Under the pieces are notes generated by a model. That model was not told the DNA's origin. It did no database searches and saw only the letters and a program-made list of their open reading frames with translations. Both the position numbers and the translations under genes were made by a program. A stretch of DNA of 64,000 bases, from IMG/VR virus record IMGVR_UViG_3300025010_000008; one strand, written 5' to 3'. The first letter of the stretch is position 1, and every line of letters begins with the position of its first letter. The stretch is from a virus. This document shows positions 1 to 64,000 of the stretch, piece by piece.

Positions 1-333
1 ACTGAGAGGTGCAGGATATGGCTGCAGAAATATTTACAGAGTCGGACCGATGAACATGAAGCCCTGTTTGTAACAGTCAGAAAACCTATCCGACGTATGT
101 CGATAGCCAGAATCAGGGAGATAGTGAAAGATATCGCCAAACACTCTGAGGTGGAAGTAAATGTCTATCCGCACAGATGGCGGCATACGACAGCAACTAC
201 GATGTTGGAGAATGGAGCACCATTGCACGTTATCATGTCCAGCATGGGGCACGCCCGTCCCAGCACCACGATGATTTACGCCCAGCTCTCCGGGGAGCGT
301 CGGCGGCAGGAGTATAACAAATATTTTAGATAG
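1..333 (+). CDS. Tyrosine recombinase/integrase, C-terminal fragment (5' part outside window)
   Basis: Frame 1 is open from base 1 to TAG 331-333. The tail contains HRWRHTTAT and GHARPSTTMIYAQ, the His/Arg box and catalytic-Tyr region typical of the XerC/D-phage integrase family. Confidence 0.8.
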   Translation, partial: TERCRIWLQKYLQSRTDEHEALFVTVRKPIRRMSIARIREIVKDIAKHSEVEVNVYPHRWRHTTATTMLENGAPLHVIMSSMGHARPSTTMIYAQLSGERRRQEYNKYFR

Positions 334-371
334 CCGCTTCCGGGCGGTTTTAATTTTAAGGAGGTAATCCT

Positions 372-809
372 ATGATTTGCGAAGTAAATAAAACTATCGA
401 AGATAAAATTGAAGCAATTAAAAACCGTACACCCGACCAAAAAATGACCCGTGAAGGCGTACCGGTTAGCATCGGCGGCCAAGTATTTAAGATTAAGCCA
501 CTGGTACGCAAACAGGCCCGGGCTTTTCGCCAAAAGTGGGCTGAAATGGCCACAAAGTTTCTACATTTGGATGTCGTACTGACTGATAAAACCTCTTCTG
601 TTAATCCATTTGTTGCGCTTCTTGATAACCTAGGAGAAGCCGAACCCTTGCAGTTAAATGCACTTACCATAGCTATTCCGGAACTGGTAGGCAGAGAGGA
701 CTGGATCGACGATAACGTCACAAATGAGGAGTTGGCAGAGGCTATGTTGCTAGCCCTGCATATGAACGGCATGGGAAACCCTATGAACCCCCGGCAGAGG
801 GGGATGTAA
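372..809 (+). CDS. Tail assembly chaperone (gpG-like)
   Basis: 145-aa acidic ORF with an RBS (aaggagg), immediately upstream of the tape measure gene. It carries a slippery heptamer near its 3' end. Confidence 0.6.
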   Translation: MICEVNKTIEDKIEAIKNRTPDQKMTREGVPVSIGGQVFKIKPLVRKQARAFRQKWAEMATKFLHLDVVLTDKTSSVNPFVALLDNLGEAEPLQLNALTIAIPELVGREDWIDDNVTNEELAEAMLLALHMNGMGNPMNPRQRGM

Positions 810-1069
810 CATTAGCTAACGTTTATGAAGCATTTATGACTGCTTTCCCTGCTTACACGGTTGATAAAATTGAAAATGAGCTTACCGATGACCAAATTGT
901 CTTATTAATGGAAAGCCGGGTAGACAGAGTTGGAGGCGAAACGGTATCTACTGAAAGCCTCGCACTAAAAGCACTGAACAACAAAGGAAAAGTTAATAAA
1001 ATGGATATTGAGGACCTTGAAAACATGCCTGGATTTGCAGTAGAAAAGGTGGTGGTGAGTCGTGGCTAG
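372..1069 (+). CDS. Tail assembly chaperone -1 frameshift fusion product (gpGT-like)
   Basis: A -1 slip at G GGA AAC (773-779) enters the frame of ORF 836-1069 with no intervening stop. This is the canonical arrangement upstream of tape measure genes. Confidence 0.5.
773..779 (+). promoter_or_regulatory. Programmed -1 ribosomal frameshift slippery site GGGAAAC
   Basis: X XXY YYZ heptamer in the zero frame of 372-809 (atG GGA AAC). The -1 frame stays open to 1069. Confidence 0.5.
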
Positions 1070-4000
1070 TGCAGGCGAATTGCTAATACGGATTATGGGT
1101 GATCCTCGTAACGCAGTACAGGCTTTTATTGGTCTACGACAAGAGTCTCAGTCAAGTATGCGCAGCGTTACTGCAGCAGTTCAGGGTGCCACTACGCAGC
1201 TTTCACGAAATGCAAGCGGAGTCAGGCAAGCCCTTGGAACTATGTTCGATGATGTAACTGCAGATAGATTAATTGATGAGTTGCGGCAGAGTGGTCGTGC
1301 TGGGGAGAGTGCTTCCAGGGAGATTATTCAGGCACTAAATAGGATTCAAGGCGAAACTGATCGTACCGCTACAGGTCTAAATATTTTTGGGGAAGCTTGG
1401 AGAGAGGTTGGACAGGACGCTAGGCGGTCTTTGAATGATACGCAAGATGAACTCAGGGATACTGACAGTATGTTAGACAAGGTTAAAAAAGGCGTTGCTG
1501 CCTTGGCTGCTGGTTTTGCTGGGTTAAAAATTGCGGAGTCTGTGGACGATGCTGCTTCGAGTGCCGGCCATTTACGGGCTATGTTAGGGAAGACAAAAGA
1601 AGAAACAGAAGAGTTTAATAATATAGCTCGTGAAGTTTATGGAGATAACTTTGGCGAGAGTATGCGTGAGGCAAGCGAAACTGTTGCTATGGTAAATCAG
1701 TCTTTAGGCTTAACAGGCGAGGAATTAAAAAAGCAAACCGAAACCGTCCTAATGCTAAATGATGTATACGAAGTATATGGAGCAGATACACAGGCTGATT
1801 TGCAGGCAGTTCGTTCTATGATGACTGCTTGGCGTATTGATTCGCAATATGCCTTGGATATTATTACAAAAGGTTTTCAAGATGGTGCTGGTGCCGCTGG
1901 TGATTTTCTCGACACAATGACTGAATATCCAAAGTTTTTTAAAGATATAGGCCTTAATGCTCAGGATATGTCAAAATGGCTAACTGAGGGCATGAGGGCA
2001 GGTGCTATGGACACAGACAAGCTTGCTGACTCAGTACACGAAATGGCAAGAATTTTTAAAGAAGAGACTGATAGAGCAAACGAAGCATTAGTCCAAATGT
2101 TCCCTGCTGCACAAGCAGAAAAATTAATGGCTGACATTGCTGTTGGTGGCGAAAAAGGTAGGGAAGCTTTTTATACAATAGCTGAAGGTCTTGCTAATAT
2201 TAAAGACCCTGCACAAAGAGCTGCTCTTTCGGTTGAATTGTTTGGCGATGTGGCAGGCGAATTATCATTAAATGTTTTAGATCCGCTATTGAAAAAGTTC
2301 GTTGAATTAAAAGATACGCAGTTGGATACCGCAGGCGCAACAGACTCAATGAATGCTGAATACACTGGCTTGTCGGCAACAATAGAGGGGCTTAAAAAGA
2401 AATTTGAAACATCGCTATTCGGAACAGTTCTTGATGACGCAGTTATGCCACTTGTTGATGGGTTGGGTTCAGTTGGTCTTGCAATGATTGGGTTAGGGCC
2501 AATTGTTACTAAGCTCTCTCTTCTATGGACAAAATACGAGATTGCTACTAAATTAGCAGCGGCAGCGCAATGGGCTCTAAATGCTGCTATGGATGCAAAC
2601 TTAATTGGTGTGATCATTTTAGCTATAGCGGCACTTGTGGCCGGCGGAATTGCCCTATATCAAAACTGGGATACGGTAAAAGCTAAGGTTTCGGAGTTAG
2701 GGCAAGCCGTTAAAACGGTATTCAATAATATAAGATCAAGTGTTTCAGGCTTATGGGAGGAAGCAGTAACCTGGGGCAGCAACATAATTCAAGGCATGGT
2801 AAACGGTATAACATCCAAACTCCAATCGGCAAAAGAAGCTGCACTGTCTGTGGCATCCAGTGTCAAGGATGCCATAACGGGTTTTTTCGATATGCGAAGT
2901 CCTTCCAAAGTGACTGAGGAGCTTGGTAAATACGTTGCCGAAGGTTTAGCAAAAGGTATTGAGAAAGGAACTTCCGAGGCCGAACAAGCTGCAGAAAAAA
3001 TGGCTCAGGCCGTTCAAGGTGCAGTTTCTTTGGTGCTTGGCGACATAGATAAGACGTTTCAACTGGCTTCTGCAGGCTTAGAAGTAAAAAACATGTTATC
3101 AAGCAATAACATAACAGAAATACAGAGACTCAAAAACGAACTTCAAAAACTCCAACTTGAGCTCCAGCAAGCGACAGAAAAAGTAGATGCGCTTAATGAT
3201 ATATACGAAATGACCAAGGCAAAACTTGGCGAAAATAGCGAGGTCACAAAGCAGTACGAATACGACCTGAAAATGGCAAAAATAGCCCTAGAAAAGTTAA
3301 ACATAGAAATAGCCAACAATGCAGTAGCGCAAGAACAAGCTTCTATTGACCAAATTATCAGAAGGCAAAAAGAGCTTTTTGACCAGTACAGTAAGGCACT
3401 TAAAGCAGAATCCGAGGAAATAAAGAAGGCTTACGAAGAACGCAAAGAACTTATCGAGGCAGAAATTGAGGCAGACGAGGAACTTATTAAATCCAAAGAG
3501 GAGCTAATTGATAAGCTTAAAGAGGAAACTGATAGTCGAGTTAAGGCTTTGCAAGCACAAATTGAAGCACTCGAAGAAGAAGCTGACACTGAAAGCCGTG
3601 CTGAGGCTGAGGAAGAATATAACGCAACAATAGCAGAGCTAACCGAAGAACGTAATAAAGAGGCACTATATGCCGGTAAAGAACATAAAGAAAAAGTAGA
3701 AGAACTCGATAAGCAAATAGCCGAGGCTCAAAAAGAATGGCAGGAAAAGCAGAACGAATGGGCAAGGGAAGATCAGGAAAAGGCATTGCAAGATCAAATA
3801 GATGCCATAGAGGAAGAAGCCGATATCCGCGAGGACGCTATAAAAGATGAAATTGACGATATTAAGGCCGCCAACGAAAAGAAGAGAAAAGAACTCGAAA
3901 AATATTACTCTGAAGTTCAGGAGCTTATCTCTGACAGCACATTGGAGATGCTGGCAAAGTTGGCAATGACCAACGATCAATGGTATCAACAAGGTGTTGA

Positions 4001-4691
4001 CTGGATGCATCAATTAGCACAGGGAATGGTGGCAGGGTCTACTGAATTGCCGCTTGGTGCAAGCGAGTTTTTTGGTGGCGTGCAAGCGCAAGGGTCAAGT
4101 GGCGGCGCAGGAAGTGGCACCTCGCAACTAATAGCGTCAATCGGCCCTGGTCAATATATAAACGCAAACGGCACCACATATATGGCATCAAGGGACTTGG
4201 CCGGCATGTTAGATCAACCTGTAGAATGGGACCAGGTGAACCAGAGGGTTAAAATTGGTACTCAATGGTTCACGCCGTGGAAGGTTGAGGATGGTACTTC
4301 TTACGTTGGTATACGCGAAGTTGCCGAAGCGCTTGGGTATACAGTTGGTTGGGATGATAGCAATGTGAAGATTTATAAAGCGGCAAAAGGCGGTATTTTC
4401 CATAGCCCGGCAATAACTCAAATAGCTGAGGCAGGCGGTAGTGAGGTAGCGGCTCCGCTATCAACTCTACTGCCAATGATGCGAGATACATTGATTGATG
4501 CGCTGATGTCTATTGGACCTAAATTTTCGTCAATGACACCCTCACCAGCAATGGCTGGTGGCGGCGATACCATTATAAACCTTACTTTTCCAGGCCCAAT
4601 AACCATTCGTAGTGATGACGATATTGTGCAGATAAGTGACCGACTTGGTGGATTAGTGCGCTCGACACAGCGAGGAGTGGGGAGGCGGTAA
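1062..4691 (+). CDS. Tail tape measure protein with C-terminal wall-binding-like module
   Basis: 1209 aa. It has a long helical/coiled-coil region (EE/KK-rich, 3100-3950) and a hydrophobic segment (about 2440-2660). It sits after the chaperones and before Dit. Confidence 0.9.
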   Translation: MASAGELLIRIMGDPRNAVQAFIGLRQESQSSMRSVTAAVQGATTQLSRNASGVRQALGTMFDDVTADRLIDELRQSGRAGESASREIIQALNRIQGETDRTATGLNIFGEAWREVGQDARRSLNDTQDELRDTDSMLDKVKKGVAALAAGFAGLKIAESVDDAASSAGHLRAMLGKTKEETEEFNNIAREVYGDNFGESMREASETVAMVNQSLGLTGEELKKQTETVLMLNDVYEVYGADTQADLQAVRSMMTAWRIDSQYALDIITKGFQDGAGAAGDFLDTMTEYPKFFKDIGLNAQDMSKWLTEGMRAGAMDTDKLADSVHEMARIFKEETDRANEALVQMFPAAQAEKLMADIAVGGEKGREAFYTIAEGLANIKDPAQRAALSVELFGDVAGELSLNVLDPLLKKFVELKDTQLDTAGATDSMNAEYTGLSATIEGLKKKFETSLFGTVLDDAVMPLVDGLGSVGLAMIGLGPIVTKLSLLWTKYEIATKLAAAAQWALNAAMDANLIGVIILAIAALVAGGIALYQNWDTVKAKVSELGQAVKTVFNNIRSSVSGLWEEAVTWGSNIIQGMVNGITSKLQSAKEAALSVASSVKDAITGFFDMRSPSKVTEELGKYVAEGLAKGIEKGTSEAEQAAEKMAQAVQGAVSLVLGDIDKTFQLASAGLEVKNMLSSNNITEIQRLKNELQKLQLELQQATEKVDALNDIYEMTKAKLGENSEVTKQYEYDLKMAKIALEKLNIEIANNAVAQEQASIDQIIRRQKELFDQYSKALKAESEEIKKAYEERKELIEAEIEADEELIKSKEELIDKLKEETDSRVKALQAQIEALEEEADTESRAEAEEEYNATIAELTEERNKEALYAGKEHKEKVEELDKQIAEAQKEWQEKQNEWAREDQEKALQDQIDAIEEEADIREDAIKDEIDDIKAANEKKRKELEKYYSEVQELISDSTLEMLAKLAMTNDQWYQQGVDWMHQLAQGMVAGSTELPLGASEFFGGVQAQGSSGGAGSGTSQLIASIGPGQYINANGTTYMASRDLAGMLDQPVEWDQVNQRVKIGTQWFTPWKVEDGTSYVGIREVAEALGYTVGWDDSNVKIYKAAKGGIFHSPAITQIAEAGGSEVAAPLSTLLPMMRDTLIDALMSIGPKFSSMTPSPAMAGGGDTIINLTFPGPITIRSDDDIVQISDRLGGLVRSTQRGVGRR

Positions 4692-4692
4692 T

Positions 4693-5493
4693 ATGTATGG
4701 CTTTACGTTCAACGGCACGCACAGCAGCGCATACGGAATATATATGCGCTCCAAAAACCGCCAACTACTGCCAGCCAGTGACGACCAATACAAAGAGATT
4801 CCCGGCATGGATGGATCGCATTTAATGCCCGGATCTCTTAAAGACAGATATATCGACATTGATTGTTCCGTATTAGAAACCAGCCTCCTTGCTCTACGTC
4901 AAAAATCCCGGCAAATCGCCGCCTGGCTTTATACCCCCGCCCGCGCGAAGCTAATATTTGACGACGAGCCAGGGGTGTTTTACTGGGCAAGGCTAATCAA
5001 TCAGGTAGATCTGCAGCAGACGTTTGCTTTAGGGGAATTTACCCTGCAGTTCCGGTGCCTGCCGCACGCATATGCTGTATCACCCGTTATTGTGGAGCAG
5101 GATATGTCTGATGGTGAAACAATCACTTTGACAAATACAGGGGTAAACACCCCAATGTTAATCGAAGTGCAAAACTCTGATTTAACAGGATATAAAGCTT
5201 TCCCCGCCCTTGGTGCCGGTGTTTGCCCGGATATTAGCCTGTCCTCGCTAAATCAAGGATTCACACTGACCATCAACGGGGAGGCCTGTACATATCTCGG
5301 TGCCATAAACACAGGCAAGAAAGTCTACATCGACACTGATCGAATGACGGTTCAGCTAGATGGAACCAATGCGCTGTTATATCACGACGGGACTTTTCCT
5401 GTACTTAATAACGGTAATAATACTATAGTTTATACCAGTCCAAACGGATGCCGCGCGAATATAAAAATAACATACACTGAGAGGTGGTTATAA
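4693..5493 (+). CDS. Distal tail protein (Dit, siphovirus tail component)
   Basis: The N-terminus MYGFTFNGTHSSAYGIYM...LLPASDDQYKEIPGMDGSH resembles the Sipho_tail family. The gene lies directly after the tape measure (stop/start 4691/4693). Confidence 0.7.
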   Translation: MYGFTFNGTHSSAYGIYMRSKNRQLLPASDDQYKEIPGMDGSHLMPGSLKDRYIDIDCSVLETSLLALRQKSRQIAAWLYTPARAKLIFDDEPGVFYWARLINQVDLQQTFALGEFTLQFRCLPHAYAVSPVIVEQDMSDGETITLTNTGVNTPMLIEVQNSDLTGYKAFPALGAGVCPDISLSSLNQGFTLTINGEACTYLGAINTGKKVYIDTDRMTVQLDGTNALLYHDGTFPVLNNGNNTIVYTSPNGCRANIKITYTERWL

Positions 5494-5494
5494 T

Positions 5495-5914
5495 ATGCCA
5501 GTAGAGTCATTTACGCTTAATAAGGACACGAATGATATACCTGTCTGTGCGTTTCAGATAGGAGCCAATGCAATGAACCACATACTTTGGGGTGCTGTGA
5601 AAGTTACGGATGAGGTGCAGGCAACTGATGCGAATGGCTTCTTTCAATGCACTCACTACCCAATACTAGACGTTACCGGCGATGGTGTGATAACTGAAGC
5701 TGATGTCCTGCCGCGAGACAACGGTACAAGTGCTGCGCTTTATGTTGGTACCACTGCCGGAGACGTGGTAAGTAGAACCGGTAAATTTAAGCTTTATTCT
5801 GATGCCGGATTGACTACTCCTGTTACAGCTACCGCTTGCAAATGCACATATTACTACCTTGTGCCTATGTCGGTTACGCCGGAAGGGTATTTAAACACTA
5901 AAGTAATACCTTAA
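5495..5914 (+). CDS. Hypothetical tail-module protein with one dockerin/EF-hand-like loop
   Basis: 139 aa, tightly packed after Dit. Motif DVTGDGVITEADV. Confidence 0.6.
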   Translation: MPVESFTLNKDTNDIPVCAFQIGANAMNHILWGAVKVTDEVQATDANGFFQCTHYPILDVTGDGVITEADVLPRDNGTSAALYVGTTAGDVVSRTGKFKLYSDAGLTTPVTATACKCTYYYLVPMSVTPEGYLNTKVIP

Positions 5915-5930
5915 TAGGGGGAATATCCAT

Positions 5931-8900
5931 ATGGCCAACCTCATAGATAATCCGTTACTTTTAATAAGCACGCCTGATATCCTTCAGGTCATGGACAGCG
6001 AAGGGAATTTCCCTTACGACCCTGCCGATCATTGTTACGCAGCCGGTGGTTGCGATGCCCTGGGCGGGAATGGTATTACTCCGGACAACTATTGGGCGTT
6101 GGGTGGTCCGGATTACGGCACCTTTTTAGCTGCTGGTGGCGTATGGGACGAAAAGCAAACCCCTGACGGTGGGAAAAGCATACTACTGGATATAGCTGAT
6201 CCACTGGTAGCCCAGTCAGGCGGCATAACGCAGGTTATCGCGATTAATCAAACAGAAGTAAAGCCAATCCGCATATCGGCCTATGTTGCTGCGGAAGGAT
6301 GTACTGGTAATCCTAAAGTTACTATTGGTTTTATTGGTCATCCTCCCGGTTGGCCTGCTGTTGGTGGTGGGGATCTGGTTTTTGACGCTGGTACCTACGA
6401 TTTTACATACAAGAAAAAGACTTTTATCCCGTCTAGGCCGGTAAAATACCTGTTCTTGCACCTACTACACAGAGGATTTTCAGCCGGGAAAGCCTGGTAT
6501 GGTAGCTTTACCCTAGAAGAATTAGCTGTAAATCCGGTAGAGTTACCAACAGATAATTGCATCGTAAACCCAAACTTTTTCTATTCAGGGGATGATATAA
6601 CCCCTACGGGTTGGGATATTACGGACGCGATAATGATCGAAGAAATTAACCCGCTTGGTACAATATCAATGCTACTACAGCGAAATAGTTCATTATTGCA
6701 GAAAAATATTTGTATTGACAACGGGCTCCTAAAACAAAAAATAACCGTTTATGCCATGAGTCAGGGAGTTGCTATTTTTAGGGTTAAAATAACCTTATTG
6801 GACAGGTACCGGCGCGCAATCGGGGAGAAAATTGTAAGCGTCCAGGCAACCAGTACATGGAGGGCTACCGATATTTACGTTCTGAGTACAGCGTTTTCCG
6901 AAAAGGCAGATATTGAAATCACAAATGTGGACGGCGATGCTGGGTATATCGGTGGCGTGCTGTTAGTATCTCAGGCATTTACACCGTCAAAAATTGTTGA
7001 TGTGTCGGCAACCACCAATACAGTGACAATACCGGCAGCCAGTGCTGACACAACTGCAGTTATCCCGGTTGGGGCAACGGCAAACCCGAATCACATTGAA
7101 TTTGACATCGGAACCACCAATAGCACCGTATACGTTACTGACGGGCTCATGGGTGACTTTGCCGCTGCTGCTGTGCATGAACCGTTTACTATGCTCAAAA
7201 AAGCGGCCATGACGCAACTGAGCGGCACGGAATACACACTCTACCCTTGGCCGACAGGCATTTCTGGTATTGAGATTGACGGTCAAGAGATAGATCAACT
7301 TCTGAGAATACCTCACGTTGTCCACCCGGATAACTGGCTAGTGACCGACGGAGGCAGCATCCCGGCAGGAGAGACGAGGTATTACTGCGTTACTGCGATA
7401 ACTGGTAGCGGGGAAACGGATCGTTCTAATGAAGTCCGGGCGATAACTGGTGCAGGAACCAACACCAATAGGGTGCCGATTGAGATTACACCGGTGGAAG
7501 GTGCTACAGCATACCGGATTTACATGACACAACACGAGGACACAGATCAGCCTTGGGAATACAGCGTAGCAGGTGTAAAAAAGCTGGTGTGGAATGATGA
7601 GCAGAATCATCTTGTCGCTGAAGTTACGGCTGCACAACTACAGACTGCCGGGTACGTTGTCTATGATACAGGCGCAGCCTTGTCTGCCGGATACCCGCCG
7701 ATTACTAACACTGCCGAACGCTGGACTGTAGACGATGTAAACGAAAAGATTGTTTTTGATGCGGCAAGTACACCAACAGGGACGGTCCAGGCGGTTTACT
7801 CTGTCACTGAAAACCAAAACTCAATAATTTACCTGCCTCACGCTGACAAGTTTTATATTGCCGGTGATGCCGGAATCTATGAATCAGGCGTATTTACGCC
7901 TGGGCAGGCAACACTTACCACTGAGGTCTTAGACGTTGTGGCTTTGTCTTATTTCGGGGAATTGTGGTACATGACAGCCGCAGGAGATGTGAAAAACTTA
8001 ACCGGGACCACGTACCCTGGTGACGTTGGCTTTGTCGCTTTTTGTTTTGTAGATGCCGCACATATCGCCCGGATAACTGCCGCCGGAGCAGTAAAAATAT
8101 TTGATCTGGCCGGAGTTATTACGAGTCAATTTACGTTGACCGGCATAACTGACTGTCAGGGACTAGCATCGTATTTCGATAAGTTGGTTACTTACGACAA
8201 CCAACAGAATAAATTTATCGTCTTTGACCAGCAAGGAAATATTCTACAGTCAATCGACACACCGATTATTGGTGCTACGGCCTGGAACATATCTGGCATT
8301 AACCTGGTAGTCTTGACCAGTTTTACCGTGGCAGTTTTCAGGATACATGCCCAAAACTATTTTAGCAAGCTGGACAAAGAATATTACTTGGGTAACAATC
8401 CCCAGCAACCGTCAATAACGCGGATAAAACTACCGGGTGAAGTGACGGAGCCCACACCACCGGAACTGTTGCCGAATGGCACATTTGAGGACGGGACAAC
8501 CTTTCCGGCAGGATTTAGTATTTACGGGCCGAGTGAAATAGCTACATCATTTTCAACTGAAATAGCCATTCCAGGTACGAAAGCCTTAACGTTTACGTTT
8601 CCAAGTGCTTCTTGGAAAAGCATAAATAAGTACGGTATCCCTGTTATTGGTGGTAGGCAATATAGCTTTTCCATACATGTCAAGGCTACTGCAAACTCCA
8701 ACGGGCTACTTGGTATTCAGTTCGTAGATAAGGACGGAAGCGGTGACGAGACATTTCTCACTGTACCTTATACGACTGAATATACGATATACCAGGCTAT
8801 ATACCAGGCGCCTATTGATGCAGTAACTGTTGAATTTCGCTATCTTTGTTACGGCAGTGATGCTCAGGGTATTACCTATTTTTTGAATGCCTTGAGTCTC

Positions 8901-11426
8901 AAGGAAGAAGAGTCACCGGAAGTAACCTTTGAGCACCTCTATAATGGGCAGTTTTTGGTTGCTCCGACTGGTGCAACAATGCCTTCCGGTTGGTCTATTG
9001 CAGGGGATGGTTCAGATGATGCTATTACAGCCATAGAGACACCAATCATGCAGGCACAAGGGAAAGCCCTTAGAATAGACTTACCGACGTTTGAAATAGC
9101 CGGATGGACGGCATTACAGTCTCAGACTTTTGCTGTCGAGGAAGGCGACAATCTGGAAGTTAGTTTTTACTATCGTAAGGGTGAGAATGAATCGTATGGT
9201 TTGCAAGTATCTCTTTACTATGTTGATGATGGTCCTTCAGTACACAGGACAGTAACAATACCTGCTCCTGCTTCGGCTTCTCCGGTAGTTGTTTTGTTCC
9301 CACCAAACCCGGCGGGATATACTGAAGCGTACTTACGAATATGGCCGGGATTTGACGATTCAAATTGGATTGAAAATTGTAGCGTCAAACCTGTTGTAAG
9401 TCTTAGTGGTGTGGTAAATCCTGCTTTTTCAGCAGAATTGGCAGGTTGGAATCGTTGGGGAACAGATATGCAGGGTGAAAGTATAAACGGATTAGGATCA
9501 AGCCTAGAAAGCAACCTTTTCCATTCAAGCCCGTATTGCTGCAAACTATATGTCGATAGGATAGCATGTAGATACGCGGAGGTAAGACAGACCATCACAT
9601 TAAACCAAGCAATACCAAAGAAAGTAAGTTTTAGTGCTTGGGGTGCAGGGGAAAGCATCATTGGTGGCGGCCTATTTTTCTTCGAGGTATGGGTGAAATA
9701 TATGGATGATACCAGCGAGTGGAACCCTTGCGGCGACAGTCAGAAGTGGCCTGGTGGTACATTCGGTTGGACGAAAATAGAATTCGAGTTTACCCCTCTG
9801 AAAGCGATTAAGGAAATTGATATTATCATCGACCTTGGCTGGGGTGGAACCGGTATAGCTTGGTTTGATGATGTTTCTGTTATCGAGGAGCAGGACATTC
9901 CCACGGTTGATGAAGTAGTTTTAACCGTGCCTTACACCGAACTAAACACTGAAACAGTTAAGCAGATAAAACTTACCGCGCAACTCAAAAATACCGGTAG
10001 TAATGTTGAGCAAAAAGGAATTGATGTTACATTCAGTGCTACCCCGGATATAGGTAGTTTTGAGGCCCTAGATACTAATTCTATCGGCAAGGCTAATGCG
10101 ATCTATACACTACCAGCCACGGCCAGCAAGGTTACAATCACTGCTACTTACGGTGCAAACAATGCCTCTGAAGTTGTTACTATCTACCCCCTGGTTCTTA
10201 AAAGCAGGCAGGAACCGGAGATAGGAAGTTTACCACAAAATGTTGACAGTTTAAACGTAGAAATACTTGTCCCGCGAGACAAAAAACCACTGCCGGACGT
10301 AACAGAAAGAATTGGCCGGTGGGAGGTTTTCCGACCAACCGTATATAACGCAAAACAGATGCTTGATTACGACATGCACTATTCACCGATAACCGATTGG
10401 GCGAATGTTAAGGCTGATGTTATAGCGAAATTATATCCGAGACTGTTTTTGTTCCATTACTTTGATGACCTATCAGGTTATCCAAACGAAACCGACTGGC
10501 AAGAAATCATGGCACAGCGTAAGGAATGGTATTGTGTCGATGCTACAGGTCTTTCCTCCCCGTTCGGCGATGGCCGGTACTACTACAACTGGCGCAATAT
10601 GGAGGCGGTTCAGTGGTATGTTAATAGGCTGATTCGGAACCACGCTACTTGGTCTGATGGCATCTATGTGGACGACTTCTGGGGTGAGAGCTATGGGACA
10701 CTTGTAGACTTTGAGTGGGGCGCAGAGGCAAGTCAACTGCTTAATTTCAGGACGGTCAGGGAGAGATTAGAGTCTAGCGCAAACAGGTTAAATCTACTCA
10801 GGGATGAATTGCACAGACGGGGAAAATACCTCACTACTAATTTCGGTCCAGCAAGAGAATTTGTTGACGGAACGCTTGCAGAGGATACAGAACTGTTGGC
10901 AATGCCGTTCGACGGGTATCTTCTGGAGTGCTGGCTGTACACCTGGACAATCAACCCGGAGGATATAACTGATAGCGGATTCGACCAAGCGTACGTGAAA
11001 AGTGAGATAGATTTCGTCAAATGGTGCGGTGACAACGGAAAATGGGTAGTTTGTTTAGCCCGGAGCAGTAGCGAACTTTGGCCAGCAAGGATGTTTAGCT
11101 TGGCTGCTTTTCTGATGGGTAAACATGCACACGCTTTTTACTGTCATTCCGACTGGGGGCCTAATACTTACGGAAGCAACTGGCATGAGCAGATGCAACC
11201 TGAATGTTTTATTGTTACAGGGCAACCGTTGGAGTCTTACCAACTAAATAATGGTCTATTCTCCCGCCGTTTTGAAAATTGTGTTGCTTTGCTAAATATG
11301 AATGACTTAGCTCAGGATTATGCGCTGCCTGCTGGGACTTGGTACACAATGCGGGGGGATAGCTATAGCGGGACCATATCGGTAGTCAGACGGCAGGGGT
11401 TGGTATTAGTCAAAGAAAGACCGTAG
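5931..11426 (+). CDS. Giant tail fibre/receptor-binding protein with CBM-like repeats and a C-terminal glycosidase-like domain
   Basis: 1831 aa. It has repeated N-G-x-F-E / G-W segments (about 8460-9900) that resemble carbohydrate-binding jelly-rolls and an FN3-like stretch (about 7370-7560). The C-terminal ~500 aa is rich in W/Y/D, as in polysaccharide hydrolases. Confidence 0.6.
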   Translation: MANLIDNPLLLISTPDILQVMDSEGNFPYDPADHCYAAGGCDALGGNGITPDNYWALGGPDYGTFLAAGGVWDEKQTPDGGKSILLDIADPLVAQSGGITQVIAINQTEVKPIRISAYVAAEGCTGNPKVTIGFIGHPPGWPAVGGGDLVFDAGTYDFTYKKKTFIPSRPVKYLFLHLLHRGFSAGKAWYGSFTLEELAVNPVELPTDNCIVNPNFFYSGDDITPTGWDITDAIMIEEINPLGTISMLLQRNSSLLQKNICIDNGLLKQKITVYAMSQGVAIFRVKITLLDRYRRAIGEKIVSVQATSTWRATDIYVLSTAFSEKADIEITNVDGDAGYIGGVLLVSQAFTPSKIVDVSATTNTVTIPAASADTTAVIPVGATANPNHIEFDIGTTNSTVYVTDGLMGDFAAAAVHEPFTMLKKAAMTQLSGTEYTLYPWPTGISGIEIDGQEIDQLLRIPHVVHPDNWLVTDGGSIPAGETRYYCVTAITGSGETDRSNEVRAITGAGTNTNRVPIEITPVEGATAYRIYMTQHEDTDQPWEYSVAGVKKLVWNDEQNHLVAEVTAAQLQTAGYVVYDTGAALSAGYPPITNTAERWTVDDVNEKIVFDAASTPTGTVQAVYSVTENQNSIIYLPHADKFYIAGDAGIYESGVFTPGQATLTTEVLDVVALSYFGELWYMTAAGDVKNLTGTTYPGDVGFVAFCFVDAAHIARITAAGAVKIFDLAGVITSQFTLTGITDCQGLASYFDKLVTYDNQQNKFIVFDQQGNILQSIDTPIIGATAWNISGINLVVLTSFTVAVFRIHAQNYFSKLDKEYYLGNNPQQPSITRIKLPGEVTEPTPPELLPNGTFEDGTTFPAGFSIYGPSEIATSFSTEIAIPGTKALTFTFPSASWKSINKYGIPVIGGRQYSFSIHVKATANSNGLLGIQFVDKDGSGDETFLTVPYTTEYTIYQAIYQAPIDAVTVEFRYLCYGSDAQGITYFLNALSLKEEESPEVTFEHLYNGQFLVAPTGATMPSGWSIAGDGSDDAITAIETPIMQAQGKALRIDLPTFEIAGWTALQSQTFAVEEGDNLEVSFYYRKGENESYGLQVSLYYVDDGPSVHRTVTIPAPASASPVVVLFPPNPAGYTEAYLRIWPGFDDSNWIENCSVKPVVSLSGVVNPAFSAELAGWNRWGTDMQGESINGLGSSLESNLFHSSPYCCKLYVDRIACRYAEVRQTITLNQAIPKKVSFSAWGAGESIIGGGLFFFEVWVKYMDDTSEWNPCGDSQKWPGGTFGWTKIEFEFTPLKAIKEIDIIIDLGWGGTGIAWFDDVSVIEEQDIPTVDEVVLTVPYTELNTETVKQIKLTAQLKNTGSNVEQKGIDVTFSATPDIGSFEALDTNSIGKANAIYTLPATASKVTITATYGANNASEVVTIYPLVLKSRQEPEIGSLPQNVDSLNVEILVPRDKKPLPDVTERIGRWEVFRPTVYNAKQMLDYDMHYSPITDWANVKADVIAKLYPRLFLFHYFDDLSGYPNETDWQEIMAQRKEWYCVDATGLSSPFGDGRYYYNWRNMEAVQWYVNRLIRNHATWSDGIYVDDFWGESYGTLVDFEWGAEASQLLNFRTVRERLESSANRLNLLRDELHRRGKYLTTNFGPAREFVDGTLAEDTELLAMPFDGYLLECWLYTWTINPEDITDSGFDQAYVKSEIDFVKWCGDNGKWVVCLARSSSELWPARMFSLAAFLMGKHAHAFYCHSDWGPNTYGSNWHEQMQPECFIVTGQPLESYQLNNGLFSRRFENCVALLNMNDLAQDYALPAGTWYTMRGDSYSGTISVVRRQGLVLVKERP

Positions 11427-11435
11427 GAGGTATTT

Positions 11436-14048
11436 ATGGCGAGTTTAATTTTATCAGAAGCAAGCGGACAGACGATCTATAAGGTCTACGTGCAGCCAGG
11501 CAAGGAATATCTGCTGTACGGAAAAGTTATTACCGTCGGTGCATCGAAATATTCAATCAGAGAGGTTAGTGTTACCGGGCAGGTTATTAGTAATACAGAG
11601 ATAATTATATCCGACACGGACGGCTTGCATGAATTCAGCAGGGTTTTTGACAGCTCAAATGCGACTATTATGTTGATTATCGCACTGACCAACACAGAAG
11701 TCCTTGAACTGTCTCTGGACGGTCCGCAGGGGATCGTATATGTGACCAATCCTATATCGAATATATTAAAGCACATCAGCCAGTTTGATGTGCTTATTTC
11801 GTACCTTGATAGAGTTTTTGAGGTTAAGATATCGAAAAAACTAAACGGGGATAACCGCCTCACCTTCAACCTGCCTTTGGATGACGAAAAAGGGCAGGAG
11901 ATTATCAATGAAAATTTCATCGAGTGTAAAGGTCAAAAATACATCGTCAAAATAGCTAAGGATTCTATTACAAATGACGGTCAGAAAATAAAGATAATTG
12001 AAGCAGAGCATGTCGGCCTTGGCCTACTTGATTATTGGCTGCCTGATACATTAGACATGCCTTCTGTTTCTCCTGTGGTAGCTCTGGAGGCTATTCTGGC
12101 AGATACCCCTTATACCGTAGGAACGGTCAATGTAACAGGCGTAAACGACCTTGAAATTGAGATTATCAACAAGCTTAAGGCAGTTAAAACCGTCCAAGAG
12201 CTTTGGGGCGGTGAACTGTATTTTGACAACTACACGGTCAACCTGGTGCAACAGATGGGTCAAGATAACGGCGTACAGTTTCGCAAAGGCAAAAACCTAG
12301 ACAAGATAATCAGAACACTTGACACAAACAGTTTGACAACTAAAATGTTCGGGTACGGCAAAGACAACCTGATTATCACTGGCCTGGACACTACGGGGTG
12401 GACAGAGGAACAAAAAGCTGGTTTGGTCATCGGTGAGGATAACAAAATAGCACAGCCATACCTAACCAGCCAATATATCGGAAATTATGCCCGCGAACAT
12501 CAAGGGGAGTTTAGGAACTCAGATATTGACGATCAGCAAAAACTCCTTGATGCTATGCGAAAAGCCATAACAGAGCAGGAGATACCGAGAGTTACCTATG
12601 AGACAGACGTTATTAACCTATCAGGTTTAGCGCAGTACATCGGTGAGGGATTCGACATAGGTGATACGGTTAAGGTATTTGATGAACTCATAAACGCTGA
12701 TGTGAAAGCTAGGGTTGTCGAATACGAGGAATACCCAAAAGAACCTTGGCGGGATAAAGCTGTGTTAGATAATTTTACCCAAAACCTGCACGACTATCTA
12801 ACGAGTTTAAGTGATATGAAAGAAGCTTATGACAAGGCGTTTACTGGCGGCAAAGTCTCAACTGCCTGGTTAGAAGGTATAATAAATGTCCTTAAAAACG
12901 AACTTATCTCTGAGACTGCACACGTCTATATAACTGATACAGATGGTATTCTGGTTACAAACGGTGATGAAACAAAAGCTTTGTCACTTAAAGGTGGTAT
13001 TTTCGGCATAGCTAATAGTAAAACCGGCGGCAATTGGGACTGGCGTACCTTCGGTACCGGTGATGGGTTTACTGCTGACTGTATGGTATCGGGTAAAATA
13101 CTCACTTCTCTCGTGGAAATAGTTGGGGAAGTCGTAGACGGCGCGAATAAATTCTATTGGGATGCTACGGGGTTGTATGCAGTCGATCCAGCCAACGCGA
13201 ACCGTTATATGAAGTTCAGTAAGGAAGGGCTCCGAGGTTATGTTGATGGTGTTTTGAGGATGCACCTGGGGCCGTATGCGAGTAATAAGTTTGGATTAAA
13301 ATTAGTTGCTCCGGACGGAGTAACAACCATTCTGGATGAAGATGGGATTTTGCAGACCTGGCAGGAAGGCCGGGCCGATAATGTTGATGCTAGTCACCCG
13401 CTGGTGCTGTCGGTTTATTTGCCGGAGGAAACGAAATCTGTTTATAAAGCTATTTTGCGGTTTAAGCTACAGGGGTTTAGATCATACTCTAAATCGGCGG
13501 CATCAGGCGGTGGAAGTACGTCTGGGTCTAGTAGTGCGACTACTACTGCGAGCGGTGGTAACACTACACCAACTAGCCAGACTTCTGATCTCTGGGACTT
13601 AGATAGTATGTATGTACCAAATGCAGTATCTGACAGGGACGATCATAATCACGGCATACCAAACAGTACTACACTGCTGGTAAGTGGTGGTGATACTGTT
13701 GACTTCGTGGAATCCGGTGGGCATACTCATGCTCTTACAGCAGACCATCGGCATGATGTGACTATTCCAAGCCATACGCACGGGATGAGTCATACGCACA
13801 GTACTCCTAATCACGAACACAATATAACCTATGGGATTTATACCGACACCTCCGCTACAGGAGCAACCGTAATAATTAACGGAGTTGATCGGACGTCGGT
13901 ACTTGGGGGTCCGTTTAGTAGCGACCAAGCTAATTTAAGCATAGCAGCGTATTTGTCAGCCGGCCAATGGAACACTATTCAGTTAGGTAGTAGCCAATTA
14001 GGGCGAATTGACGCAACTGTATTTTTGCAAGCGAAAATGGGAATTTAG
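11436..14048 (+). CDS. Tail-associated lysin-like / phage minor structural protein (Tal-like) with His-box tip
   Basis: 870 aa. The N-terminal region (KLNGDNRLTFNLPLDDEKG...KGQKYIVK) resembles the prophage tail endopeptidase family. The C-terminus carries HxH repeats. Confidence 0.7.
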   Translation: MASLILSEASGQTIYKVYVQPGKEYLLYGKVITVGASKYSIREVSVTGQVISNTEIIISDTDGLHEFSRVFDSSNATIMLIIALTNTEVLELSLDGPQGIVYVTNPISNILKHISQFDVLISYLDRVFEVKISKKLNGDNRLTFNLPLDDEKGQEIINENFIECKGQKYIVKIAKDSITNDGQKIKIIEAEHVGLGLLDYWLPDTLDMPSVSPVVALEAILADTPYTVGTVNVTGVNDLEIEIINKLKAVKTVQELWGGELYFDNYTVNLVQQMGQDNGVQFRKGKNLDKIIRTLDTNSLTTKMFGYGKDNLIITGLDTTGWTEEQKAGLVIGEDNKIAQPYLTSQYIGNYAREHQGEFRNSDIDDQQKLLDAMRKAITEQEIPRVTYETDVINLSGLAQYIGEGFDIGDTVKVFDELINADVKARVVEYEEYPKEPWRDKAVLDNFTQNLHDYLTSLSDMKEAYDKAFTGGKVSTAWLEGIINVLKNELISETAHVYITDTDGILVTNGDETKALSLKGGIFGIANSKTGGNWDWRTFGTGDGFTADCMVSGKILTSLVEIVGEVVDGANKFYWDATGLYAVDPANANRYMKFSKEGLRGYVDGVLRMHLGPYASNKFGLKLVAPDGVTTILDEDGILQTWQEGRADNVDASHPLVLSVYLPEETKSVYKAILRFKLQGFRSYSKSAASGGGSTSGSSSATTTASGGNTTPTSQTSDLWDLDSMYVPNAVSDRDDHNHGIPNSTTLLVSGGDTVDFVESGGHTHALTADHRHDVTIPSHTHGMSHTHSTPNHEHNITYGIYTDTSATGATVIINGVDRTSVLGGPFSSDQANLSIAAYLSAGQWNTIQLGSSQLGRIDATVFLQAKMGI

Positions 14049-14058
14049 GAGGCTTGTT

Positions 14059-14265
14059 ATGCGTAAAAAAATGAAAGTTACAGCTAAGAGGAACGGGGAT
14101 AAGTTTGAGATAGCTTATCAAATGGATGACACGCAACTCCAAGAACGACTTGAGCGCATAAATAATAAAATCAATGGAATTAAAAGGTCCATTGATTTAT
14201 ATAACGATCAACTTGAATTTTTAGGTGCAGAAAAGGAGCAAATCGAGTTGCTGCTGAAAGATTAA
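14059..14265 (+). CDS. Hypothetical small coiled-coil protein
   Basis: RBS aggagg at 14047-14052, ATG at 14059, 68 aa. Confidence 0.5.
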   Translation: MRKKMKVTAKRNGDKFEIAYQMDDTQLQERLERINNKINGIKRSIDLYNDQLEFLGAEKEQIELLLKD

Positions 14266-14756
14266 AAATTATTCAAGATATCTTTATGGATGTATAAGCT
14301 ATCATCGACGGTTTGATATTCAGAATTGGATAACTCAATAGACTTACCGTCTTTTGATAATTTTATACTACCCCCTTTTCTTGGATCTATAATGGTTATT
14401 GAAATCCCATATTTATCATGCAATTCTTTGGCCGAGATTAGATTTAAGTCTATTGTTTCTGTTTGTGGTTCTGCTGATGATTTTGGTGGATTCTTTACCG
14501 CAGGTAAATCACTCTGCACCTGTGCCTGACTCGTAACAACAACCGCATTCTCCACCCCGTCCCAATCGACACTTGCGCCAAGAGCTTCAGCAAGTGCGCG
14601 GGCCGGTACTAATGTCCTGCCGTCTATGATCTGCGGCGGCACATCGGGGTGGATTTCGCTGCCGTTTACGATTAGTTTTATGGGGTTAGCGGCAAAGACA
14701 AAAGAACTGGTGGCTAGGATTAGACCTGCGGCAAGACCGGCGATAAATTTTTTCAT
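14262..14756 (-). CDS. Secreted protein with copper amine oxidase N-terminal-type (wall-binding-like) domain
   Basis: Signal peptide MKKFIAGLAAGLILATSSFVFA. Motif IDGRTLVPARALAEALGASVDWDG. RBS aggaggt upstream on the minus strand. Confidence 0.7.
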   Translation of the reverse strand: MKKFIAGLAAGLILATSSFVFAANPIKLIVNGSEIHPDVPPQIIDGRTLVPARALAEALGASVDWDGVENAVVVTSQAQVQSDLPAVKNPPKSSAEPQTETIDLNLISAKELHDKYGISITIIDPRKGGSIKLSKDGKSIELSNSEYQTVDDSLYIHKDILNNF

Positions 14757-14796
14757 GGAAAGACCTCCTTTTATTCTATTATAATAACCAGAAAGG

Positions 14797-15027
14797 ATGA
14801 TTACAATGACATTAGAACGACGTGTTGAGCAGCTCGAAAAAGAGGTGGCTGAGCTGAAAAGACAAGCTCAGCCGGAAACTATTCAAGAAATGCCTCCAGA
14901 AAATCAGGCAGGCACAGAAGCCGAGCCCCAAAAAGATCCTTTTGTCTGGATGGCAGAATCAATTGTCGATGTACAAAAACGTGTTAAAGAGCTAGAGGAT
15001 GTATTAGCGAATTCCTCTAGCTCTTAA
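14797..15027 (+). CDS. Hypothetical coiled-coil protein
   Basis: 76-aa ORF. The LERRVEQLEKEVAELK heptads are the only content. Confidence 0.4.
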   Translation: MITMTLERRVEQLEKEVAELKRQAQPETIQEMPPENQAGTEAEPQKDPFVWMAESIVDVQKRVKELEDVLANSSSS

Positions 15028-15213
15028 TTCTCTCTCAATTTTCTGACTAACTATTTTATAAATTTCATCTTTATCAATTGCATTAATTGCTGCTACTACT
15101 AGTTTTCTAACAATTTCTAGCATTTCCTGTGATGTAGTCTCGTCTGTTACTTTAATGTTTAATCTTTCTATGAGTCTGTCTACATCTCTCTCGTTAATTA
15201 ACAAAGCGTTCAC
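15004..15213 (-). CDS. Hypothetical small protein
   Basis: 69-aa minus-strand ORF with RBS gggaggtg before the ATG at 15213. Confidence 0.45.
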   Translation of the reverse strand: MNALLINERDVDRLIERLNIKVTDETTSQEMLEIVRKLVVAAINAIDKDEIYKIVSQKIERELRARGIR

Positions 15214-15559
15214 CTCCCTTCTCTCGAAAATTAGTCACGGCAATGCTATTATTCGACAGTCAGGAGGTGTTTCCTTTGTAAAAGAATGTCGAAATATGGC
15301 AGTAAAAATTATTCCACGTGGAATATTTCATGCATACAAAATGTATACAAGTATACCTATGTAAACCTCAGTAAAATCAAGGCTCGAAAGTATACCTCTT
15401 CGGAGGTTATTTTTATACCAATTTTCCCGCTCAGAAAGCGAGTCGACACGCTAGGCGCTCACCTCCGGCGCCTACCTGAGCGGGTTTAATTTTATCAACT
15501 CACCTCAATTTAGGGGTGAGTGTTTTTATGGAGGAAAATAAAATTGTGGAGGAAGAAAT

Positions 15560-16246
15560 ATGAATGAATTGGTAGTTATTAAAGCCAATGATGTTTTTAC
15601 GAATAGTTGGATTATCGCTGAAAACATTGGCAGGGAACATGCAAGCGTTACCTATAATATCAGGAAATACGAAAAAGATTTACTTGACCTGGGATCCCTT
15701 AATTTTAGTTCGAGTGGGGCTAGAACTAAAGAAACACGCGGGCAGGAAAGAAAGATATATGAACTAAACGAACAACAGGCTATATTTTTTATGACGCTTC
15801 TTAGTAATAGCCCAATTGTACTCGAATTCAAAAAAGCGCTTGCCCGTGAATTTGTTAGAATGAGAAGATTCATCCTTGAACGCCAAACCGCTGAATGGCA
15901 GCATTCTAGATTGACAGGAAAGAAGGTTCGCAGGGATGAAACCGATATTATTATGACAAAACTCATACCTCTTGCAGAATCACAGGGAAGTAAAAATGCT
16001 GGCAAACTATATATGAACTATTCAAAACTGGTTAACGCCACTCTGGGCATAGAAGTTGGGAAAAGGGATAAACTTCCCTTGGCTTATGTAGATGCCATTA
16101 GATTTCTTGAGCGAGCTATTGAAAATATAATCTCTATCGAAGTGGACAAGGAGACGCACTACAAGGAGATATATCAAGTATGTAAGGCGAAATGTCAAAT
16201 TATAAAAGATTTGGCCTTCTTGCCTTCGCTTAAAATGATTTCATAA
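15560..16246 (+). CDS. rha: Rha-family phage regulatory protein
   Basis: The N-terminus NDVFTNSWIIAENIGREHASVTYNIRKYEKDL matches the Rha pattern (xxSxxIAExxxxxHxxVxxxI). RBS ggaggaag. Confidence 0.65.
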   Translation: MNELVVIKANDVFTNSWIIAENIGREHASVTYNIRKYEKDLLDLGSLNFSSSGARTKETRGQERKIYELNEQQAIFFMTLLSNSPIVLEFKKALAREFVRMRRFILERQTAEWQHSRLTGKKVRRDETDIIMTKLIPLAESQGSKNAGKLYMNYSKLVNATLGIEVGKRDKLPLAYVDAIRFLERAIENIISIEVDKETHYKEIYQVCKAKCQIIKDLAFLPSLKMIS

Positions 16247-16300
16247 TAAGCACTCTCATGGGGGGTGTTTTTATTTTATTTGGTTACCGGAGGTGGGGGA

Positions 16301-16516
16301 GTGGATACAGAGCAGGAAATTATGTATTTACGGGGGGAGGTGGCCCGACTGGGAGCCGACATGGCAAACTTGACTGGCTGGCAGCACACACAGAACGGCA
16401 CAATTGACCGGGTTGCCGCCCGTGTGGACAAGCTGCAGTATTGGATCATGGGATTGTTAGGGACATCGGTTATGTCTCTATTTTTGCTAGTTGCAAATTT
16501 AGTAGCTAAGAATTGA
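16301..16516 (+). CDS. XhlA-like lysis-associated membrane protein
   Basis: GTG at 16301 after RBS ggaggtggggga. A coiled-coil is followed by a single C-terminal TM segment (IMGLLGTSVMSLFLLVANLV). Confidence 0.5.
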   Translation: MDTEQEIMYLRGEVARLGADMANLTGWQHTQNGTIDRVAARVDKLQYWIMGLLGTSVMSLFLLVANLVAKN

Positions 16517-16526
16517 GGTGTAAGAC

Positions 16527-16739
16527 ATGAAACGAGAATTCACTAAGATGGACTGGTTTTTCGCTATCTGCATGGCTGCTTGCTTGCTGGCTTACCTGTA
16601 TAGTTGTCTGACCGGAAAACCAATTGAGCAGATCAAGGACATGATGCAGTATTTCGGCGTTGGTCTTGGGTTAACTGCTGGTAAGATTGTTATTAATAAT
16701 TTGGGTGGAGGGGAAAAAGATGCAGATAAAACCGTTTAA
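16527..16739 (+). CDS. Holin (two TM segments)
   Basis: 70 aa with two hydrophobic helices. It lies immediately upstream of, and overlaps, the endolysin gene. Confidence 0.6.
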   Translation: MKREFTKMDWFFAICMAACLLAYLYSCLTGKPIEQIKDMMQYFGVGLGLTAGKIVINNLGGGEKDADKTV

Positions 16740-17316
16740 TTGGGGCGACAGGGTAAAGCATTTCATTCCGCTCAAAGTAGTTAACTATCTAGTTATACAC
16801 CATACCGAAAGCCCGGACGTGCCTGCAACGACAGTTGACCAGTGGCACAAAAACAAAGGATGGCTGGGTATCGGGTATCATTTTCTTATTCGTGCTGACG
16901 GTAGTATTGAACAAGGCAGGCCCGAGAATGTTGTCGGGGCGCATACGCTAAACTATAATAGTCAATCAATAGGTATTTGCTTGACGGGTAAGTTTATGAC
17001 TAACAAGCCTGCTACTGCTCAGATGGACGCTCTGGAGGAATTATTGACAGCCCTCCGGGGCAGGCACCCACAAGCTAAAACAGTACGGCACAAAGACCTA
17101 CAAGCTACGTCCTGTCCTGGTGTTTTATTTCCTTGGCAGGAGCTATTGGACAGGCTTAACCGGCCCGCTGATGCCGTAACCATTATAGTTAGAGACAAGA
17201 AACTCGCCGGTAAATTGATTGATGGACAGACATGGATTCCGCTGCGGGCTGTCCTGGAGGCTTTGGGGCACAAGGTTACCTGGGACGGAATTGCCCGAAA
17301 AGTTACAGTTGAATAG
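16720..17316 (+). CDS. Endolysin: N-acetylmuramoyl-L-alanine amidase (Amidase_2/PGRP) with C-terminal wall-binding-like module
   Basis: Motifs VIHHTESPD, GYHFLIRADGSIEQGRP and HKDLQATSCPG. The C-terminus IDGQTWIPLRAVLEALGHKVTWDG matches the module in 14262-14756. Confidence 0.9.
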   Translation: MQIKPFNWGDRVKHFIPLKVVNYLVIHHTESPDVPATTVDQWHKNKGWLGIGYHFLIRADGSIEQGRPENVVGAHTLNYNSQSIGICLTGKFMTNKPATAQMDALEELLTALRGRHPQAKTVRHKDLQATSCPGVLFPWQELLDRLNRPADAVTIIVRDKKLAGKLIDGQTWIPLRAVLEALGHKVTWDGIARKVTVE

Positions 17317-17325
17317 TTTTTATCG

Positions 17326-17355
17326 AAGCCCTGCCCTTATGGCGGGGCTTTTCTT
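17326..17355 (+). terminator. Rho-independent terminator after the lysis cassette
   Basis: 10-bp stem AAGCCCTGCC/GGCGGGGCTT followed by TTCTT. Confidence 0.7.
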
Positions 17356-17367
17356 GGAGGTGAAACA

Positions 17368-25698: not shown

Positions 25699-27384
25699 AT
25701 GTTCGGCCACGAGTCAAAGCCGTGCAAAGTCTACGAATACGGCTGTTTACCTCCGACCGAGGGGGAAGAAGCGTTCTTGGAAGAAATTCGGAGGCGACAT
25801 AACCTTTGGAATAGACTGGTTGAAATAGAGCACGACCACCGGGCTAAGGTGCGCGAAGTTTTGGTTGTGCCCGACGATCCAATGCCGGCAATGTACGACC
25901 GACTAAAAGAGCTACGCCAACAAATCAAAGAGGAGCGAAAGCAAAAACGCTCTGGTAAGGTGGACGTGTCAGAATTGCAGCAACAGGTTAAGGAGCTTCA
26001 GGCCGCAATAAAAGAGGAGAAAATGGGACATGCTGCGACCAAGAAAGAAATAGCAGCGACCAACAAACCGCTTCTGCAGGAACTAGACGAGGAGCGCAAA
26101 GCACTCGTTAAAGAGGCTGCCAAAGCAAGTGGTTTGTACTGGTGTAACTACGAGGAAGTGGTTATGGGCTACGACACAGCGCGCAAAAAGGCTATGCGCG
26201 ATAAAACAGAGCTAAAGTTTCACCGCTGGGAAGGCGTTGGTAAAGTGACCGTCCGTTTTCAAAAAGGCTTGCCTGTGCCAGCATTATTTACCAGCGACAA
26301 ACGTTTGCAAGTTGACCCAGTTGAGTCGGATGCCTGGGAACACCCCACACGTTCAGTACGCCGTAAGGCATCACGTACAGCAATCAGATTACGCGTAACC
26401 TCAGATGAGGCTAAGAAACCCGTTTGGATAGAACTGCCGATGGTCATGCACAGGCCGTTACCACCGGAATCGGAAATCCGCAGTGCGTCAATCGTTCGGG
26501 AACGTGTAGGCCGTAAATATCGCTATAAAGCAATTATTACTGCCACAACACCGGATGTACTAAAGGCGCACGGACGCGGAGTAATGGCAATTGACCTGGG
26601 CTGGCGTAAAGTCAAGGATGGTTTACGTGTGGCATTTTGGGCCGATGATAACGACAACAGTGGTTCTTTGGTGTTGCCACATGGCGTATTGTACGAATTT
26701 AATAAGCTGGACGATCTTAAGTCTATTCGCGACACCCACCACAACGAGGCCAAAACGGAATTGGTCGAATGGCTGGCGGGTAACGCTATGCCTGAGTGGA
26801 TGGCCGAGGATACCGCGACCTTATCGCAATGGCGCTCACCAGCGCGCATGGTCAGCCTGGTGAGGAAGTGGAGCGACAACCGCTTTGAAGGTGACGCTGA
26901 TATTTTTAATGTCATGTGGGCATGGAGGGGCCGAGAACTCCATCTCTATGACTGGGAAACTAATCTGCGTGACCAGGTCATCAAACGTAGACAGCATATT
27001 TACCGCAACTTTGCGGCTCGTGCTATTGAACGATGCGATACTATCGTGGTCGAAGACATGGACCTCAGAGGGTTAGCACGTAAGGCATCACCAGAAAGCG
27101 GAACATCCGGCTCACTACCGACCGATCGTCAAAGAGTAATGGCGTCCGTCAGCGAGCTACGACTGGCCCTGGAGAACGCATGTAGACAGGCTGGTGTCGA
27201 TTATATCAAGGAAAAATCAGCGTTCAGCACGCTAGAATGCTGTGAATGTGGTTTTACCGAGCGATACGATGCCGCTGTTCAGATCTGGCATACATGTCCC
27301 AAGTGCCATGCATTATGGGATCAGGATGAAAATGCAGCACGTAACCTGCTGAAGCGACATTCTCTCAAAACTACGGGCAATTGA
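25699..27384 (+). CDS. TnpB/Cas12-like RNA-guided RuvC endonuclease candidate (561 aa)
   Basis: RuvC-I AIDLGWRKV, RuvC-II IVVEDMDLRGL, zinc ribbon CCECG...CPKCH and RuvC-III DQDENAARNLL. The N-terminus KVYEYGCLPPTEGEEAFLEEIRRRHNLWN resembles the TnpB/OrfB WED start. A ~100-aa coiled-coil is inserted. Confidence 0.8.
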   Translation: MFGHESKPCKVYEYGCLPPTEGEEAFLEEIRRRHNLWNRLVEIEHDHRAKVREVLVVPDDPMPAMYDRLKELRQQIKEERKQKRSGKVDVSELQQQVKELQAAIKEEKMGHAATKKEIAATNKPLLQELDEERKALVKEAAKASGLYWCNYEEVVMGYDTARKKAMRDKTELKFHRWEGVGKVTVRFQKGLPVPALFTSDKRLQVDPVESDAWEHPTRSVRRKASRTAIRLRVTSDEAKKPVWIELPMVMHRPLPPESEIRSASIVRERVGRKYRYKAIITATTPDVLKAHGRGVMAIDLGWRKVKDGLRVAFWADDNDNSGSLVLPHGVLYEFNKLDDLKSIRDTHHNEAKTELVEWLAGNAMPEWMAEDTATLSQWRSPARMVSLVRKWSDNRFEGDADIFNVMWAWRGRELHLYDWETNLRDQVIKRRQHIYRNFAARAIERCDTIVVEDMDLRGLARKASPESGTSGSLPTDRQRVMASVSELRLALENACRQAGVDYIKEKSAFSTLECCECGFTERYDAAVQIWHTCPKCHALWDQDENAARNLLKRHSLKTTGN

Positions 27385-27424
27385 TACAGGAAATAGATTT
27401 GCGAATTTTGACGTTTCAACAGAG

Positions 27425-27453
27425 TTGTTGGAGGCGCGATATTGCTGTATAAT
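27425..27453 (+). promoter_or_regulatory. Candidate promoter for the repeat array
   Basis: TTGTTG (27425-30), 17 bp, TATAAT (27448-53). It ends 14 nt upstream of repeat 1. Confidence 0.4.
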
Positions 27454-27466
27454 AAAGTCGGTTGCA

Positions 27467-27870
27467 GTACCGAGTTCACCGGGTTGAATAGTGAAACCCA
27501 TAATGATGACAAAGTTACAATACCGAGTCCAGCGGTTTTAATGTTGGAACATCCTATAATGTTCATATGATGGAACTTTGTAGCTATAATAATGCCGAGT
27601 CCAGCGGCTTAAGCTTTAGAACCGGGACTATGGAGATGTTCGACCAAAGCATTGGAACTGTGGGATAGGTCTTATAATGCCGAGTCCAGCGGCCTTAACT
27701 CTGGAACTATACTCATTAACTTGATCTAATGCCGGGTTTGGCGGCTTGAGAATACCAAAACTTGTACATTAAAATCTTCCGTGTATTTTCGCAAATCATT
27801 ATGAGGGCGCATAATTCGCGCCTTTCGCGCTCGATTGCAATGGCTAGTTCACGGCCTTGAATGGTGAAAC
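27467..27870 (+). CRISPR. Atypical CRISPR-like mini-array of divergent hairpin repeats
   Basis: Six ~31-nt units at 27467-97, 27520-50, 27592-622, 27677-707, 27729-61 and 27842-70. They share a CCGAGTYCAxCGG core and end in GGAAC/GAAAC. Intervals are irregular (22, 41, 54, 21 and 80 nt). Confidence 0.45.
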
Positions 27871-27921
27871 AAGCACTTCCAACCGTTGTCCTGAATTGAT
27901 TTTTATACATAACAACAGTCT

Positions 27922-27947
27922 ACCGCCTTTATAGGCGGTTTTTATTA
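27922..27947 (+). terminator. Rho-independent terminator after the repeat array
   Basis: ACCGCCT ttat AGGCGGT followed by TTTTATT. Confidence 0.75.
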
Positions 27948-27982
27948 TTTAAAAAGATATTTCAGAAATTACTAAAGCAGTA

Positions 27983-28012
27983 TTGAAACATAGTGACGTG
28001 TTGTGATATACT
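27983..28012 (+). promoter_or_regulatory. Promoter with a shared operator-like spacer (copy 1)
   Basis: TTGAAA, 18 bp, TGaTATACT. The spacer TAGTGACGTGTTGTGA is nearly identical to the one at 29672-29689. Confidence 0.55.
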
Positions 28013-28066
28013 CTTATTACTCCCGACTAAAGGCATTTTACGCAAAAGGAGGCTCAAAAACATGCC

Positions 28067-29512
28067 ATGACACAGATCAATATTTTACCGTATTTAATTG
28101 AGGCGTTCGGGCACAATCGAAGGATTTACCCGGACATTGATCGCCTGTATGAAACTAGGAAATATGAGTTCTACCAATTGGCCACATCCTCTGAGTGGTA
28201 TAACCACCAGATTGTCGCGGAGGGTGATATTTACCATGAGGAATACGCCAAGAAAGCACTTGGGATTATCCTGTATATCGTCGAAACTCAAGATAGGGAA
28301 ATACAGGATAAATTTTACGATATTATCCGCAAGGGCTGGACGCGAGCCTATATGTACGTTCGAAATCATGATGTTGTTAGTTTTGAGAAGTATTTTTCCA
28401 ATATGAGCCATATTAAAAATGACGATGACGCAAATACCGAGAGTGCGGTATTGTATTTTCTAGCTCAAAATGCCGGAAAGACTATCGAACACAACGAACA
28501 CCTGAAGCTCTGGGAAGACGTTACGATTATGCGACTTGAACACTATAAGCTCGATCACCCGCTGAGGTATAACTATGAAACTATTGAGCCGGACGTTCTG
28601 AAACATATTAAGTCCCTCAAGGATCGTGTTTATGGCAAATACGGTGTATTAAATAGCTATGATGCCTTATTCGATACGCGGATGCACGAGGACATGAGAA
28701 ACAACCGGGATCAGTTGTCGCTACTTTGTGACACTGAGTTTGTGAGTATTTCCAGTCTATTCAACAACGTCAAAATTACCGAACGTGACGTTGAAGAAGT
28801 ATTAGGATTATATTTTATGCACCACAAAAATAAGAACGCTGAGGCGGCGGGCAACTTTTTGGTAGCTGGTTTAATGTTGAAGGGTCTGCTGAAAGCCTAT
28901 AGGCAGGTCAAGGAGCACTTTTTTGCCAATAACCGCGAGACAATGCTGCTTGAAATGCGTCGCCAGGATGATAAAATTGAGCAACTCACCGGGGATAACG
29001 TTGTCTTAAAACGAAAGGCTGAATCTCTGGAAAGCCAGGTTAAGTCTATCCGTGACGAGGTCGAGGAACAGTATACTACCCAGGTACGCGGGTTAGAGGC
29101 GCGGGTAAGGGAATTAGAGATAGAACTGGCCCGTGAAAAACAGAAAGACGGGGAACTTAACGCTCTCCGGGAGTTTATTTTTTCGCTAAATACCGAGGCA
29201 GAGCCGGGCGTAGCTGAAAAAGAGTTTGACTTTACCGGTGTGCGTGGAGTCATCTTTGGTGGGCATGAACGTTGGCGAAAGCGAATGAAAGAACTGCTGC
29301 CGGGGTTTGTTTTTATTTCGTCGGAAAGTTTTGATGTGCGGCTTTTGGACGATGCAGACGTTGTACTGTTTTTCGTCGGGTATATGGGCCATAAGCTGTA
29401 CGACAAGGCCATCGCGGAGGCAAGAAAACACGGACTTAAGGTCGGCTATATCAGTAGTATTAATGACCGGCTAGCCTTAGGTGAAATTGAAAAGATATTG
29501 AGGAGGAAGTAG
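28067..29512 (+). CDS. Hypothetical 481-aa protein with coiled-coil and a DUF2325-like C-terminal domain
   Basis: The C-terminus GVIFGGHERWRKRMKELLPGFVFISSE...VLFFVGYMGHKLYDKA resembles DUF2325. The central coiled-coil lies at about 28950-29150. Confidence 0.55.
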   Translation: MTQINILPYLIEAFGHNRRIYPDIDRLYETRKYEFYQLATSSEWYNHQIVAEGDIYHEEYAKKALGIILYIVETQDREIQDKFYDIIRKGWTRAYMYVRNHDVVSFEKYFSNMSHIKNDDDANTESAVLYFLAQNAGKTIEHNEHLKLWEDVTIMRLEHYKLDHPLRYNYETIEPDVLKHIKSLKDRVYGKYGVLNSYDALFDTRMHEDMRNNRDQLSLLCDTEFVSISSLFNNVKITERDVEEVLGLYFMHHKNKNAEAAGNFLVAGLMLKGLLKAYRQVKEHFFANNRETMLLEMRRQDDKIEQLTGDNVVLKRKAESLESQVKSIRDEVEEQYTTQVRGLEARVRELEIELAREKQKDGELNALREFIFSLNTEAEPGVAEKEFDFTGVRGVIFGGHERWRKRMKELLPGFVFISSESFDVRLLDDADVVLFFVGYMGHKLYDKAIAEARKHGLKVGYISSINDRLALGEIEKILRRK

Positions 29513-29513
29513 T

Positions 29514-29669
29514 ATGAGCGAAAAAACAACCGCTGTCAAAGATAAGTTTATCCAATTTAAAATTGACGGCGAGACAAAGGAGAAGTTTCTGAAGTACTGC
29601 GAGGAGAACAGTATCAATGCCTCTGAGCTTCTCAGAAAATATATTCAGGAAATCGTGAAAAAGTGTTGA
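29514..29669 (+). CDS. Ribbon-helix-helix (CopG-like) small DNA-binding protein candidate
   Basis: 51 aa, absent from the ORF track because it is under 60 aa. It starts 2 nt after the upstream stop. KFIQFKIDGETKEKFLKYCEENSINASELLRKYI reads as strand-helix-helix. Confidence 0.5.
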   Translation: MSEKTTAVKDKFIQFKIDGETKEKFLKYCEENSINASELLRKYIQEIVKKC

Positions 29670-29695
29670 CGCGTAGTGACGCGTTATGATATACT
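29666..29695 (+). promoter_or_regulatory. Promoter with a shared operator-like spacer (copy 2)
   Basis: TTGACG, 18 bp, TGaTATACT. Spacer TAGTGACGCGTTATGA. Confidence 0.55.
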
Positions 29696-29861
29696 TATCT
29701 CAGTAGAAAAACGGCCACTGAGCCGAAGGGAGATAGAAATATATCTGGAAGCATAGTCGAAACGCCTTCGGGCGTCTGCCGGATTGGCTACCGGCACTGA
29801 TGAGACAGCCGAAAAGAATAACAAAAACCCCACAGCGCGAACCGGCGAAGGAGGAAGGAAA

Positions 29862-30167
29862 ATGATACTCTATCACGCAACACGTCAACCGGCCTACGAA
29901 AACGCCAAGAAAATAGAAAGAGAAGGTTTTCGCGGAAATGACGTTTGGGATCTGAAAGATGTTGTTTTCCTTTCCGACAAACCTCTTACAGGTTTTGGCG
30001 GTTGGATGGATTGTTGGGTTGCCGTAGAAGTTCCCGAAGAAAAATTAGGACTAGGAAACTACGAGGACCAAGAATCAGACAACGACCAGTACGAGTGCAA
30101 TAGTTACGCTTTCAAGGCTGAAACTATTAACCAGTTTGACAGGTGGGTTGTTGATATTATTGACTAG
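29862..30167 (+). CDS. Hypothetical protein
   Basis: 101 aa, RBS gaaggaggaagg, begins MILYHATRQP. Confidence 0.55.
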   Translation: MILYHATRQPAYENAKKIEREGFRGNDVWDLKDVVFLSDKPLTGFGGWMDCWVAVEVPEEKLGLGNYEDQESDNDQYECNSYAFKAETINQFDRWVVDIID

Positions 30168-30324
30168 AAAATTCCTATACTACTTATCTGCATCACTTGT
30201 TTGTGGGTACCTACTAGAATTCGTCATTTTTCAGTACGACGGAAACTACGCAGGATGTTACAATAGTCCTGTTCAACCTCTATCTAATGTGGTTAAACAG
30301 AGACTACGACGAGGAGGAAAAATA

Positions 30325-30621
30325 ATGCAACTAGAGTCTGAATCAGGAAGAATCGTTGCTACGTACGGGAGTACGTACACCAACAAACAGGCGTATCTGG
30401 ATGCGCGGAACTACCTACTGTCTCAAGAGCACCGTAGGGATAAGCTTGAGACAAAACTCGAAGATGAGTATATCATCGACGAGAAAAGACGGTTGCAGAG
30501 AGCAATAGAAAACATCGATACAAGATGTTTTCTAAAAGATAACTTTGATCGCACTATAGAAAAATACACTATCGACAGATGGGGTACGGTACACAAAAAC
30601 CCCGATTGGGATTTAGATTAA
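30325..30621 (+). CDS. Hypothetical protein
   Basis: 98 aa, RBS gaggagga. Confidence 0.55.
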   Translation: MQLESESGRIVATYGSTYTNKQAYLDARNYLLSQEHRRDKLETKLEDEYIIDEKRRLQRAIENIDTRCFLKDNFDRTIEKYTIDRWGTVHKNPDWDLD

Positions 30622-30685
30622 TATTCTAGGCTTGGGGTTAGCCGAAAAAGCCCCGCCAGGAAAATTAAGGAGGGAGGGCGATAAA

Positions 30686-31030
30686 ATGTTACTAAACTTT
30701 TCCAACAAGGAAATCTACGCCGCCATGGTGGAGCACAGTATCCCGACAGTCACCCGCAAAAGTATTGCTGGGATGTTGAAATCGTTCGGGCATGGTCGTG
30801 AGGAGGCTTGCAACTACCTGGAGAAACAAGGTATTGTGCGTATCAACTGGGATCATCACTGCAAATGCGGTGCCTGTGACCCAGAACCGGCAGTTAGTAT
30901 TAAGCTGCCGGGCGAGAAGGGCCAATACTGGATGTCAGTCGGCAGGGAATATTTCAACGCACTGCCGACAGATGAGCAGGAGAAAATCACTGCTCATATT
31001 AAAAAATTTGGAGGTGAGATAGTTGACTAA
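30686..31030 (+). CDS. Hypothetical protein (winged-helix-like N-terminus, HHCKCGAC motif)
   Basis: 114 aa, RBS aaggagggaggg. Confidence 0.55.
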   Translation: MLLNFSNKEIYAAMVEHSIPTVTRKSIAGMLKSFGHGREEACNYLEKQGIVRINWDHHCKCGACDPEPAVSIKLPGEKGQYWMSVGREYFNALPTDEQEKITAHIKKFGGEIVD

Positions 31031-31460
31031 AACACAATACAAACTCACTTGCGGATACCTACCGCACGAAGAGCAGTGTGACCGTAGAGGGAACTGCGAA
31101 GGTTGCGAGTTTGCTGAACCAGTTAAAGAAACTCACCCGTGCGGTGGAACGTCGGTCCCGAACTGTGATTGCTGCTCATTGGATGGGCAGAATCATGGAG
31201 GTGAGGACTGTCCGTACACTGAAACTGCCCCACTGATATGCAGATACGGCCTAGAAAATTGTCACTGCGCCGTTGGTCAGTGTCAGCACTACAAGGAAGG
31301 CACGTTCTGCCAAAAACCGTTTTCCGCTTGCGATACCTGCGGACGCGACTGCAAAAGTAAGCAACTCCCCGGCGATCCTGACTGCTGGGTACGTGGTTGC
31401 AACTGCGGGAGCGGCGAACCGGCTCAAATATGCACGGCAGGTTCAGAATGGTGTGGATAG
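31023..31460 (+). CDS. Cysteine-rich protein (about 22 Cys in 145 aa)
   Basis: TTG start after ggaggtgag. Many CxxC, CxC and CC motifs. Confidence 0.55.
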   Translation: MTKTQYKLTCGYLPHEEQCDRRGNCEGCEFAEPVKETHPCGGTSVPNCDCCSLDGQNHGGEDCPYTETAPLICRYGLENCHCAVGQCQHYKEGTFCQKPFSACDTCGRDCKSKQLPGDPDCWVRGCNCGSGEPAQICTAGSEWCG

Positions 31461-31473
31461 AGGGAGTGAATAT

Positions 31474-31578
31474 ATGTTTTATGTAGGCGTAACACTTTTA
31501 ACCCTTACGGCGATGTATGCGGCATGCTGGATTGCCGCTTATGTAATAACAGATGCTATCTTTACGAATAAGAAATAG
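31474..31578 (+). CDS. Small single-TM protein
   Basis: 34 aa, MFYVGVTLLTLTAMYAACWIAAYVI, RBS agagggag. Confidence 0.4.
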   Translation: MFYVGVTLLTLTAMYAACWIAAYVITDAIFTNKK

Positions 31579-31594
31579 AGGAGGAGGAATTTAA

Positions 31595-32182
31595 ATGAAT
31601 TTAGTAAGACGTTGTGATTATAAATTAGCCTCTGAGTGTCCAAATGAATGCATCGAAAACGGCGTTCTTTGCAAACATGCAAAAGTTATCTCGTGCGAAG
31701 TTGTTCGCTGCACAGATGAGGAAAAACTTGCTTGTGGCAATTCCGGTAATCCAGATCTTCTTTATTTTTGTAAGGGCAGGGGCTTTGAATCACTGCCGCC
31801 AATTGAGACACCAATTTTCACCTCGGCAAAAATTATTAGCCAGGAAAACATAGCAGGACTATCTCACCACTCCGGCGAGTATGACCTGTATATGGAAAGG
31901 TTTCATGTCGAATTCTCATTACGGAAAGAATCAGCCAGCGGGTGCAATATTGGCGGTGGGGTTAATGACCTCATAGTGTTCGTTCGTGAGGATGACCACG
32001 AACGCCTTGACTGGGGACAGAAACCGCCGCGCACAGTTGTTGCATGTAGTATCCTTTACCATAGTCGCTCGGAGAGTTACCAATTTGATTTATTCAGAAA
32101 CGGAGAGTACGTCCAAAACGAACTCTTCACGGAAAACGAGGTAGAGAAAATATCTGAGATTATTGAAAGTATTCGCGATTAG
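31595..32182 (+). CDS. Hypothetical protein with a Cys-rich N-terminus
   Basis: 195 aa, RBS gaggaggagg. Confidence 0.6.
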   Translation: MNLVRRCDYKLASECPNECIENGVLCKHAKVISCEVVRCTDEEKLACGNSGNPDLLYFCKGRGFESLPPIETPIFTSAKIISQENIAGLSHHSGEYDLYMERFHVEFSLRKESASGCNIGGGVNDLIVFVREDDHERLDWGQKPPRTVVACSILYHSRSESYQFDLFRNGEYVQNELFTENEVEKISEIIESIRD

Positions 32183-32240
32183 TCTTTCGTTATCTCCTGC
32201 GAGTCAGGGGATGCCGAAGGATTATAAAGGAGGAGTTGAA

Positions 32241-32618
32241 ATGTTTTTAAAAACCAATCTCATTGAGGCAGTTACAGTATTAGTAAAATCGCAAGAAGAA
32301 CTACATGCTTTCACCTTGCAGGGAGATAAGGTGAGAGAGGTAGGTAGTTGCGAGCAAGGAACTGTGTATACAATGGAACGTGCTTTTGAGCAAGACACGG
32401 AAGTTTATATCGTACCCTCCGAGTATCGTAGGTATTTTACACCGTACTCCAGAAACACAAGTTATAGTCGCAAGGAATCGTTCATCAGAGATCTACAAAG
32501 CGATCTCGAATCTCTTGAGGAATTGCTGCAGTCTATCACTGAATTACCTGACTGGGCGGTAGAGATTCTTATCGCCAATAAAAATTATATATCTGAAAGT
32601 TTGAGTAAGTTGTCATAA
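32241..32618 (+). CDS. Hypothetical protein
   Basis: 125 aa, RBS aaggaggag 7 nt upstream of the ATG. Confidence 0.55.
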   Translation: MFLKTNLIEAVTVLVKSQEELHAFTLQGDKVREVGSCEQGTVYTMERAFEQDTEVYIVPSEYRRYFTPYSRNTSYSRKESFIRDLQSDLESLEELLQSITELPDWAVEILIANKNYISESLSKLS

Positions 32619-32684
32619 TTGTAATTTTCGGGATTAAAATAATAGCCGGCCGGGGCTAAAAATACCGGCCATGAAGGAGGAAAA

Positions 32685-33731
32685 ATGACACAGAGAACCG
32701 TAAATATTTACCTAGTACCAACCAAGGAATTGGCTCAGCAAGTTTCGTTTCAATTAGAACCCCACGCTTGTATCGAAACCGAATACGGAGATTGGGCGTT
32801 GGAAGGTACCATGTTCACAGCCAATCACCACTTGCCAAAGTATGCCGGTTATCCGGCACCTTGTATGACACCGATTAACTTAACTAACTGGTGCCTGCCG
32901 ATGGGAGCGAATATCATCATTTCCCATATCGACCTAGACACGGTTCTGGGAGTCATGGGACTGCTTGGGGAATGGTATTTTATCCCCTTGGAATTCCGCG
33001 AGGTTGCTGAATTTATCGACACTAACGGTCCGCACCATATACACAAATTTCCTGCTCATGTCCAGGACTGGTTCAACGCTTACTGGGCGTGGTCGGCACT
33101 GCCGGAGAATCGCGCACTAAGAGTAACGGAGATTACCGACGTTACCGCTACAATTCACAAGTATATCCAGTTCTTTGAATTACTGTTCGACCTGTACGCT
33201 CACAACTCGCCTCCGCTTATCGAAGAGGGCAGGGTATGGGCATCGAATATTCAGTGTGAAACCGAATCAAAACTGCTCATGGAAACAGAAAACTACCGCG
33301 TTTTCCGCACGGATAGGGTTTTCTGTGGCGCGAGTTATTATTCGCCAACGCATAAAACAATTGCGAAGGTGGTAATAAGTTTCAATACTAATTTCAACAG
33401 TATCACGGTCAGCTGCTCAGATGGTTCTCTGGACTGTCGCGCACTCGTGCAGAGACTTTGGGGTCCGACAGCAGGAGGACATAAAGGGATTGCCGGTAGT
33501 CCTAGAGGTAAGATCGTGGACGAGTACGAACTTAAACGTGCTGTCTATACAATCAAACTTATGGCAATTAGGCCAAACTTATATATGTGCCCCGCATACA
33601 CAGGGGAGTGCTACTGGGATTTTAATTGCTACCAGGATTATTGTCCTGCATATAGAAAGTGCATCGAAAGCGTTTTTGAGTGGGGAGGCACAATTAAGAT
33701 GCTCCCTACCGGTGAATTAAAACTACTCTAG
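32685..33731 (+). CDS. Hypothetical 348-aa protein
   Basis: RBS gaaggagga. His/Asp-containing segments (ANHH, ISHIDLD). No family recognised. Confidence 0.6.
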   Translation: MTQRTVNIYLVPTKELAQQVSFQLEPHACIETEYGDWALEGTMFTANHHLPKYAGYPAPCMTPINLTNWCLPMGANIIISHIDLDTVLGVMGLLGEWYFIPLEFREVAEFIDTNGPHHIHKFPAHVQDWFNAYWAWSALPENRALRVTEITDVTATIHKYIQFFELLFDLYAHNSPPLIEEGRVWASNIQCETESKLLMETENYRVFRTDRVFCGASYYSPTHKTIAKVVISFNTNFNSITVSCSDGSLDCRALVQRLWGPTAGGHKGIAGSPRGKIVDEYELKRAVYTIKLMAIRPNLYMCPAYTGECYWDFNCYQDYCPAYRKCIESVFEWGGTIKMLPTGELKLL

Positions 33732-33802
33732 TCTCACCAGGTTCACGGCGGCACCTGGACAAAAGTCGCCTAGCAGGAAAATAAATTAGGGGAGGAATTG
33801 AG

Positions 33803-33940
33803 ATGAGTTTACAACAACCTCACGTTATATGCAAACGCTGCGAGTTCTATGAGGGTGGCTTATGTAAGCGCTATCCACCTAAGTCAGAATTCCCGAAAGT
33901 CAAACCGGATGACTGGTGCGGCGAATTTAAGGAAAGGTAG
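33803..33940 (+). CDS. Small Cys4 protein
   Basis: 45 aa, RBS ggggagga, CKRC...C...C, followed directly by a terminator. Confidence 0.45.
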   Translation: MSLQQPHVICKRCEFYEGGLCKRYPPKSEFPKVKPDDWCGEFKER

Positions 33941-33943
33941 TTT

Positions 33944-33971
33944 AGCCGCCTTCGGGCGGTTTATTTTTTTT
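33944..33971 (+). terminator. Rho-independent terminator
   Basis: AGCCGCC ttcg GGCGGTT followed by a T-run. Confidence 0.8.
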
Positions 33972-34047
33972 GCCCAAAAAACAAAACTCCCCTAGACGTA
34001 ATCCTAGGAGAGAGTTTTGCCGACAGTCACGTCTGACTGCCTCTGTC

Positions 34048-34345
34048 CCGCCCTGGTACGCTTTTACATAATGAGAGGCGTGGCGGGATCATATATTGGG
34101 CGAGTGCCTGCTAAAAATATTATAACAATTACCATTGGCATTTTCAAGGATTTATTTACCACTCACTTATTTTCCCCAAAACACGCATATATCAAAACGT
34201 CAACGAATAGCTTTTGAGTAACGCATTAACGAAGTTAAGAGTAACGCAAAAAAGCAGTAGGGCAGTTGTGGCCTTACTGTAAATAAGGTACAATATACCC
34301 AACAGATGCCGCCGCGCTTCCTTCACTAAAAGCGTACCAGGGCGG
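34048..34345. repeat. Pair of perfect 19-bp inverted repeats 260 bp apart
   Basis: CCGCCCTGGTACGCTTTTA at 34048-34066 and its exact reverse complement at 34327-34345. Confidence 0.85.
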
Positions 34346-34432
34346 TACATGTAAGCTGTATCCAAGAGACGCAGTGCACGGCGTTGAGGATAGCATAACC
34401 CTCTTAGGTTCCTACCTGGGAGGGTTTTTGCT
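34301..34432 (+). ncRNA. Candidate small RNA (promoter to terminator, about 130 nt)
   Basis: TTGTGG (34266-71), 17 bp, TACAAT (34289-94). Internal hairpins are present, such as TATCC...ACGC/GCGT...GGATA. A CCCTC/GAGGG stem with a T-run lies near 34399-34432. Confidence 0.25.
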
Positions 34433-34485
34433 TTGTATGGCGAATTATTACATATGTTCTTACTGGCACTAAGAACCCAAAGTAT

Positions 34486-34638
34486 CTACTTTAAGCCTTC
34501 GCGAGGCTTATTTTTTTGTTCTTTTTTAGTCTTGTCGGCTATATCTTTCGCGGCTTTGTTGATGTCGTAACTGTCGCTTGAATAGTCACCTGAACCACTT
34601 CGTATTTTCCTACTGTCTTTAATTATTGCCCAACACAT
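34486..34638 (-). CDS. Small hypothetical protein divergent from the XRE gene
   Basis: 50 aa, absent from the ORF track. RBS gaggtga lies upstream of the ATG on the minus strand. Confidence 0.35.
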   Translation of the reverse strand: MCWAIIKDSRKIRSGSGDYSSDSYDINKAAKDIADKTKKEQKNKPREGLK

Positions 34639-34705
34639 AAAATCACCTCAATTTTTATTATTTACATAAACATTTTTGCATATACATAAACATGGAGGTG
34701 TTTAT

Positions 34706-35104
34706 ATGTTTAAACAATTAAAGTTGCCCGGTGATATGCTTGAAACAATTGAACTGCTTTATAAGCAGACAAAGAAACACGATCCTCATTTAACAGAGTA
34801 TTTATTTCTGCAGGTTATTATTGACCAATGGCTAAAGCTATATCAGGCAAATACTAAGCAAGAACAATTTCATAAAGATAAATCTATCCTCAAAAATGAT
34901 CTGAAGATGGCTATACAGCTAAGCGGCAAAACGCAACGTCAAATAGCGCAAGAGACCGGAATAAACTATACCTATTTATCACAAGTTATACATGGCAAAT
35001 ATGAGCCATCTATTACAGTAGTTTTGCTTTTAGCAAAAGCGTTAAACTACCCATCAACGAAAATAGAAGAACTCTTCTTCTTAGAGCCTGCACCTGAGGT
35101 ATAA
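34706..35104 (+). CDS. XRE-family helix-turn-helix regulator
   Basis: HTH_3-like segment KTQRQIAQETGINYTYLSQVIHGKYEPSITVVLLLAKAL in the C-terminal half. RBS ggaggtg. Confidence 0.7.
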   Translation: MFKQLKLPGDMLETIELLYKQTKKHDPHLTEYLFLQVIIDQWLKLYQANTKQEQFHKDKSILKNDLKMAIQLSGKTQRQIAQETGINYTYLSQVIHGKYEPSITVVLLLAKALNYPSTKIEELFFLEPAPEV

Positions 35105-35165
35105 AATACCAGGGCGCAGGCTCTATTTTTATGTAATACGGGACAGGCAGTGTCTCATAAACTTC

Positions 35166-35471
35166 TGTTAAACACAAAAGATTTAGGGTATACGCAAAAT
35201 GTTTAACAAATACCAAAATGTTAAACGGGGGTGACACGTTGAGGACCTTTGTAGCCACCAGGTTAAACCCAAAAAAAGATTGTGACATAATTAGTGCCAT
35301 TAACGGGATAGAGTCGGGGGAACTATCCAGATTAATCAGGAAAGGCCTTAGATTGGTGTTAAACAGCAGGAAGGATGTTGTTAAACAATCGGGATCGGTT
35401 TTTATCACCCAGCAGCAAGTTGTTAAACAGTCGGATCAAACTTTAACTTATCATCAATCAACTGTTAAACA
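35166..35471. repeat. Iteron cluster TGTTAAAC(A/G), at least 7 copies
   Basis: Copies at 35166, 35200 (inverted), 35219, 35357, 35379, 35421 and 35463. The last four are spaced 22, 42 and 42 bp. Confidence 0.8.
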
Positions 35472-35535
35472 GCCGGCCAAATCAGCCCCAGAACAGCAAA
35501 AAAACCAGCCTGAAAAGCTGGTTTGGAAGTTATAG
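35218..35535 (+). CDS. Hypothetical protein whose gene carries the iterons
   Basis: 105-aa ORF. The repeated peptide VVKQS reflects the DNA iterons, so coding status is uncertain. Confidence 0.4.
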   Translation: MLNGGDTLRTFVATRLNPKKDCDIISAINGIESGELSRLIRKGLRLVLNSRKDVVKQSGSVFITQQQVVKQSDQTLTYHQSTVKQPAKSAPEQQKNQPEKLVWKL

Positions 35536-35620
35536 GTCGCCTATCGTGTTGTGTTACAACACTTTATTCACGGGAAGGCAAAAAGATTCCTGTTTTTCTA
35601 AAGAGGGAGGAATTTATTTT

Positions 35621-35968
35621 ATGGTAGTTGTTTTTAGACTAGGTAAGACTGGTCGGCTTATTAAACACATAGAGAGAAACAAGAAAATTTATATTACCAT
35701 AGGCTATGCTTTGGCTACATCCGTCTTACTGAATCCAAGTACGGCCTTTGCTGATATTAACAGTGGTGGCAAGGCAATACACGCAAAGCTATGCTCAGTT
35801 GGTAAGTGGGTTATCGTAGTCAAAGGAACCATAGATACTATTCAGTCGGTAATGAATGGCGATTTCCAGACAGCTAAGAAGATGTTTTTCTCATATCTAT
35901 TATGTTTCGCGGTCATGTTAGGCCTTCCCTGGAGTTTGGAGCAGGTCGAGGGGGTATTTAAACGATGA
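35621..35968 (+). CDS. Secreted/membrane protein (signal-like N-terminus plus C-terminal TM), possible VirB2/TrbC-like
   Basis: RBS gagggagg. KKIYITIGYALATSVLLNPSTAFA followed by a C-terminal hydrophobic helix. Confidence 0.45.
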   Translation: MVVVFRLGKTGRLIKHIERNKKIYITIGYALATSVLLNPSTAFADINSGGKAIHAKLCSVGKWVIVVKGTIDTIQSVMNGDFQTAKKMFFSYLLCFAVMLGLPWSLEQVEGVFKR

Positions 35969-36174
35969 AAGAGGCTTTTAAAGAAGCTATCATAGAGCTA
36001 TTAAAAACTGCCTTCGGTTCTCTTGGTCATTGGATAACCGGAGCCAGTTATAGTTTAGCGCTAGTAGGTGGCACAATTTCAGTATTGCTTTACGTGGCTG
36101 GCTGGTCAAAAGGGATGCGCTGGGTAGGTATTTTGATGGTTGTTCATGTCATTTTAAAAACTATCTTTGGTTAG
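35965..36174 (+). CDS. Small two-TM membrane protein, possible VirB3-like
   Basis: 69 aa with an ATGA overlap to its upstream neighbour. Two hydrophobic helices. Confidence 0.45.
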   Translation: MKEAFKEAIIELLKTAFGSLGHWITGASYSLALVGGTISVLLYVAGWSKGMRWVGILMVVHVILKTIFG

Positions 36175-36177
36175 GAG

Positions 36178-38526
36178 GTGCCTGGCCTGGAGCTTAAAAA
36201 CATAATTCAGATTATGCGGCCGGAATATGTTTATCTTAAACTAACCCCTAATAATTCCATCCGAAACAATTCAACACATAAATTAGCAAGGTCAATAAAC
36301 TCCCTCTATAAAAACATTTTGCAAAATATCAAGCGCAGGGAGTTAAAATGCATCAATGTTGCCGGGAGAGAGTTTTTGCTCAACTCCAAATACTCATTAA
36401 CCATAAATTCCAAAGTATCTTATTTCATCTACATTGAAAAAGGGAAAATAGAGTTTTATTTCATAGTCCCAAAGCAATACGTGGGTGTTATCAAGGAAAA
36501 GATTAATGATGTTTGGCCGGGAGTGACGGTTACACAGGTAATTGAGATTCCAGCGTTCAGCGGTGCTGCTATAAAACATCAATTGGTATATACTAAAGAG
36601 GATGGTCTAAGCTTAGCAACCGACAGAAGAGGCAATGAACTTTTAGAGAGCAACCTTAATATTATTGACGTTATGGAGCATGGGGACCGGGTAGGAATAT
36701 TCTACAATTTTATGCCAACCTCACAGCACGGATGGCGCAGTTCATATAAAGCAACAATAGACACTTTATCTAAAAATATGCCGGTTGACCGTAATAAGTT
36801 TGGTCCTGGATATCTATTTAAAGCTGCGGTTGGGGTAGTTGCAGGCACTGCCAAAGACTTAGGAGGGGTATTTGCCGGTGCCACTCCGGGAAGTTTAATC
36901 AATAAGGATAATCTGCTATTTGCGGAAACGCTTAAACAGTTTAATAATTCCCGTAAAATTTCGGATGCCACCGTCAGGAAGGGCAACGATATAGTTTTAA
37001 ATACACAAATACTTATCCTCAGTGAAAGCAAAGACAGGTTAAGGCAGCGCAACAATGCCAAGAGCCTGGCGCAAAGCTTTGATGCAATCTCCGAGGATAA
37101 TTCACTAATACATAAGCCGCACAATAAGAAATTCAACCCTTTAGGGTTTTCGATAAATGGCGCAGAGATAAATAAATTCGGTTCGGCTGAGTGTTCAAAC
37201 TTTATTTCCTTGCCAGGCAGGGAGTTGCTTGAAAAATACAGTTTTATAGATAAGGTGCAGACACAGGAAACGCAGGTGCCAGAGGACTTGCAATATGGCG
37301 TTATGTGCCTGGGCGAGAATACTTGCAAGGGCCATAAGCAAGCTGCCTACCTCAGTACGGATTTTGATTACAGAATGCTTAGCCTGGTATTAATTGGTCC
37401 GAACCGGGCAGGTAAGTCGAAGTTTTTGGCCAACATTCCAAAGAACGCCATAGATGAAGGGGAATGTGTGATAATCCCTGACTATATCGGCAGTTGCCAG
37501 CTCAGCTCTGAGATAGCAGGCTGCATCGACAAAGAAAAAGTCCTTGAGGTTCACTGTGATAACTGGGATACCCTGCAGGGCCTTGGGTACAATGAAGTGC
37601 CTCACAGCAGCAATCCTTTTGTGCAGTATAAAAACGCCAAAGAGCAGACAGCACTTTTAATGACCCTGGTTGACAGCATTAACTCCGATGATGCCAATTT
37701 TACCGCCAGGATGGGACGTTATTTTGAGGCAGCCTCATTAGCCGTGTTTTTATCAGGCGGCAGCATTAAAGACGTATTTTCTGTACTAATGAACCATAGA
37801 GTTAGAGAGGAATTTATTGATAAGATACCAAGAGCGCAGATGGAGAATATGCGTGAGTATATTGATTATTTAGACGAACTTAACCAGATTGAAAAGGGTA
37901 AAGTGGCTGGCACCAGGGCGCATCTTATTACCGGTGCCATTGACCGACTGCAGAAATTGAAGGTGAATGCTTACCTTGAAATGATGCTGAAGAAGGGTAC
38001 CGAGGACAATATTGATCTAGTTAAGGAAATGCAAAAAAATCAGCTAATAGTTATCAAGATGCCCCAGCGCATGTTTTTGACCGACAACGAGAAAGATGTG
38101 TATGTAACCTACTGGTTGACTAAAATATGGCTATCTCTGCAAATCAGGGAGGATCAGGTAAAGGATCGCGATAAGATGGTTAAGGTTAATCTGATAATAG
38201 ACGAACTATATCAGGTTAGTAATGCTGAAAAATTCTTGACCAAGAAGTTGAGCCAGCTTCCTAAGTTCAATATTAAGCCTATTATTAGCTGTCACTACTT
38301 AAACCAGATCAAAATAATCCGGGAGGAATTGCGAAGTGCAAATGCCTCATATATGTTAATTGCCGGGTGCGATAAGAAAAACTTTGAAGAACTGAAAAGC
38401 GAGTTATATCCATTTACGGAGGAAGACTTATTGAGCTTGCAAAGGTACCATAGTTTGAATTTAATAAAATGCAACAATGGTTATGGTAAGTTTATTACCC
38501 GCTTGCCGAAGCCGCTTAAAGCGTGA
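36178..38526 (+). CDS. Large P-loop NTPase, possible VirB4/TraC-like translocation ATPase (start codon uncertain)
   Basis: 782 aa. Walker A LIGPNRAGKS (about 37391-37420) and Walker B-like LIIDELYQV sit in the C-terminal half. It is preceded by two small membrane proteins. Confidence 0.5.
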   Translation: MPGLELKNIIQIMRPEYVYLKLTPNNSIRNNSTHKLARSINSLYKNILQNIKRRELKCINVAGREFLLNSKYSLTINSKVSYFIYIEKGKIEFYFIVPKQYVGVIKEKINDVWPGVTVTQVIEIPAFSGAAIKHQLVYTKEDGLSLATDRRGNELLESNLNIIDVMEHGDRVGIFYNFMPTSQHGWRSSYKATIDTLSKNMPVDRNKFGPGYLFKAAVGVVAGTAKDLGGVFAGATPGSLINKDNLLFAETLKQFNNSRKISDATVRKGNDIVLNTQILILSESKDRLRQRNNAKSLAQSFDAISEDNSLIHKPHNKKFNPLGFSINGAEINKFGSAECSNFISLPGRELLEKYSFIDKVQTQETQVPEDLQYGVMCLGENTCKGHKQAAYLSTDFDYRMLSLVLIGPNRAGKSKFLANIPKNAIDEGECVIIPDYIGSCQLSSEIAGCIDKEKVLEVHCDNWDTLQGLGYNEVPHSSNPFVQYKNAKEQTALLMTLVDSINSDDANFTARMGRYFEAASLAVFLSGGSIKDVFSVLMNHRVREEFIDKIPRAQMENMREYIDYLDELNQIEKGKVAGTRAHLITGAIDRLQKLKVNAYLEMMLKKGTEDNIDLVKEMQKNQLIVIKMPQRMFLTDNEKDVYVTYWLTKIWLSLQIREDQVKDRDKMVKVNLIIDELYQVSNAEKFLTKKLSQLPKFNIKPIISCHYLNQIKIIREELRSANASYMLIAGCDKKNFEELKSELYPFTEEDLLSLQRYHSLNLIKCNNGYGKFITRLPKPLKA

Positions 38527-38551
38527 CCATTGATTCTACTGGCTTTGTTCG

Positions 38552-38601
38552 GTTGTCGGTTATGTATAGTACGGGAAAGCTAACTATACATAACCGACAA
38601 C
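38552..38601. other. Perfect 19-bp inverted repeat (12-bp spacer); candidate attP core or bidirectional stem-loop
   Basis: GTTGTCGGTTATGTATAGT at 38552-70 and ACTATACATAACCGACAAC at 38583-601. It lies 3 nt from the serine recombinase stop and has no U-tracts. Confidence 0.4.
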
Positions 38602-38604
38602 TAA

Positions 38605-40077
38605 TTAACTACGGTAAGCAATTGTAATATCGTCCACACTAACTACTTCTATGTGGTCAATGATAGTCTGCAGCAGTGCCTTAGCTTTAACCGGATCCGT
38701 CTCCTCTAACAAAGCTGCAGCTATCTTTTGGCGCTGCCCTGTCCTGGCCGCTATTTCTTCTGGAGTAACCTGACCTTCAATTTGCGCCTTAAGCCGGTCG
38801 ATGTCTTTTCCTAAACTCTCTCTTTGTTCCGCAATAGATGCCTTCCGCTCTGAAAAGAAGTCAAGATCATAATCTCCCCGCTCATAGGCCTCTGCAGCTC
38901 TCAATGTCATCAGCTTTAGTTTGTCCATTTCCTTATGCTTAAAAGCCAGCTCCTCTTTAAGCAAGCCAATATTGGACGGTATTTCTTCCCTGCCAACAAC
39001 GGAAACTCCCTGGGTGGCCAACTCCTGAATATCGTTTAGCACCAGTGCTTCTAGTTCATTAGCCTTGATATACAACTGATTACAAGTACCCAGGCCGCGA
39101 GTAGAGTAATTATTACATACATAGTACCTGTACTCCCAAAAGCCTTCTTTAGCCTTCTTCTTGCGTGCATAACGGCCAATCATGGTCGCACTCTTACATA
39201 TACCGCAGCGAAGCAAGCCAGAAAGTAGGTAAAAGGAGTTCTGAGCCCGACCACTAATGTCACCTTTCCTTATACGCCTCTCCTGCACCTTTTTCCAAGT
39301 CTCAGGATCAATGATAGGCGGGTGGTTGTTTTCTACCCGTATAACGTCCCAGGTGAACGTACCGGTATACACTTCGTTCTTTATTATCTCCTTAACAGAT
39401 ACGTGGGCCCAGGTGTTTCCGCGTAGGCTTTTTAAACCCATGCTGTTTAAATGTTCAGCTATAGCCCGTAAGCCTAAATTTTGTTCCAGGTACATGGAAA
39501 ATATCATCCTGACCATGCGGGCTTCTTCTTCGTTTATCACAAATCCATTAGGTCCTATATCGTACCCAAGGGGACGGCGACACATATGCTTTCCCTGCTT
39601 TGCCCGCTCAATCATTCCTCCAATAACTTTACTAGCAAGCTGCTTGCGAAAATATTCACTAAATGCAGACAGAATATGCATTTGTAACTGACCTTGTGCG
39701 GTTGTTGTATCAAACCCGTCATGGATAGAAATAAAAGCTACTCCCAGTTTGTCCAGTTCATCAACAAAAAGCAGTGTATCCAGCATTGAACGGGCAAGTC
39801 GGTCTAGTTCGTGAACTATAACAACAGAAATACCATAGTCAGTGATGAATTTTATTACGGATGCTCGCTCCTTGGATGTGCCAGAAAGCACCTTAGCTCC
39901 GCTCTGTACAAACTCAAAGAAATGTACCAGGTCAAGGCCCCTGGCTTTGCACTCCTGGGCTATATGGGTTCGCTGGTGAGGAATGGAGTATCTGTCTTCC
40001 GTGGCCTGTTCTGCTGTTGACACTCTGACTATGGCAATAGCCCGGTTGTTGATTATTTTGTTATTCTGCTTTTTCAT
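38605..40077 (-). CDS. Large serine recombinase (phage integrase type)
   Basis: The N-terminal resolvase domain AIAIVRVSTAEQ carries the catalytic Ser. The recombinase domain and zinc ribbon (CGICKS...YYVCNNY...C) are followed by a C-terminal coiled-coil. 490 aa. Confidence 0.9.
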   Translation of the reverse strand: MKKQNNKIINNRAIAIVRVSTAEQATEDRYSIPHQRTHIAQECKARGLDLVHFFEFVQSGAKVLSGTSKERASVIKFITDYGISVVIVHELDRLARSMLDTLLFVDELDKLGVAFISIHDGFDTTTAQGQLQMHILSAFSEYFRKQLASKVIGGMIERAKQGKHMCRRPLGYDIGPNGFVINEEEARMVRMIFSMYLEQNLGLRAIAEHLNSMGLKSLRGNTWAHVSVKEIIKNEVYTGTFTWDVIRVENNHPPIIDPETWKKVQERRIRKGDISGRAQNSFYLLSGLLRCGICKSATMIGRYARKKKAKEGFWEYRYYVCNNYSTRGLGTCNQLYIKANELEALVLNDIQELATQGVSVVGREEIPSNIGLLKEELAFKHKEMDKLKLMTLRAAEAYERGDYDLDFFSERKASIAEQRESLGKDIDRLKAQIEGQVTPEEIAARTGQRQKIAAALLEETDPVKAKALLQTIIDHIEVVSVDDITIAYRS

Positions 40078-40315
40078 GTTGTCACCTCAAAAAATTATTC
40101 CCGAAACCAGGCCGGGATTATGAAAATTCGTAATGTACTTTAGCGACTATATTTAGTATAATTTAACTAAATAATTTATAGAGGTGGTGAAAAAACTGAA
40201 GCAAAGACTAACTCAACTTGAAAAGCGAGTGACTGCACTAGAAGGACAAGTTCCAGTACAGTCGGTAGTAAGTCTAGGAATTGATAAATATTCATTGAAA
40301 AAATTAGCGTCAAAA

Positions 40316-40798
40316 CTAAGCATTGGTGTTGATGCCCCTATTAGGTGCACACACACCGATAATTTGGTCTGTAAATAAAATAATATCACCAAGGGCATAT
40401 CTTGAATTTGGGATAGCAATTGATGTCATAACCGCATTTCTTAATAATACCATTTCTGTATCATTAGTAATCTTCACATTATCTAACCCTATTTTATCTT
40501 CCCATCCAGAAATAATATTATTGCGGCTTTTACTTGTAAGATCGGCTAGTTTCATCATAAAGTCGGTTTCATCATCATTGACGTCAGTAAACTCAAATTC
40601 TATTCCGTCAGCGTGAATAATTCCGATATTTGTTAGTAATGTGAGCTTGCTTTCTGGCTGCCCATCTTCATCTTCAACACTAACCGTATTAATAGCATTT
40701 TGAATAATCTTACTAAAACAGGTTACTGTAAGATGCTTCACGTTTATGTGCTGATAAAGTGCTTTTGATGACTTACAAGAATTTTTATCTTTAGTCAT
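40316..40798 (-). CDS. Hypothetical protein (lysogeny-side moron)
   Basis: 160 aa, RBS ggaggaggtg on the minus strand. Confidence 0.5.
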   Translation of the reverse strand: MTKDKNSCKSSKALYQHINVKHLTVTCFSKIIQNAINTVSVEDEDGQPESKLTLLTNIGIIHADGIEFEFTDVNDDETDFMMKLADLTSKSRNNIISGWEDKIGLDNVKITNDTEMVLLRNAVMTSIAIPNSRYALGDIILFTDQIIGVCAPNRGINTNA

Positions 40799-40899
40799 TA
40801 AGTAATTTCACCTCCTCCCCAAACTAATCAACTATTTATCATAAAACCTCTACCCTGGCCGGTAGTGGTTTTTTTGTGGAATATTCCACGTGGAATAAA

Positions 40900-41553
40900 T
40901 TATTTCTTACTGGCACTCATAACACCAAGCGCAATGCCAAGCTCCCTAGAGCTATTGACCCAGTATTTCTTGTTGTTGCGGATGGCATTACCCTTGTAGT
41001 TGCTTAAATTAGCATTGTCCCCAGCCAAACGAAGCTCTCTAATAAGATCTCCCCTTTCAGCAACGCTTAGCTCAGGATTAACCGTAGCAATTAATGTTCC
41101 TATGACCACTATTATATTCAGTCCAGAAATTGCGGTTCCGTCGCCATGACCTAATATTGTTAATTCATTTACGTATCCGTCAGACTTATTTACTGAACCA
41201 ATAATACCTAGGCTTTTTGTAAACATGTATTTAAATGTATTTACTTCTTTACCGTATTCTATTTGTATACTTTCGATTATCAGATCGGACTTAAATTCCT
41301 CAGCGGCCATATTAAACTTATTTCTAAATTGCTCTGTCGCAAATCCTAGTGAAGTTGCTTGTTTAGACATATTTTCTATACCTACGGAAAAAATAATAAC
41401 AGAAACAATAAAAGATATGCACCATTTTCTCCATGTTCCGGTACGTCTAATAGCCACAATTATAGTTCCAATTATGGTTACAATTGCAGCCAAAAGACCA
41501 ACTGCCATAAGTCCGCCCCACATTTTTATTCTACCCCCTTTGTTTTTCGGCAA
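40900..41553 (-). CDS. Membrane protein with two N-terminal TM helices (lysogeny-side)
   Basis: 217 aa. MWGGLMAVGLLAAIVTIIGTIIVAI and ISFIVSVIIFSVGI. Same strand as the repressor. Confidence 0.55.
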   Translation of the reverse strand: MPKNKGGRIKMWGGLMAVGLLAAIVTIIGTIIVAIRRTGTWRKWCISFIVSVIIFSVGIENMSKQATSLGFATEQFRNKFNMAAEEFKSDLIIESIQIEYGKEVNTFKYMFTKSLGIIGSVNKSDGYVNELTILGHGDGTAISGLNIIVVIGTLIATVNPELSVAERGDLIRELRLAGDNANLSNYKGNAIRNNKKYWVNSSRELGIALGVMSASKK

Positions 41554-41636
41554 ACACTGCCGCTATTGCCTTAATATTTATTTAACTATGTTCATAAATA
41601 GCGATTATTTTGTCGAATGCCCCCGAAAATACAAAA

Positions 41637-42614
41637 TCACCCGTTACGGGTGTCTATCTTTCTTTGGCGTATTTCTTTCGTAGTCGCTACCTCGCTTAAG
41701 CCCATTTTATCTAGCAACTCAAGAACCATGGTTTTTGCCCCGCAATATTCACAATATAGTGCATCGGGGACATTTGCTTTACCACAATACTCATGGTTAT
41801 ATCTTGGATCGGTTTCAAGGTTGACACAGAGATTGTATAGGTATTGTCCACATTTTTTACAAAACTTTGCTGTAGATGAAAATGAGTTGTTACCACAAAC
41901 TGGACAATCAATAAATCTCATATTTTCATCGACTTCCGGTAATCTTATGTCTTTTAATTTATTTGCGCTCGATCTAACCACCTTCTCTTTAATCGAGGTA
42001 CAATAGTTAATGCCGCTTTTATAATTAATCCTTGTTTCAGCGATATATAATTTGCCGGATCTGTTTACTTTCCACTCATTAAAAAGCTGCCTAGCGTTTT
42101 CCTTTGAAAGTATTTGCAATTCATCTAGCCTATTAACAATTGCCTCCCAGGATACATTAAAAATTCTCTTAAGTCTCCCAATCTCAGGAACAGTCAGAGG
42201 TAAGCAAATACGTGAGCGCACCCACTGCTTAGGCATTAAGCACCGGGTAGCAAATATATCTGCCTCCCGGTCCAGCATCCACAATTCCCTACTAGTCAAA
42301 TACTCAATATCGAATTCAAAATGATGGTTTAGTGTAATATGTGCTAGTTCATGTGCGTAGGTAAAGTTATCCCTGCCGTTGGGTAGGTCTTTGTTTATGT
42401 AAATGTGGTATATATCATCTACCGGATAGGAAAATCCTTTTTCTTTTGAAAATTTATTATTCTGATTGTTGCTAAAATAAAACAATCTGCCCAACTGCTT
42501 AAGTATTTCTTTAACTGGAACGGGTGGAGCTTGTACGCCCATTTGTTTTAACAGTGTCCTTACCTTCGCTTTTACATAATTCTCTCTTACATTAGTAGGA
42601 CGACTTATAAACAC
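41637..42614 (-). CDS. ImmA/IrrE-family metallopeptidase with C-terminal double zinc ribbon
   Basis: HEXXH in YAHELAHITLNHH. C-terminal CPVCG...CKKCG and CGKAN...CEYCG. It lies adjacent to the XRE repressor. Confidence 0.75.
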   Translation of the reverse strand: MFISRPTNVRENYVKAKVRTLLKQMGVQAPPVPVKEILKQLGRLFYFSNNQNNKFSKEKGFSYPVDDIYHIYINKDLPNGRDNFTYAHELAHITLNHHFEFDIEYLTSRELWMLDREADIFATRCLMPKQWVRSRICLPLTVPEIGRLKRIFNVSWEAIVNRLDELQILSKENARQLFNEWKVNRSGKLYIAETRINYKSGINYCTSIKEKVVRSSANKLKDIRLPEVDENMRFIDCPVCGNNSFSSTAKFCKKCGQYLYNLCVNLETDPRYNHEYCGKANVPDALYCEYCGAKTMVLELLDKMGLSEVATTKEIRQRKIDTRNG

Positions 42615-42642
42615 TGGTGTATCTCCTTAATTAAATATTTAA

Positions 42643-42960
42643 TTACTTGGCTTTGCGTTTATTAGACTTGGTTTTGTCAAGTATTGAAATCTGGATGTCG
42701 TGGGTTTCTATCTTCGACTCGATGCGATCCAATGCTGCGAGGATTCGTTCATTGACTTCTGTTTGGACTTCGCGAAATTCATAGATACCACGAATTTTCT
42801 CAATAACTTCGTTTTCAATGCGGAGTTCCAGTTTGTCAACCCTATTTTCCAACCCGTTAAATTGGGAGCTATGCTTTTGTAGGATTTCACTATGCTTTTG
42901 TAGTGTTTTAATTATTAATTGTTGGCCTTCGAGAAGTTCTTTTAAAAACTGGTCAGACAT
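42643..42960 (-). CDS. Hypothetical coiled-coil protein
   Basis: 105 aa, lying between the repressor and ImmA genes. Confidence 0.5.
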   Translation of the reverse strand: MSDQFLKELLEGQQLIIKTLQKHSEILQKHSSQFNGLENRVDKLELRIENEVIEKIRGIYEFREVQTEVNERILAALDRIESKIETHDIQISILDKTKSNKRKAK

Positions 42961-42983
42961 GGGTTATTCTCCTTTCAGGGGAA

Positions 42984-43340
42984 TTAGTCTTTATCCTCTA
43001 CAGCAGCTTCAATAATTTTTGCTATTAATTTCTCGTCTTCGGGGGTAATCCTTTTCCCGTTGCGACGGAGCACACGGCTTATTCGGGGGAATTGTTTTTC
43101 AATACTGTCATCAATATTTTGCTGGTTAGTGTTATCTAGGTAACCGGCAGCACGCATTAAGTCTTCATCAAGAATTCCTAGTGCTTTTGATAACTTTTTT
43201 ATAGTTTGAAGTGAAGGATCGCGCTCGTTGTTTTCAAGTCTCGAAATCTCAGTATTGCTTAATTCAGCTTTAAATGCGAGTTGCCTTTGCGAATAACCTC
43301 TACTGTTTCTTAATTTAATTAAATATTCCCCAAAACCCAT
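42984..43340 (-). CDS. XRE/CI-type phage repressor
   Basis: HTH_3 motif YSQRQLAFKAELSNTEISRLENNERDPSLQTIKKLSKALG. It is divergent from the cro-like gene. Confidence 0.85.
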   Translation of the reverse strand: MGFGEYLIKLRNSRGYSQRQLAFKAELSNTEISRLENNERDPSLQTIKKLSKALGILDEDLMRAAGYLDNTNQQNIDDSIEKQFPRISRVLRRNGKRITPEDEKLIAKIIEAAVEDKD

Positions 43341-43357
43341 AATAAAACCTCCAAAAG

Positions 43358-43486
43358 TGTAACTTGATTGTTACACTAAAAGTATAACACAAAAGATAAA
43401 AATTAATAGGTAAATATTAAAAATAGCGTTGACAACATGTAACACGGGTGTTATTATATTGGTGACACAATAATGTTACACAGGAG
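43358..43486. promoter_or_regulatory. Divergent lysogeny-switch promoter/operator region
   Basis: Operators TGTAAC-N6-GTTACA at 43358-75, TGTAACacgggtGTTAtt at 43438-55 and a GTTACA half-site near 43475. Rightward promoter TTGACA (43429-34), 17 bp, TATTAT (43452-57). Confidence 0.6.
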
Positions 43487-43495
43487 GTGGTGGTG

Positions 43496-43762
43496 ATGCT
43501 ACTACAATTAAACACCGAACTTATAGAAAAAGAAGCTGAGAAGCAAGGTTTAAATAAAACTAATCTAGCCAAGAAACTAGGAATTAGTAGGATGCACCTA
43601 GATAGAATATTATCGGGCAGTACACCTGGCAATAAAGCTATCTCAGCTTTTTTAGGAGTATTTAATCAATATAGCTTTAAAGAATTATTTTTTTTACCCG
43701 GAGTGTCACAAAATAGTGACACAAATAAACTTAACTCAACCGGCACGGAAGGAGGTGCTTAA
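43496..43762 (+). CDS. Cro-like HTH regulator
   Basis: KTNLAKKLGISRMHLDRILSG, RBS aggagg. Confidence 0.65.
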   Translation: MLLQLNTELIEKEAEKQGLNKTNLAKKLGISRMHLDRILSGSTPGNKAISAFLGVFNQYSFKELFFLPGVSQNSDTNKLNSTGTEGGA

Positions 43763-43765
43763 CCT

Positions 43766-44053
43766 ATGACCGACACCCGCAATGAAGAACCCCGCGACCC
43801 GGAAGAACTGGCGCAGGAGTTACAAGATCTACGATCAGAATTTCATGCTGAGCTTAGCGACGAATTAACCAGAACCAGAAAGCCACACAGTCCCTATAAC
43901 CTAAGCCTTTCAAGGGTGAAAGACCTAATAGCTTTAGCTGCGGAAATCATTGAAATAATCGACCAAAAAACTACTGGCGGAAGAGAAGCTAGATTTGTGG
44001 CCAACGTGGTTAAGGGAGCCGTCGACCACTGGCAATCGGTAGATGCAACTTAA
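43766..44053 (+). CDS. Hypothetical early protein
   Basis: 95-aa ORF with RBS gaaggagg. Confidence 0.5.
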   Translation: MTDTRNEEPRDPEELAQELQDLRSEFHAELSDELTRTRKPHSPYNLSLSRVKDLIALAAEIIEIIDQKTTGGREARFVANVVKGAVDHWQSVDAT

Positions 44054-44081
44054 AAGTACAGAGGTGGTGAGCTAAAAAGTA

Positions 44082-44339
44082 ATGTCAAAAGTTGCACAGT
44101 TAAATTGTAACATGTCGGGTAATGAGGAAGTAGAAGTAAATAATGGCTCGGTTTCCAGCGCTGAAAAACTGTTGGATCGAATTCACGAATACCGTAACCA
44201 GGTAGCTTTTCAAACAATACGCTGCAAACTTTATGACATAGCTGATAGGCTACTGGACAGTCAAGAGAAAGTAGAAGTGTCTGTTGAGAAAATCTTGGAG
44301 CTAATGGATTACACTGTCGAATGTGAGCAAAGTTTATGA
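44082..44339 (+). CDS. Hypothetical early protein
   Basis: 85-aa ORF. Confidence 0.45.
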   Translation: MSKVAQLNCNMSGNEEVEVNNGSVSSAEKLLDRIHEYRNQVAFQTIRCKLYDIADRLLDSQEKVEVSVEKILELMDYTVECEQSL

Positions 44340-44391
44340 TGCCGGTGGTAGGACAAATCCTGCTTCGCATAAACTGCAGTGAGGTGATTAT

Positions 44392-44562
44392 ATGGCAGTA
44401 AAAAGGAAATTTATCTTACCGAGTGGAGAAGTCAAGGCAGAAGAAGAAATGTCGCCCGATGAGCTTGGTGCATTTCGCAAAAAGCTGGCTAAGTTACTTC
44501 TGCCACTAGCGATTGAAGCGGCCATTAAAGACTTACAAAGAGAAAAGGCTGAGGCTGTTTAG
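44392..44562 (+). CDS. Hypothetical small protein
   Basis: 56 aa, absent from the ORF track. RBS gaggtga, followed by the small terminator GGCgaaaGCC plus a T-run. Confidence 0.4.
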   Translation: MAVKRKFILPSGEVKAEEEMSPDELGAFRKKLAKLLLPLAIEAAIKDLQREKAEAV

Positions 44563-44615
44563 GCGAAAGCCTTTCTTTTTAAAATCTACATGGACAGGCT
44601 GGAGGTGAAAATCAC

Positions 44616-44786
44616 ATGAAAAACATGCAGGTAAATATTGAAGCAGTAAGACTTGGCGACATTATTGATGGTCAGGAAGTTGTTACTATTTTAGACCGCC
44701 AGGATTATGAGCTTGTCAAATTATCTTTGACTAACGACGAAACTATTGCCGGTCGTTACGGAAGAACTATTACAGTTCAGAGATAA
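44616..44786 (+). CDS. Hypothetical small protein
   Basis: 56 aa, absent from the ORF track. RBS ggaggtga. Confidence 0.4.
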   Translation: MKNMQVNIEAVRLGDIIDGQEVVTILDRQDYELVKLSLTNDETIAGRYGRTITVQR

Positions 44787-44803
44787 GACAGGAGGTGAAA
44801 TTT

Positions 44804-45088
44804 GTGAAACACGTCGATTTAACTTTAGAAGTCCTACCGGCTGCCAAGGCTGCGTTTCAATTATTTAGGCCAGACTTTAGCTACTTCGTCAAACAAGAAC
44901 TGTGTGCGAAGATTATTGACGAACTAAAAAACAACTACGGAAAACTAGATATTAAGAAAGCTGTGGAGGCTCTTAATGAGTTAGACAGAGAGATTGCCAA
45001 ATCAATTGGCTTGCCGGAAACTGCAGTAACTTACTGGGTTGAAAATGGTTGTTTGAAATGTGTTGTTAAGGGTAGTGCGAGGAAGTAA
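44804..45088 (+). CDS. Hypothetical protein
   Basis: GTG at 44804, 6 nt after ggaggtg. Confidence 0.5.
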   Translation: MKHVDLTLEVLPAAKAAFQLFRPDFSYFVKQELCAKIIDELKNNYGKLDIKKAVEALNELDREIAKSIGLPETAVTYWVENGCLKCVVKGSARK

Positions 45089-45227
45089 ACCGGCCGGGGA
45101 AGGAGCGGGCCGGGAAGCCCGCAGGAGAGAGGTACTTGTGGTCAGCAAGCAAGGTTAATTTTTCTATATCTTAACATTGCTTGGTAAATAAAACTATGAC
45201 TAAGTAAGTCAGAAAGGAGGGTTGAAA

Positions 45228-45821
45228 GTGTCACCATTTAAGCATTGCAGGAAGTTAGCAGGGAAAACAGTTGAACAAGCGGCTGAAGAATTGGCCGTAT
45301 CAGTAAGGCAATTGCACCGCTATGAAGCAGATGAAATTATACCGCCGCCAGACATTGTCATGAAAATGGCTGAAATATACCATGCCCCGACACTTATAAG
45401 GTGGTATCGTGCCAACATTGACCCTGTAGGCAAGAAATTAGAACCGCCAATACTAAACCGTATCAACCGTAGTCATTTTGCCCGACTATCAATATTGGCA
45501 AAAGAACTTCGTGAAGGCTATGAGGCAGCCATGAAAATGGCTCAACTATCGGTAAATAAAAATATTGGTACGGATTTCACGGAAGCAGAAAAGGAAGAGT
45601 TTTTCCAGCAATATACTCAAGCTATCACTGATTCAAAGCAGGCTGTATGTGAAGCAGAAGAGGCTTGCATGGAGTTGTTCGGGGTAAGAATGGGGCTTGA
45701 AGCTATGGAGCGTCACTGGTCTAAAATGATTTCTCATGGATACCTGGTGGTTGAGGGTATTGCCGCTGGAAATAAAATACCCCTCGCTGTTGCAGAGCGA
45801 AGGGCGAGTTACAGCTTATGA
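45228..45821 (+). CDS. HTH (XRE-like) DNA-binding protein
   Basis: N-terminal KTVEQAAEELAVSVRQLHRYEADEIIPPPDIVMKMAEIY. Confidence 0.6.
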   Translation: MSPFKHCRKLAGKTVEQAAEELAVSVRQLHRYEADEIIPPPDIVMKMAEIYHAPTLIRWYRANIDPVGKKLEPPILNRINRSHFARLSILAKELREGYEAAMKMAQLSVNKNIGTDFTEAEKEEFFQQYTQAITDSKQAVCEAEEACMELFGVRMGLEAMERHWSKMISHGYLVVEGIAAGNKIPLAVAERRASYSL

Positions 45822-45877
45822 AATTTCTTACCAGTAGTTTACCACGTTAGATTGTCGTGGGTCAAGGAGGACAAGCG

Positions 45878-46048
45878 GTGAATAACTGCATTAGAGTATG
45901 CCAGTGTATGACTTGCATACATGACGAAAACGGTACCTGTAAGTCCGATGAGGGCAATTGCAAGGAGGCAGCAAGTCTAAAGCTTTGCCCAGTGACGGAC
46001 TGCCCGTGCTACGAAAAGAGGGAGCAGGGAAGTGATAATTGTGAGTAA
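45878..46048 (+). CDS. Small Cys-rich protein
   Basis: GTG at 45878 after aaggagg. 10 Cys in 56 aa. Confidence 0.4.
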   Translation: MNNCIRVCQCMTCIHDENGTCKSDEGNCKEAASLKLCPVTDCPCYEKREQGSDNCE

Positions 46049-46301
46049 ACTTGCAGACGCTCTTAATAAAATCCAGGACGGCTTAACTGAACTGGATGAG
46101 GTTGTCAATGTTTTAGACACTGAGATCTGTGGTTCCAGGAAGGTAATAAACGTCATGTCTCTCAGGGATTTGGAGCAGATCCCGGGAGAGTTGAAATGTG
46201 AGGCCAAGGGTGGATTCAAAGAGTATTCAAAGAAGTTTATGGGAACCGAGTTTGTATTTTGGGAGGGTTATTGGGTTATTGAAAGTTCCGAGGTGGCTTA
46301 A
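46032..46301 (+). CDS. Hypothetical protein
   Basis: 89-aa ORF. The start is ambiguous (GTG at 46032 or 46041). Confidence 0.45.
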   Translation: MIIVSKLADALNKIQDGLTELDEVVNVLDTEICGSRKVINVMSLRDLEQIPGELKCEAKGGFKEYSKKFMGTEFVFWEGYWVIESSEVA

Positions 46302-46612
46302 TGAAGCGCCTTGTTGTCAAAAGAAAACTTAAAAGATGCTGCACGCATTGCGGCAAAAAGTTTTCTAAGGGGGATGTTTATTACAAGAAACGCGAAGTCT
46401 TTGTTGAAGAAGGATTAGTAATGGGGTTTGAATTCCTTGCTTGTCCGAAATGTAAGTATAAGCAAGAGCGGCGCAAGGAGCGTTGCAGCAGGTTTAAAAC
46501 TAACTGTCCTCATCCAGATAAGTTTATAGACGAAAAATGGTGCTACATTCCTGGTGAGGCAGTCATGGAACCTGATTATAGCTACTGCACTTTATGTGGA
46601 AAGATTTTATAG
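46301..46612 (+). CDS. Zinc-ribbon protein
   Basis: CTHCG...CPKCK...C...CTLCG, with an ATGA-type overlap to the upstream gene. Confidence 0.5.
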   Translation: MKRLVVKRKLKRCCTHCGKKFSKGDVYYKKREVFVEEGLVMGFEFLACPKCKYKQERRKERCSRFKTNCPHPDKFIDEKWCYIPGEAVMEPDYSYCTLCGKIL

Positions 46613-46741
46613 TTTACGGAGCGGTGGCGGAATAGGTAAACGATATTTGGCAATGGGCCGCCAGGACAGGCTGAATCCCATAGCTTGCAGGGTGCAAATC
46701 CCTGCCCGCTCTGTATCAATTTTATATAAGGAGGAATCCTC

Positions 46742-47083
46742 ATGGATAAAACTTTAGTTATTGGTCGTTTATTGGAACTGCCATCGCTTATCGAAGCAGC
46801 TGAGCAGGATGTTATAGAGATTCACGAAAATATGGTTTCAGCTAAAAACGCTTTAGTTGAGCTCGAAGCTAGGCTTATTTTAGGACAGTTGAGTACAAAG
46901 ATTGACGGGAAAAATGCGGAGCAACGTCAGGCTCAGGTTCTCCAGGCTACGGAAGAGGAGAGAGTGGTTTTAGCTACTGATGAACGTGCGCTTAGTGTTG
47001 CTAGGGCAGCATTAAACAGATTACAGAACGAACTCAAAGTCTACAGGGTTGTAGCTTCGTTAATGGCCGGGGAGGCGGTTTAA
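46742..47083 (+). CDS. Hypothetical coiled-coil protein
   Basis: 113 aa, RBS aaggagga. Confidence 0.5.
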   Translation: MDKTLVIGRLLELPSLIEAAEQDVIEIHENMVSAKNALVELEARLILGQLSTKIDGKNAEQRQAQVLQATEEERVVLATDERALSVARAALNRLQNELKVYRVVASLMAGEAV

Positions 47084-48160
47084 GTGGGCGAAACTACTGC
47101 TGTAGCCATTAGATCTGATTTTGATTTAACCGCTAAGGTGGAGGAACTGAGGAATAAAAAATTTAACATCCTTCTACCGACCACGACTTTTGCAAGTCAA
47201 TCAGAACTTTATGTACCGAGACTGGATATAGTGATACCGGAAGGCATAAAAGGCGGCGACTTCTATGCTCAGAGTAATAAAAATATTGGCACAGAGGAAA
47301 AGAAGGTTTGGGTTAAGCCTATGGCTCCTTCAGCACAGTTTTTAAGCAAGGTTGCTTCAGCCGCAAACATTCAGTGGCACCCGGATAAAAGCTGCCATAC
47401 CCTCATAGAAAAAATGCGGGTTGTGTATAAAGCGGTAGCTGCCATTCGTCAGGCAGACGGATCCTGGAGAATTATTACGGATGAGTATGAGCTTGACCTT
47501 GAAGTAATTGAGGAAGAGCTGAATGTGGAATATAAGAAAAAGTCGCGATTCAAAGACTTTCAAGAGAAGATGAAAAAGGAATGCATGACGGTAGAGGATT
47601 ACGTTAGGCGGGATCTTCTGCAGAAGCGCAAGCATAAACTGGCTTTAGCTAGCACTGGTGCAATGAACCGAGTTATCAGAAAGGCTTTGACCCTGAAAAA
47701 CACTTACCTGCCGGACGAGGCCAAAAACCCTTTTGCCATAGCAAAATTTGACTTTCAGCCTGACTTTAACGACCCGACAGTTAGGAGATATGCTTCAATG
47801 GCGGCAGTTCGGGCGCAGAATGATCTGTTTGGCGGTGGTGGCTTAGAAATGCCTTTGGGCGCTACGGAAGAGGATAACCAAGCTGCCGCAGAGTTCGGTG
47901 ATAGCGGTACTGGGAAAGTCATTGACATTAAGGCAAGTGATTATGACGGTAATACTAGCGGGGATAATTATTCAGGTAGCGGTGCAGGTGAAGATCCCTT
48001 TGCTGGCATGATTTTCTGCCAGCATTGCGGCGAGGAAATACAGGGTAGTGGTAAGAGAACTCCAGAGGCTATAAAGGATTATTCTGAAAGAACCTTTGGC
48101 GGGAAAGTGTACTGCCTTGAATGTCAGAAGGAAGCCAGGGCCGGGAGGATCGCATCATGA
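47084..48160 (+). CDS. Hypothetical protein with a C-terminal zinc ribbon, upstream of the SbcCD-like pair
   Basis: 358 aa, GTG start. CQHCG...CLECQ at the C-terminus after a Gly/Asp-rich linker. Confidence 0.5.
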   Translation: MGETTAVAIRSDFDLTAKVEELRNKKFNILLPTTTFASQSELYVPRLDIVIPEGIKGGDFYAQSNKNIGTEEKKVWVKPMAPSAQFLSKVASAANIQWHPDKSCHTLIEKMRVVYKAVAAIRQADGSWRIITDEYELDLEVIEEELNVEYKKKSRFKDFQEKMKKECMTVEDYVRRDLLQKRKHKLALASTGAMNRVIRKALTLKNTYLPDEAKNPFAIAKFDFQPDFNDPTVRRYASMAAVRAQNDLFGGGGLEMPLGATEEDNQAAAEFGDSGTGKVIDIKASDYDGNTSGDNYSGSGAGEDPFAGMIFCQHCGEEIQGSGKRTPEAIKDYSERTFGGKVYCLECQKEARAGRIAS

Positions 48161-49350
48161 GGATAGCACATTTGGCGGACATGCACTGGGGTATGAATTA
48201 CCCCGGTCCTAGTCCCGAAAGCCGGTTTGATGATATTTCAAGAACTATGGACTGGACAGCGGATCGAATTATTGAAGAAAAATGCGATCTGGTTCTTGTG
48301 GCCGGTGATGCGTTTAAGGATTCGAGGGTATTTTTAGACCGGGCTAGCCTGGAAATTAAGGCGTTTGTTGCCTGGTTAAGGAAGGTAAGTGCTGCAGGAA
48401 TAGATGTTGTAGCTATCAGCGGAACACCTAGTCATGATGCAGTGGCAGCCTATGAATTAATTAAGGAAATGCGAATACCGAGGGTTTGCATTGAGACTAC
48501 TCCCAGGGTAGTAAAGCATTTAGTGGACATTGCCTGCATCCCCGGTTTAAACCGTTCCAACCTGGTCACACAAGAGGAATACCGTACTATGTCTGCAGCT
48601 GAAATCCACAGAATTATGACGGGGAAAATAACACAATTAGCGATTGGGATGCGGTCTCAGTGCGGAGGAGTGCCGATTCTACTGACACACATGGCCTACC
48701 AGGGGGCAGATACCGGATATACAGACTTAATGATGCAGAATGAACCGGTACTGATGCAAGAGGCGGTGAATGGATATAGTCTGACATGCTTGGGGCATAT
48801 CCACAGACCGCAACAGATAGGCGAAACAGTGTTTTATTCCGGAAGTCCGGAGCGGCTAAGTTTCAGCGACGAGCATATTAAAACAGGCTTCTGGATACAT
48901 GAGCACAACGGCAATGGGTTTGATTCAAGGTTTATCGAAACTCCTGCCAGGCGGTACTGTACTTTAGAAGTTGATTTTAGTCAGTACGGTGACCTTAAAA
49001 GTGCTATGGAGTGGGAACTTGCAGGGATGAGCGAGGAAGGATTCGGGGAGTTGCTATTATTTCCAACTACCGGAGCTATAACTAGGTTGAAGTACAGATG
49101 CACGGAAGAGCAGGCTAAACTCCTTTCCCGTAAGGCTATCGAACACACGCTTTACAAGGGCGGCGCTTACTTTGTATCAGAGATAAAGGCCGATATCGAG
49201 AGGCAGGATCGGGCAAGGGACAGGGAAGTAACCGAGTCATTAGGACCTATAGAGGCGCTGGCCAAATGGGCTGAAAAGCAAGGTATTGCCAGTGAGGAAA
49301 TAACCACCTTGCAAAGCATGACTGCCAGCTTAATGGAGGTGGTAGCGTGA
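48157..49350 (+). CDS. sbcD: SbcD/Mre11-like metallophosphoesterase nuclease
   Basis: Motifs HLADMHWG, VAGDAFKD, GTPSHD and LGHIHRPQ. ATGA overlap with the upstream gene. Confidence 0.8.
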   Translation: MRIAHLADMHWGMNYPGPSPESRFDDISRTMDWTADRIIEEKCDLVLVAGDAFKDSRVFLDRASLEIKAFVAWLRKVSAAGIDVVAISGTPSHDAVAAYELIKEMRIPRVCIETTPRVVKHLVDIACIPGLNRSNLVTQEEYRTMSAAEIHRIMTGKITQLAIGMRSQCGGVPILLTHMAYQGADTGYTDLMMQNEPVLMQEAVNGYSLTCLGHIHRPQQIGETVFYSGSPERLSFSDEHIKTGFWIHEHNGNGFDSRFIETPARRYCTLEVDFSQYGDLKSAMEWELAGMSEEGFGELLLFPTTGAITRLKYRCTEEQAKLLSRKAIEHTLYKGGAYFVSEIKADIERQDRARDREVTESLGPIEALAKWAEKQGIASEEITTLQSMTASLMEVVA

Positions 49351-51896
49351 TACCGCTGAGAATTGAAGCCAGAAACTTTGGGGCATTGAAACAGGTTGAC
49401 GTGAGGCTTGACAACGTAAATCTTGCTGCCGTGGTTGGTGTAAACGGGATCGGCAAAAGCACATTATTCACCATAGCACCGTTATTTGCTCTTTTCGGTG
49501 AGGTAAAAAGAAACTGCAGCATTGATGACATGGTTAAGTCAGGAGAGCAGGACTGTTATGTAAGCCTTGAATTTGAGCATAGGGATAAGGTGTATCGCGT
49601 AACCAGAACACGTTCATCTAAGGGTAGAGGTAAAAGCACGTTGGAATTGCAGAGATTATTGCCAGACGGGCAGTGGGGAAAATTAACCGGGGATACTGTC
49701 AGAGAAACTGACGAAAAAATACGGGAACTTTTAAGCTTAGACGCTGAGACTTTTACTGCTTCGTCAATGGTATTGCAGGGACGGGCGAATGAATTCACCA
49801 ACAAGCCTGCAGGTCAACGGAAGTTAGTTCTTGGGCAGATTCTTGGACTAAGTATCTATGAGAGATTGCAGGAAAAATCCCGAGAGAATGAGAGAACGGC
49901 CACCAACAAAATTGAGAAGCTAAAAGCTAAGAAATTAGAACTGGACATAAGGATTGGAGCTTTGCCTCAGATTGAAAGTGACATTAAGAACACCAAGAAA
50001 GAACTAGAAAAGGTTGCTGCTGATATTGTCGCCGGTGAGTCTGAACTAAAGGAAGTTGAGAACGCAGTCAGGGACGTTGAAGCTAAAAAAATAAAGTTTG
50101 ATGAAATCAATGCACAGGTTAAAACCTTGGATGATGAAATATTCACTAAGGGCGTAGAGAGGTCGGAGCAAGAGAAAAAGCTTAGGCAGGCCATAACTGC
50201 AATTAGCATGGAGGATGAGGTACTAGCTAAGGCAGAAAAACATGAGCAAACTAAGCAGCAGATTGTCTTGCTAGAAGTCAAGGAACCTCAGTTAAACATC
50301 TTGGCCAATAAAAGATACACTCTTGCTGATAATATAAAAACAACCCAGGACAAGCTATTAGCTCTACAAGAACGCATAAAGAAGGGCGTAGACCTTATTG
50401 CCAGCCTGGAGGCATTCAAAAAGGAAACCGAAGAATACCCAGCCTTGGTTAAGAAATTAGAAGAACTTGACGTTTTAGCCGAGAAGGATGCCGCTTTAAA
50501 GCTACGATATACGGTAGCTAAGAATAGCTTTACCGACAAAAGTAACGCAATGCACTATAAAGAAGACATCCTAAATGCTGAAATAAAATCTCTCGAGGTA
50601 AAAGTAGCACTACTTAACGACAGTAACTGCATAGACCCTGAAAAGGCTGCTTGTAGGTTTTTGGCCGATGCAGTTAAAGCTAAGGCACGGTTGACAGAGG
50701 CGCAAGAGGAATTAAAAGCGCTGGATTGGTCGGAGTGCCAGAGGCTGAATAAAGTTGTGTCGGACATCAAGAAAGAAATGGATGAACTTAACTATAACGT
50801 ATCTGACCACAAAACAACAAAAGAAAAGGTTAAGATATTGGCCACCAAGGCTGAGAAGGTAGCTAAACTTGCCAGCAGTGAAGAGCTCTTAAACAACCTT
50901 CGGGAGCAGGAGCAGGACTTACTACAGGCCATAGAACAGTTGAACATTAAGAAAAATGATGCTGATGAGAAGGTTGCGGCCTTGTCTGATGAACTTAAGA
51001 GACTGCCATACTTAAGAAATCTTTTAACCTACCTTGAACCGTGGTTGAAACTGAAAGATGAACTGCCGGTTCAGAAGCAAAACAAGGAAAACGCTCAGGA
51101 AAAAATAGCAGCCATCACTACTGAAATAGCAGATAAAACATTCAGAAGATCATGTCTGGTGGTAGATAGTTTTGAGATCGAGGATGAAATTAAAAGCCTG
51201 CCAGTTAAGCAGGGATTGGTAAGGAAACTGGGTGATGCACTGCAAACACTAAACACTAACAGAGACTCATTAAATAATCGCTCAGGTGCTTTAAAAGCGA
51301 AGCTGGAGGCATTGGAGCAGGATAAACTTGAGCAAGACAAGCTAAACGTAGAACTGCAGTCGTTAGCCAAAGAATTAACCAGGTGGCAGACGTTATACAA
51401 AGCTTTCGGCAGGGATGGGATCCCGGCACTGATAATTGAAAATGCGGTACCGGAACTTGAACGGATAGCTAACGAAATTTTAGGCCAGATGAGTAAAGGC
51501 GAACACTCCCTGAGATTTGAGACCCAGCGGGAGCTAAAGAGCAAGGCTGGTGTTTCTGAGACTCTTGACATTATAGTTAGCGACTGGGCCGGTGAAAGAG
51601 TATATGAAACTTTTAGCGGTGGTGAGCAGCTTAGGATTGATTTTGCAATACGGTTTGCACTGGCTGAGCTCTTAGCACGGAGGGCCGGGGCAAAGATTGA
51701 GTGGCTAACGGTTGACGAGGGCCTTGGTAGTCAGGATGCAGAGCATAGAGGGTTGGTCCTGGAGGCTATAAAGGCTGTGGCTGATAGATTTAAGAAAACG
51801 CTGGTTATTACACACATCGAGGAAGCTCAGGCGGTATTTGAGCAGAAGATTTTATTTGAAGGTAAGGACCATGGGGTTAGTGTAACCGTGGCATAA
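49347..51896 (+). CDS. sbcC: SbcC/Rad50-like ATPase
   Basis: Walker A GVNGIGKST, a long central coiled-coil, signature FSGGEQLRIDFA and Walker B WLTVDEG. Confidence 0.85.
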   Translation: MIPLRIEARNFGALKQVDVRLDNVNLAAVVGVNGIGKSTLFTIAPLFALFGEVKRNCSIDDMVKSGEQDCYVSLEFEHRDKVYRVTRTRSSKGRGKSTLELQRLLPDGQWGKLTGDTVRETDEKIRELLSLDAETFTASSMVLQGRANEFTNKPAGQRKLVLGQILGLSIYERLQEKSRENERTATNKIEKLKAKKLELDIRIGALPQIESDIKNTKKELEKVAADIVAGESELKEVENAVRDVEAKKIKFDEINAQVKTLDDEIFTKGVERSEQEKKLRQAITAISMEDEVLAKAEKHEQTKQQIVLLEVKEPQLNILANKRYTLADNIKTTQDKLLALQERIKKGVDLIASLEAFKKETEEYPALVKKLEELDVLAEKDAALKLRYTVAKNSFTDKSNAMHYKEDILNAEIKSLEVKVALLNDSNCIDPEKAACRFLADAVKAKARLTEAQEELKALDWSECQRLNKVVSDIKKEMDELNYNVSDHKTTKEKVKILATKAEKVAKLASSEELLNNLREQEQDLLQAIEQLNIKKNDADEKVAALSDELKRLPYLRNLLTYLEPWLKLKDELPVQKQNKENAQEKIAAITTEIADKTFRRSCLVVDSFEIEDEIKSLPVKQGLVRKLGDALQTLNTNRDSLNNRSGALKAKLEALEQDKLEQDKLNVELQSLAKELTRWQTLYKAFGRDGIPALIIENAVPELERIANEILGQMSKGEHSLRFETQRELKSKAGVSETLDIIVSDWAGERVYETFSGGEQLRIDFAIRFALAELLARRAGAKIEWLTVDEGLGSQDAEHRGLVLEAIKAVADRFKKTLVITHIEEAQAVFEQKILFEGKDHGVSVTVA

Positions 51897-51973
51897 GAAA
51901 GGCGGGAGTCGCAAGCTCCCGCCCATAAATAAATATCCTGAATAATTATACACGTTGTTTTGTGTATATATCA

Positions 51974-52013
51974 AGCCCGGCGACTTGGTTAGTCGCCAAC
52001 GGGCTAATTTTTT
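51974..52013 (+). terminator. Rho-independent terminator
   Basis: AGCCCGGCGAC...GTCGCC..GGGCT followed by AATTTTTT. Confidence 0.65.
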
Positions 52014-52071
52014 AAACTGACCTATTGGGAAAATATTCCCCTATCTATGGATATGAGGGGTGAAAATATTT

Positions 52072-52446
52072 ATGACAGAAATTGCAACGAAGGAAATCGT
52101 TTTAAATATACCTTCCGTTGATGATTGGACATTAACCGATTTAAGGAAGTGTTGCAGGAAGAATAAAGTTAAGGGTTATGCAAAGTTTAGCCGTGAGCAG
52201 CTAATTAAAGCCGTCAAGGATGTTATCAAGCAGTTCAATAAAGATACTTCAGATGAGCATGTAAAGACTGATGCCGCCAAGGAAAAACTGAAAAGGGTTG
52301 CCCTTGGGATAAATAATCTTCTTGCTGAGAATAATTGCGGCATTGGAGTTGAACTAAGGAACGGACAGGTAGTGCAGGTTCTTATTGATTACGACTCCAA
52401 TATGATGTGTCGGGTAACTGATGGGTTAAAGAAGGTGGCACGATGA
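52072..52446 (+). CDS. Protein with a Rho_N/SAP-like N-terminal motif
   Basis: LTDLRKCCRKNKVKGYAKFSREQLIKAV. Confidence 0.45.
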   Translation: MTEIATKEIVLNIPSVDDWTLTDLRKCCRKNKVKGYAKFSREQLIKAVKDVIKQFNKDTSDEHVKTDAAKEKLKRVALGINNLLAENNCGIGVELRNGQVVQVLIDYDSNMMCRVTDGLKKVAR

Positions 52447-52556
52447 AAGCTAATTATCTTGCTCTATATTTGAGCATAATGACTGGATATTCGGTTGACA
52501 AGGCGCTGAGGAGGATGAACGCGGCGCCTACGAAAAACCATAAGAAGGTGAGTTAG
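52443..52556 (+). CDS. Hypothetical small protein
   Basis: 37 aa, ATGA overlap, absent from the ORF track. Confidence 0.3.
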   Translation: MKANYLALYLSIMTGYSVDKALRRMNAAPTKNHKKVS

Positions 52557-53105
52557 ATGGCGTTAATTGAATTTGATGATGCATATGAGGTTGAAATACT
52601 AGCGCATAGGACCATAGGCGCGCATCACAAGCACCTGGCCGAGGCTAGAATTAAGTACCTTTTTCGGGAAGGACCTTGGAGCAGTAAAGACCGTACCACC
52701 TGGGGCAGAGCTCTAAAGGTCACTGCACGGGAAAGGCACCTCACCGGCTATGACTTTTGTGTTGTGATTAATAGCAAGGTTTGGCGTTTATTAGAGCAAC
52801 ACCAGAAGACAGCACTAATAGACCACGAACTTAGCCACTGCGGGAGAAAGGCCGACGATGACAAAGACGGAAATCCGGTGTGGTATGAGGTATCACACGA
52901 CATAGAGGATTTTGCTGCAGTTGTGCGTCGGCATGGTTTATGGTCTGAGGATGTGCGAAAGATTGCACGGGCTATAGAGCAGCATAACCAGCCTTCTCTC
53001 TTGGAATTTGGTTTAGAGGATGTTGAGCAGGAGGAGGAGGATGATGATACTAATGCATTGCCGTTTACAGATCAGGAGAAGCTATCAGAAAGCCTCCCTA
53101 ACTAA
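52557..53105 (+). CDS. Putative metallopeptidase (HExxH)
   Basis: IDHELSHCG motif and an acidic C-terminus. 182 aa. Confidence 0.5.
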   Translation: MALIEFDDAYEVEILAHRTIGAHHKHLAEARIKYLFREGPWSSKDRTTWGRALKVTARERHLTGYDFCVVINSKVWRLLEQHQKTALIDHELSHCGRKADDDKDGNPVWYEVSHDIEDFAAVVRRHGLWSEDVRKIARAIEQHNQPSLLEFGLEDVEQEEEDDDTNALPFTDQEKLSESLPN

Positions 53106-53248
53106 GCAGTTGGTCAGTAGGGTTAATCGGTTTATAACATTAACCCAGGAGTGGCTTGAGGGTGAGGACAAGCCGTCATCCAAGGCCGTGGGGTATGGGG
53201 TTGTGGCGGTGGCGTTCTTATATCTGATTGGACAGGTGGTGAGAGCAT

Positions 53249-54064
53249 TTGAATAAATCTAAAATTGAATGGTGCGACTACACCTGGAACCCAGTGACCG
53301 GCTGCCTGCATAACTGCAGCTATTGCTACGCAAAAAGAATAGCGACCAGGTTTGCAGATGGGAAAGCTTTTCCTAGAGGTTTTTATCCTACGGTTCATCC
53401 TGCAAGAATCATAGAACCATTGGCAGTTAAAAATCCAGCAAAAATATTCGTGAGCAGTATGGGGGATTTATTTGGTGACTGGAACTGGAAGGGACCAAAT
53501 AATCTAACATTTCACAAAGAAGAAGTTATCGAAAGCGTATTAGATACTATCAGGAAGTGTCCACAGCTCACGTTTATTTTCCTGACAAAGAACCATTTGG
53601 GATACAAAAAGTTTGAGTTTCCCGACAATTGCTGGTGCGGGGTAACTGTTGAAGAACAAAGCAAAGATTTCAGGATTCAGGAACTGCTGCAGGTACAGAC
53701 GGAAGTGAGATTTATATCAATAGAACCTCTTTTAGGGAGAGTTTCTTTAAGTGATTATCTCAGGCCAATACCGTTTTGCAGATTTATCGACACTGATGAT
53801 GGGACTTGTACTAACGACAAAAACGATACTCCTGAGTGTCACTTGGGAAGCGGTTGCCCAGAAACTAATTTATATGGCGGTATCAACTGGGTTATCGTTG
53901 GTGCTCTAACAGGACCAGGAGTAAAGTTACCGCCCTCTGGTTGGGTGCAGGATATTATTGACCAATGTAGATTGGCAGGGGTACCGGTATTTCTTAAGGA
54001 TAATCTTAAATGGCCGGAGAAAATTCAAGGGTTTCCGGAGGTGTTAAATGGGCAGAGAAGTTAA
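53249..54064 (+). CDS. Phage Gp37/Gp68 (DUF5131) family protein
   Basis: The N-terminus KIEWCDYTWNPVTGCLHNCSYCYAKR is characteristic of the family. Confidence 0.75.
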   Translation: MNKSKIEWCDYTWNPVTGCLHNCSYCYAKRIATRFADGKAFPRGFYPTVHPARIIEPLAVKNPAKIFVSSMGDLFGDWNWKGPNNLTFHKEEVIESVLDTIRKCPQLTFIFLTKNHLGYKKFEFPDNCWCGVTVEEQSKDFRIQELLQVQTEVRFISIEPLLGRVSLSDYLRPIPFCRFIDTDDGTCTNDKNDTPECHLGSGCPETNLYGGINWVIVGALTGPGVKLPPSGWVQDIIDQCRLAGVPVFLKDNLKWPEKIQGFPEVLNGQRS

Positions 54065-54467
54065 GTATCGCGCATGGGACACTGAGCTAAAGCATATGAT
54101 CGTCGATTCGCCGATCTCAATGGCAGGGATCATGAGTAACCATATCAGGAAGGCGTATGACCCGAACGGAAAAATAATTGGTGAACAGTATGTGGTGATG
54201 CAATGTACTGGTCTTACTGATAAACACGACAAAGAGGCGTATAGGGATGATATTATTTCATACCCTGGAAGTAATTATATAGGTGTTATTAGGTTTGGGG
54301 AATATCGCGATAACGACATGCGAACTGGCGGTCACATTGGTTTTTATGTGGACTGGCTAATTGACGGATTATTGCTTCGTAAGGATTTAGGATATTGGTT
54401 AAAAGTTTCTGAGGTTATTGGCAACATTCATCAAAACTCGGAACTCCTGGAGGTGCGGAATGACTGA
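54048..54467 (+). CDS. YopX-family protein
   Basis: The KYRAWDTELKHMI start and ...IGNIHQNSELLE end are typical of YopX. Confidence 0.7.
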   Translation: MGREVKYRAWDTELKHMIVDSPISMAGIMSNHIRKAYDPNGKIIGEQYVVMQCTGLTDKHDKEAYRDDIISYPGSNYIGVIRFGEYRDNDMRTGGHIGFYVDWLIDGLLLRKDLGYWLKVSEVIGNIHQNSELLEVRND

Positions 54468-55224
54468 AATAATACAAGAAAAATTAGTTGTGTTAAATGA
54501 AGACAACAAGGCTGTTTGCCTTAAATCTATATCTGATCTGTTTTTTGCAGCAAAACAACTTCACGAATGGCTTAATAATGATGAGTTGTCGGTGGAAATG
54601 AAAGATACTCTTATAAGCCTCATGGAAAGCCACACTGCTGGATTTTCAAAAATCCTCGGATATGATTCGCAAGCCGCCAGCAGGATTGATGATATGTTTG
54701 GCGGCATTAGACAGGCTAATAGGAAAATTAAGGAGTTAGAGCAACAACTGGCTGATAATAACCCTGTGTCTGGGGTTAAAGAATTACTCCGAGAGATGCA
54801 CGACGGATTATATGCCTGGTGGAACATGCAGGGTTTTAATCTTGTGACGGATGATGCTTTCGGATCGTACGGTTACAAGGGAAGGTTTTGCCTTAGCCTT
54901 AACACTGTTAGCACCTTCTCAAGAAAACCTATCACCGAGGAGCAGGAGCGCAGAAGTAAATTAAATGAATTGCTTGACGATGGTTATGAACTTACTTTAG
55001 TTAAAGGTGATCGAGAGTACGTTCTACTTGACACTCCGACAAACAGGAAGAAAATAAACTATCTGTTAAAAACAGCGTTCCCAAGCGCAAAAATTATAAA
55101 GTGGAATAATTATTGGCTCAATAACGATGATTTTAAGCTATGGGACGTTGAGGTTATTATTTATAATCTTGCTGAGATTAAAAACATTGTCGATCGCATG
55201 AAAAATATTAAAGACGAGGATTGA
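54460..55224 (+). CDS. Hypothetical protein
   Basis: ATG at 54460 after ggaggtg. 254 aa. Confidence 0.55.
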   Translation: MTEIIQEKLVVLNEDNKAVCLKSISDLFFAAKQLHEWLNNDELSVEMKDTLISLMESHTAGFSKILGYDSQAASRIDDMFGGIRQANRKIKELEQQLADNNPVSGVKELLREMHDGLYAWWNMQGFNLVTDDAFGSYGYKGRFCLSLNTVSTFSRKPITEEQERRSKLNELLDDGYELTLVKGDREYVLLDTPTNRKKINYLLKTAFPSAKIIKWNNYWLNNDDFKLWDVEVIIYNLAEIKNIVDRMKNIKDED

Positions 55225-55811
55225 TGATGCAAAAGTATCGCTTGATTATCGCGGATCCGCCGTGGCGTTACAATGACCAAGGCACCAGGCTAAGCCCGGC
55301 ATACGAGGGAAAACAGCGGAAATCCGGCAAGCACTACGACACTATGTCTTTACAAGAAATCTGCAGTTTGGGCGAGTGGGTAAAATCTATCACAGCACAG
55401 GACGCGATCCTGTTGCTGTGGAGCACCCACCCGATCAAACAAACGCATCCTTGGCCGGTGATGAAAGCTTGGGGATTTAAGTATTCTACGGCAATACCAT
55501 GGGTAAAGGCGCGATGGGACGAAAGAAAGAAGCGACTTGTGTATCAGATCGGTGGCGGGAAAACTACCCGCTCATGTTCGGAAGAAATTCTGGTATGTAC
55601 TAAGGGCAAGGGTGCTTCTCTTATTAAGGACAGGGGAATTCCAGGGGCAATAATAGCGCCGAGGACAAAGCATAGCGCCAAGCCTGATGAGCAGTATGAC
55701 AGAGCTGAACGCATGGTTCCAGGTGGCCCGTTTTTGGAGCTGTTTGCCCGAAGCAGAAGGCCGAATTGGGATGCTTGGGGAGACGAAATAGGTATGGCAG
55801 AAGGCACGTAA
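55224..55811 (+). CDS. MT-A70-family N6-adenine DNA methyltransferase
   Basis: Catalytic DPPW motif in IIADPPWRY. 195 aa. Confidence 0.8.
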   Translation: MMQKYRLIIADPPWRYNDQGTRLSPAYEGKQRKSGKHYDTMSLQEICSLGEWVKSITAQDAILLLWSTHPIKQTHPWPVMKAWGFKYSTAIPWVKARWDERKKRLVYQIGGGKTTRSCSEEILVCTKGKGASLIKDRGIPGAIIAPRTKHSAKPDEQYDRAERMVPGGPFLELFARSRRPNWDAWGDEIGMAEGT

Positions 55812-55835
55812 ATCTACACGGGGTAGGTGTGGTAA

Positions 55836-56735
55836 TTGGCCAAGGGCGACAGAGATAATTTCAAAGCCGATACCGACGACGGGTATACAAAAATTGCAAA
55901 TTTACTCCTGGAAGCCCTGGCCATGTCTAAGCTGAACGGGATACAGAAAGGCATTTGTCTTTTCTTGTGGCGCAGGACTTATGGGTGGGGACAAAAAGAG
56001 GATCAAATATCCCTAAAGGAGTTTGCCCAGGCTTGTAGTACCAGCGAACAATATATTTCCAGACAAATTAAACAGCTGGTTAACTGTAAAGTCATTATTC
56101 GTACTTCATATCAGCCGGGCAAGGCTCCTACCTATACCTATAATACAAGGGTTGCAGAATGGGACAAGGATTGCATAGATGTGCAGGGGTTGCACGATTG
56201 TGCAATACAAGGGTTGTACATATGTGCAATACAAGGGTTGCACGATTGTGCAAGGGTAAACCAGCCTCTAGGCCACGAAACACAAGGCTTAGAGCCATGC
56301 CTAAAGAAAGATCTAAAGAAAGATAAAGAAATTAATGATGATACAGCAGATAGCGGAAAATTATGCGAAAATCTTTATTCGATTTTTGAAAATGAATTTG
56401 CCAGACCCCTTGGGCCGATGGAAATAACTCAGCTAACAGAATGGATTAATAACGACAAGCTAACCAACGAGCTTATTTTAGAGGCACTAAGACGTGCTGT
56501 TTTTGCAGGTAAGTTCAAGTTTAGCTATATAAGCAGTATTCTGTTTGACTGGCTTAAAAACAATATCAGAACAATGCAAGAGGTTCAGGAGAGAGATAAA
56601 GAGTTTAAAGATTGTCAGAGTAAGAAGCAAGATAATAAAAGCAAATCCAGGGCCAGTCCCCAAGCAGATACTTGGGGTAATCCTAAAAACGTGGACAAGG
56701 AAAAGGAACTCCTTAGGCAACTTTATAATAATTAG
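55836..56735 (+). CDS. Replisome organizer (replication protein O-like N-domain plus DnaD/DnaB_2-like C-domain)
   Basis: YTKIANLLLEAL...FLWRRTYGWGQKEDQISLKEFA and C-terminal EITQLTEWIN...ILEALRRAV...YISSILFDW. The gene carries internal iterons. Confidence 0.75.
   Translation: MAKGDRDNFKADTDDGYTKIANLLLEALAMSKLNGIQKGICLFLWRRTYGWGQKEDQISLKEFAQACSTSEQYISRQIKQLVNCKVIIRTSYQPGKAPTYTYNTRVAEWDKDCIDVQGLHDCAIQGLYICAIQGLHDCARVNQPLGHETQGLEPCLKKDLKKDKEINDDTADSGKLCENLYSIFENEFARPLGPMEITQLTEWINNDKLTNELILEALRRAVFAGKFKFSYISSILFDWLKNNIRTMQEVQERDKEFKDCQSKKQDNKSKSRASPQADTWGNPKNVDKEKELLRQLYNN
56190..56253. repeat. Three 16-bp palindromes at 24-bp period inside the organizer gene (candidate ori iterons)
   Basis: TTGCACGATTGTGCAA at 56190-205, TTGTACATATGTGCAA at 56214-229 and TTGCACGATTGTGCAA at 56238-253. 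Confidence 0.8.
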
Positions 56736-56744
56736 GGTGATCAT

Positions 56745-57434
56745 ATGTGCGAGATATGCCAAGATCGGGGCATTGTCGTAATAGACGGCAACACGGCAAA
56801 ACGCTGTGAATGCATGATTAGGCGGCAGATAATTAACCGTTTCAAGAACTCCAAAATGTCAAAATCCATGCTAAAACAGACCTTTGAAAATTTCAATTTT
56901 AGCTACTACGGCGATAAAATATTTGCGGCTAAGAAGGCAGTTGAAGCGGCTAAAACCTTTACAAAAAATGTTATTGAGGGTCAGGCCGATGGACTAATTC
57001 TAACTGGCTTAACGGGCAGAGGAAAAACTTATTTAGCTTGTTGTATAGCTAACGAGTTGCTTAGAAAAAATATTAACACTCTTTTTTGTGTCGTGCCTGA
57101 TTTACTTGACCAGATTAAGGACACCTACAATAAGGGCAGCGAATACAGCGAAATGGATCTGATCGATACGGCCAAGGAAGTAGCGGTGTTAATCCTGGAT
57201 GACCTTGGAGCGCACCAGTATACCGAGTGGGCAAGGGGTAAGTTATTCACGATACTTAACTACAGAATTAACCATAACCTACCAACCGTTATCACTACAA
57301 ACCTTAGTGTCGAGGACGTTGGCGAGGCAATCGGGGATCGTGCTGCAAGTAGGATAATTGAGCTTTGTCAGCCGTACATGCTGGAAGCTGATGTGGATAT
57401 CAGGCTACAGAAGCGGCTCAATAAAACAAAATAA
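56745..57434 (+). CDS. dnaC: DnaC/IstB-like AAA+ helicase loader
   Basis: Walker A GLTGRGKTYL, Walker B LILDDLG and an N-terminal Cys4 (CEICQ...CEC). Confidence 0.8.
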   Translation: MCEICQDRGIVVIDGNTAKRCECMIRRQIINRFKNSKMSKSMLKQTFENFNFSYYGDKIFAAKKAVEAAKTFTKNVIEGQADGLILTGLTGRGKTYLACCIANELLRKNINTLFCVVPDLLDQIKDTYNKGSEYSEMDLIDTAKEVAVLILDDLGAHQYTEWARGKLFTILNYRINHNLPTVITTNLSVEDVGEAIGDRAASRIIELCQPYMLEADVDIRLQKRLNKTK

Positions 57435-57438
57435 CCTC

Positions 57439-59232
57439 ATGAAGGGGGAGGTGAACACTATCGAATACACATTCACAGATTTTCATATGTTCTCCGGCAG
57501 TGGTGGACTGGCACTTGGAGTTCAAAATGCTGAAACCGAATACCGTGGCATCCGGGCTAGCTTCATCAGCTTAGGTGGGGTAGATTGTGACCCGTTGGCC
57601 TGCACAAATTTTGAGATGTTTACCGGTAACCCTGCCTTTTGTATGGACCTCTTTAGTCGCGAAGATTATGTGGCATTTCATGGTCATGAGCCTCCAGTAG
57701 ACTGGCAGGAAGTAGTGCCAGAGGATTTAATTAGGGTTACCAGAGGTATATGTCCAGATGCGTTATTCCTCAGTCCGCCGTGCAAAGGTTTCTCGGGGCT
57801 ATTGCCTAAAAAATCATCTGAATCGGAAAAATATCAGGCCCTAAACAGGTTGACTGTTCGCGGAATTAGACTGGCACTTGAAGCTTTCCGAGATGACTTA
57901 CCGGGAATAATCATGATAGAAAATGTCCCGCGCATAACTACCAGGGGAGCCGGTTTACTGAAACAAATCAAACAGTTATTAGGTTCCCATGGGTATGTTT
58001 TTCACGAAGCGTTACATGATTGTGGGGAGTTAGGTGGCTTAGGGCAACACCGGAAAAGGTATTTGCTAATAGCTAGACGTCCGGATAAGGTGCAAAACTT
58101 TGTTTACCAACCGCCCAAATTGCGAGTAAAGTCAATCGGTGAAATATTAGGTTCACTACCGATGCCGGATGACCCGAAAGGTGGGCCGATGCATAGAATG
58201 AGACGCCTGCAGTGGAAAACCTGGGTGCGATTGGCGCTTATTCCGGCAGGTGGAGATTGGCGGGATCTAGAGAAAATATCTCCTGAAGAATATAAGCTTG
58301 AGCATATTCCGAGAAACGCTGCATTAGGTGTTCTTGATTGGGAAAAGCCATCTTGCGCAATTATCGGAAATGCCAGGGTAGGAGGAAGTCAGGCTTCAGC
58401 TATCGCAGATCCAAGACTGACAGAGAGAGATAATCGCCATCCAGGAGTATATCAGGTGGTTAGGTGGCAGGATCCGGGACCGTGTGTCACTGGCACCCGG
58501 TTTGGGAGTGGTGCTCCGGCCATTGCGGATCCTCGAACTGGATTTAAAGACAGTACACACTCCGGCATATACAGAATCAGCCAGTGGGATGAACCGTCTA
58601 GGACCGTAACCGGGGCAATGAATCCGAGTAATGGGGCTATTTCAATATCGGACCCAAGAAGGAATAGCGACCTGGGTAAGAATTTTAAAGGCAGTCCTGG
58701 ACTTATGGGCGTTCTTGACTGGAAAGAACCGTCACAGTCAGTTACTGGTAGTGCATCAGTAACAAGTAGCAATTGCCCTACTGCGGTTGCAGACCCACGT
58801 CTTGGTTGTATTTGTAGAAATGGTAGTTACGGAGTTCAGGCATGGGATGAACCAGCCAAAACAGTTACAAGTGCTGATGTTCATGCCGGATCTGCTGCAG
58901 TAGCAGATCCAAGGATACCTGCAGACAATGAAGGCGGAGTTTGGGTAATAATTGCGCTAGATGGCAGTTGGCATAGGCCGCTTACAACCTGGGAGCTGAT
59001 GGCCTTGCAGGGTTTTCCTCTCTATATGCCGGACGGTAGCCCGGTAGTATTAGCTGGAAATTCCGACGCAAAAAATAGAGAACAAATTGGCAATGCAGTT
59101 CCTCCAGCGACTGGACGGGCCATAGCAGAAGAAATACTTAGGACACTTCTATTGAGCAAGCTTGATGTATGGGAATTGAGTCATCAGGAAATATGGGTAA
59201 TGCCTGCGAAGGAGGACCTGGTATATTCGTAA
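57439..59232 (+). CDS. DNA cytosine-5 methyltransferase with a tandemly repeated variable region
   Basis: Motif I FSGSGG, motif IV PPCKGFS, motif VI ENV and motif X QIGNAVPP. Four to five ~40-aa ADPR...WxxP..VTG modules lie at about 58396-58950. The start codon is uncertain. Confidence 0.85.
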   Translation: MKGEVNTIEYTFTDFHMFSGSGGLALGVQNAETEYRGIRASFISLGGVDCDPLACTNFEMFTGNPAFCMDLFSREDYVAFHGHEPPVDWQEVVPEDLIRVTRGICPDALFLSPPCKGFSGLLPKKSSESEKYQALNRLTVRGIRLALEAFRDDLPGIIMIENVPRITTRGAGLLKQIKQLLGSHGYVFHEALHDCGELGGLGQHRKRYLLIARRPDKVQNFVYQPPKLRVKSIGEILGSLPMPDDPKGGPMHRMRRLQWKTWVRLALIPAGGDWRDLEKISPEEYKLEHIPRNAALGVLDWEKPSCAIIGNARVGGSQASAIADPRLTERDNRHPGVYQVVRWQDPGPCVTGTRFGSGAPAIADPRTGFKDSTHSGIYRISQWDEPSRTVTGAMNPSNGAISISDPRRNSDLGKNFKGSPGLMGVLDWKEPSQSVTGSASVTSSNCPTAVADPRLGCICRNGSYGVQAWDEPAKTVTSADVHAGSAAVADPRIPADNEGGVWVIIALDGSWHRPLTTWELMALQGFPLYMPDGSPVVLAGNSDAKNREQIGNAVPPATGRAIAEEILRTLLLSKLDVWELSHQEIWVMPAKEDLVYS

Positions 59233-59256
59233 ATATGAGCAGGAGGGGAAAACGAG

Positions 59257-59553
59257 ATGAAAAAGCGAAGAACACGCATCCAACGTTTGGAGCGGAAAGT
59301 TAAAGCAGTCACAGATTTGGCTTTAGTAACTTCTAGGTATGCTGCACATTTGCATCAAGAAATTTTTAAACTCACTGAGGAAAAAGAAACCATTGAGCGT
59401 GTCCTCGAAGTGATGCAGGAAAATAGCGGATTTAAGCGGGCCATAATCAATAGCCATACTGTCAGGCTGGATAAACTTGAATCTGCACCCGTAGGGCTTT
59501 TGGCCAAACTCCAACTATATCTCGCGAGGAGGAAGGTGACTGCCGATGGTTAA
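59257..59553 (+). CDS. Hypothetical coiled-coil protein
   Basis: 98 aa, RBS aggagggg. Confidence 0.5.
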   Translation: MKKRRTRIQRLERKVKAVTDLALVTSRYAAHLHQEIFKLTEEKETIERVLEVMQENSGFKRAIINSHTVRLDKLESAPVGLLAKLQLYLARRKVTADG

Positions 59554-59779
59554 AGGCGTAAAACGCGAGGCCATAAGGCTTATCGAACAGGCTATCGTAG
59601 AGACCGGGACAACCTTCCCTGGTGCCGTAAGTCTGAGAATTGAAGAGATAATGGCGCAGCGGATTAAGAAAATGAAACGTCATGACTACGCTACGCTGTT
59701 TATTATCCTTGGCAGGTATGGGATCAAGAAATACAGCGACGTTGTTAGGTTGGTCGACCAAGTTAGGAGGGCGGTGTGA
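59546..59779 (+). CDS. Hypothetical protein
   Basis: 77 aa, overlapping start. Confidence 0.5.
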   Translation: MVKGVKREAIRLIEQAIVETGTTFPGAVSLRIEEIMAQRIKKMKRHDYATLFIILGRYGIKKYSDVVRLVDQVRRAV

Positions 59780-60045
59780 TGGGATATAGTAAATACAGTA
59801 ATCAGTATTCCGACGAGGAAAAACGCATAGCCGGCCTTAAACTGCCAATCGAGCTAGTATATAAAATCTATATCGAGGCAGGGTTTACGCGCAGCAAACA
59901 ATGCCTTCGGAAATGGCGGTATGACAACGGGATTAGGGAGTCAGATTTCAATGGCGGAAAGCTCCCAAGGCATAGGTTAAAGCGCAATTCTAAGCAAGTA
60001 AAACGCTTTCCCTTAGGAGTTCGGGAGTGGTTGCTGTATGGTTAA
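59776..60045 (+). CDS. Hypothetical basic protein
   Basis: 89 aa, GTGATG overlap. Confidence 0.5.
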   Translation: MMGYSKYSNQYSDEEKRIAGLKLPIELVYKIYIEAGFTRSKQCLRKWRYDNGIRESDFNGGKLPRHRLKRNSKQVKRFPLGVREWLLYG

Positions 60046-60369
60046 TCAAAATACATAGCCGACCGGTGCCGAGCCGGTCAAACCCAGGAAGGGTGATCTT
60101 ATGCAAAACAAAAACCTATTCTTCTCTCGCATAACTCAGTTACCCCGTTAACGCGGGTTGTCGAAAACGGATATTGAGACTAATCGGTCAATAGATAACT
60201 ACCCTCTGTCGGGAGGATATCCGTAGAAATTCCGGAGATACGCCGGGTGCCATATGACTAGACGTAAAACTGAGCATGGTTGGGGACTCCACTATTTAGT
60301 TGGTAGTAGGCAACGTAATACGGTACCAATCCCACTTTAGGATTAATCTATCTAAAGTGGTGCGGGTAT

Positions 60370-61080
60370 GTGAGAGAAGTTGTTAGTCTTAGTTTAGGTA
60401 AAGACAGTTCAGCTTTAGCGGTTTATCTGAAAGAAAAATATCCTGCAAAGAAGTTTGAATTCGTTTTCGTGAATAACGGTGCAGAGCTTCCCGAAGCATA
60501 CGCTTACCTGCCAAAACTGGAAAGCGTAGTCGAAAAAATAACCATCCTAAAAAGCAATTTTGAAGGCATGTTGGGCAAGTGGGGAAACTTCCTGCCCAGC
60601 GCAAAAGCCAGATGGTGTACTCGTAAAACCAAAATAGAGCCACTGTCCAAGTATCTTGGACAGGACGAAGTCATCATGCACGTCGGTTTGACTTCTGATG
60701 AATCAAAATCTATCCGGGGTTGGAAGTGGCCGAAAAACGTAACAACTCAATACACCCTCAAAGACGAAGGAATCTGTAGGGCCGACGTGGTTAGGATTTT
60801 AAATTCAGCAGGAATAGGACTTCCAGAATTTTATAAGTGGCGTTCCAGGTCAGGTTGCTACTGTTGCCCGTTCCAGCGAAGGATCGAGTGGGTAGAACTC
60901 CTTGAACGTCATCCGGAACTGTTCTGGAAAGCTGCAGGTTTTGAAACTGAAAAATACACCTGGATGCAAGGCTTACCTCTCTCAGAGTTGGCGAAGCGGA
61001 AAGACGATATTAAGAAACGTCACAAAATAGCCATGCACAGAGAGGAATTAAAGAGTAGGCAAATAGCGTTTAATTTTTAA
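60370..61080 (+). CDS. PAPS reductase-family PP-loop protein (second copy in window)
   Basis: The PP-loop SLSLGKDSS lies at the N-terminus. ARWCTRKTKIEPL and CYCCPFQ motifs are present. Confidence 0.75.
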   Translation: MREVVSLSLGKDSSALAVYLKEKYPAKKFEFVFVNNGAELPEAYAYLPKLESVVEKITILKSNFEGMLGKWGNFLPSAKARWCTRKTKIEPLSKYLGQDEVIMHVGLTSDESKSIRGWKWPKNVTTQYTLKDEGICRADVVRILNSAGIGLPEFYKWRSRSGCYCCPFQRRIEWVELLERHPELFWKAAGFETEKYTWMQGLPLSELAKRKDDIKKRHKIAMHREELKSRQIAFNF

Positions 61081-61092
61081 GGTGGTGTTCCG

Positions 61093-61413
61093 ATGGACTA
61101 TAAAAAACTTGAGCAAGACTTAATAAAGGCTAAAAATGCCGGTGTCGAAGCAGCTAAGGGTGAGGATGGCGGTACTGCCAATATGGACAGTGTGTTTCTG
61201 TGTTTACCTAAAACACGTGAGATAAAGGTGCTGGAAGCAATCAAAAATGCTGGTTTATACTGCCGCAAGAAAACTAAATGGATCGGTGTGGGATATATGA
61301 TTTCACCGGTTAAATGTGGACAGGGAAATAGTAGGGCAAGAGCGCAGAAAGCCATGCTAGATAGTTTGGAGTCCGATAGCTACAAGGTGCTTGGATTCTA
61401 CAAGATGGATTAG
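61093..61413 (+). CDS. Hypothetical protein
   Basis: 106 aa, RBS aaggtggtg. Confidence 0.5.
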   Translation: MDYKKLEQDLIKAKNAGVEAAKGEDGGTANMDSVFLCLPKTREIKVLEAIKNAGLYCRKKTKWIGVGYMISPVKCGQGNSRARAQKAMLDSLESDSYKVLGFYKMD

Positions 61414-61429
61414 AGGAGGAAAATGCTGT

Positions 61430-61585
61430 ATGAAACACGGCAAAAACCCAACAGCCAAGCAAAAGGCTGTTATGAAAAAGTGCAGGCTGAACCCGGATAA
61501 CTGGTTGGTTGTCAAGAACCTGCAGACTGAATTGCACATCATTAACCGGGAAACGGGGCAGGCAAGGGTACTTAAATTAGTGTAG
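61430..61585 (+). CDS. Small conserved phage protein (KNPTAKQK...NPDNWLVVK type)
   Basis: 51 aa. The pattern recurs in Firmicutes phages as far as I recall. An alternative ATG at 61423 gives only 25 aa. Confidence 0.4.
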   Translation: MKHGKNPTAKQKAVMKKCRLNPDNWLVVKNLQTELHIINRETGQARVLKLV

Positions 61586-61599
61586 ACGGGAGGTAGACC

Positions 61600-61875
61600 A
61601 TGAAGCCGGAGCAGAAGAAGAAGAAAATTATTGAACTGGTAGGAAAGAGGTACTGGGAGATTTATAACAAGGGAGACAGATCATGGGACAGGTTATCCGA
61701 GGTTTCAAAAGACATCCTTATGCAGGACGCTGAAATATATCTTGACGCTGCCGGATACTTTGATTTATGCGACGAAATAAACTCACTGCCCTCAAACCTA
61801 AACGGCGATATTTGTCCGAAATGCCTTGATATTGTTACGGATAAGCTGCCACAAACGCTATATGACCAGGCTTAA
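61600..61875 (+). CDS. Hypothetical protein
   Basis: 91 aa, RBS gggaggtag. Confidence 0.5.
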   Translation: MKPEQKKKKIIELVGKRYWEIYNKGDRSWDRLSEVSKDILMQDAEIYLDAAGYFDLCDEINSLPSNLNGDICPKCLDIVTDKLPQTLYDQA

Positions 61876-62347
61876 TCTTAGCCTAAAGGAATATAACCGG
61901 TTGATTGGTAAGACTAAGAAGGGAAAACGGGCATCTAAGCCCGTAACCCTTCCCTTAGCGCAGGCGCAGTGGGATGCAAAGCTCTTCCCGGGTGGCGTGT
62001 GGATTCAGATACCTTTCTCGCCGCCGTCAATGAATGAGTGGAAAAACTGGCACTGGGGCAAGCAGGGTAAGTATAAAGATGAGTTGTCAGACGCTATTTC
62101 TAAGTTGGCTATATGTTTTGGCCTGCCCCAGTTTGAGCGGGCAACTATACAGTTTATTCACCACTTCAAAACTAATCGGCTCCGGGATCCACAGGACAAC
62201 TATGCACCAAAGTTTCTCATGGATGCCTTAGTCAGGGCAGGCATTCTGGTAGACGATAACGGGGAACTGGTGACGGTGCCGGTGGCTGAATTGAAGGTTG
62301 ACAAGGAAAAGCCTAGGAGTGAAATATTTATCTGGAGGCGTAAGTGA
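61862..62347 (+). CDS. rusA: RusA-like Holliday junction resolvase
   Basis: PPSMNEW..WHWGK and DPQDNYAPKFLMDALVRAGILVDDNG match the RusA Asp-rich catalytic pattern. Confidence 0.65.
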   Translation: MTRLNLSLKEYNRLIGKTKKGKRASKPVTLPLAQAQWDAKLFPGGVWIQIPFSPPSMNEWKNWHWGKQGKYKDELSDAISKLAICFGLPQFERATIQFIHHFKTNRLRDPQDNYAPKFLMDALVRAGILVDDNGELVTVPVAELKVDKEKPRSEIFIWRRK

Positions 62348-62751
62348 TGGGTAATTGCATTAATATACTCGACAGAAACGGAAATATAATCGGCCAAGCA
62401 ACACATGGTCTTTGCTGTGGATTTTACGTTGACGATATAGTTAAGCGGTACAATCCAGAATACAATATGTTTTCCATGAAGGACATAAATGAGCAGTTGA
62501 AGCCAGCTTTTAATAACGGATCACCAGAAGACTTAATTATATTACATTTATTTATGAACGATGAGTCAACATTTGACGAAACTGATTTGCCGCATTTTGA
62601 GAAGGCTATCACAAAACTTAAGTCAGACAATAGAATTCATGAAAATATAAAAATGCACTTAACGGCCTACATGAAAATACTTAAAGAACTTGGATTTATG
62701 CGTACAAAATACGCAGGCACATTTGCCGCGATTGCGGTGAGTAAAAGTTGA
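62344..62751 (+). CDS. Hypothetical protein
   Basis: 135 aa, GTGATG overlap. Confidence 0.5.
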   Translation: MMGNCINILDRNGNIIGQATHGLCCGFYVDDIVKRYNPEYNMFSMKDINEQLKPAFNNGSPEDLIILHLFMNDESTFDETDLPHFEKAITKLKSDNRIHENIKMHLTAYMKILKELGFMRTKYAGTFAAIAVSKS

Positions 62752-62775
62752 GGTTTTTATTGGGAGGTTGGTTGA

Positions 62776-62967
62776 ATGACCTTTAGTTTAGGATTAGCTA
62801 TTGGACTGGCTGTAGGATGCATATTTGGCATGGTTGTCGCCTCCCTGATGGTAGCGGCCAAGGAGGAAGAGCTTTGCCCAAGGTGTAATTCTGGCATGAT
62901 CAGAGAATCATGTTCTTGGTGCGGTTATGAGGTAGGTGATAAATCATGTATTATGTCAGAGAATTAA
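62776..62967 (+). CDS. Small membrane protein with a Cys4 tail
   Basis: An N-terminal TM segment followed by CPRC...CSWC. Confidence 0.45.
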   Translation: MTFSLGLAIGLAVGCIFGMVVASLMVAAKEEELCPRCNSGMIRESCSWCGYEVGDKSCIMSEN

Positions 62968-63128
62968 TAGAAATTCTATTGGGAGAAGAAGAATATACCA
63001 CCCTACATGCTACCGAGGATAAAGAAGAAGCAACTGATATGGCCGTACAAGGCGTTATGTTTGGCCGTGATTGCCAGGTAGTTGATGATTGGGGTGAAAT
63101 AGTTTGGGAACCGTTGATTGGTGATTAG
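62946..63128 (+). CDS. Hypothetical acidic protein
   Basis: 60-aa ORF. Confidence 0.4.
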   Translation: MYYVRELIEILLGEEEYTTLHATEDKEEATDMAVQGVMFGRDCQVVDDWGEIVWEPLIGD

Positions 63129-63148
63129 TTATCAAAGGAGGGGGCGGG

Positions 63149-63435
63149 GTGTACTATCGTAACTATAAAGTAGAGCTAACAAACCATGCTTACAATCGTT
63201 ACCGTGAGCGGGGGGGTACAGGAACCGCAAGAAGCTGCTCAACAAGGTGGTTAACCTGGTTAACGACACGATTAGATCCGCTGGAGGACTAAAGTTTTCG
63301 CGCAATGGTACGGCCCTGCTTCATTTGGGTGGTGGATATATTGCAGCTTTGAGGATTGAGCGAGGGGTGTTGTCTGTTAGGACGATAATTTTGCGGGGTG
63401 GCAAGAGGGAGGTTGAAAGGGTTGCAGCTTGTTGA
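63149..63435 (+). pseudogene. Gene split by a frameshift at a G7 run (or recoded)
   Basis: The GTG at 63149 follows aaggaggggg. Frame A stops at 63292. Frame B (ORF 63247-63435) is open from 63208. The two frames join if the G7 tract at 63210-63216 is read as 8 G. Confidence 0.45.
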
Positions 63436-63460
63436 GGTTAGTGGCAGGGGAGCGATATTA

Positions 63461-63769
63461 ATGCTTTCACAGCTTTCAGAACAGGAACTAAGTGAACTGG
63501 GATTTTACGAGATACTTCTTGAATGTGTGCGGGAGCAGGAAGTAAGGGAAAAGAGACTAATGCAGTTTATCGAAGAACTTAGTATAACAGACCTGCCGGG
63601 TTTTTATGGCCCTGATATACGAGATATTGAAAACCCTCCGCTATGGCGCATGGTCAACTTCAAAACCGTCAAGGATGCCAGAAAGTCAACGGCTAGGAAT
63701 TTTAGGCGGAATAGCTGGCATAGGCCGAGAAGTAGGCTTTGGTCAGGCGAGAGGAAAAGGGAGGCGTGA
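63461..63769 (+). CDS. Hypothetical protein with a basic C-terminus
   Basis: 102 aa starting from the ATG at 63461. Confidence 0.45.
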   Translation: MLSQLSEQELSELGFYEILLECVREQEVREKRLMQFIEELSITDLPGFYGPDIRDIENPPLWRMVNFKTVKDARKSTARNFRRNSWHRPRSRLWSGERKREA

Positions 63770-63772
63770 GTT

Positions 63773-64000
63773 ATGTCAACAGCATGTATGGTAGCAGGAA
63801 GAGGAAGCAGATTGCCCCAGGATGTAGTTGGTGTCTTTATTACTGGAGCATATTCTCCTGGATATATACCGCAAGCGTTTAGTATACCCTTTCTTACCGA
63901 TTTACCTGCGCCTGATAAAATGATTAGGCCGGTAAAAAGAAAGGCTAGGACTAAGCCAGTAGCTAAAGCCAAGCGTAATAATAAACGCGTTATCGCCAGG
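63773..64000 (+). CDS. Hypothetical protein, 5' fragment running off the window end
   Basis: ATG at 63773, 4 nt after the upstream stop. The frame is open for 76 codons to the window end. Confidence 0.4.
   Translation, partial: MSTACMVAGRGSRLPQDVVGVFITGAYSPGYIPQAFSIPFLTDLPAPDKMIRPVKRKARTKPVAKAKRNNKRVIAR

Follow-up and report, generated by a model that had tools for sequence, protein, structure and literature searches.

The non-coding region that follows a 561-aa effector gene in the 64-kb stretch of phage DNA analyzed here (the window) is probably the guide array of a phage Cas12m system, in which the repeats have diverged while their fold has been kept, and from which four to six self-processed crRNAs would serve in silencing. 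The original prediction held that the region, whose units span positions 27461-27870, was not a textbook CRISPR array, and its irregular periods and diverged repeats bear this out. The further description as an "eroded or nascent guide array" holds as regards the guide array and the erosion, the latter being evident from two relic units, which point to deletions, while "nascent" is unsupported, since the family to which this diverged array belongs has mostly regular ones. It is an unusual variant within known type V-M, and possibly an undescribed one.

The effector gene, its relatives and its carrier

The gene preceding the array (cas12m, 25699-27384, plus strand) had been labeled a nuclease in the original prediction. 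An effector is indeed what lies beside the array, and judged by its sequence it is not an unknown nuclease, it is Cas12m, the effector of type V-M CRISPR systems. In single-sequence searches, the window effector matched the PDB entry 23vw_A ("DNA-binding protein Cas12m") with an E-value of 2.7e-164 and Cas12m2 with 4e-48, while the family profile reached 5e-216 against Cas12m and 6e-82 against Cas12m2, and PADLOC reported a Cas12u1 match at 5.5e-141. The reading frame is intact and all conserved motifs are kept, including the RuvC residues D299, E452 and D541 and a CCCC zinc ribbon, as read from the alignment columns. Proteins of the Cas12m family have been shown experimentally to bind DNA rather than cut it (PMC11013384, PMC11656645). 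For the window protein, binding without cleavage would be an extrapolation from other Cas12m proteins, as its RuvC triad is kept as D-E-D, compared with H-D-D in Cas12m2 and N-D-D in PmCas12m. According to the alignment the D-E-D triad also occurs in the closest solved relative, 23vw, an entry named as a DNA-binding protein, and it is found in the published V-M clades 3 and 4 as well. A TnpB with its guide RNA was rejected as a candidate, as the NCBIfam model guided_TnpB gave 73 bits against a cutoff of 100 and covered the C-terminal part only, while the best full-length matches were to Cas12m. Furthermore, a TnpB lies between transposon ends and has a single long guide RNA overlapping its gene at the 3' end, whereas the gene here is followed by an array of several units.

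The comparison drew on about 90 related loci, for the most part phage contigs, and about 40 arrays were used for a repeat consensus (GTTGCAATGCCTGCTCAGnGGC...CTGAGAC). Most of these loci have a regular array of 36-37 nt repeats directly 3' of the gene, with a period of 72-75 nt, so that an array in this position is a family-wide feature. The window repeats match this V-M family class in length, fold and position after cas12m, but end in GAAAC or GGAAC instead of GAGAC. Regular phage-borne V-M arrays, e.g. those of L021, L030, L033 and L049, resemble the window array in repeat architecture and in position after the gene, but unlike it consist of 10-30 near-identical repeats (mean pairwise identity 0.92-0.99) with periods of 72-75 nt. 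Type V-M as known (formerly V-U1; MmCas12m2, GoCas12m and PmCas12m; PDB 8hhl, 8pm4 and 23vw) agrees with the window in many respects, namely a clearly homologous effector, 36-37 nt repeats downstream on the same strand, and a pseudoknot scaffold with a dispensable 5' end, a terminal G.A pair and a final C. Such systems need no tracrRNA (PMC11013384) and have been reported on plasmids and in some prophages (PMC11656645), the window being a mobile element too. It differs in having repeats that are only about 70% identical, with three stem-B sequences and two relic units, and spacers of 15, 16, 35, 48 and 72 nt compared with about 36 nt.

Another difference from type V-M lies in the carrier, a temperate phage of a probable Bacillota host, which also has a type IV operon. 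The cas12m locus is situated between the lysis module and the lysogeny module, and the type IV operon, 6 kb upstream, includes cas6 and a cysH-like gene. A megablast search of positions 18000-32000 against GenBank phages and PLSDB plasmids gave no match.

Units, leader and terminator of the array

All six units of the original prediction are found at the positions it gave, but the real unit is 37 nt instead of 31 nt long, with the 5' boundary lying 6-8 nt further out. The intervals of 22, 41, 54, 21 and 80 nt are right for the 31-nt boundaries; with the units at full length, the periods are 53, 72, 85, 52 and 111 nt. The 5' stretch reported to be common to R3 and R4 is exact (ATGCCGAGTCCAGCGGC), and a recount gave the same 22 out of 29 identical positions between R6 and R1.

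All units are on the plus strand. R1 (27461-27497; GTTGCAGTACCGAGTTCACCGGGTTGAATAGTGAAAC) starts 76 nt after the cas12m stop, on the same strand, and has CCG/CGG in stem A and TTCAC/GTGAA in stem B, scoring 33.2 bits with a covariance model. It is followed by spacer 1 (27498-27513; 16 nt, CCATAATGATGACAAA) and by R2 (27514-27550), in which stem B is TCCAG/TTGGA with one G-U pair (31.0 bits; outside the model's training set). R3 (27586-27622), with ATAATAAT as its 5' tail, has a stem B in which one pair is a C-A mismatch (14.1 bits), R4 (27671-27707) has TCCAG/CTGGA in stem B (33.0 bits) and precedes spacer 4 (27708-27722; 15 nt, TATACTCATTAACTT), and R5 (27723-27761) is 39 nt long, with two extra linker nucleotides and a stem B fully compensated to TTTGG/CCAAA (11.3 bits). 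R6 (27834-27870), likewise outside the training set, scores 32.2 bits with a compensated stem A (GGCT/GGCC) and TTCAC/GTGAA in stem B; the last spacer (27871-27906; about 36 nt, AAGCACTTCCAACCGTTGTCCTGAATTGATTTTTAT) has no terminal repeat after it. The "GGAAC-ending remnants" that had been noticed to end at 27576 and 27658 are present, and alignment identifies them as relic repeats. One (27552-27576), recognized by alignment to R2-R4 and by direct repeats, has a 13-nt internal deletion but still shows CCTATAATG as its 5' tail and closes with ATGGAAC, while the other (27626-27658), abutting R3, is strongly degenerate and shares 17 out of 33 positions with R4. Consequently, the intervals after R2 and R3 are mostly repeat-derived. 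As guide scaffolds, R1, R2, R4 and R6 seem fully competent, whereas R3 and R5 would be marginal and the two relic units dead. A stem mismatch is present in R3, and both R3 and R5 have low covariance-model scores.

The covariance model, built from the repeats of the related loci together with R1 and R4 and run over the 64 kb, returned exactly these six units, the next best match having at most 10.1 bits. It replaced, together with consensus matching, a home-made structure-only scanner with 1.2 false matches per kb. The 17-nt core, with up to three mismatches, had three matches, all in the region (0.10 expected; none out of 100 shuffles reached three), and a degenerate 29-nt pattern had five, again all in the region (0.05 expected). 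Dispersed REP-like elements were rejected on these grounds, as every match falls within 27461-27870 and the units of the relatives are also found directly 3' of cas12m. The array does not differ among contigs from five samples and is therefore not an assembly artefact. Five contigs besides the window, of close phage variants, have this same array, so array turnover is not readable from them. Public contigs have a gene call for a 64-aa minus-strand ORF (27716-27910) that overlaps R5-R6; it is presumed to be spurious.

The leader (27385-27460, plus strand) contains the motif ATTTGCGAA (27397-27405), which also occurs just 3' of the stop codon in L100, L101, L102 and L104, and the near-consensus, promoter-like site of the original prediction, i.e. 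TTGTTG (27425-27430), 17 nt and TATAAT (27448-27453), is present in the sequence. It was not listed by a promoter scan, because the -35 box agrees with TTGACA at only three of the six positions. The 72-nt interval between R5 and R6 (27762-27833, plus strand) looks like a second leader, since it has an inverted copy of the leader motif (TTCGCAAATC, 27788-27797), a G+C hairpin, TCG directly 5' of R6, and a promoter-like TTCGCA, 16 nt, CATAAT (27788-27815) that was picked up by the promoter scan. At the far end, the strong terminator seen earlier at 27922-27947 (plus strand) was confirmed as an intrinsic one, with a 7-bp stem (27922-27939) and a following T run. The TATAAT boxes noted before several units do exist; they fall in the 5' tail, the part of the repeat that is dispensable, those of R3 and R4 lying inside the tail or immediately ahead of it, and a single change is enough to turn GTTACAAT into GTTATAAT. 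Their suggested role in the separate transcription of individual units fits less well, as the start, at the usual spacing of about 7 nt, would fall inside the scaffold, and the boxes would thus be unable to give an intact crRNA of their own unit.

Crossing stems conserved in the repeats

The units fold as a pseudoknot: the 5' strand of stem B lies within stem A (CCG/CGG) and pairs with the five nucleotides before the terminal AC. Both crossing stems are kept in all six units, with 96.3% of the pair cells paired and 2 out of 54 stem cells unpaired, while double-sided changes were found in 12 cells and seven out of nine pairs change on both sides within the array. None of 500 shuffles reached the observed pairing, and a control with slid partners gave at most 57% paired. 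Three different stem-B sequences occur within this one array. Across the family, where covariation was counted over 29 distinct repeats, stem B is 100% paired and all five of its pairs covary. The pairing of the 3' end with the GTYCA core, with compensatory changes, is thereby confirmed by pair counts in the array as well as in the family, the latter through the comparison of homologous loci that had been proposed as a check. The original prediction had given two folds as alternatives; both are present, but they are not alternatives, as both are kept and cross each other as in the solved pseudoknot of the Cas12m2 crRNA.

In that structure (PMC10442227), which comprises a pseudoknot and a heteroduplex of 17 bp, G(-23) pairs with A(-2) and the 5' end is disordered from -36 to -30. 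The window stems match it, and G14, A36 and C37 are invariant throughout the array. The 5' tail varies most among the six window units, whose mean column identity is 74%; the first 8 nt of the unit are dispensable and the remaining 29 nt fold as the pseudoknot. The fold of the whole region, with a z-score of -1.97, is uninformative. At gathering thresholds, Rfam had no match in the array and only two ribozymes elsewhere, and no tRNAs were found in a tRNA search.

Heterogeneous arrays with compensated stems recur in L101, L043 and L035; the 21 units of L043 have seven stem-B types and keep 102 out of 105 pairs. The covariation within the window array could also have been inherited, if selection acted on the units in other places before recombination brought them together, in which case it would have no bearing on the present function of the array.

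Guides, proposed function and rival readings

The spacers were searched against several datasets. Within the 64-kb window, none of the six candidate guides had a 20-nt self-match with up to four mismatches, and the longest exact self-matches of the spacers, 10-12 nt, are at chance level. Matches to the other fetched loci were at most 15 nt long, and with the whole array as query, blastn at E up to 10 found nothing above chance level in GenBank phages or PLSDB plasmids, the matches being in unrelated hosts. Exact 20-mers of four spacers had zero matches in IMG/VR, while an 18-mer of spacer 1 had three unrelated ones with different flanks, which by our own estimate is about the chance expectation. 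In a scan of JGI metagenomes, made for the last spacer only, a 20-mer matched once, in a recN-like gene on an unrelated contig, without extension on either side; this match was rejected as evidence, because we estimate about one such match by chance. The comparison of inter-repeat segments with phage and plasmid sequences, proposed earlier as a check, thus gave no credible protospacer for any spacer.

As to how the system would work, we infer that the leader promoter, together with read-through from cas12m, drives transcription of the array, and that Cas12m would bind each scaffold and itself process the precursor, with one cut a few nucleotides inside the repeat and another about 17-18 nt along the guide. 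This would give crRNAs of about 50 nt, which would lead Cas12m to PAM-flanked double-stranded DNA, where the bound protein may keep a host gene or a competing mobile element from being transcribed or replicated. The predicted size agrees with Cas12m crRNAs of 50-60 nt (PMC11013384), and PmCas12m cuts after repeat nucleotides 2-3 and at guide nucleotides 17-18 (bioRxiv 10.64898/2026.03.26.714355), so the spacers of 15-16 nt would be nearly full length. No adaptation genes were seen near the locus among the ORFs scanned, which suggests a fixed guide set under selection for the fold only; the repeats would then diverge and the units shrink by deletion.

The array may instead share the V-M origin but be dead, in terminal decay and without useful crRNAs, the stems being a legacy or belonging to imported repeats. 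We consider this somewhat unlikely, although it would account for the two relic units, for several very short or repeat-derived spacers, for the mean pairwise repeat identity of 0.68, the lowest class in the family, and for the lack of any target in the searches and of adaptation genes among the ORFs scanned. Neutral decay at about 30% divergence should mostly break pairs, however, and hardly leaves two unpaired stem cells out of 54 together with 12 changed on both sides; the cas12m frame is moreover intact with all its motifs, the array is the same across five samples and still framed by a promoter-like site and a terminator, and the same pattern is seen in three other elements with long arrays. 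That the heterogeneity is itself adaptive, i.e. that a non-repetitive multi-guide array keeps its guides safe from recombinational deletion where they cannot be re-acquired, with internal -10 boxes that arose in the dispensable repeat tails boosting the downstream units, appears very unlikely. Structure-preserving divergence recurs in independent elements (the window, L101, L043 and L035) and peaks in the 5' tail, the part found disordered in the solved complex (PMC10442227); TATAAT boxes lie in or just before the tails of R3, R4 and several L101 units, and two or more short periods occur in 11 out of 40 family arrays. These short periods nevertheless form a broad tail (44-67) without a sharp peak at the mature crRNA length, the relic units point to passive erosion, and a TATAAT that is one change away from GTTACAAT is weak evidence; most family arrays, some with 20-30 units, have near-identical repeats, so that identical repeats are evidently tolerated.

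Units that serve the type IV complex or its Cas6, or act as decoy RNAs (RNA anti-CRISPRs) against a V-M system of the host, seem highly improbable. The type IV operon is close, there is no other array in the 64-kb window, type IV genes accompany cas12m also in L045 and L046, and the repeat ends depart from the family GAGAC. On the other hand, nearly all other family loci lack type IV genes, and the repeats fit the V-M consensus in length, fold and position, directly after cas12m and 6.4 kb from cas6. A Cas6 crRNA handle usually has 8 nt after the repeat hairpin, compared with the 2 nt that follow stem B here, an apparent misfit; the Cas6-like protein, earlier considered as a partner, sits in a separate type IV operon. 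Degenerate mini-arrays such as CreR and CreA, whose role is to regulate or safeguard cas genes, and atypical transposon-associated CRISPR repeats are comparable in having effector-bound degenerate repeats and short guides without adaptation. In those systems the guides correspond to a fixed attachment site or to a promoter in the locus itself, and in this they differ from the window, given the self-target search above. RNA anti-CRISPRs are, like the window array, phage-encoded repeat-like units, and some window units stand after -10 boxes, but they are known as mimics of host repeats in phages without the cognate effector (PMC11656645). Since the window phage encodes the effector, and its gene adjoins the array, solitary decoy units were rejected.

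The guide array of a phage Cas12m system thus stays the preferred reading, and the locus is likely to be missed by standard CRISPR finders, as its repeats differ too much and are spaced too irregularly to pass for a near-identical, regular series; the assignment instead came from comparison of the effector family and from base-pair covariation counts. If the units are functional, one Cas12m would accept at least three stem sequences in its scaffold, which would help in the design of non-repetitive multiplex guide arrays for repression or base editing with Cas12m. Were the array only in decay, it would still be a record of array erosion without an adaptation module. More speculatively, and on balance improbably, phage V-M systems may repeatedly evolve hard-wired arrays, in which the repeats diverge freely and the units shrink towards the mature crRNA length so long as the pseudoknot is kept, giving recombination-proof, fixed guides with which a temperate phage would silence DNA so as to exclude rival elements or control host genes; such arrays would correspond in nature to the non-repetitive guide arrays known from engineering. 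For phage biology, the locus adds a case in a temperate phage, with a type IV operon beside it, to the binding-only CRISPR systems on mobile elements.

The Cas12m gene and its repeat array

The 561-aa protein encoded at 25699-27384, labeled only a nuclease in the original prediction, is identified as Cas12m, the type V-M CRISPR effector (formerly V-U1), by structure, profile and PADLOC matches. Among solved structures, it matched 23vw_A ('DNA-binding protein Cas12m') at 2.7e-164 and Cas12m2 at 4e-48, and a profile made from 26 homologues gave 5e-216 and 6e-82, respectively. PADLOC called it Cas12u1 (5.5e-141), the old name of V-M. Pfam detected a Cas12f1-like TNB domain, and the NCBIfam match to TnpB was sub-threshold only. 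The protein has D299, E452 and D541 plus four zinc-binding cysteines, the first two RuvC positions being N, D or G in some homologues; these residues fit the triads of V-M clades 3 and 4, i.e. DED, NED and DND (PMC10442227).

The description of an array in 27385-27950 is borne out by the sequence itself. By repeat search, a 24-nt core was found in five copies, with units R1, R2 and R6 linked across 40 nt. The 17-nt core shared by R3 and R4 had three matches with at most 3 mismatches, every one inside the region (0.10 expected; 0 of 100 shuffles reached 3), as were all five matches to a degenerate 29-nt pattern (expectation 0.05). No further CRISPR-like arrays occur in the 64-kb window. The claimed terminator is present (27922-27939, with a T run), and so is the claimed promoter at 27425-27453 (TTGTTG, 17 nt, TATAAT), which the promoter scan did not list because its -35 box is weak (3/6).

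The six units, first drawn at 31 nt, are real, but their boundaries were too short, as 8 nt more on the 5' side yields exactly the 36-37 nt repeat of the family (the full R1 being GTTGCAGTACCGAGTTCACCGGGTTGAATAGTGAAAC). A covariance model trained on 27 repeats from the family together with R1 and R4 gave six hits in the window, placing R1 at 27461-97, R2 at 27514-50, R3 at 27586-622, R4 at 27671-707, R5 at 27723-61 and R6 at 27834-70. R1, R4, R6 and R2 scored 31-33 bits, R3 14.1 and R5 11.3 bits, and the next best hit elsewhere in the 64 kb 10.1 bits. Once units are taken as 37 nt, spacer lengths come to 16, 35, 48, 15 and 72 nt, and a final stretch of ~36 nt reaches the terminator. Among these intervals, two are relic repeats and not real spacers, namely 27552-76, with a 13-nt internal deletion, and 27626-58, a degenerate copy abutting R3 and equal to R4 at 17 of 33 positions; the array has therefore been reshaped by deletions and duplications. 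Mean column identity among the six repeats is 74% and mean pairwise identity 0.68, as against at least 0.9 in most family arrays. Contigs from five samples (ENA, Logan, JGI) carry an identical array, which excludes an assembly artefact. The databases searched held no relatives close enough to reveal array turnover.

R6 is more like R1 than any other unit is, and the 72 nt that separate it from R5 look like a second leader. The motif ATTTGCGAA, at 27397-27405 after the cas12m stop codon, is found in the same place in four related loci (L100, L101, L102 and L104), a conservation across five loci in all, with proteins only 56-61% identical. Its reverse complement lies at 27788-27797, inside the 72-nt interval, together with a G+C hairpin, TCG directly before the repeat and a promoter-like TTCGCA, 16 nt, CATAAT. 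A regulator might bind the motif, or it might belong to a promoter. A 64-aa ORF on the minus strand (27716-27910), a gene call in public contigs, lies opposite R5, the leader-like interval and R6, and is probably a spurious call.

Repeat fold and related arrays

Two folds had been proposed as alternatives for the repeats. Both are conserved, but they are not alternatives, since they cross: stem A (CCG/CGG) surrounds the 5' strand of stem B, the partner of which is the 5 nt before the terminal AC. In the alignment of six units, 96.3% of the 54 pair cells hold standard pairs and seven of nine pairs show changes on both sides, values reached by none of 500 shuffles; sliding the 3' partner along the alignment left at most 57% paired. 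Stem B exists in three versions, i.e. TTCAC/GTGAA (R1, R6), TCCAG/CTGGA or TTGGA (R2-R4) and TTTGG/CCAAA (R5), and stem A of R6 is swapped to GGCT/GGCC. No unit departs from G14, A36 or C37, and variation is greatest in the 5' tail. In a set of 29 distinct repeats from the family, all stem B cells are paired (100%) and all five pairs covary. Both crossing stems match the solved Cas12m2 crRNA, a 36-nt scaffold with a pseudoknot in which -22 to -17 pair with -8 to -3 and G(-23) with A(-2), the 5' end (-36 to -30) is disordered and the guide-target duplex is 17 bp (PMC10442227).

A protein search returned 172 relatives, with identities of at most 61% except for the phage itself, and scans yielded 18 genome loci and 76 loci on IMG/VR viral contigs. 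In most of these loci an array begins ~10-150 nt past the stop codon, with repeats of 36-37 nt (consensus GTTGCAATGCCTGCTCAGnGGC...CTGAGAC). Over 40 distinct arrays, 248 of 415 periods fall at the dominant 72-75 nt; another 20% are short (44-67 nt), and 11 of the 40 arrays have at least two of these short periods. Heterogeneous, stem-keeping arrays are not unique to the window phage. In L101 (Cas12m identity to the window protein 60%), there are more than 12 units, with stem A as GCAT/ATGC, GTAT/ATAC or CCC/GGG and stem B as CTCAC/GTGAG, CTTAC/GTAAG, CTCAT/ATGAG or CTCAG/CTGAG, one unit ending in GAAAC as in the window. On the 106-kb viral contig L043, the array runs to 21 units and seven stem B versions (102 of 105 pairs kept), with blocks of 61-nt period, and L035 has a similar array. 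In another relative, L104 (Cas12m 57% identical), an AcrVA2-like gene (PF26125) lies immediately 3' of the V-M array (12262-13284).

Cas12m crRNAs are 50-60 nt long and need no tracrRNA (PMC11013384), and the cuts made by PmCas12m fall after nt 2-3 of the repeat and at nt 17-18 of the guide (bioRxiv 10.64898/2026.03.26.714355). As published work puts the mature crRNA at ~51 nt, the 52-53 nt units of the window would still hold a nearly full guide. Compaction of the units to the length of a crRNA can only be suggested, because short periods form a broad tail with no sharp peak.

Phage setting and spacer targets

The window is a temperate phage, with tail genes (1062-14048), a Rha regulator (15560), an amidase endolysin (16687), a large serine recombinase (38605-40077) and an ImmA-like peptidase (41637-42614); the cas12m module sits between the lysis and lysogeny genes. 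Upstream of it, on the plus strand, is a separate type IV operon (17368-21774) with csf1, cas11, csf2/cas7, csf3/cas5, cas6 and a cysH-like PAPS-reductase homologue. The presence of a cysH-like gene suggests subtype IV-B, in which cas6 is usually missing. No array belonging to this operon was found in the 64 kb, and IV-B is shown without arrays in the 2025 classification. Type IV genes are near cas12m in two other loci (L045, L046), and a plasmid has been depicted that combines IV-B with an inactivated V-B3 effector (PMC12669027).

Cas12m is flanked by three proteins of 287, 141 and 481 aa (24351-25696 and 28067-29512), of which the 481-aa one weakly matches DUF2325. These are conserved beside cas12m in the nearest relative, L100 (40-61% identity), and in no other fetched locus. 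Intergenic matches to two self-cleaving ribozymes on the plus strand, HDV-F-prausnitzii (24196-24266, 49.6 bits) and Hammerhead type II (29755-29814, 47 bits), both above the Rfam gathering threshold, bracket the three genes, cas12m and the array. Elsewhere, iteron-like 24-nt tandem repeats (CAAGGGTTGCACGATTGTGCAA; about three copies and a related 19-nt unit) at 56142-56255 within ORF 55836-56735 may mark a replication origin inside an initiator gene.

No convincing protospacers were found for the window spacers, either in the 64-kb window and the other fetched loci or in GenBank phages and PLSDB plasmids, and four spacer 20-mers had zero matches in IMG/VR. The three matches of an 18-mer were rejected, having unrelated flanks and a number near our estimate of chance. 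Likewise dismissed was the identity of the first 20 nt of the last spacer to the Walker B region of a recN-like gene in an unrelated metagenome contig (L106, 1080-1099), which extends to neither side; about one such match is expected by chance by our estimate. Matches to phage DNA do occur for spacers of other family members. For the first L037 spacer they lie in the related phages L021 and L026 (17308-17341 in both) and L023 (14678-14711). Two spacers of L027 have matches within that contig (9112-9184), on both strands of a 190-aa ORF that lies ~1 kb upstream of the L027 cas12m gene, with no PAM shared by the two sites. By eye, this ORF resembles a Uma2-type endonuclease.

Probable use of the array

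The feature is real and belongs to type V-M CRISPR-Cas, an already known system, here found in an unusual state; the literature searched, with incomplete coverage, held no description of mosaic, structure-preserving V-M arrays. The main rival to a working array is the same V-M array, functionally dead. We consider this unlikely, though a serious contender: the near-perfect retention of pairing speaks against pure neutral decay, and yet the covariation could have arrived with units imported from other arrays. That the heterogeneity is itself adaptive, forming a 'non-repetitive array', is attractive but improbable, because identical repeats are tolerated by most family arrays. That the units serve the type IV complex with Cas6, or act as decoys, is more improbable still, given where the array lies, the class of its repeats and the tail of 2 nt that follows stem B.

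On balance, it is rather probable that the V-M array still functions. Judging by characterised orthologues for every step past the anatomy, it would give four to six crRNAs, these would guide Cas12m to bind DNA, and the prophage may use such binding to fend off rival elements or to control genes.
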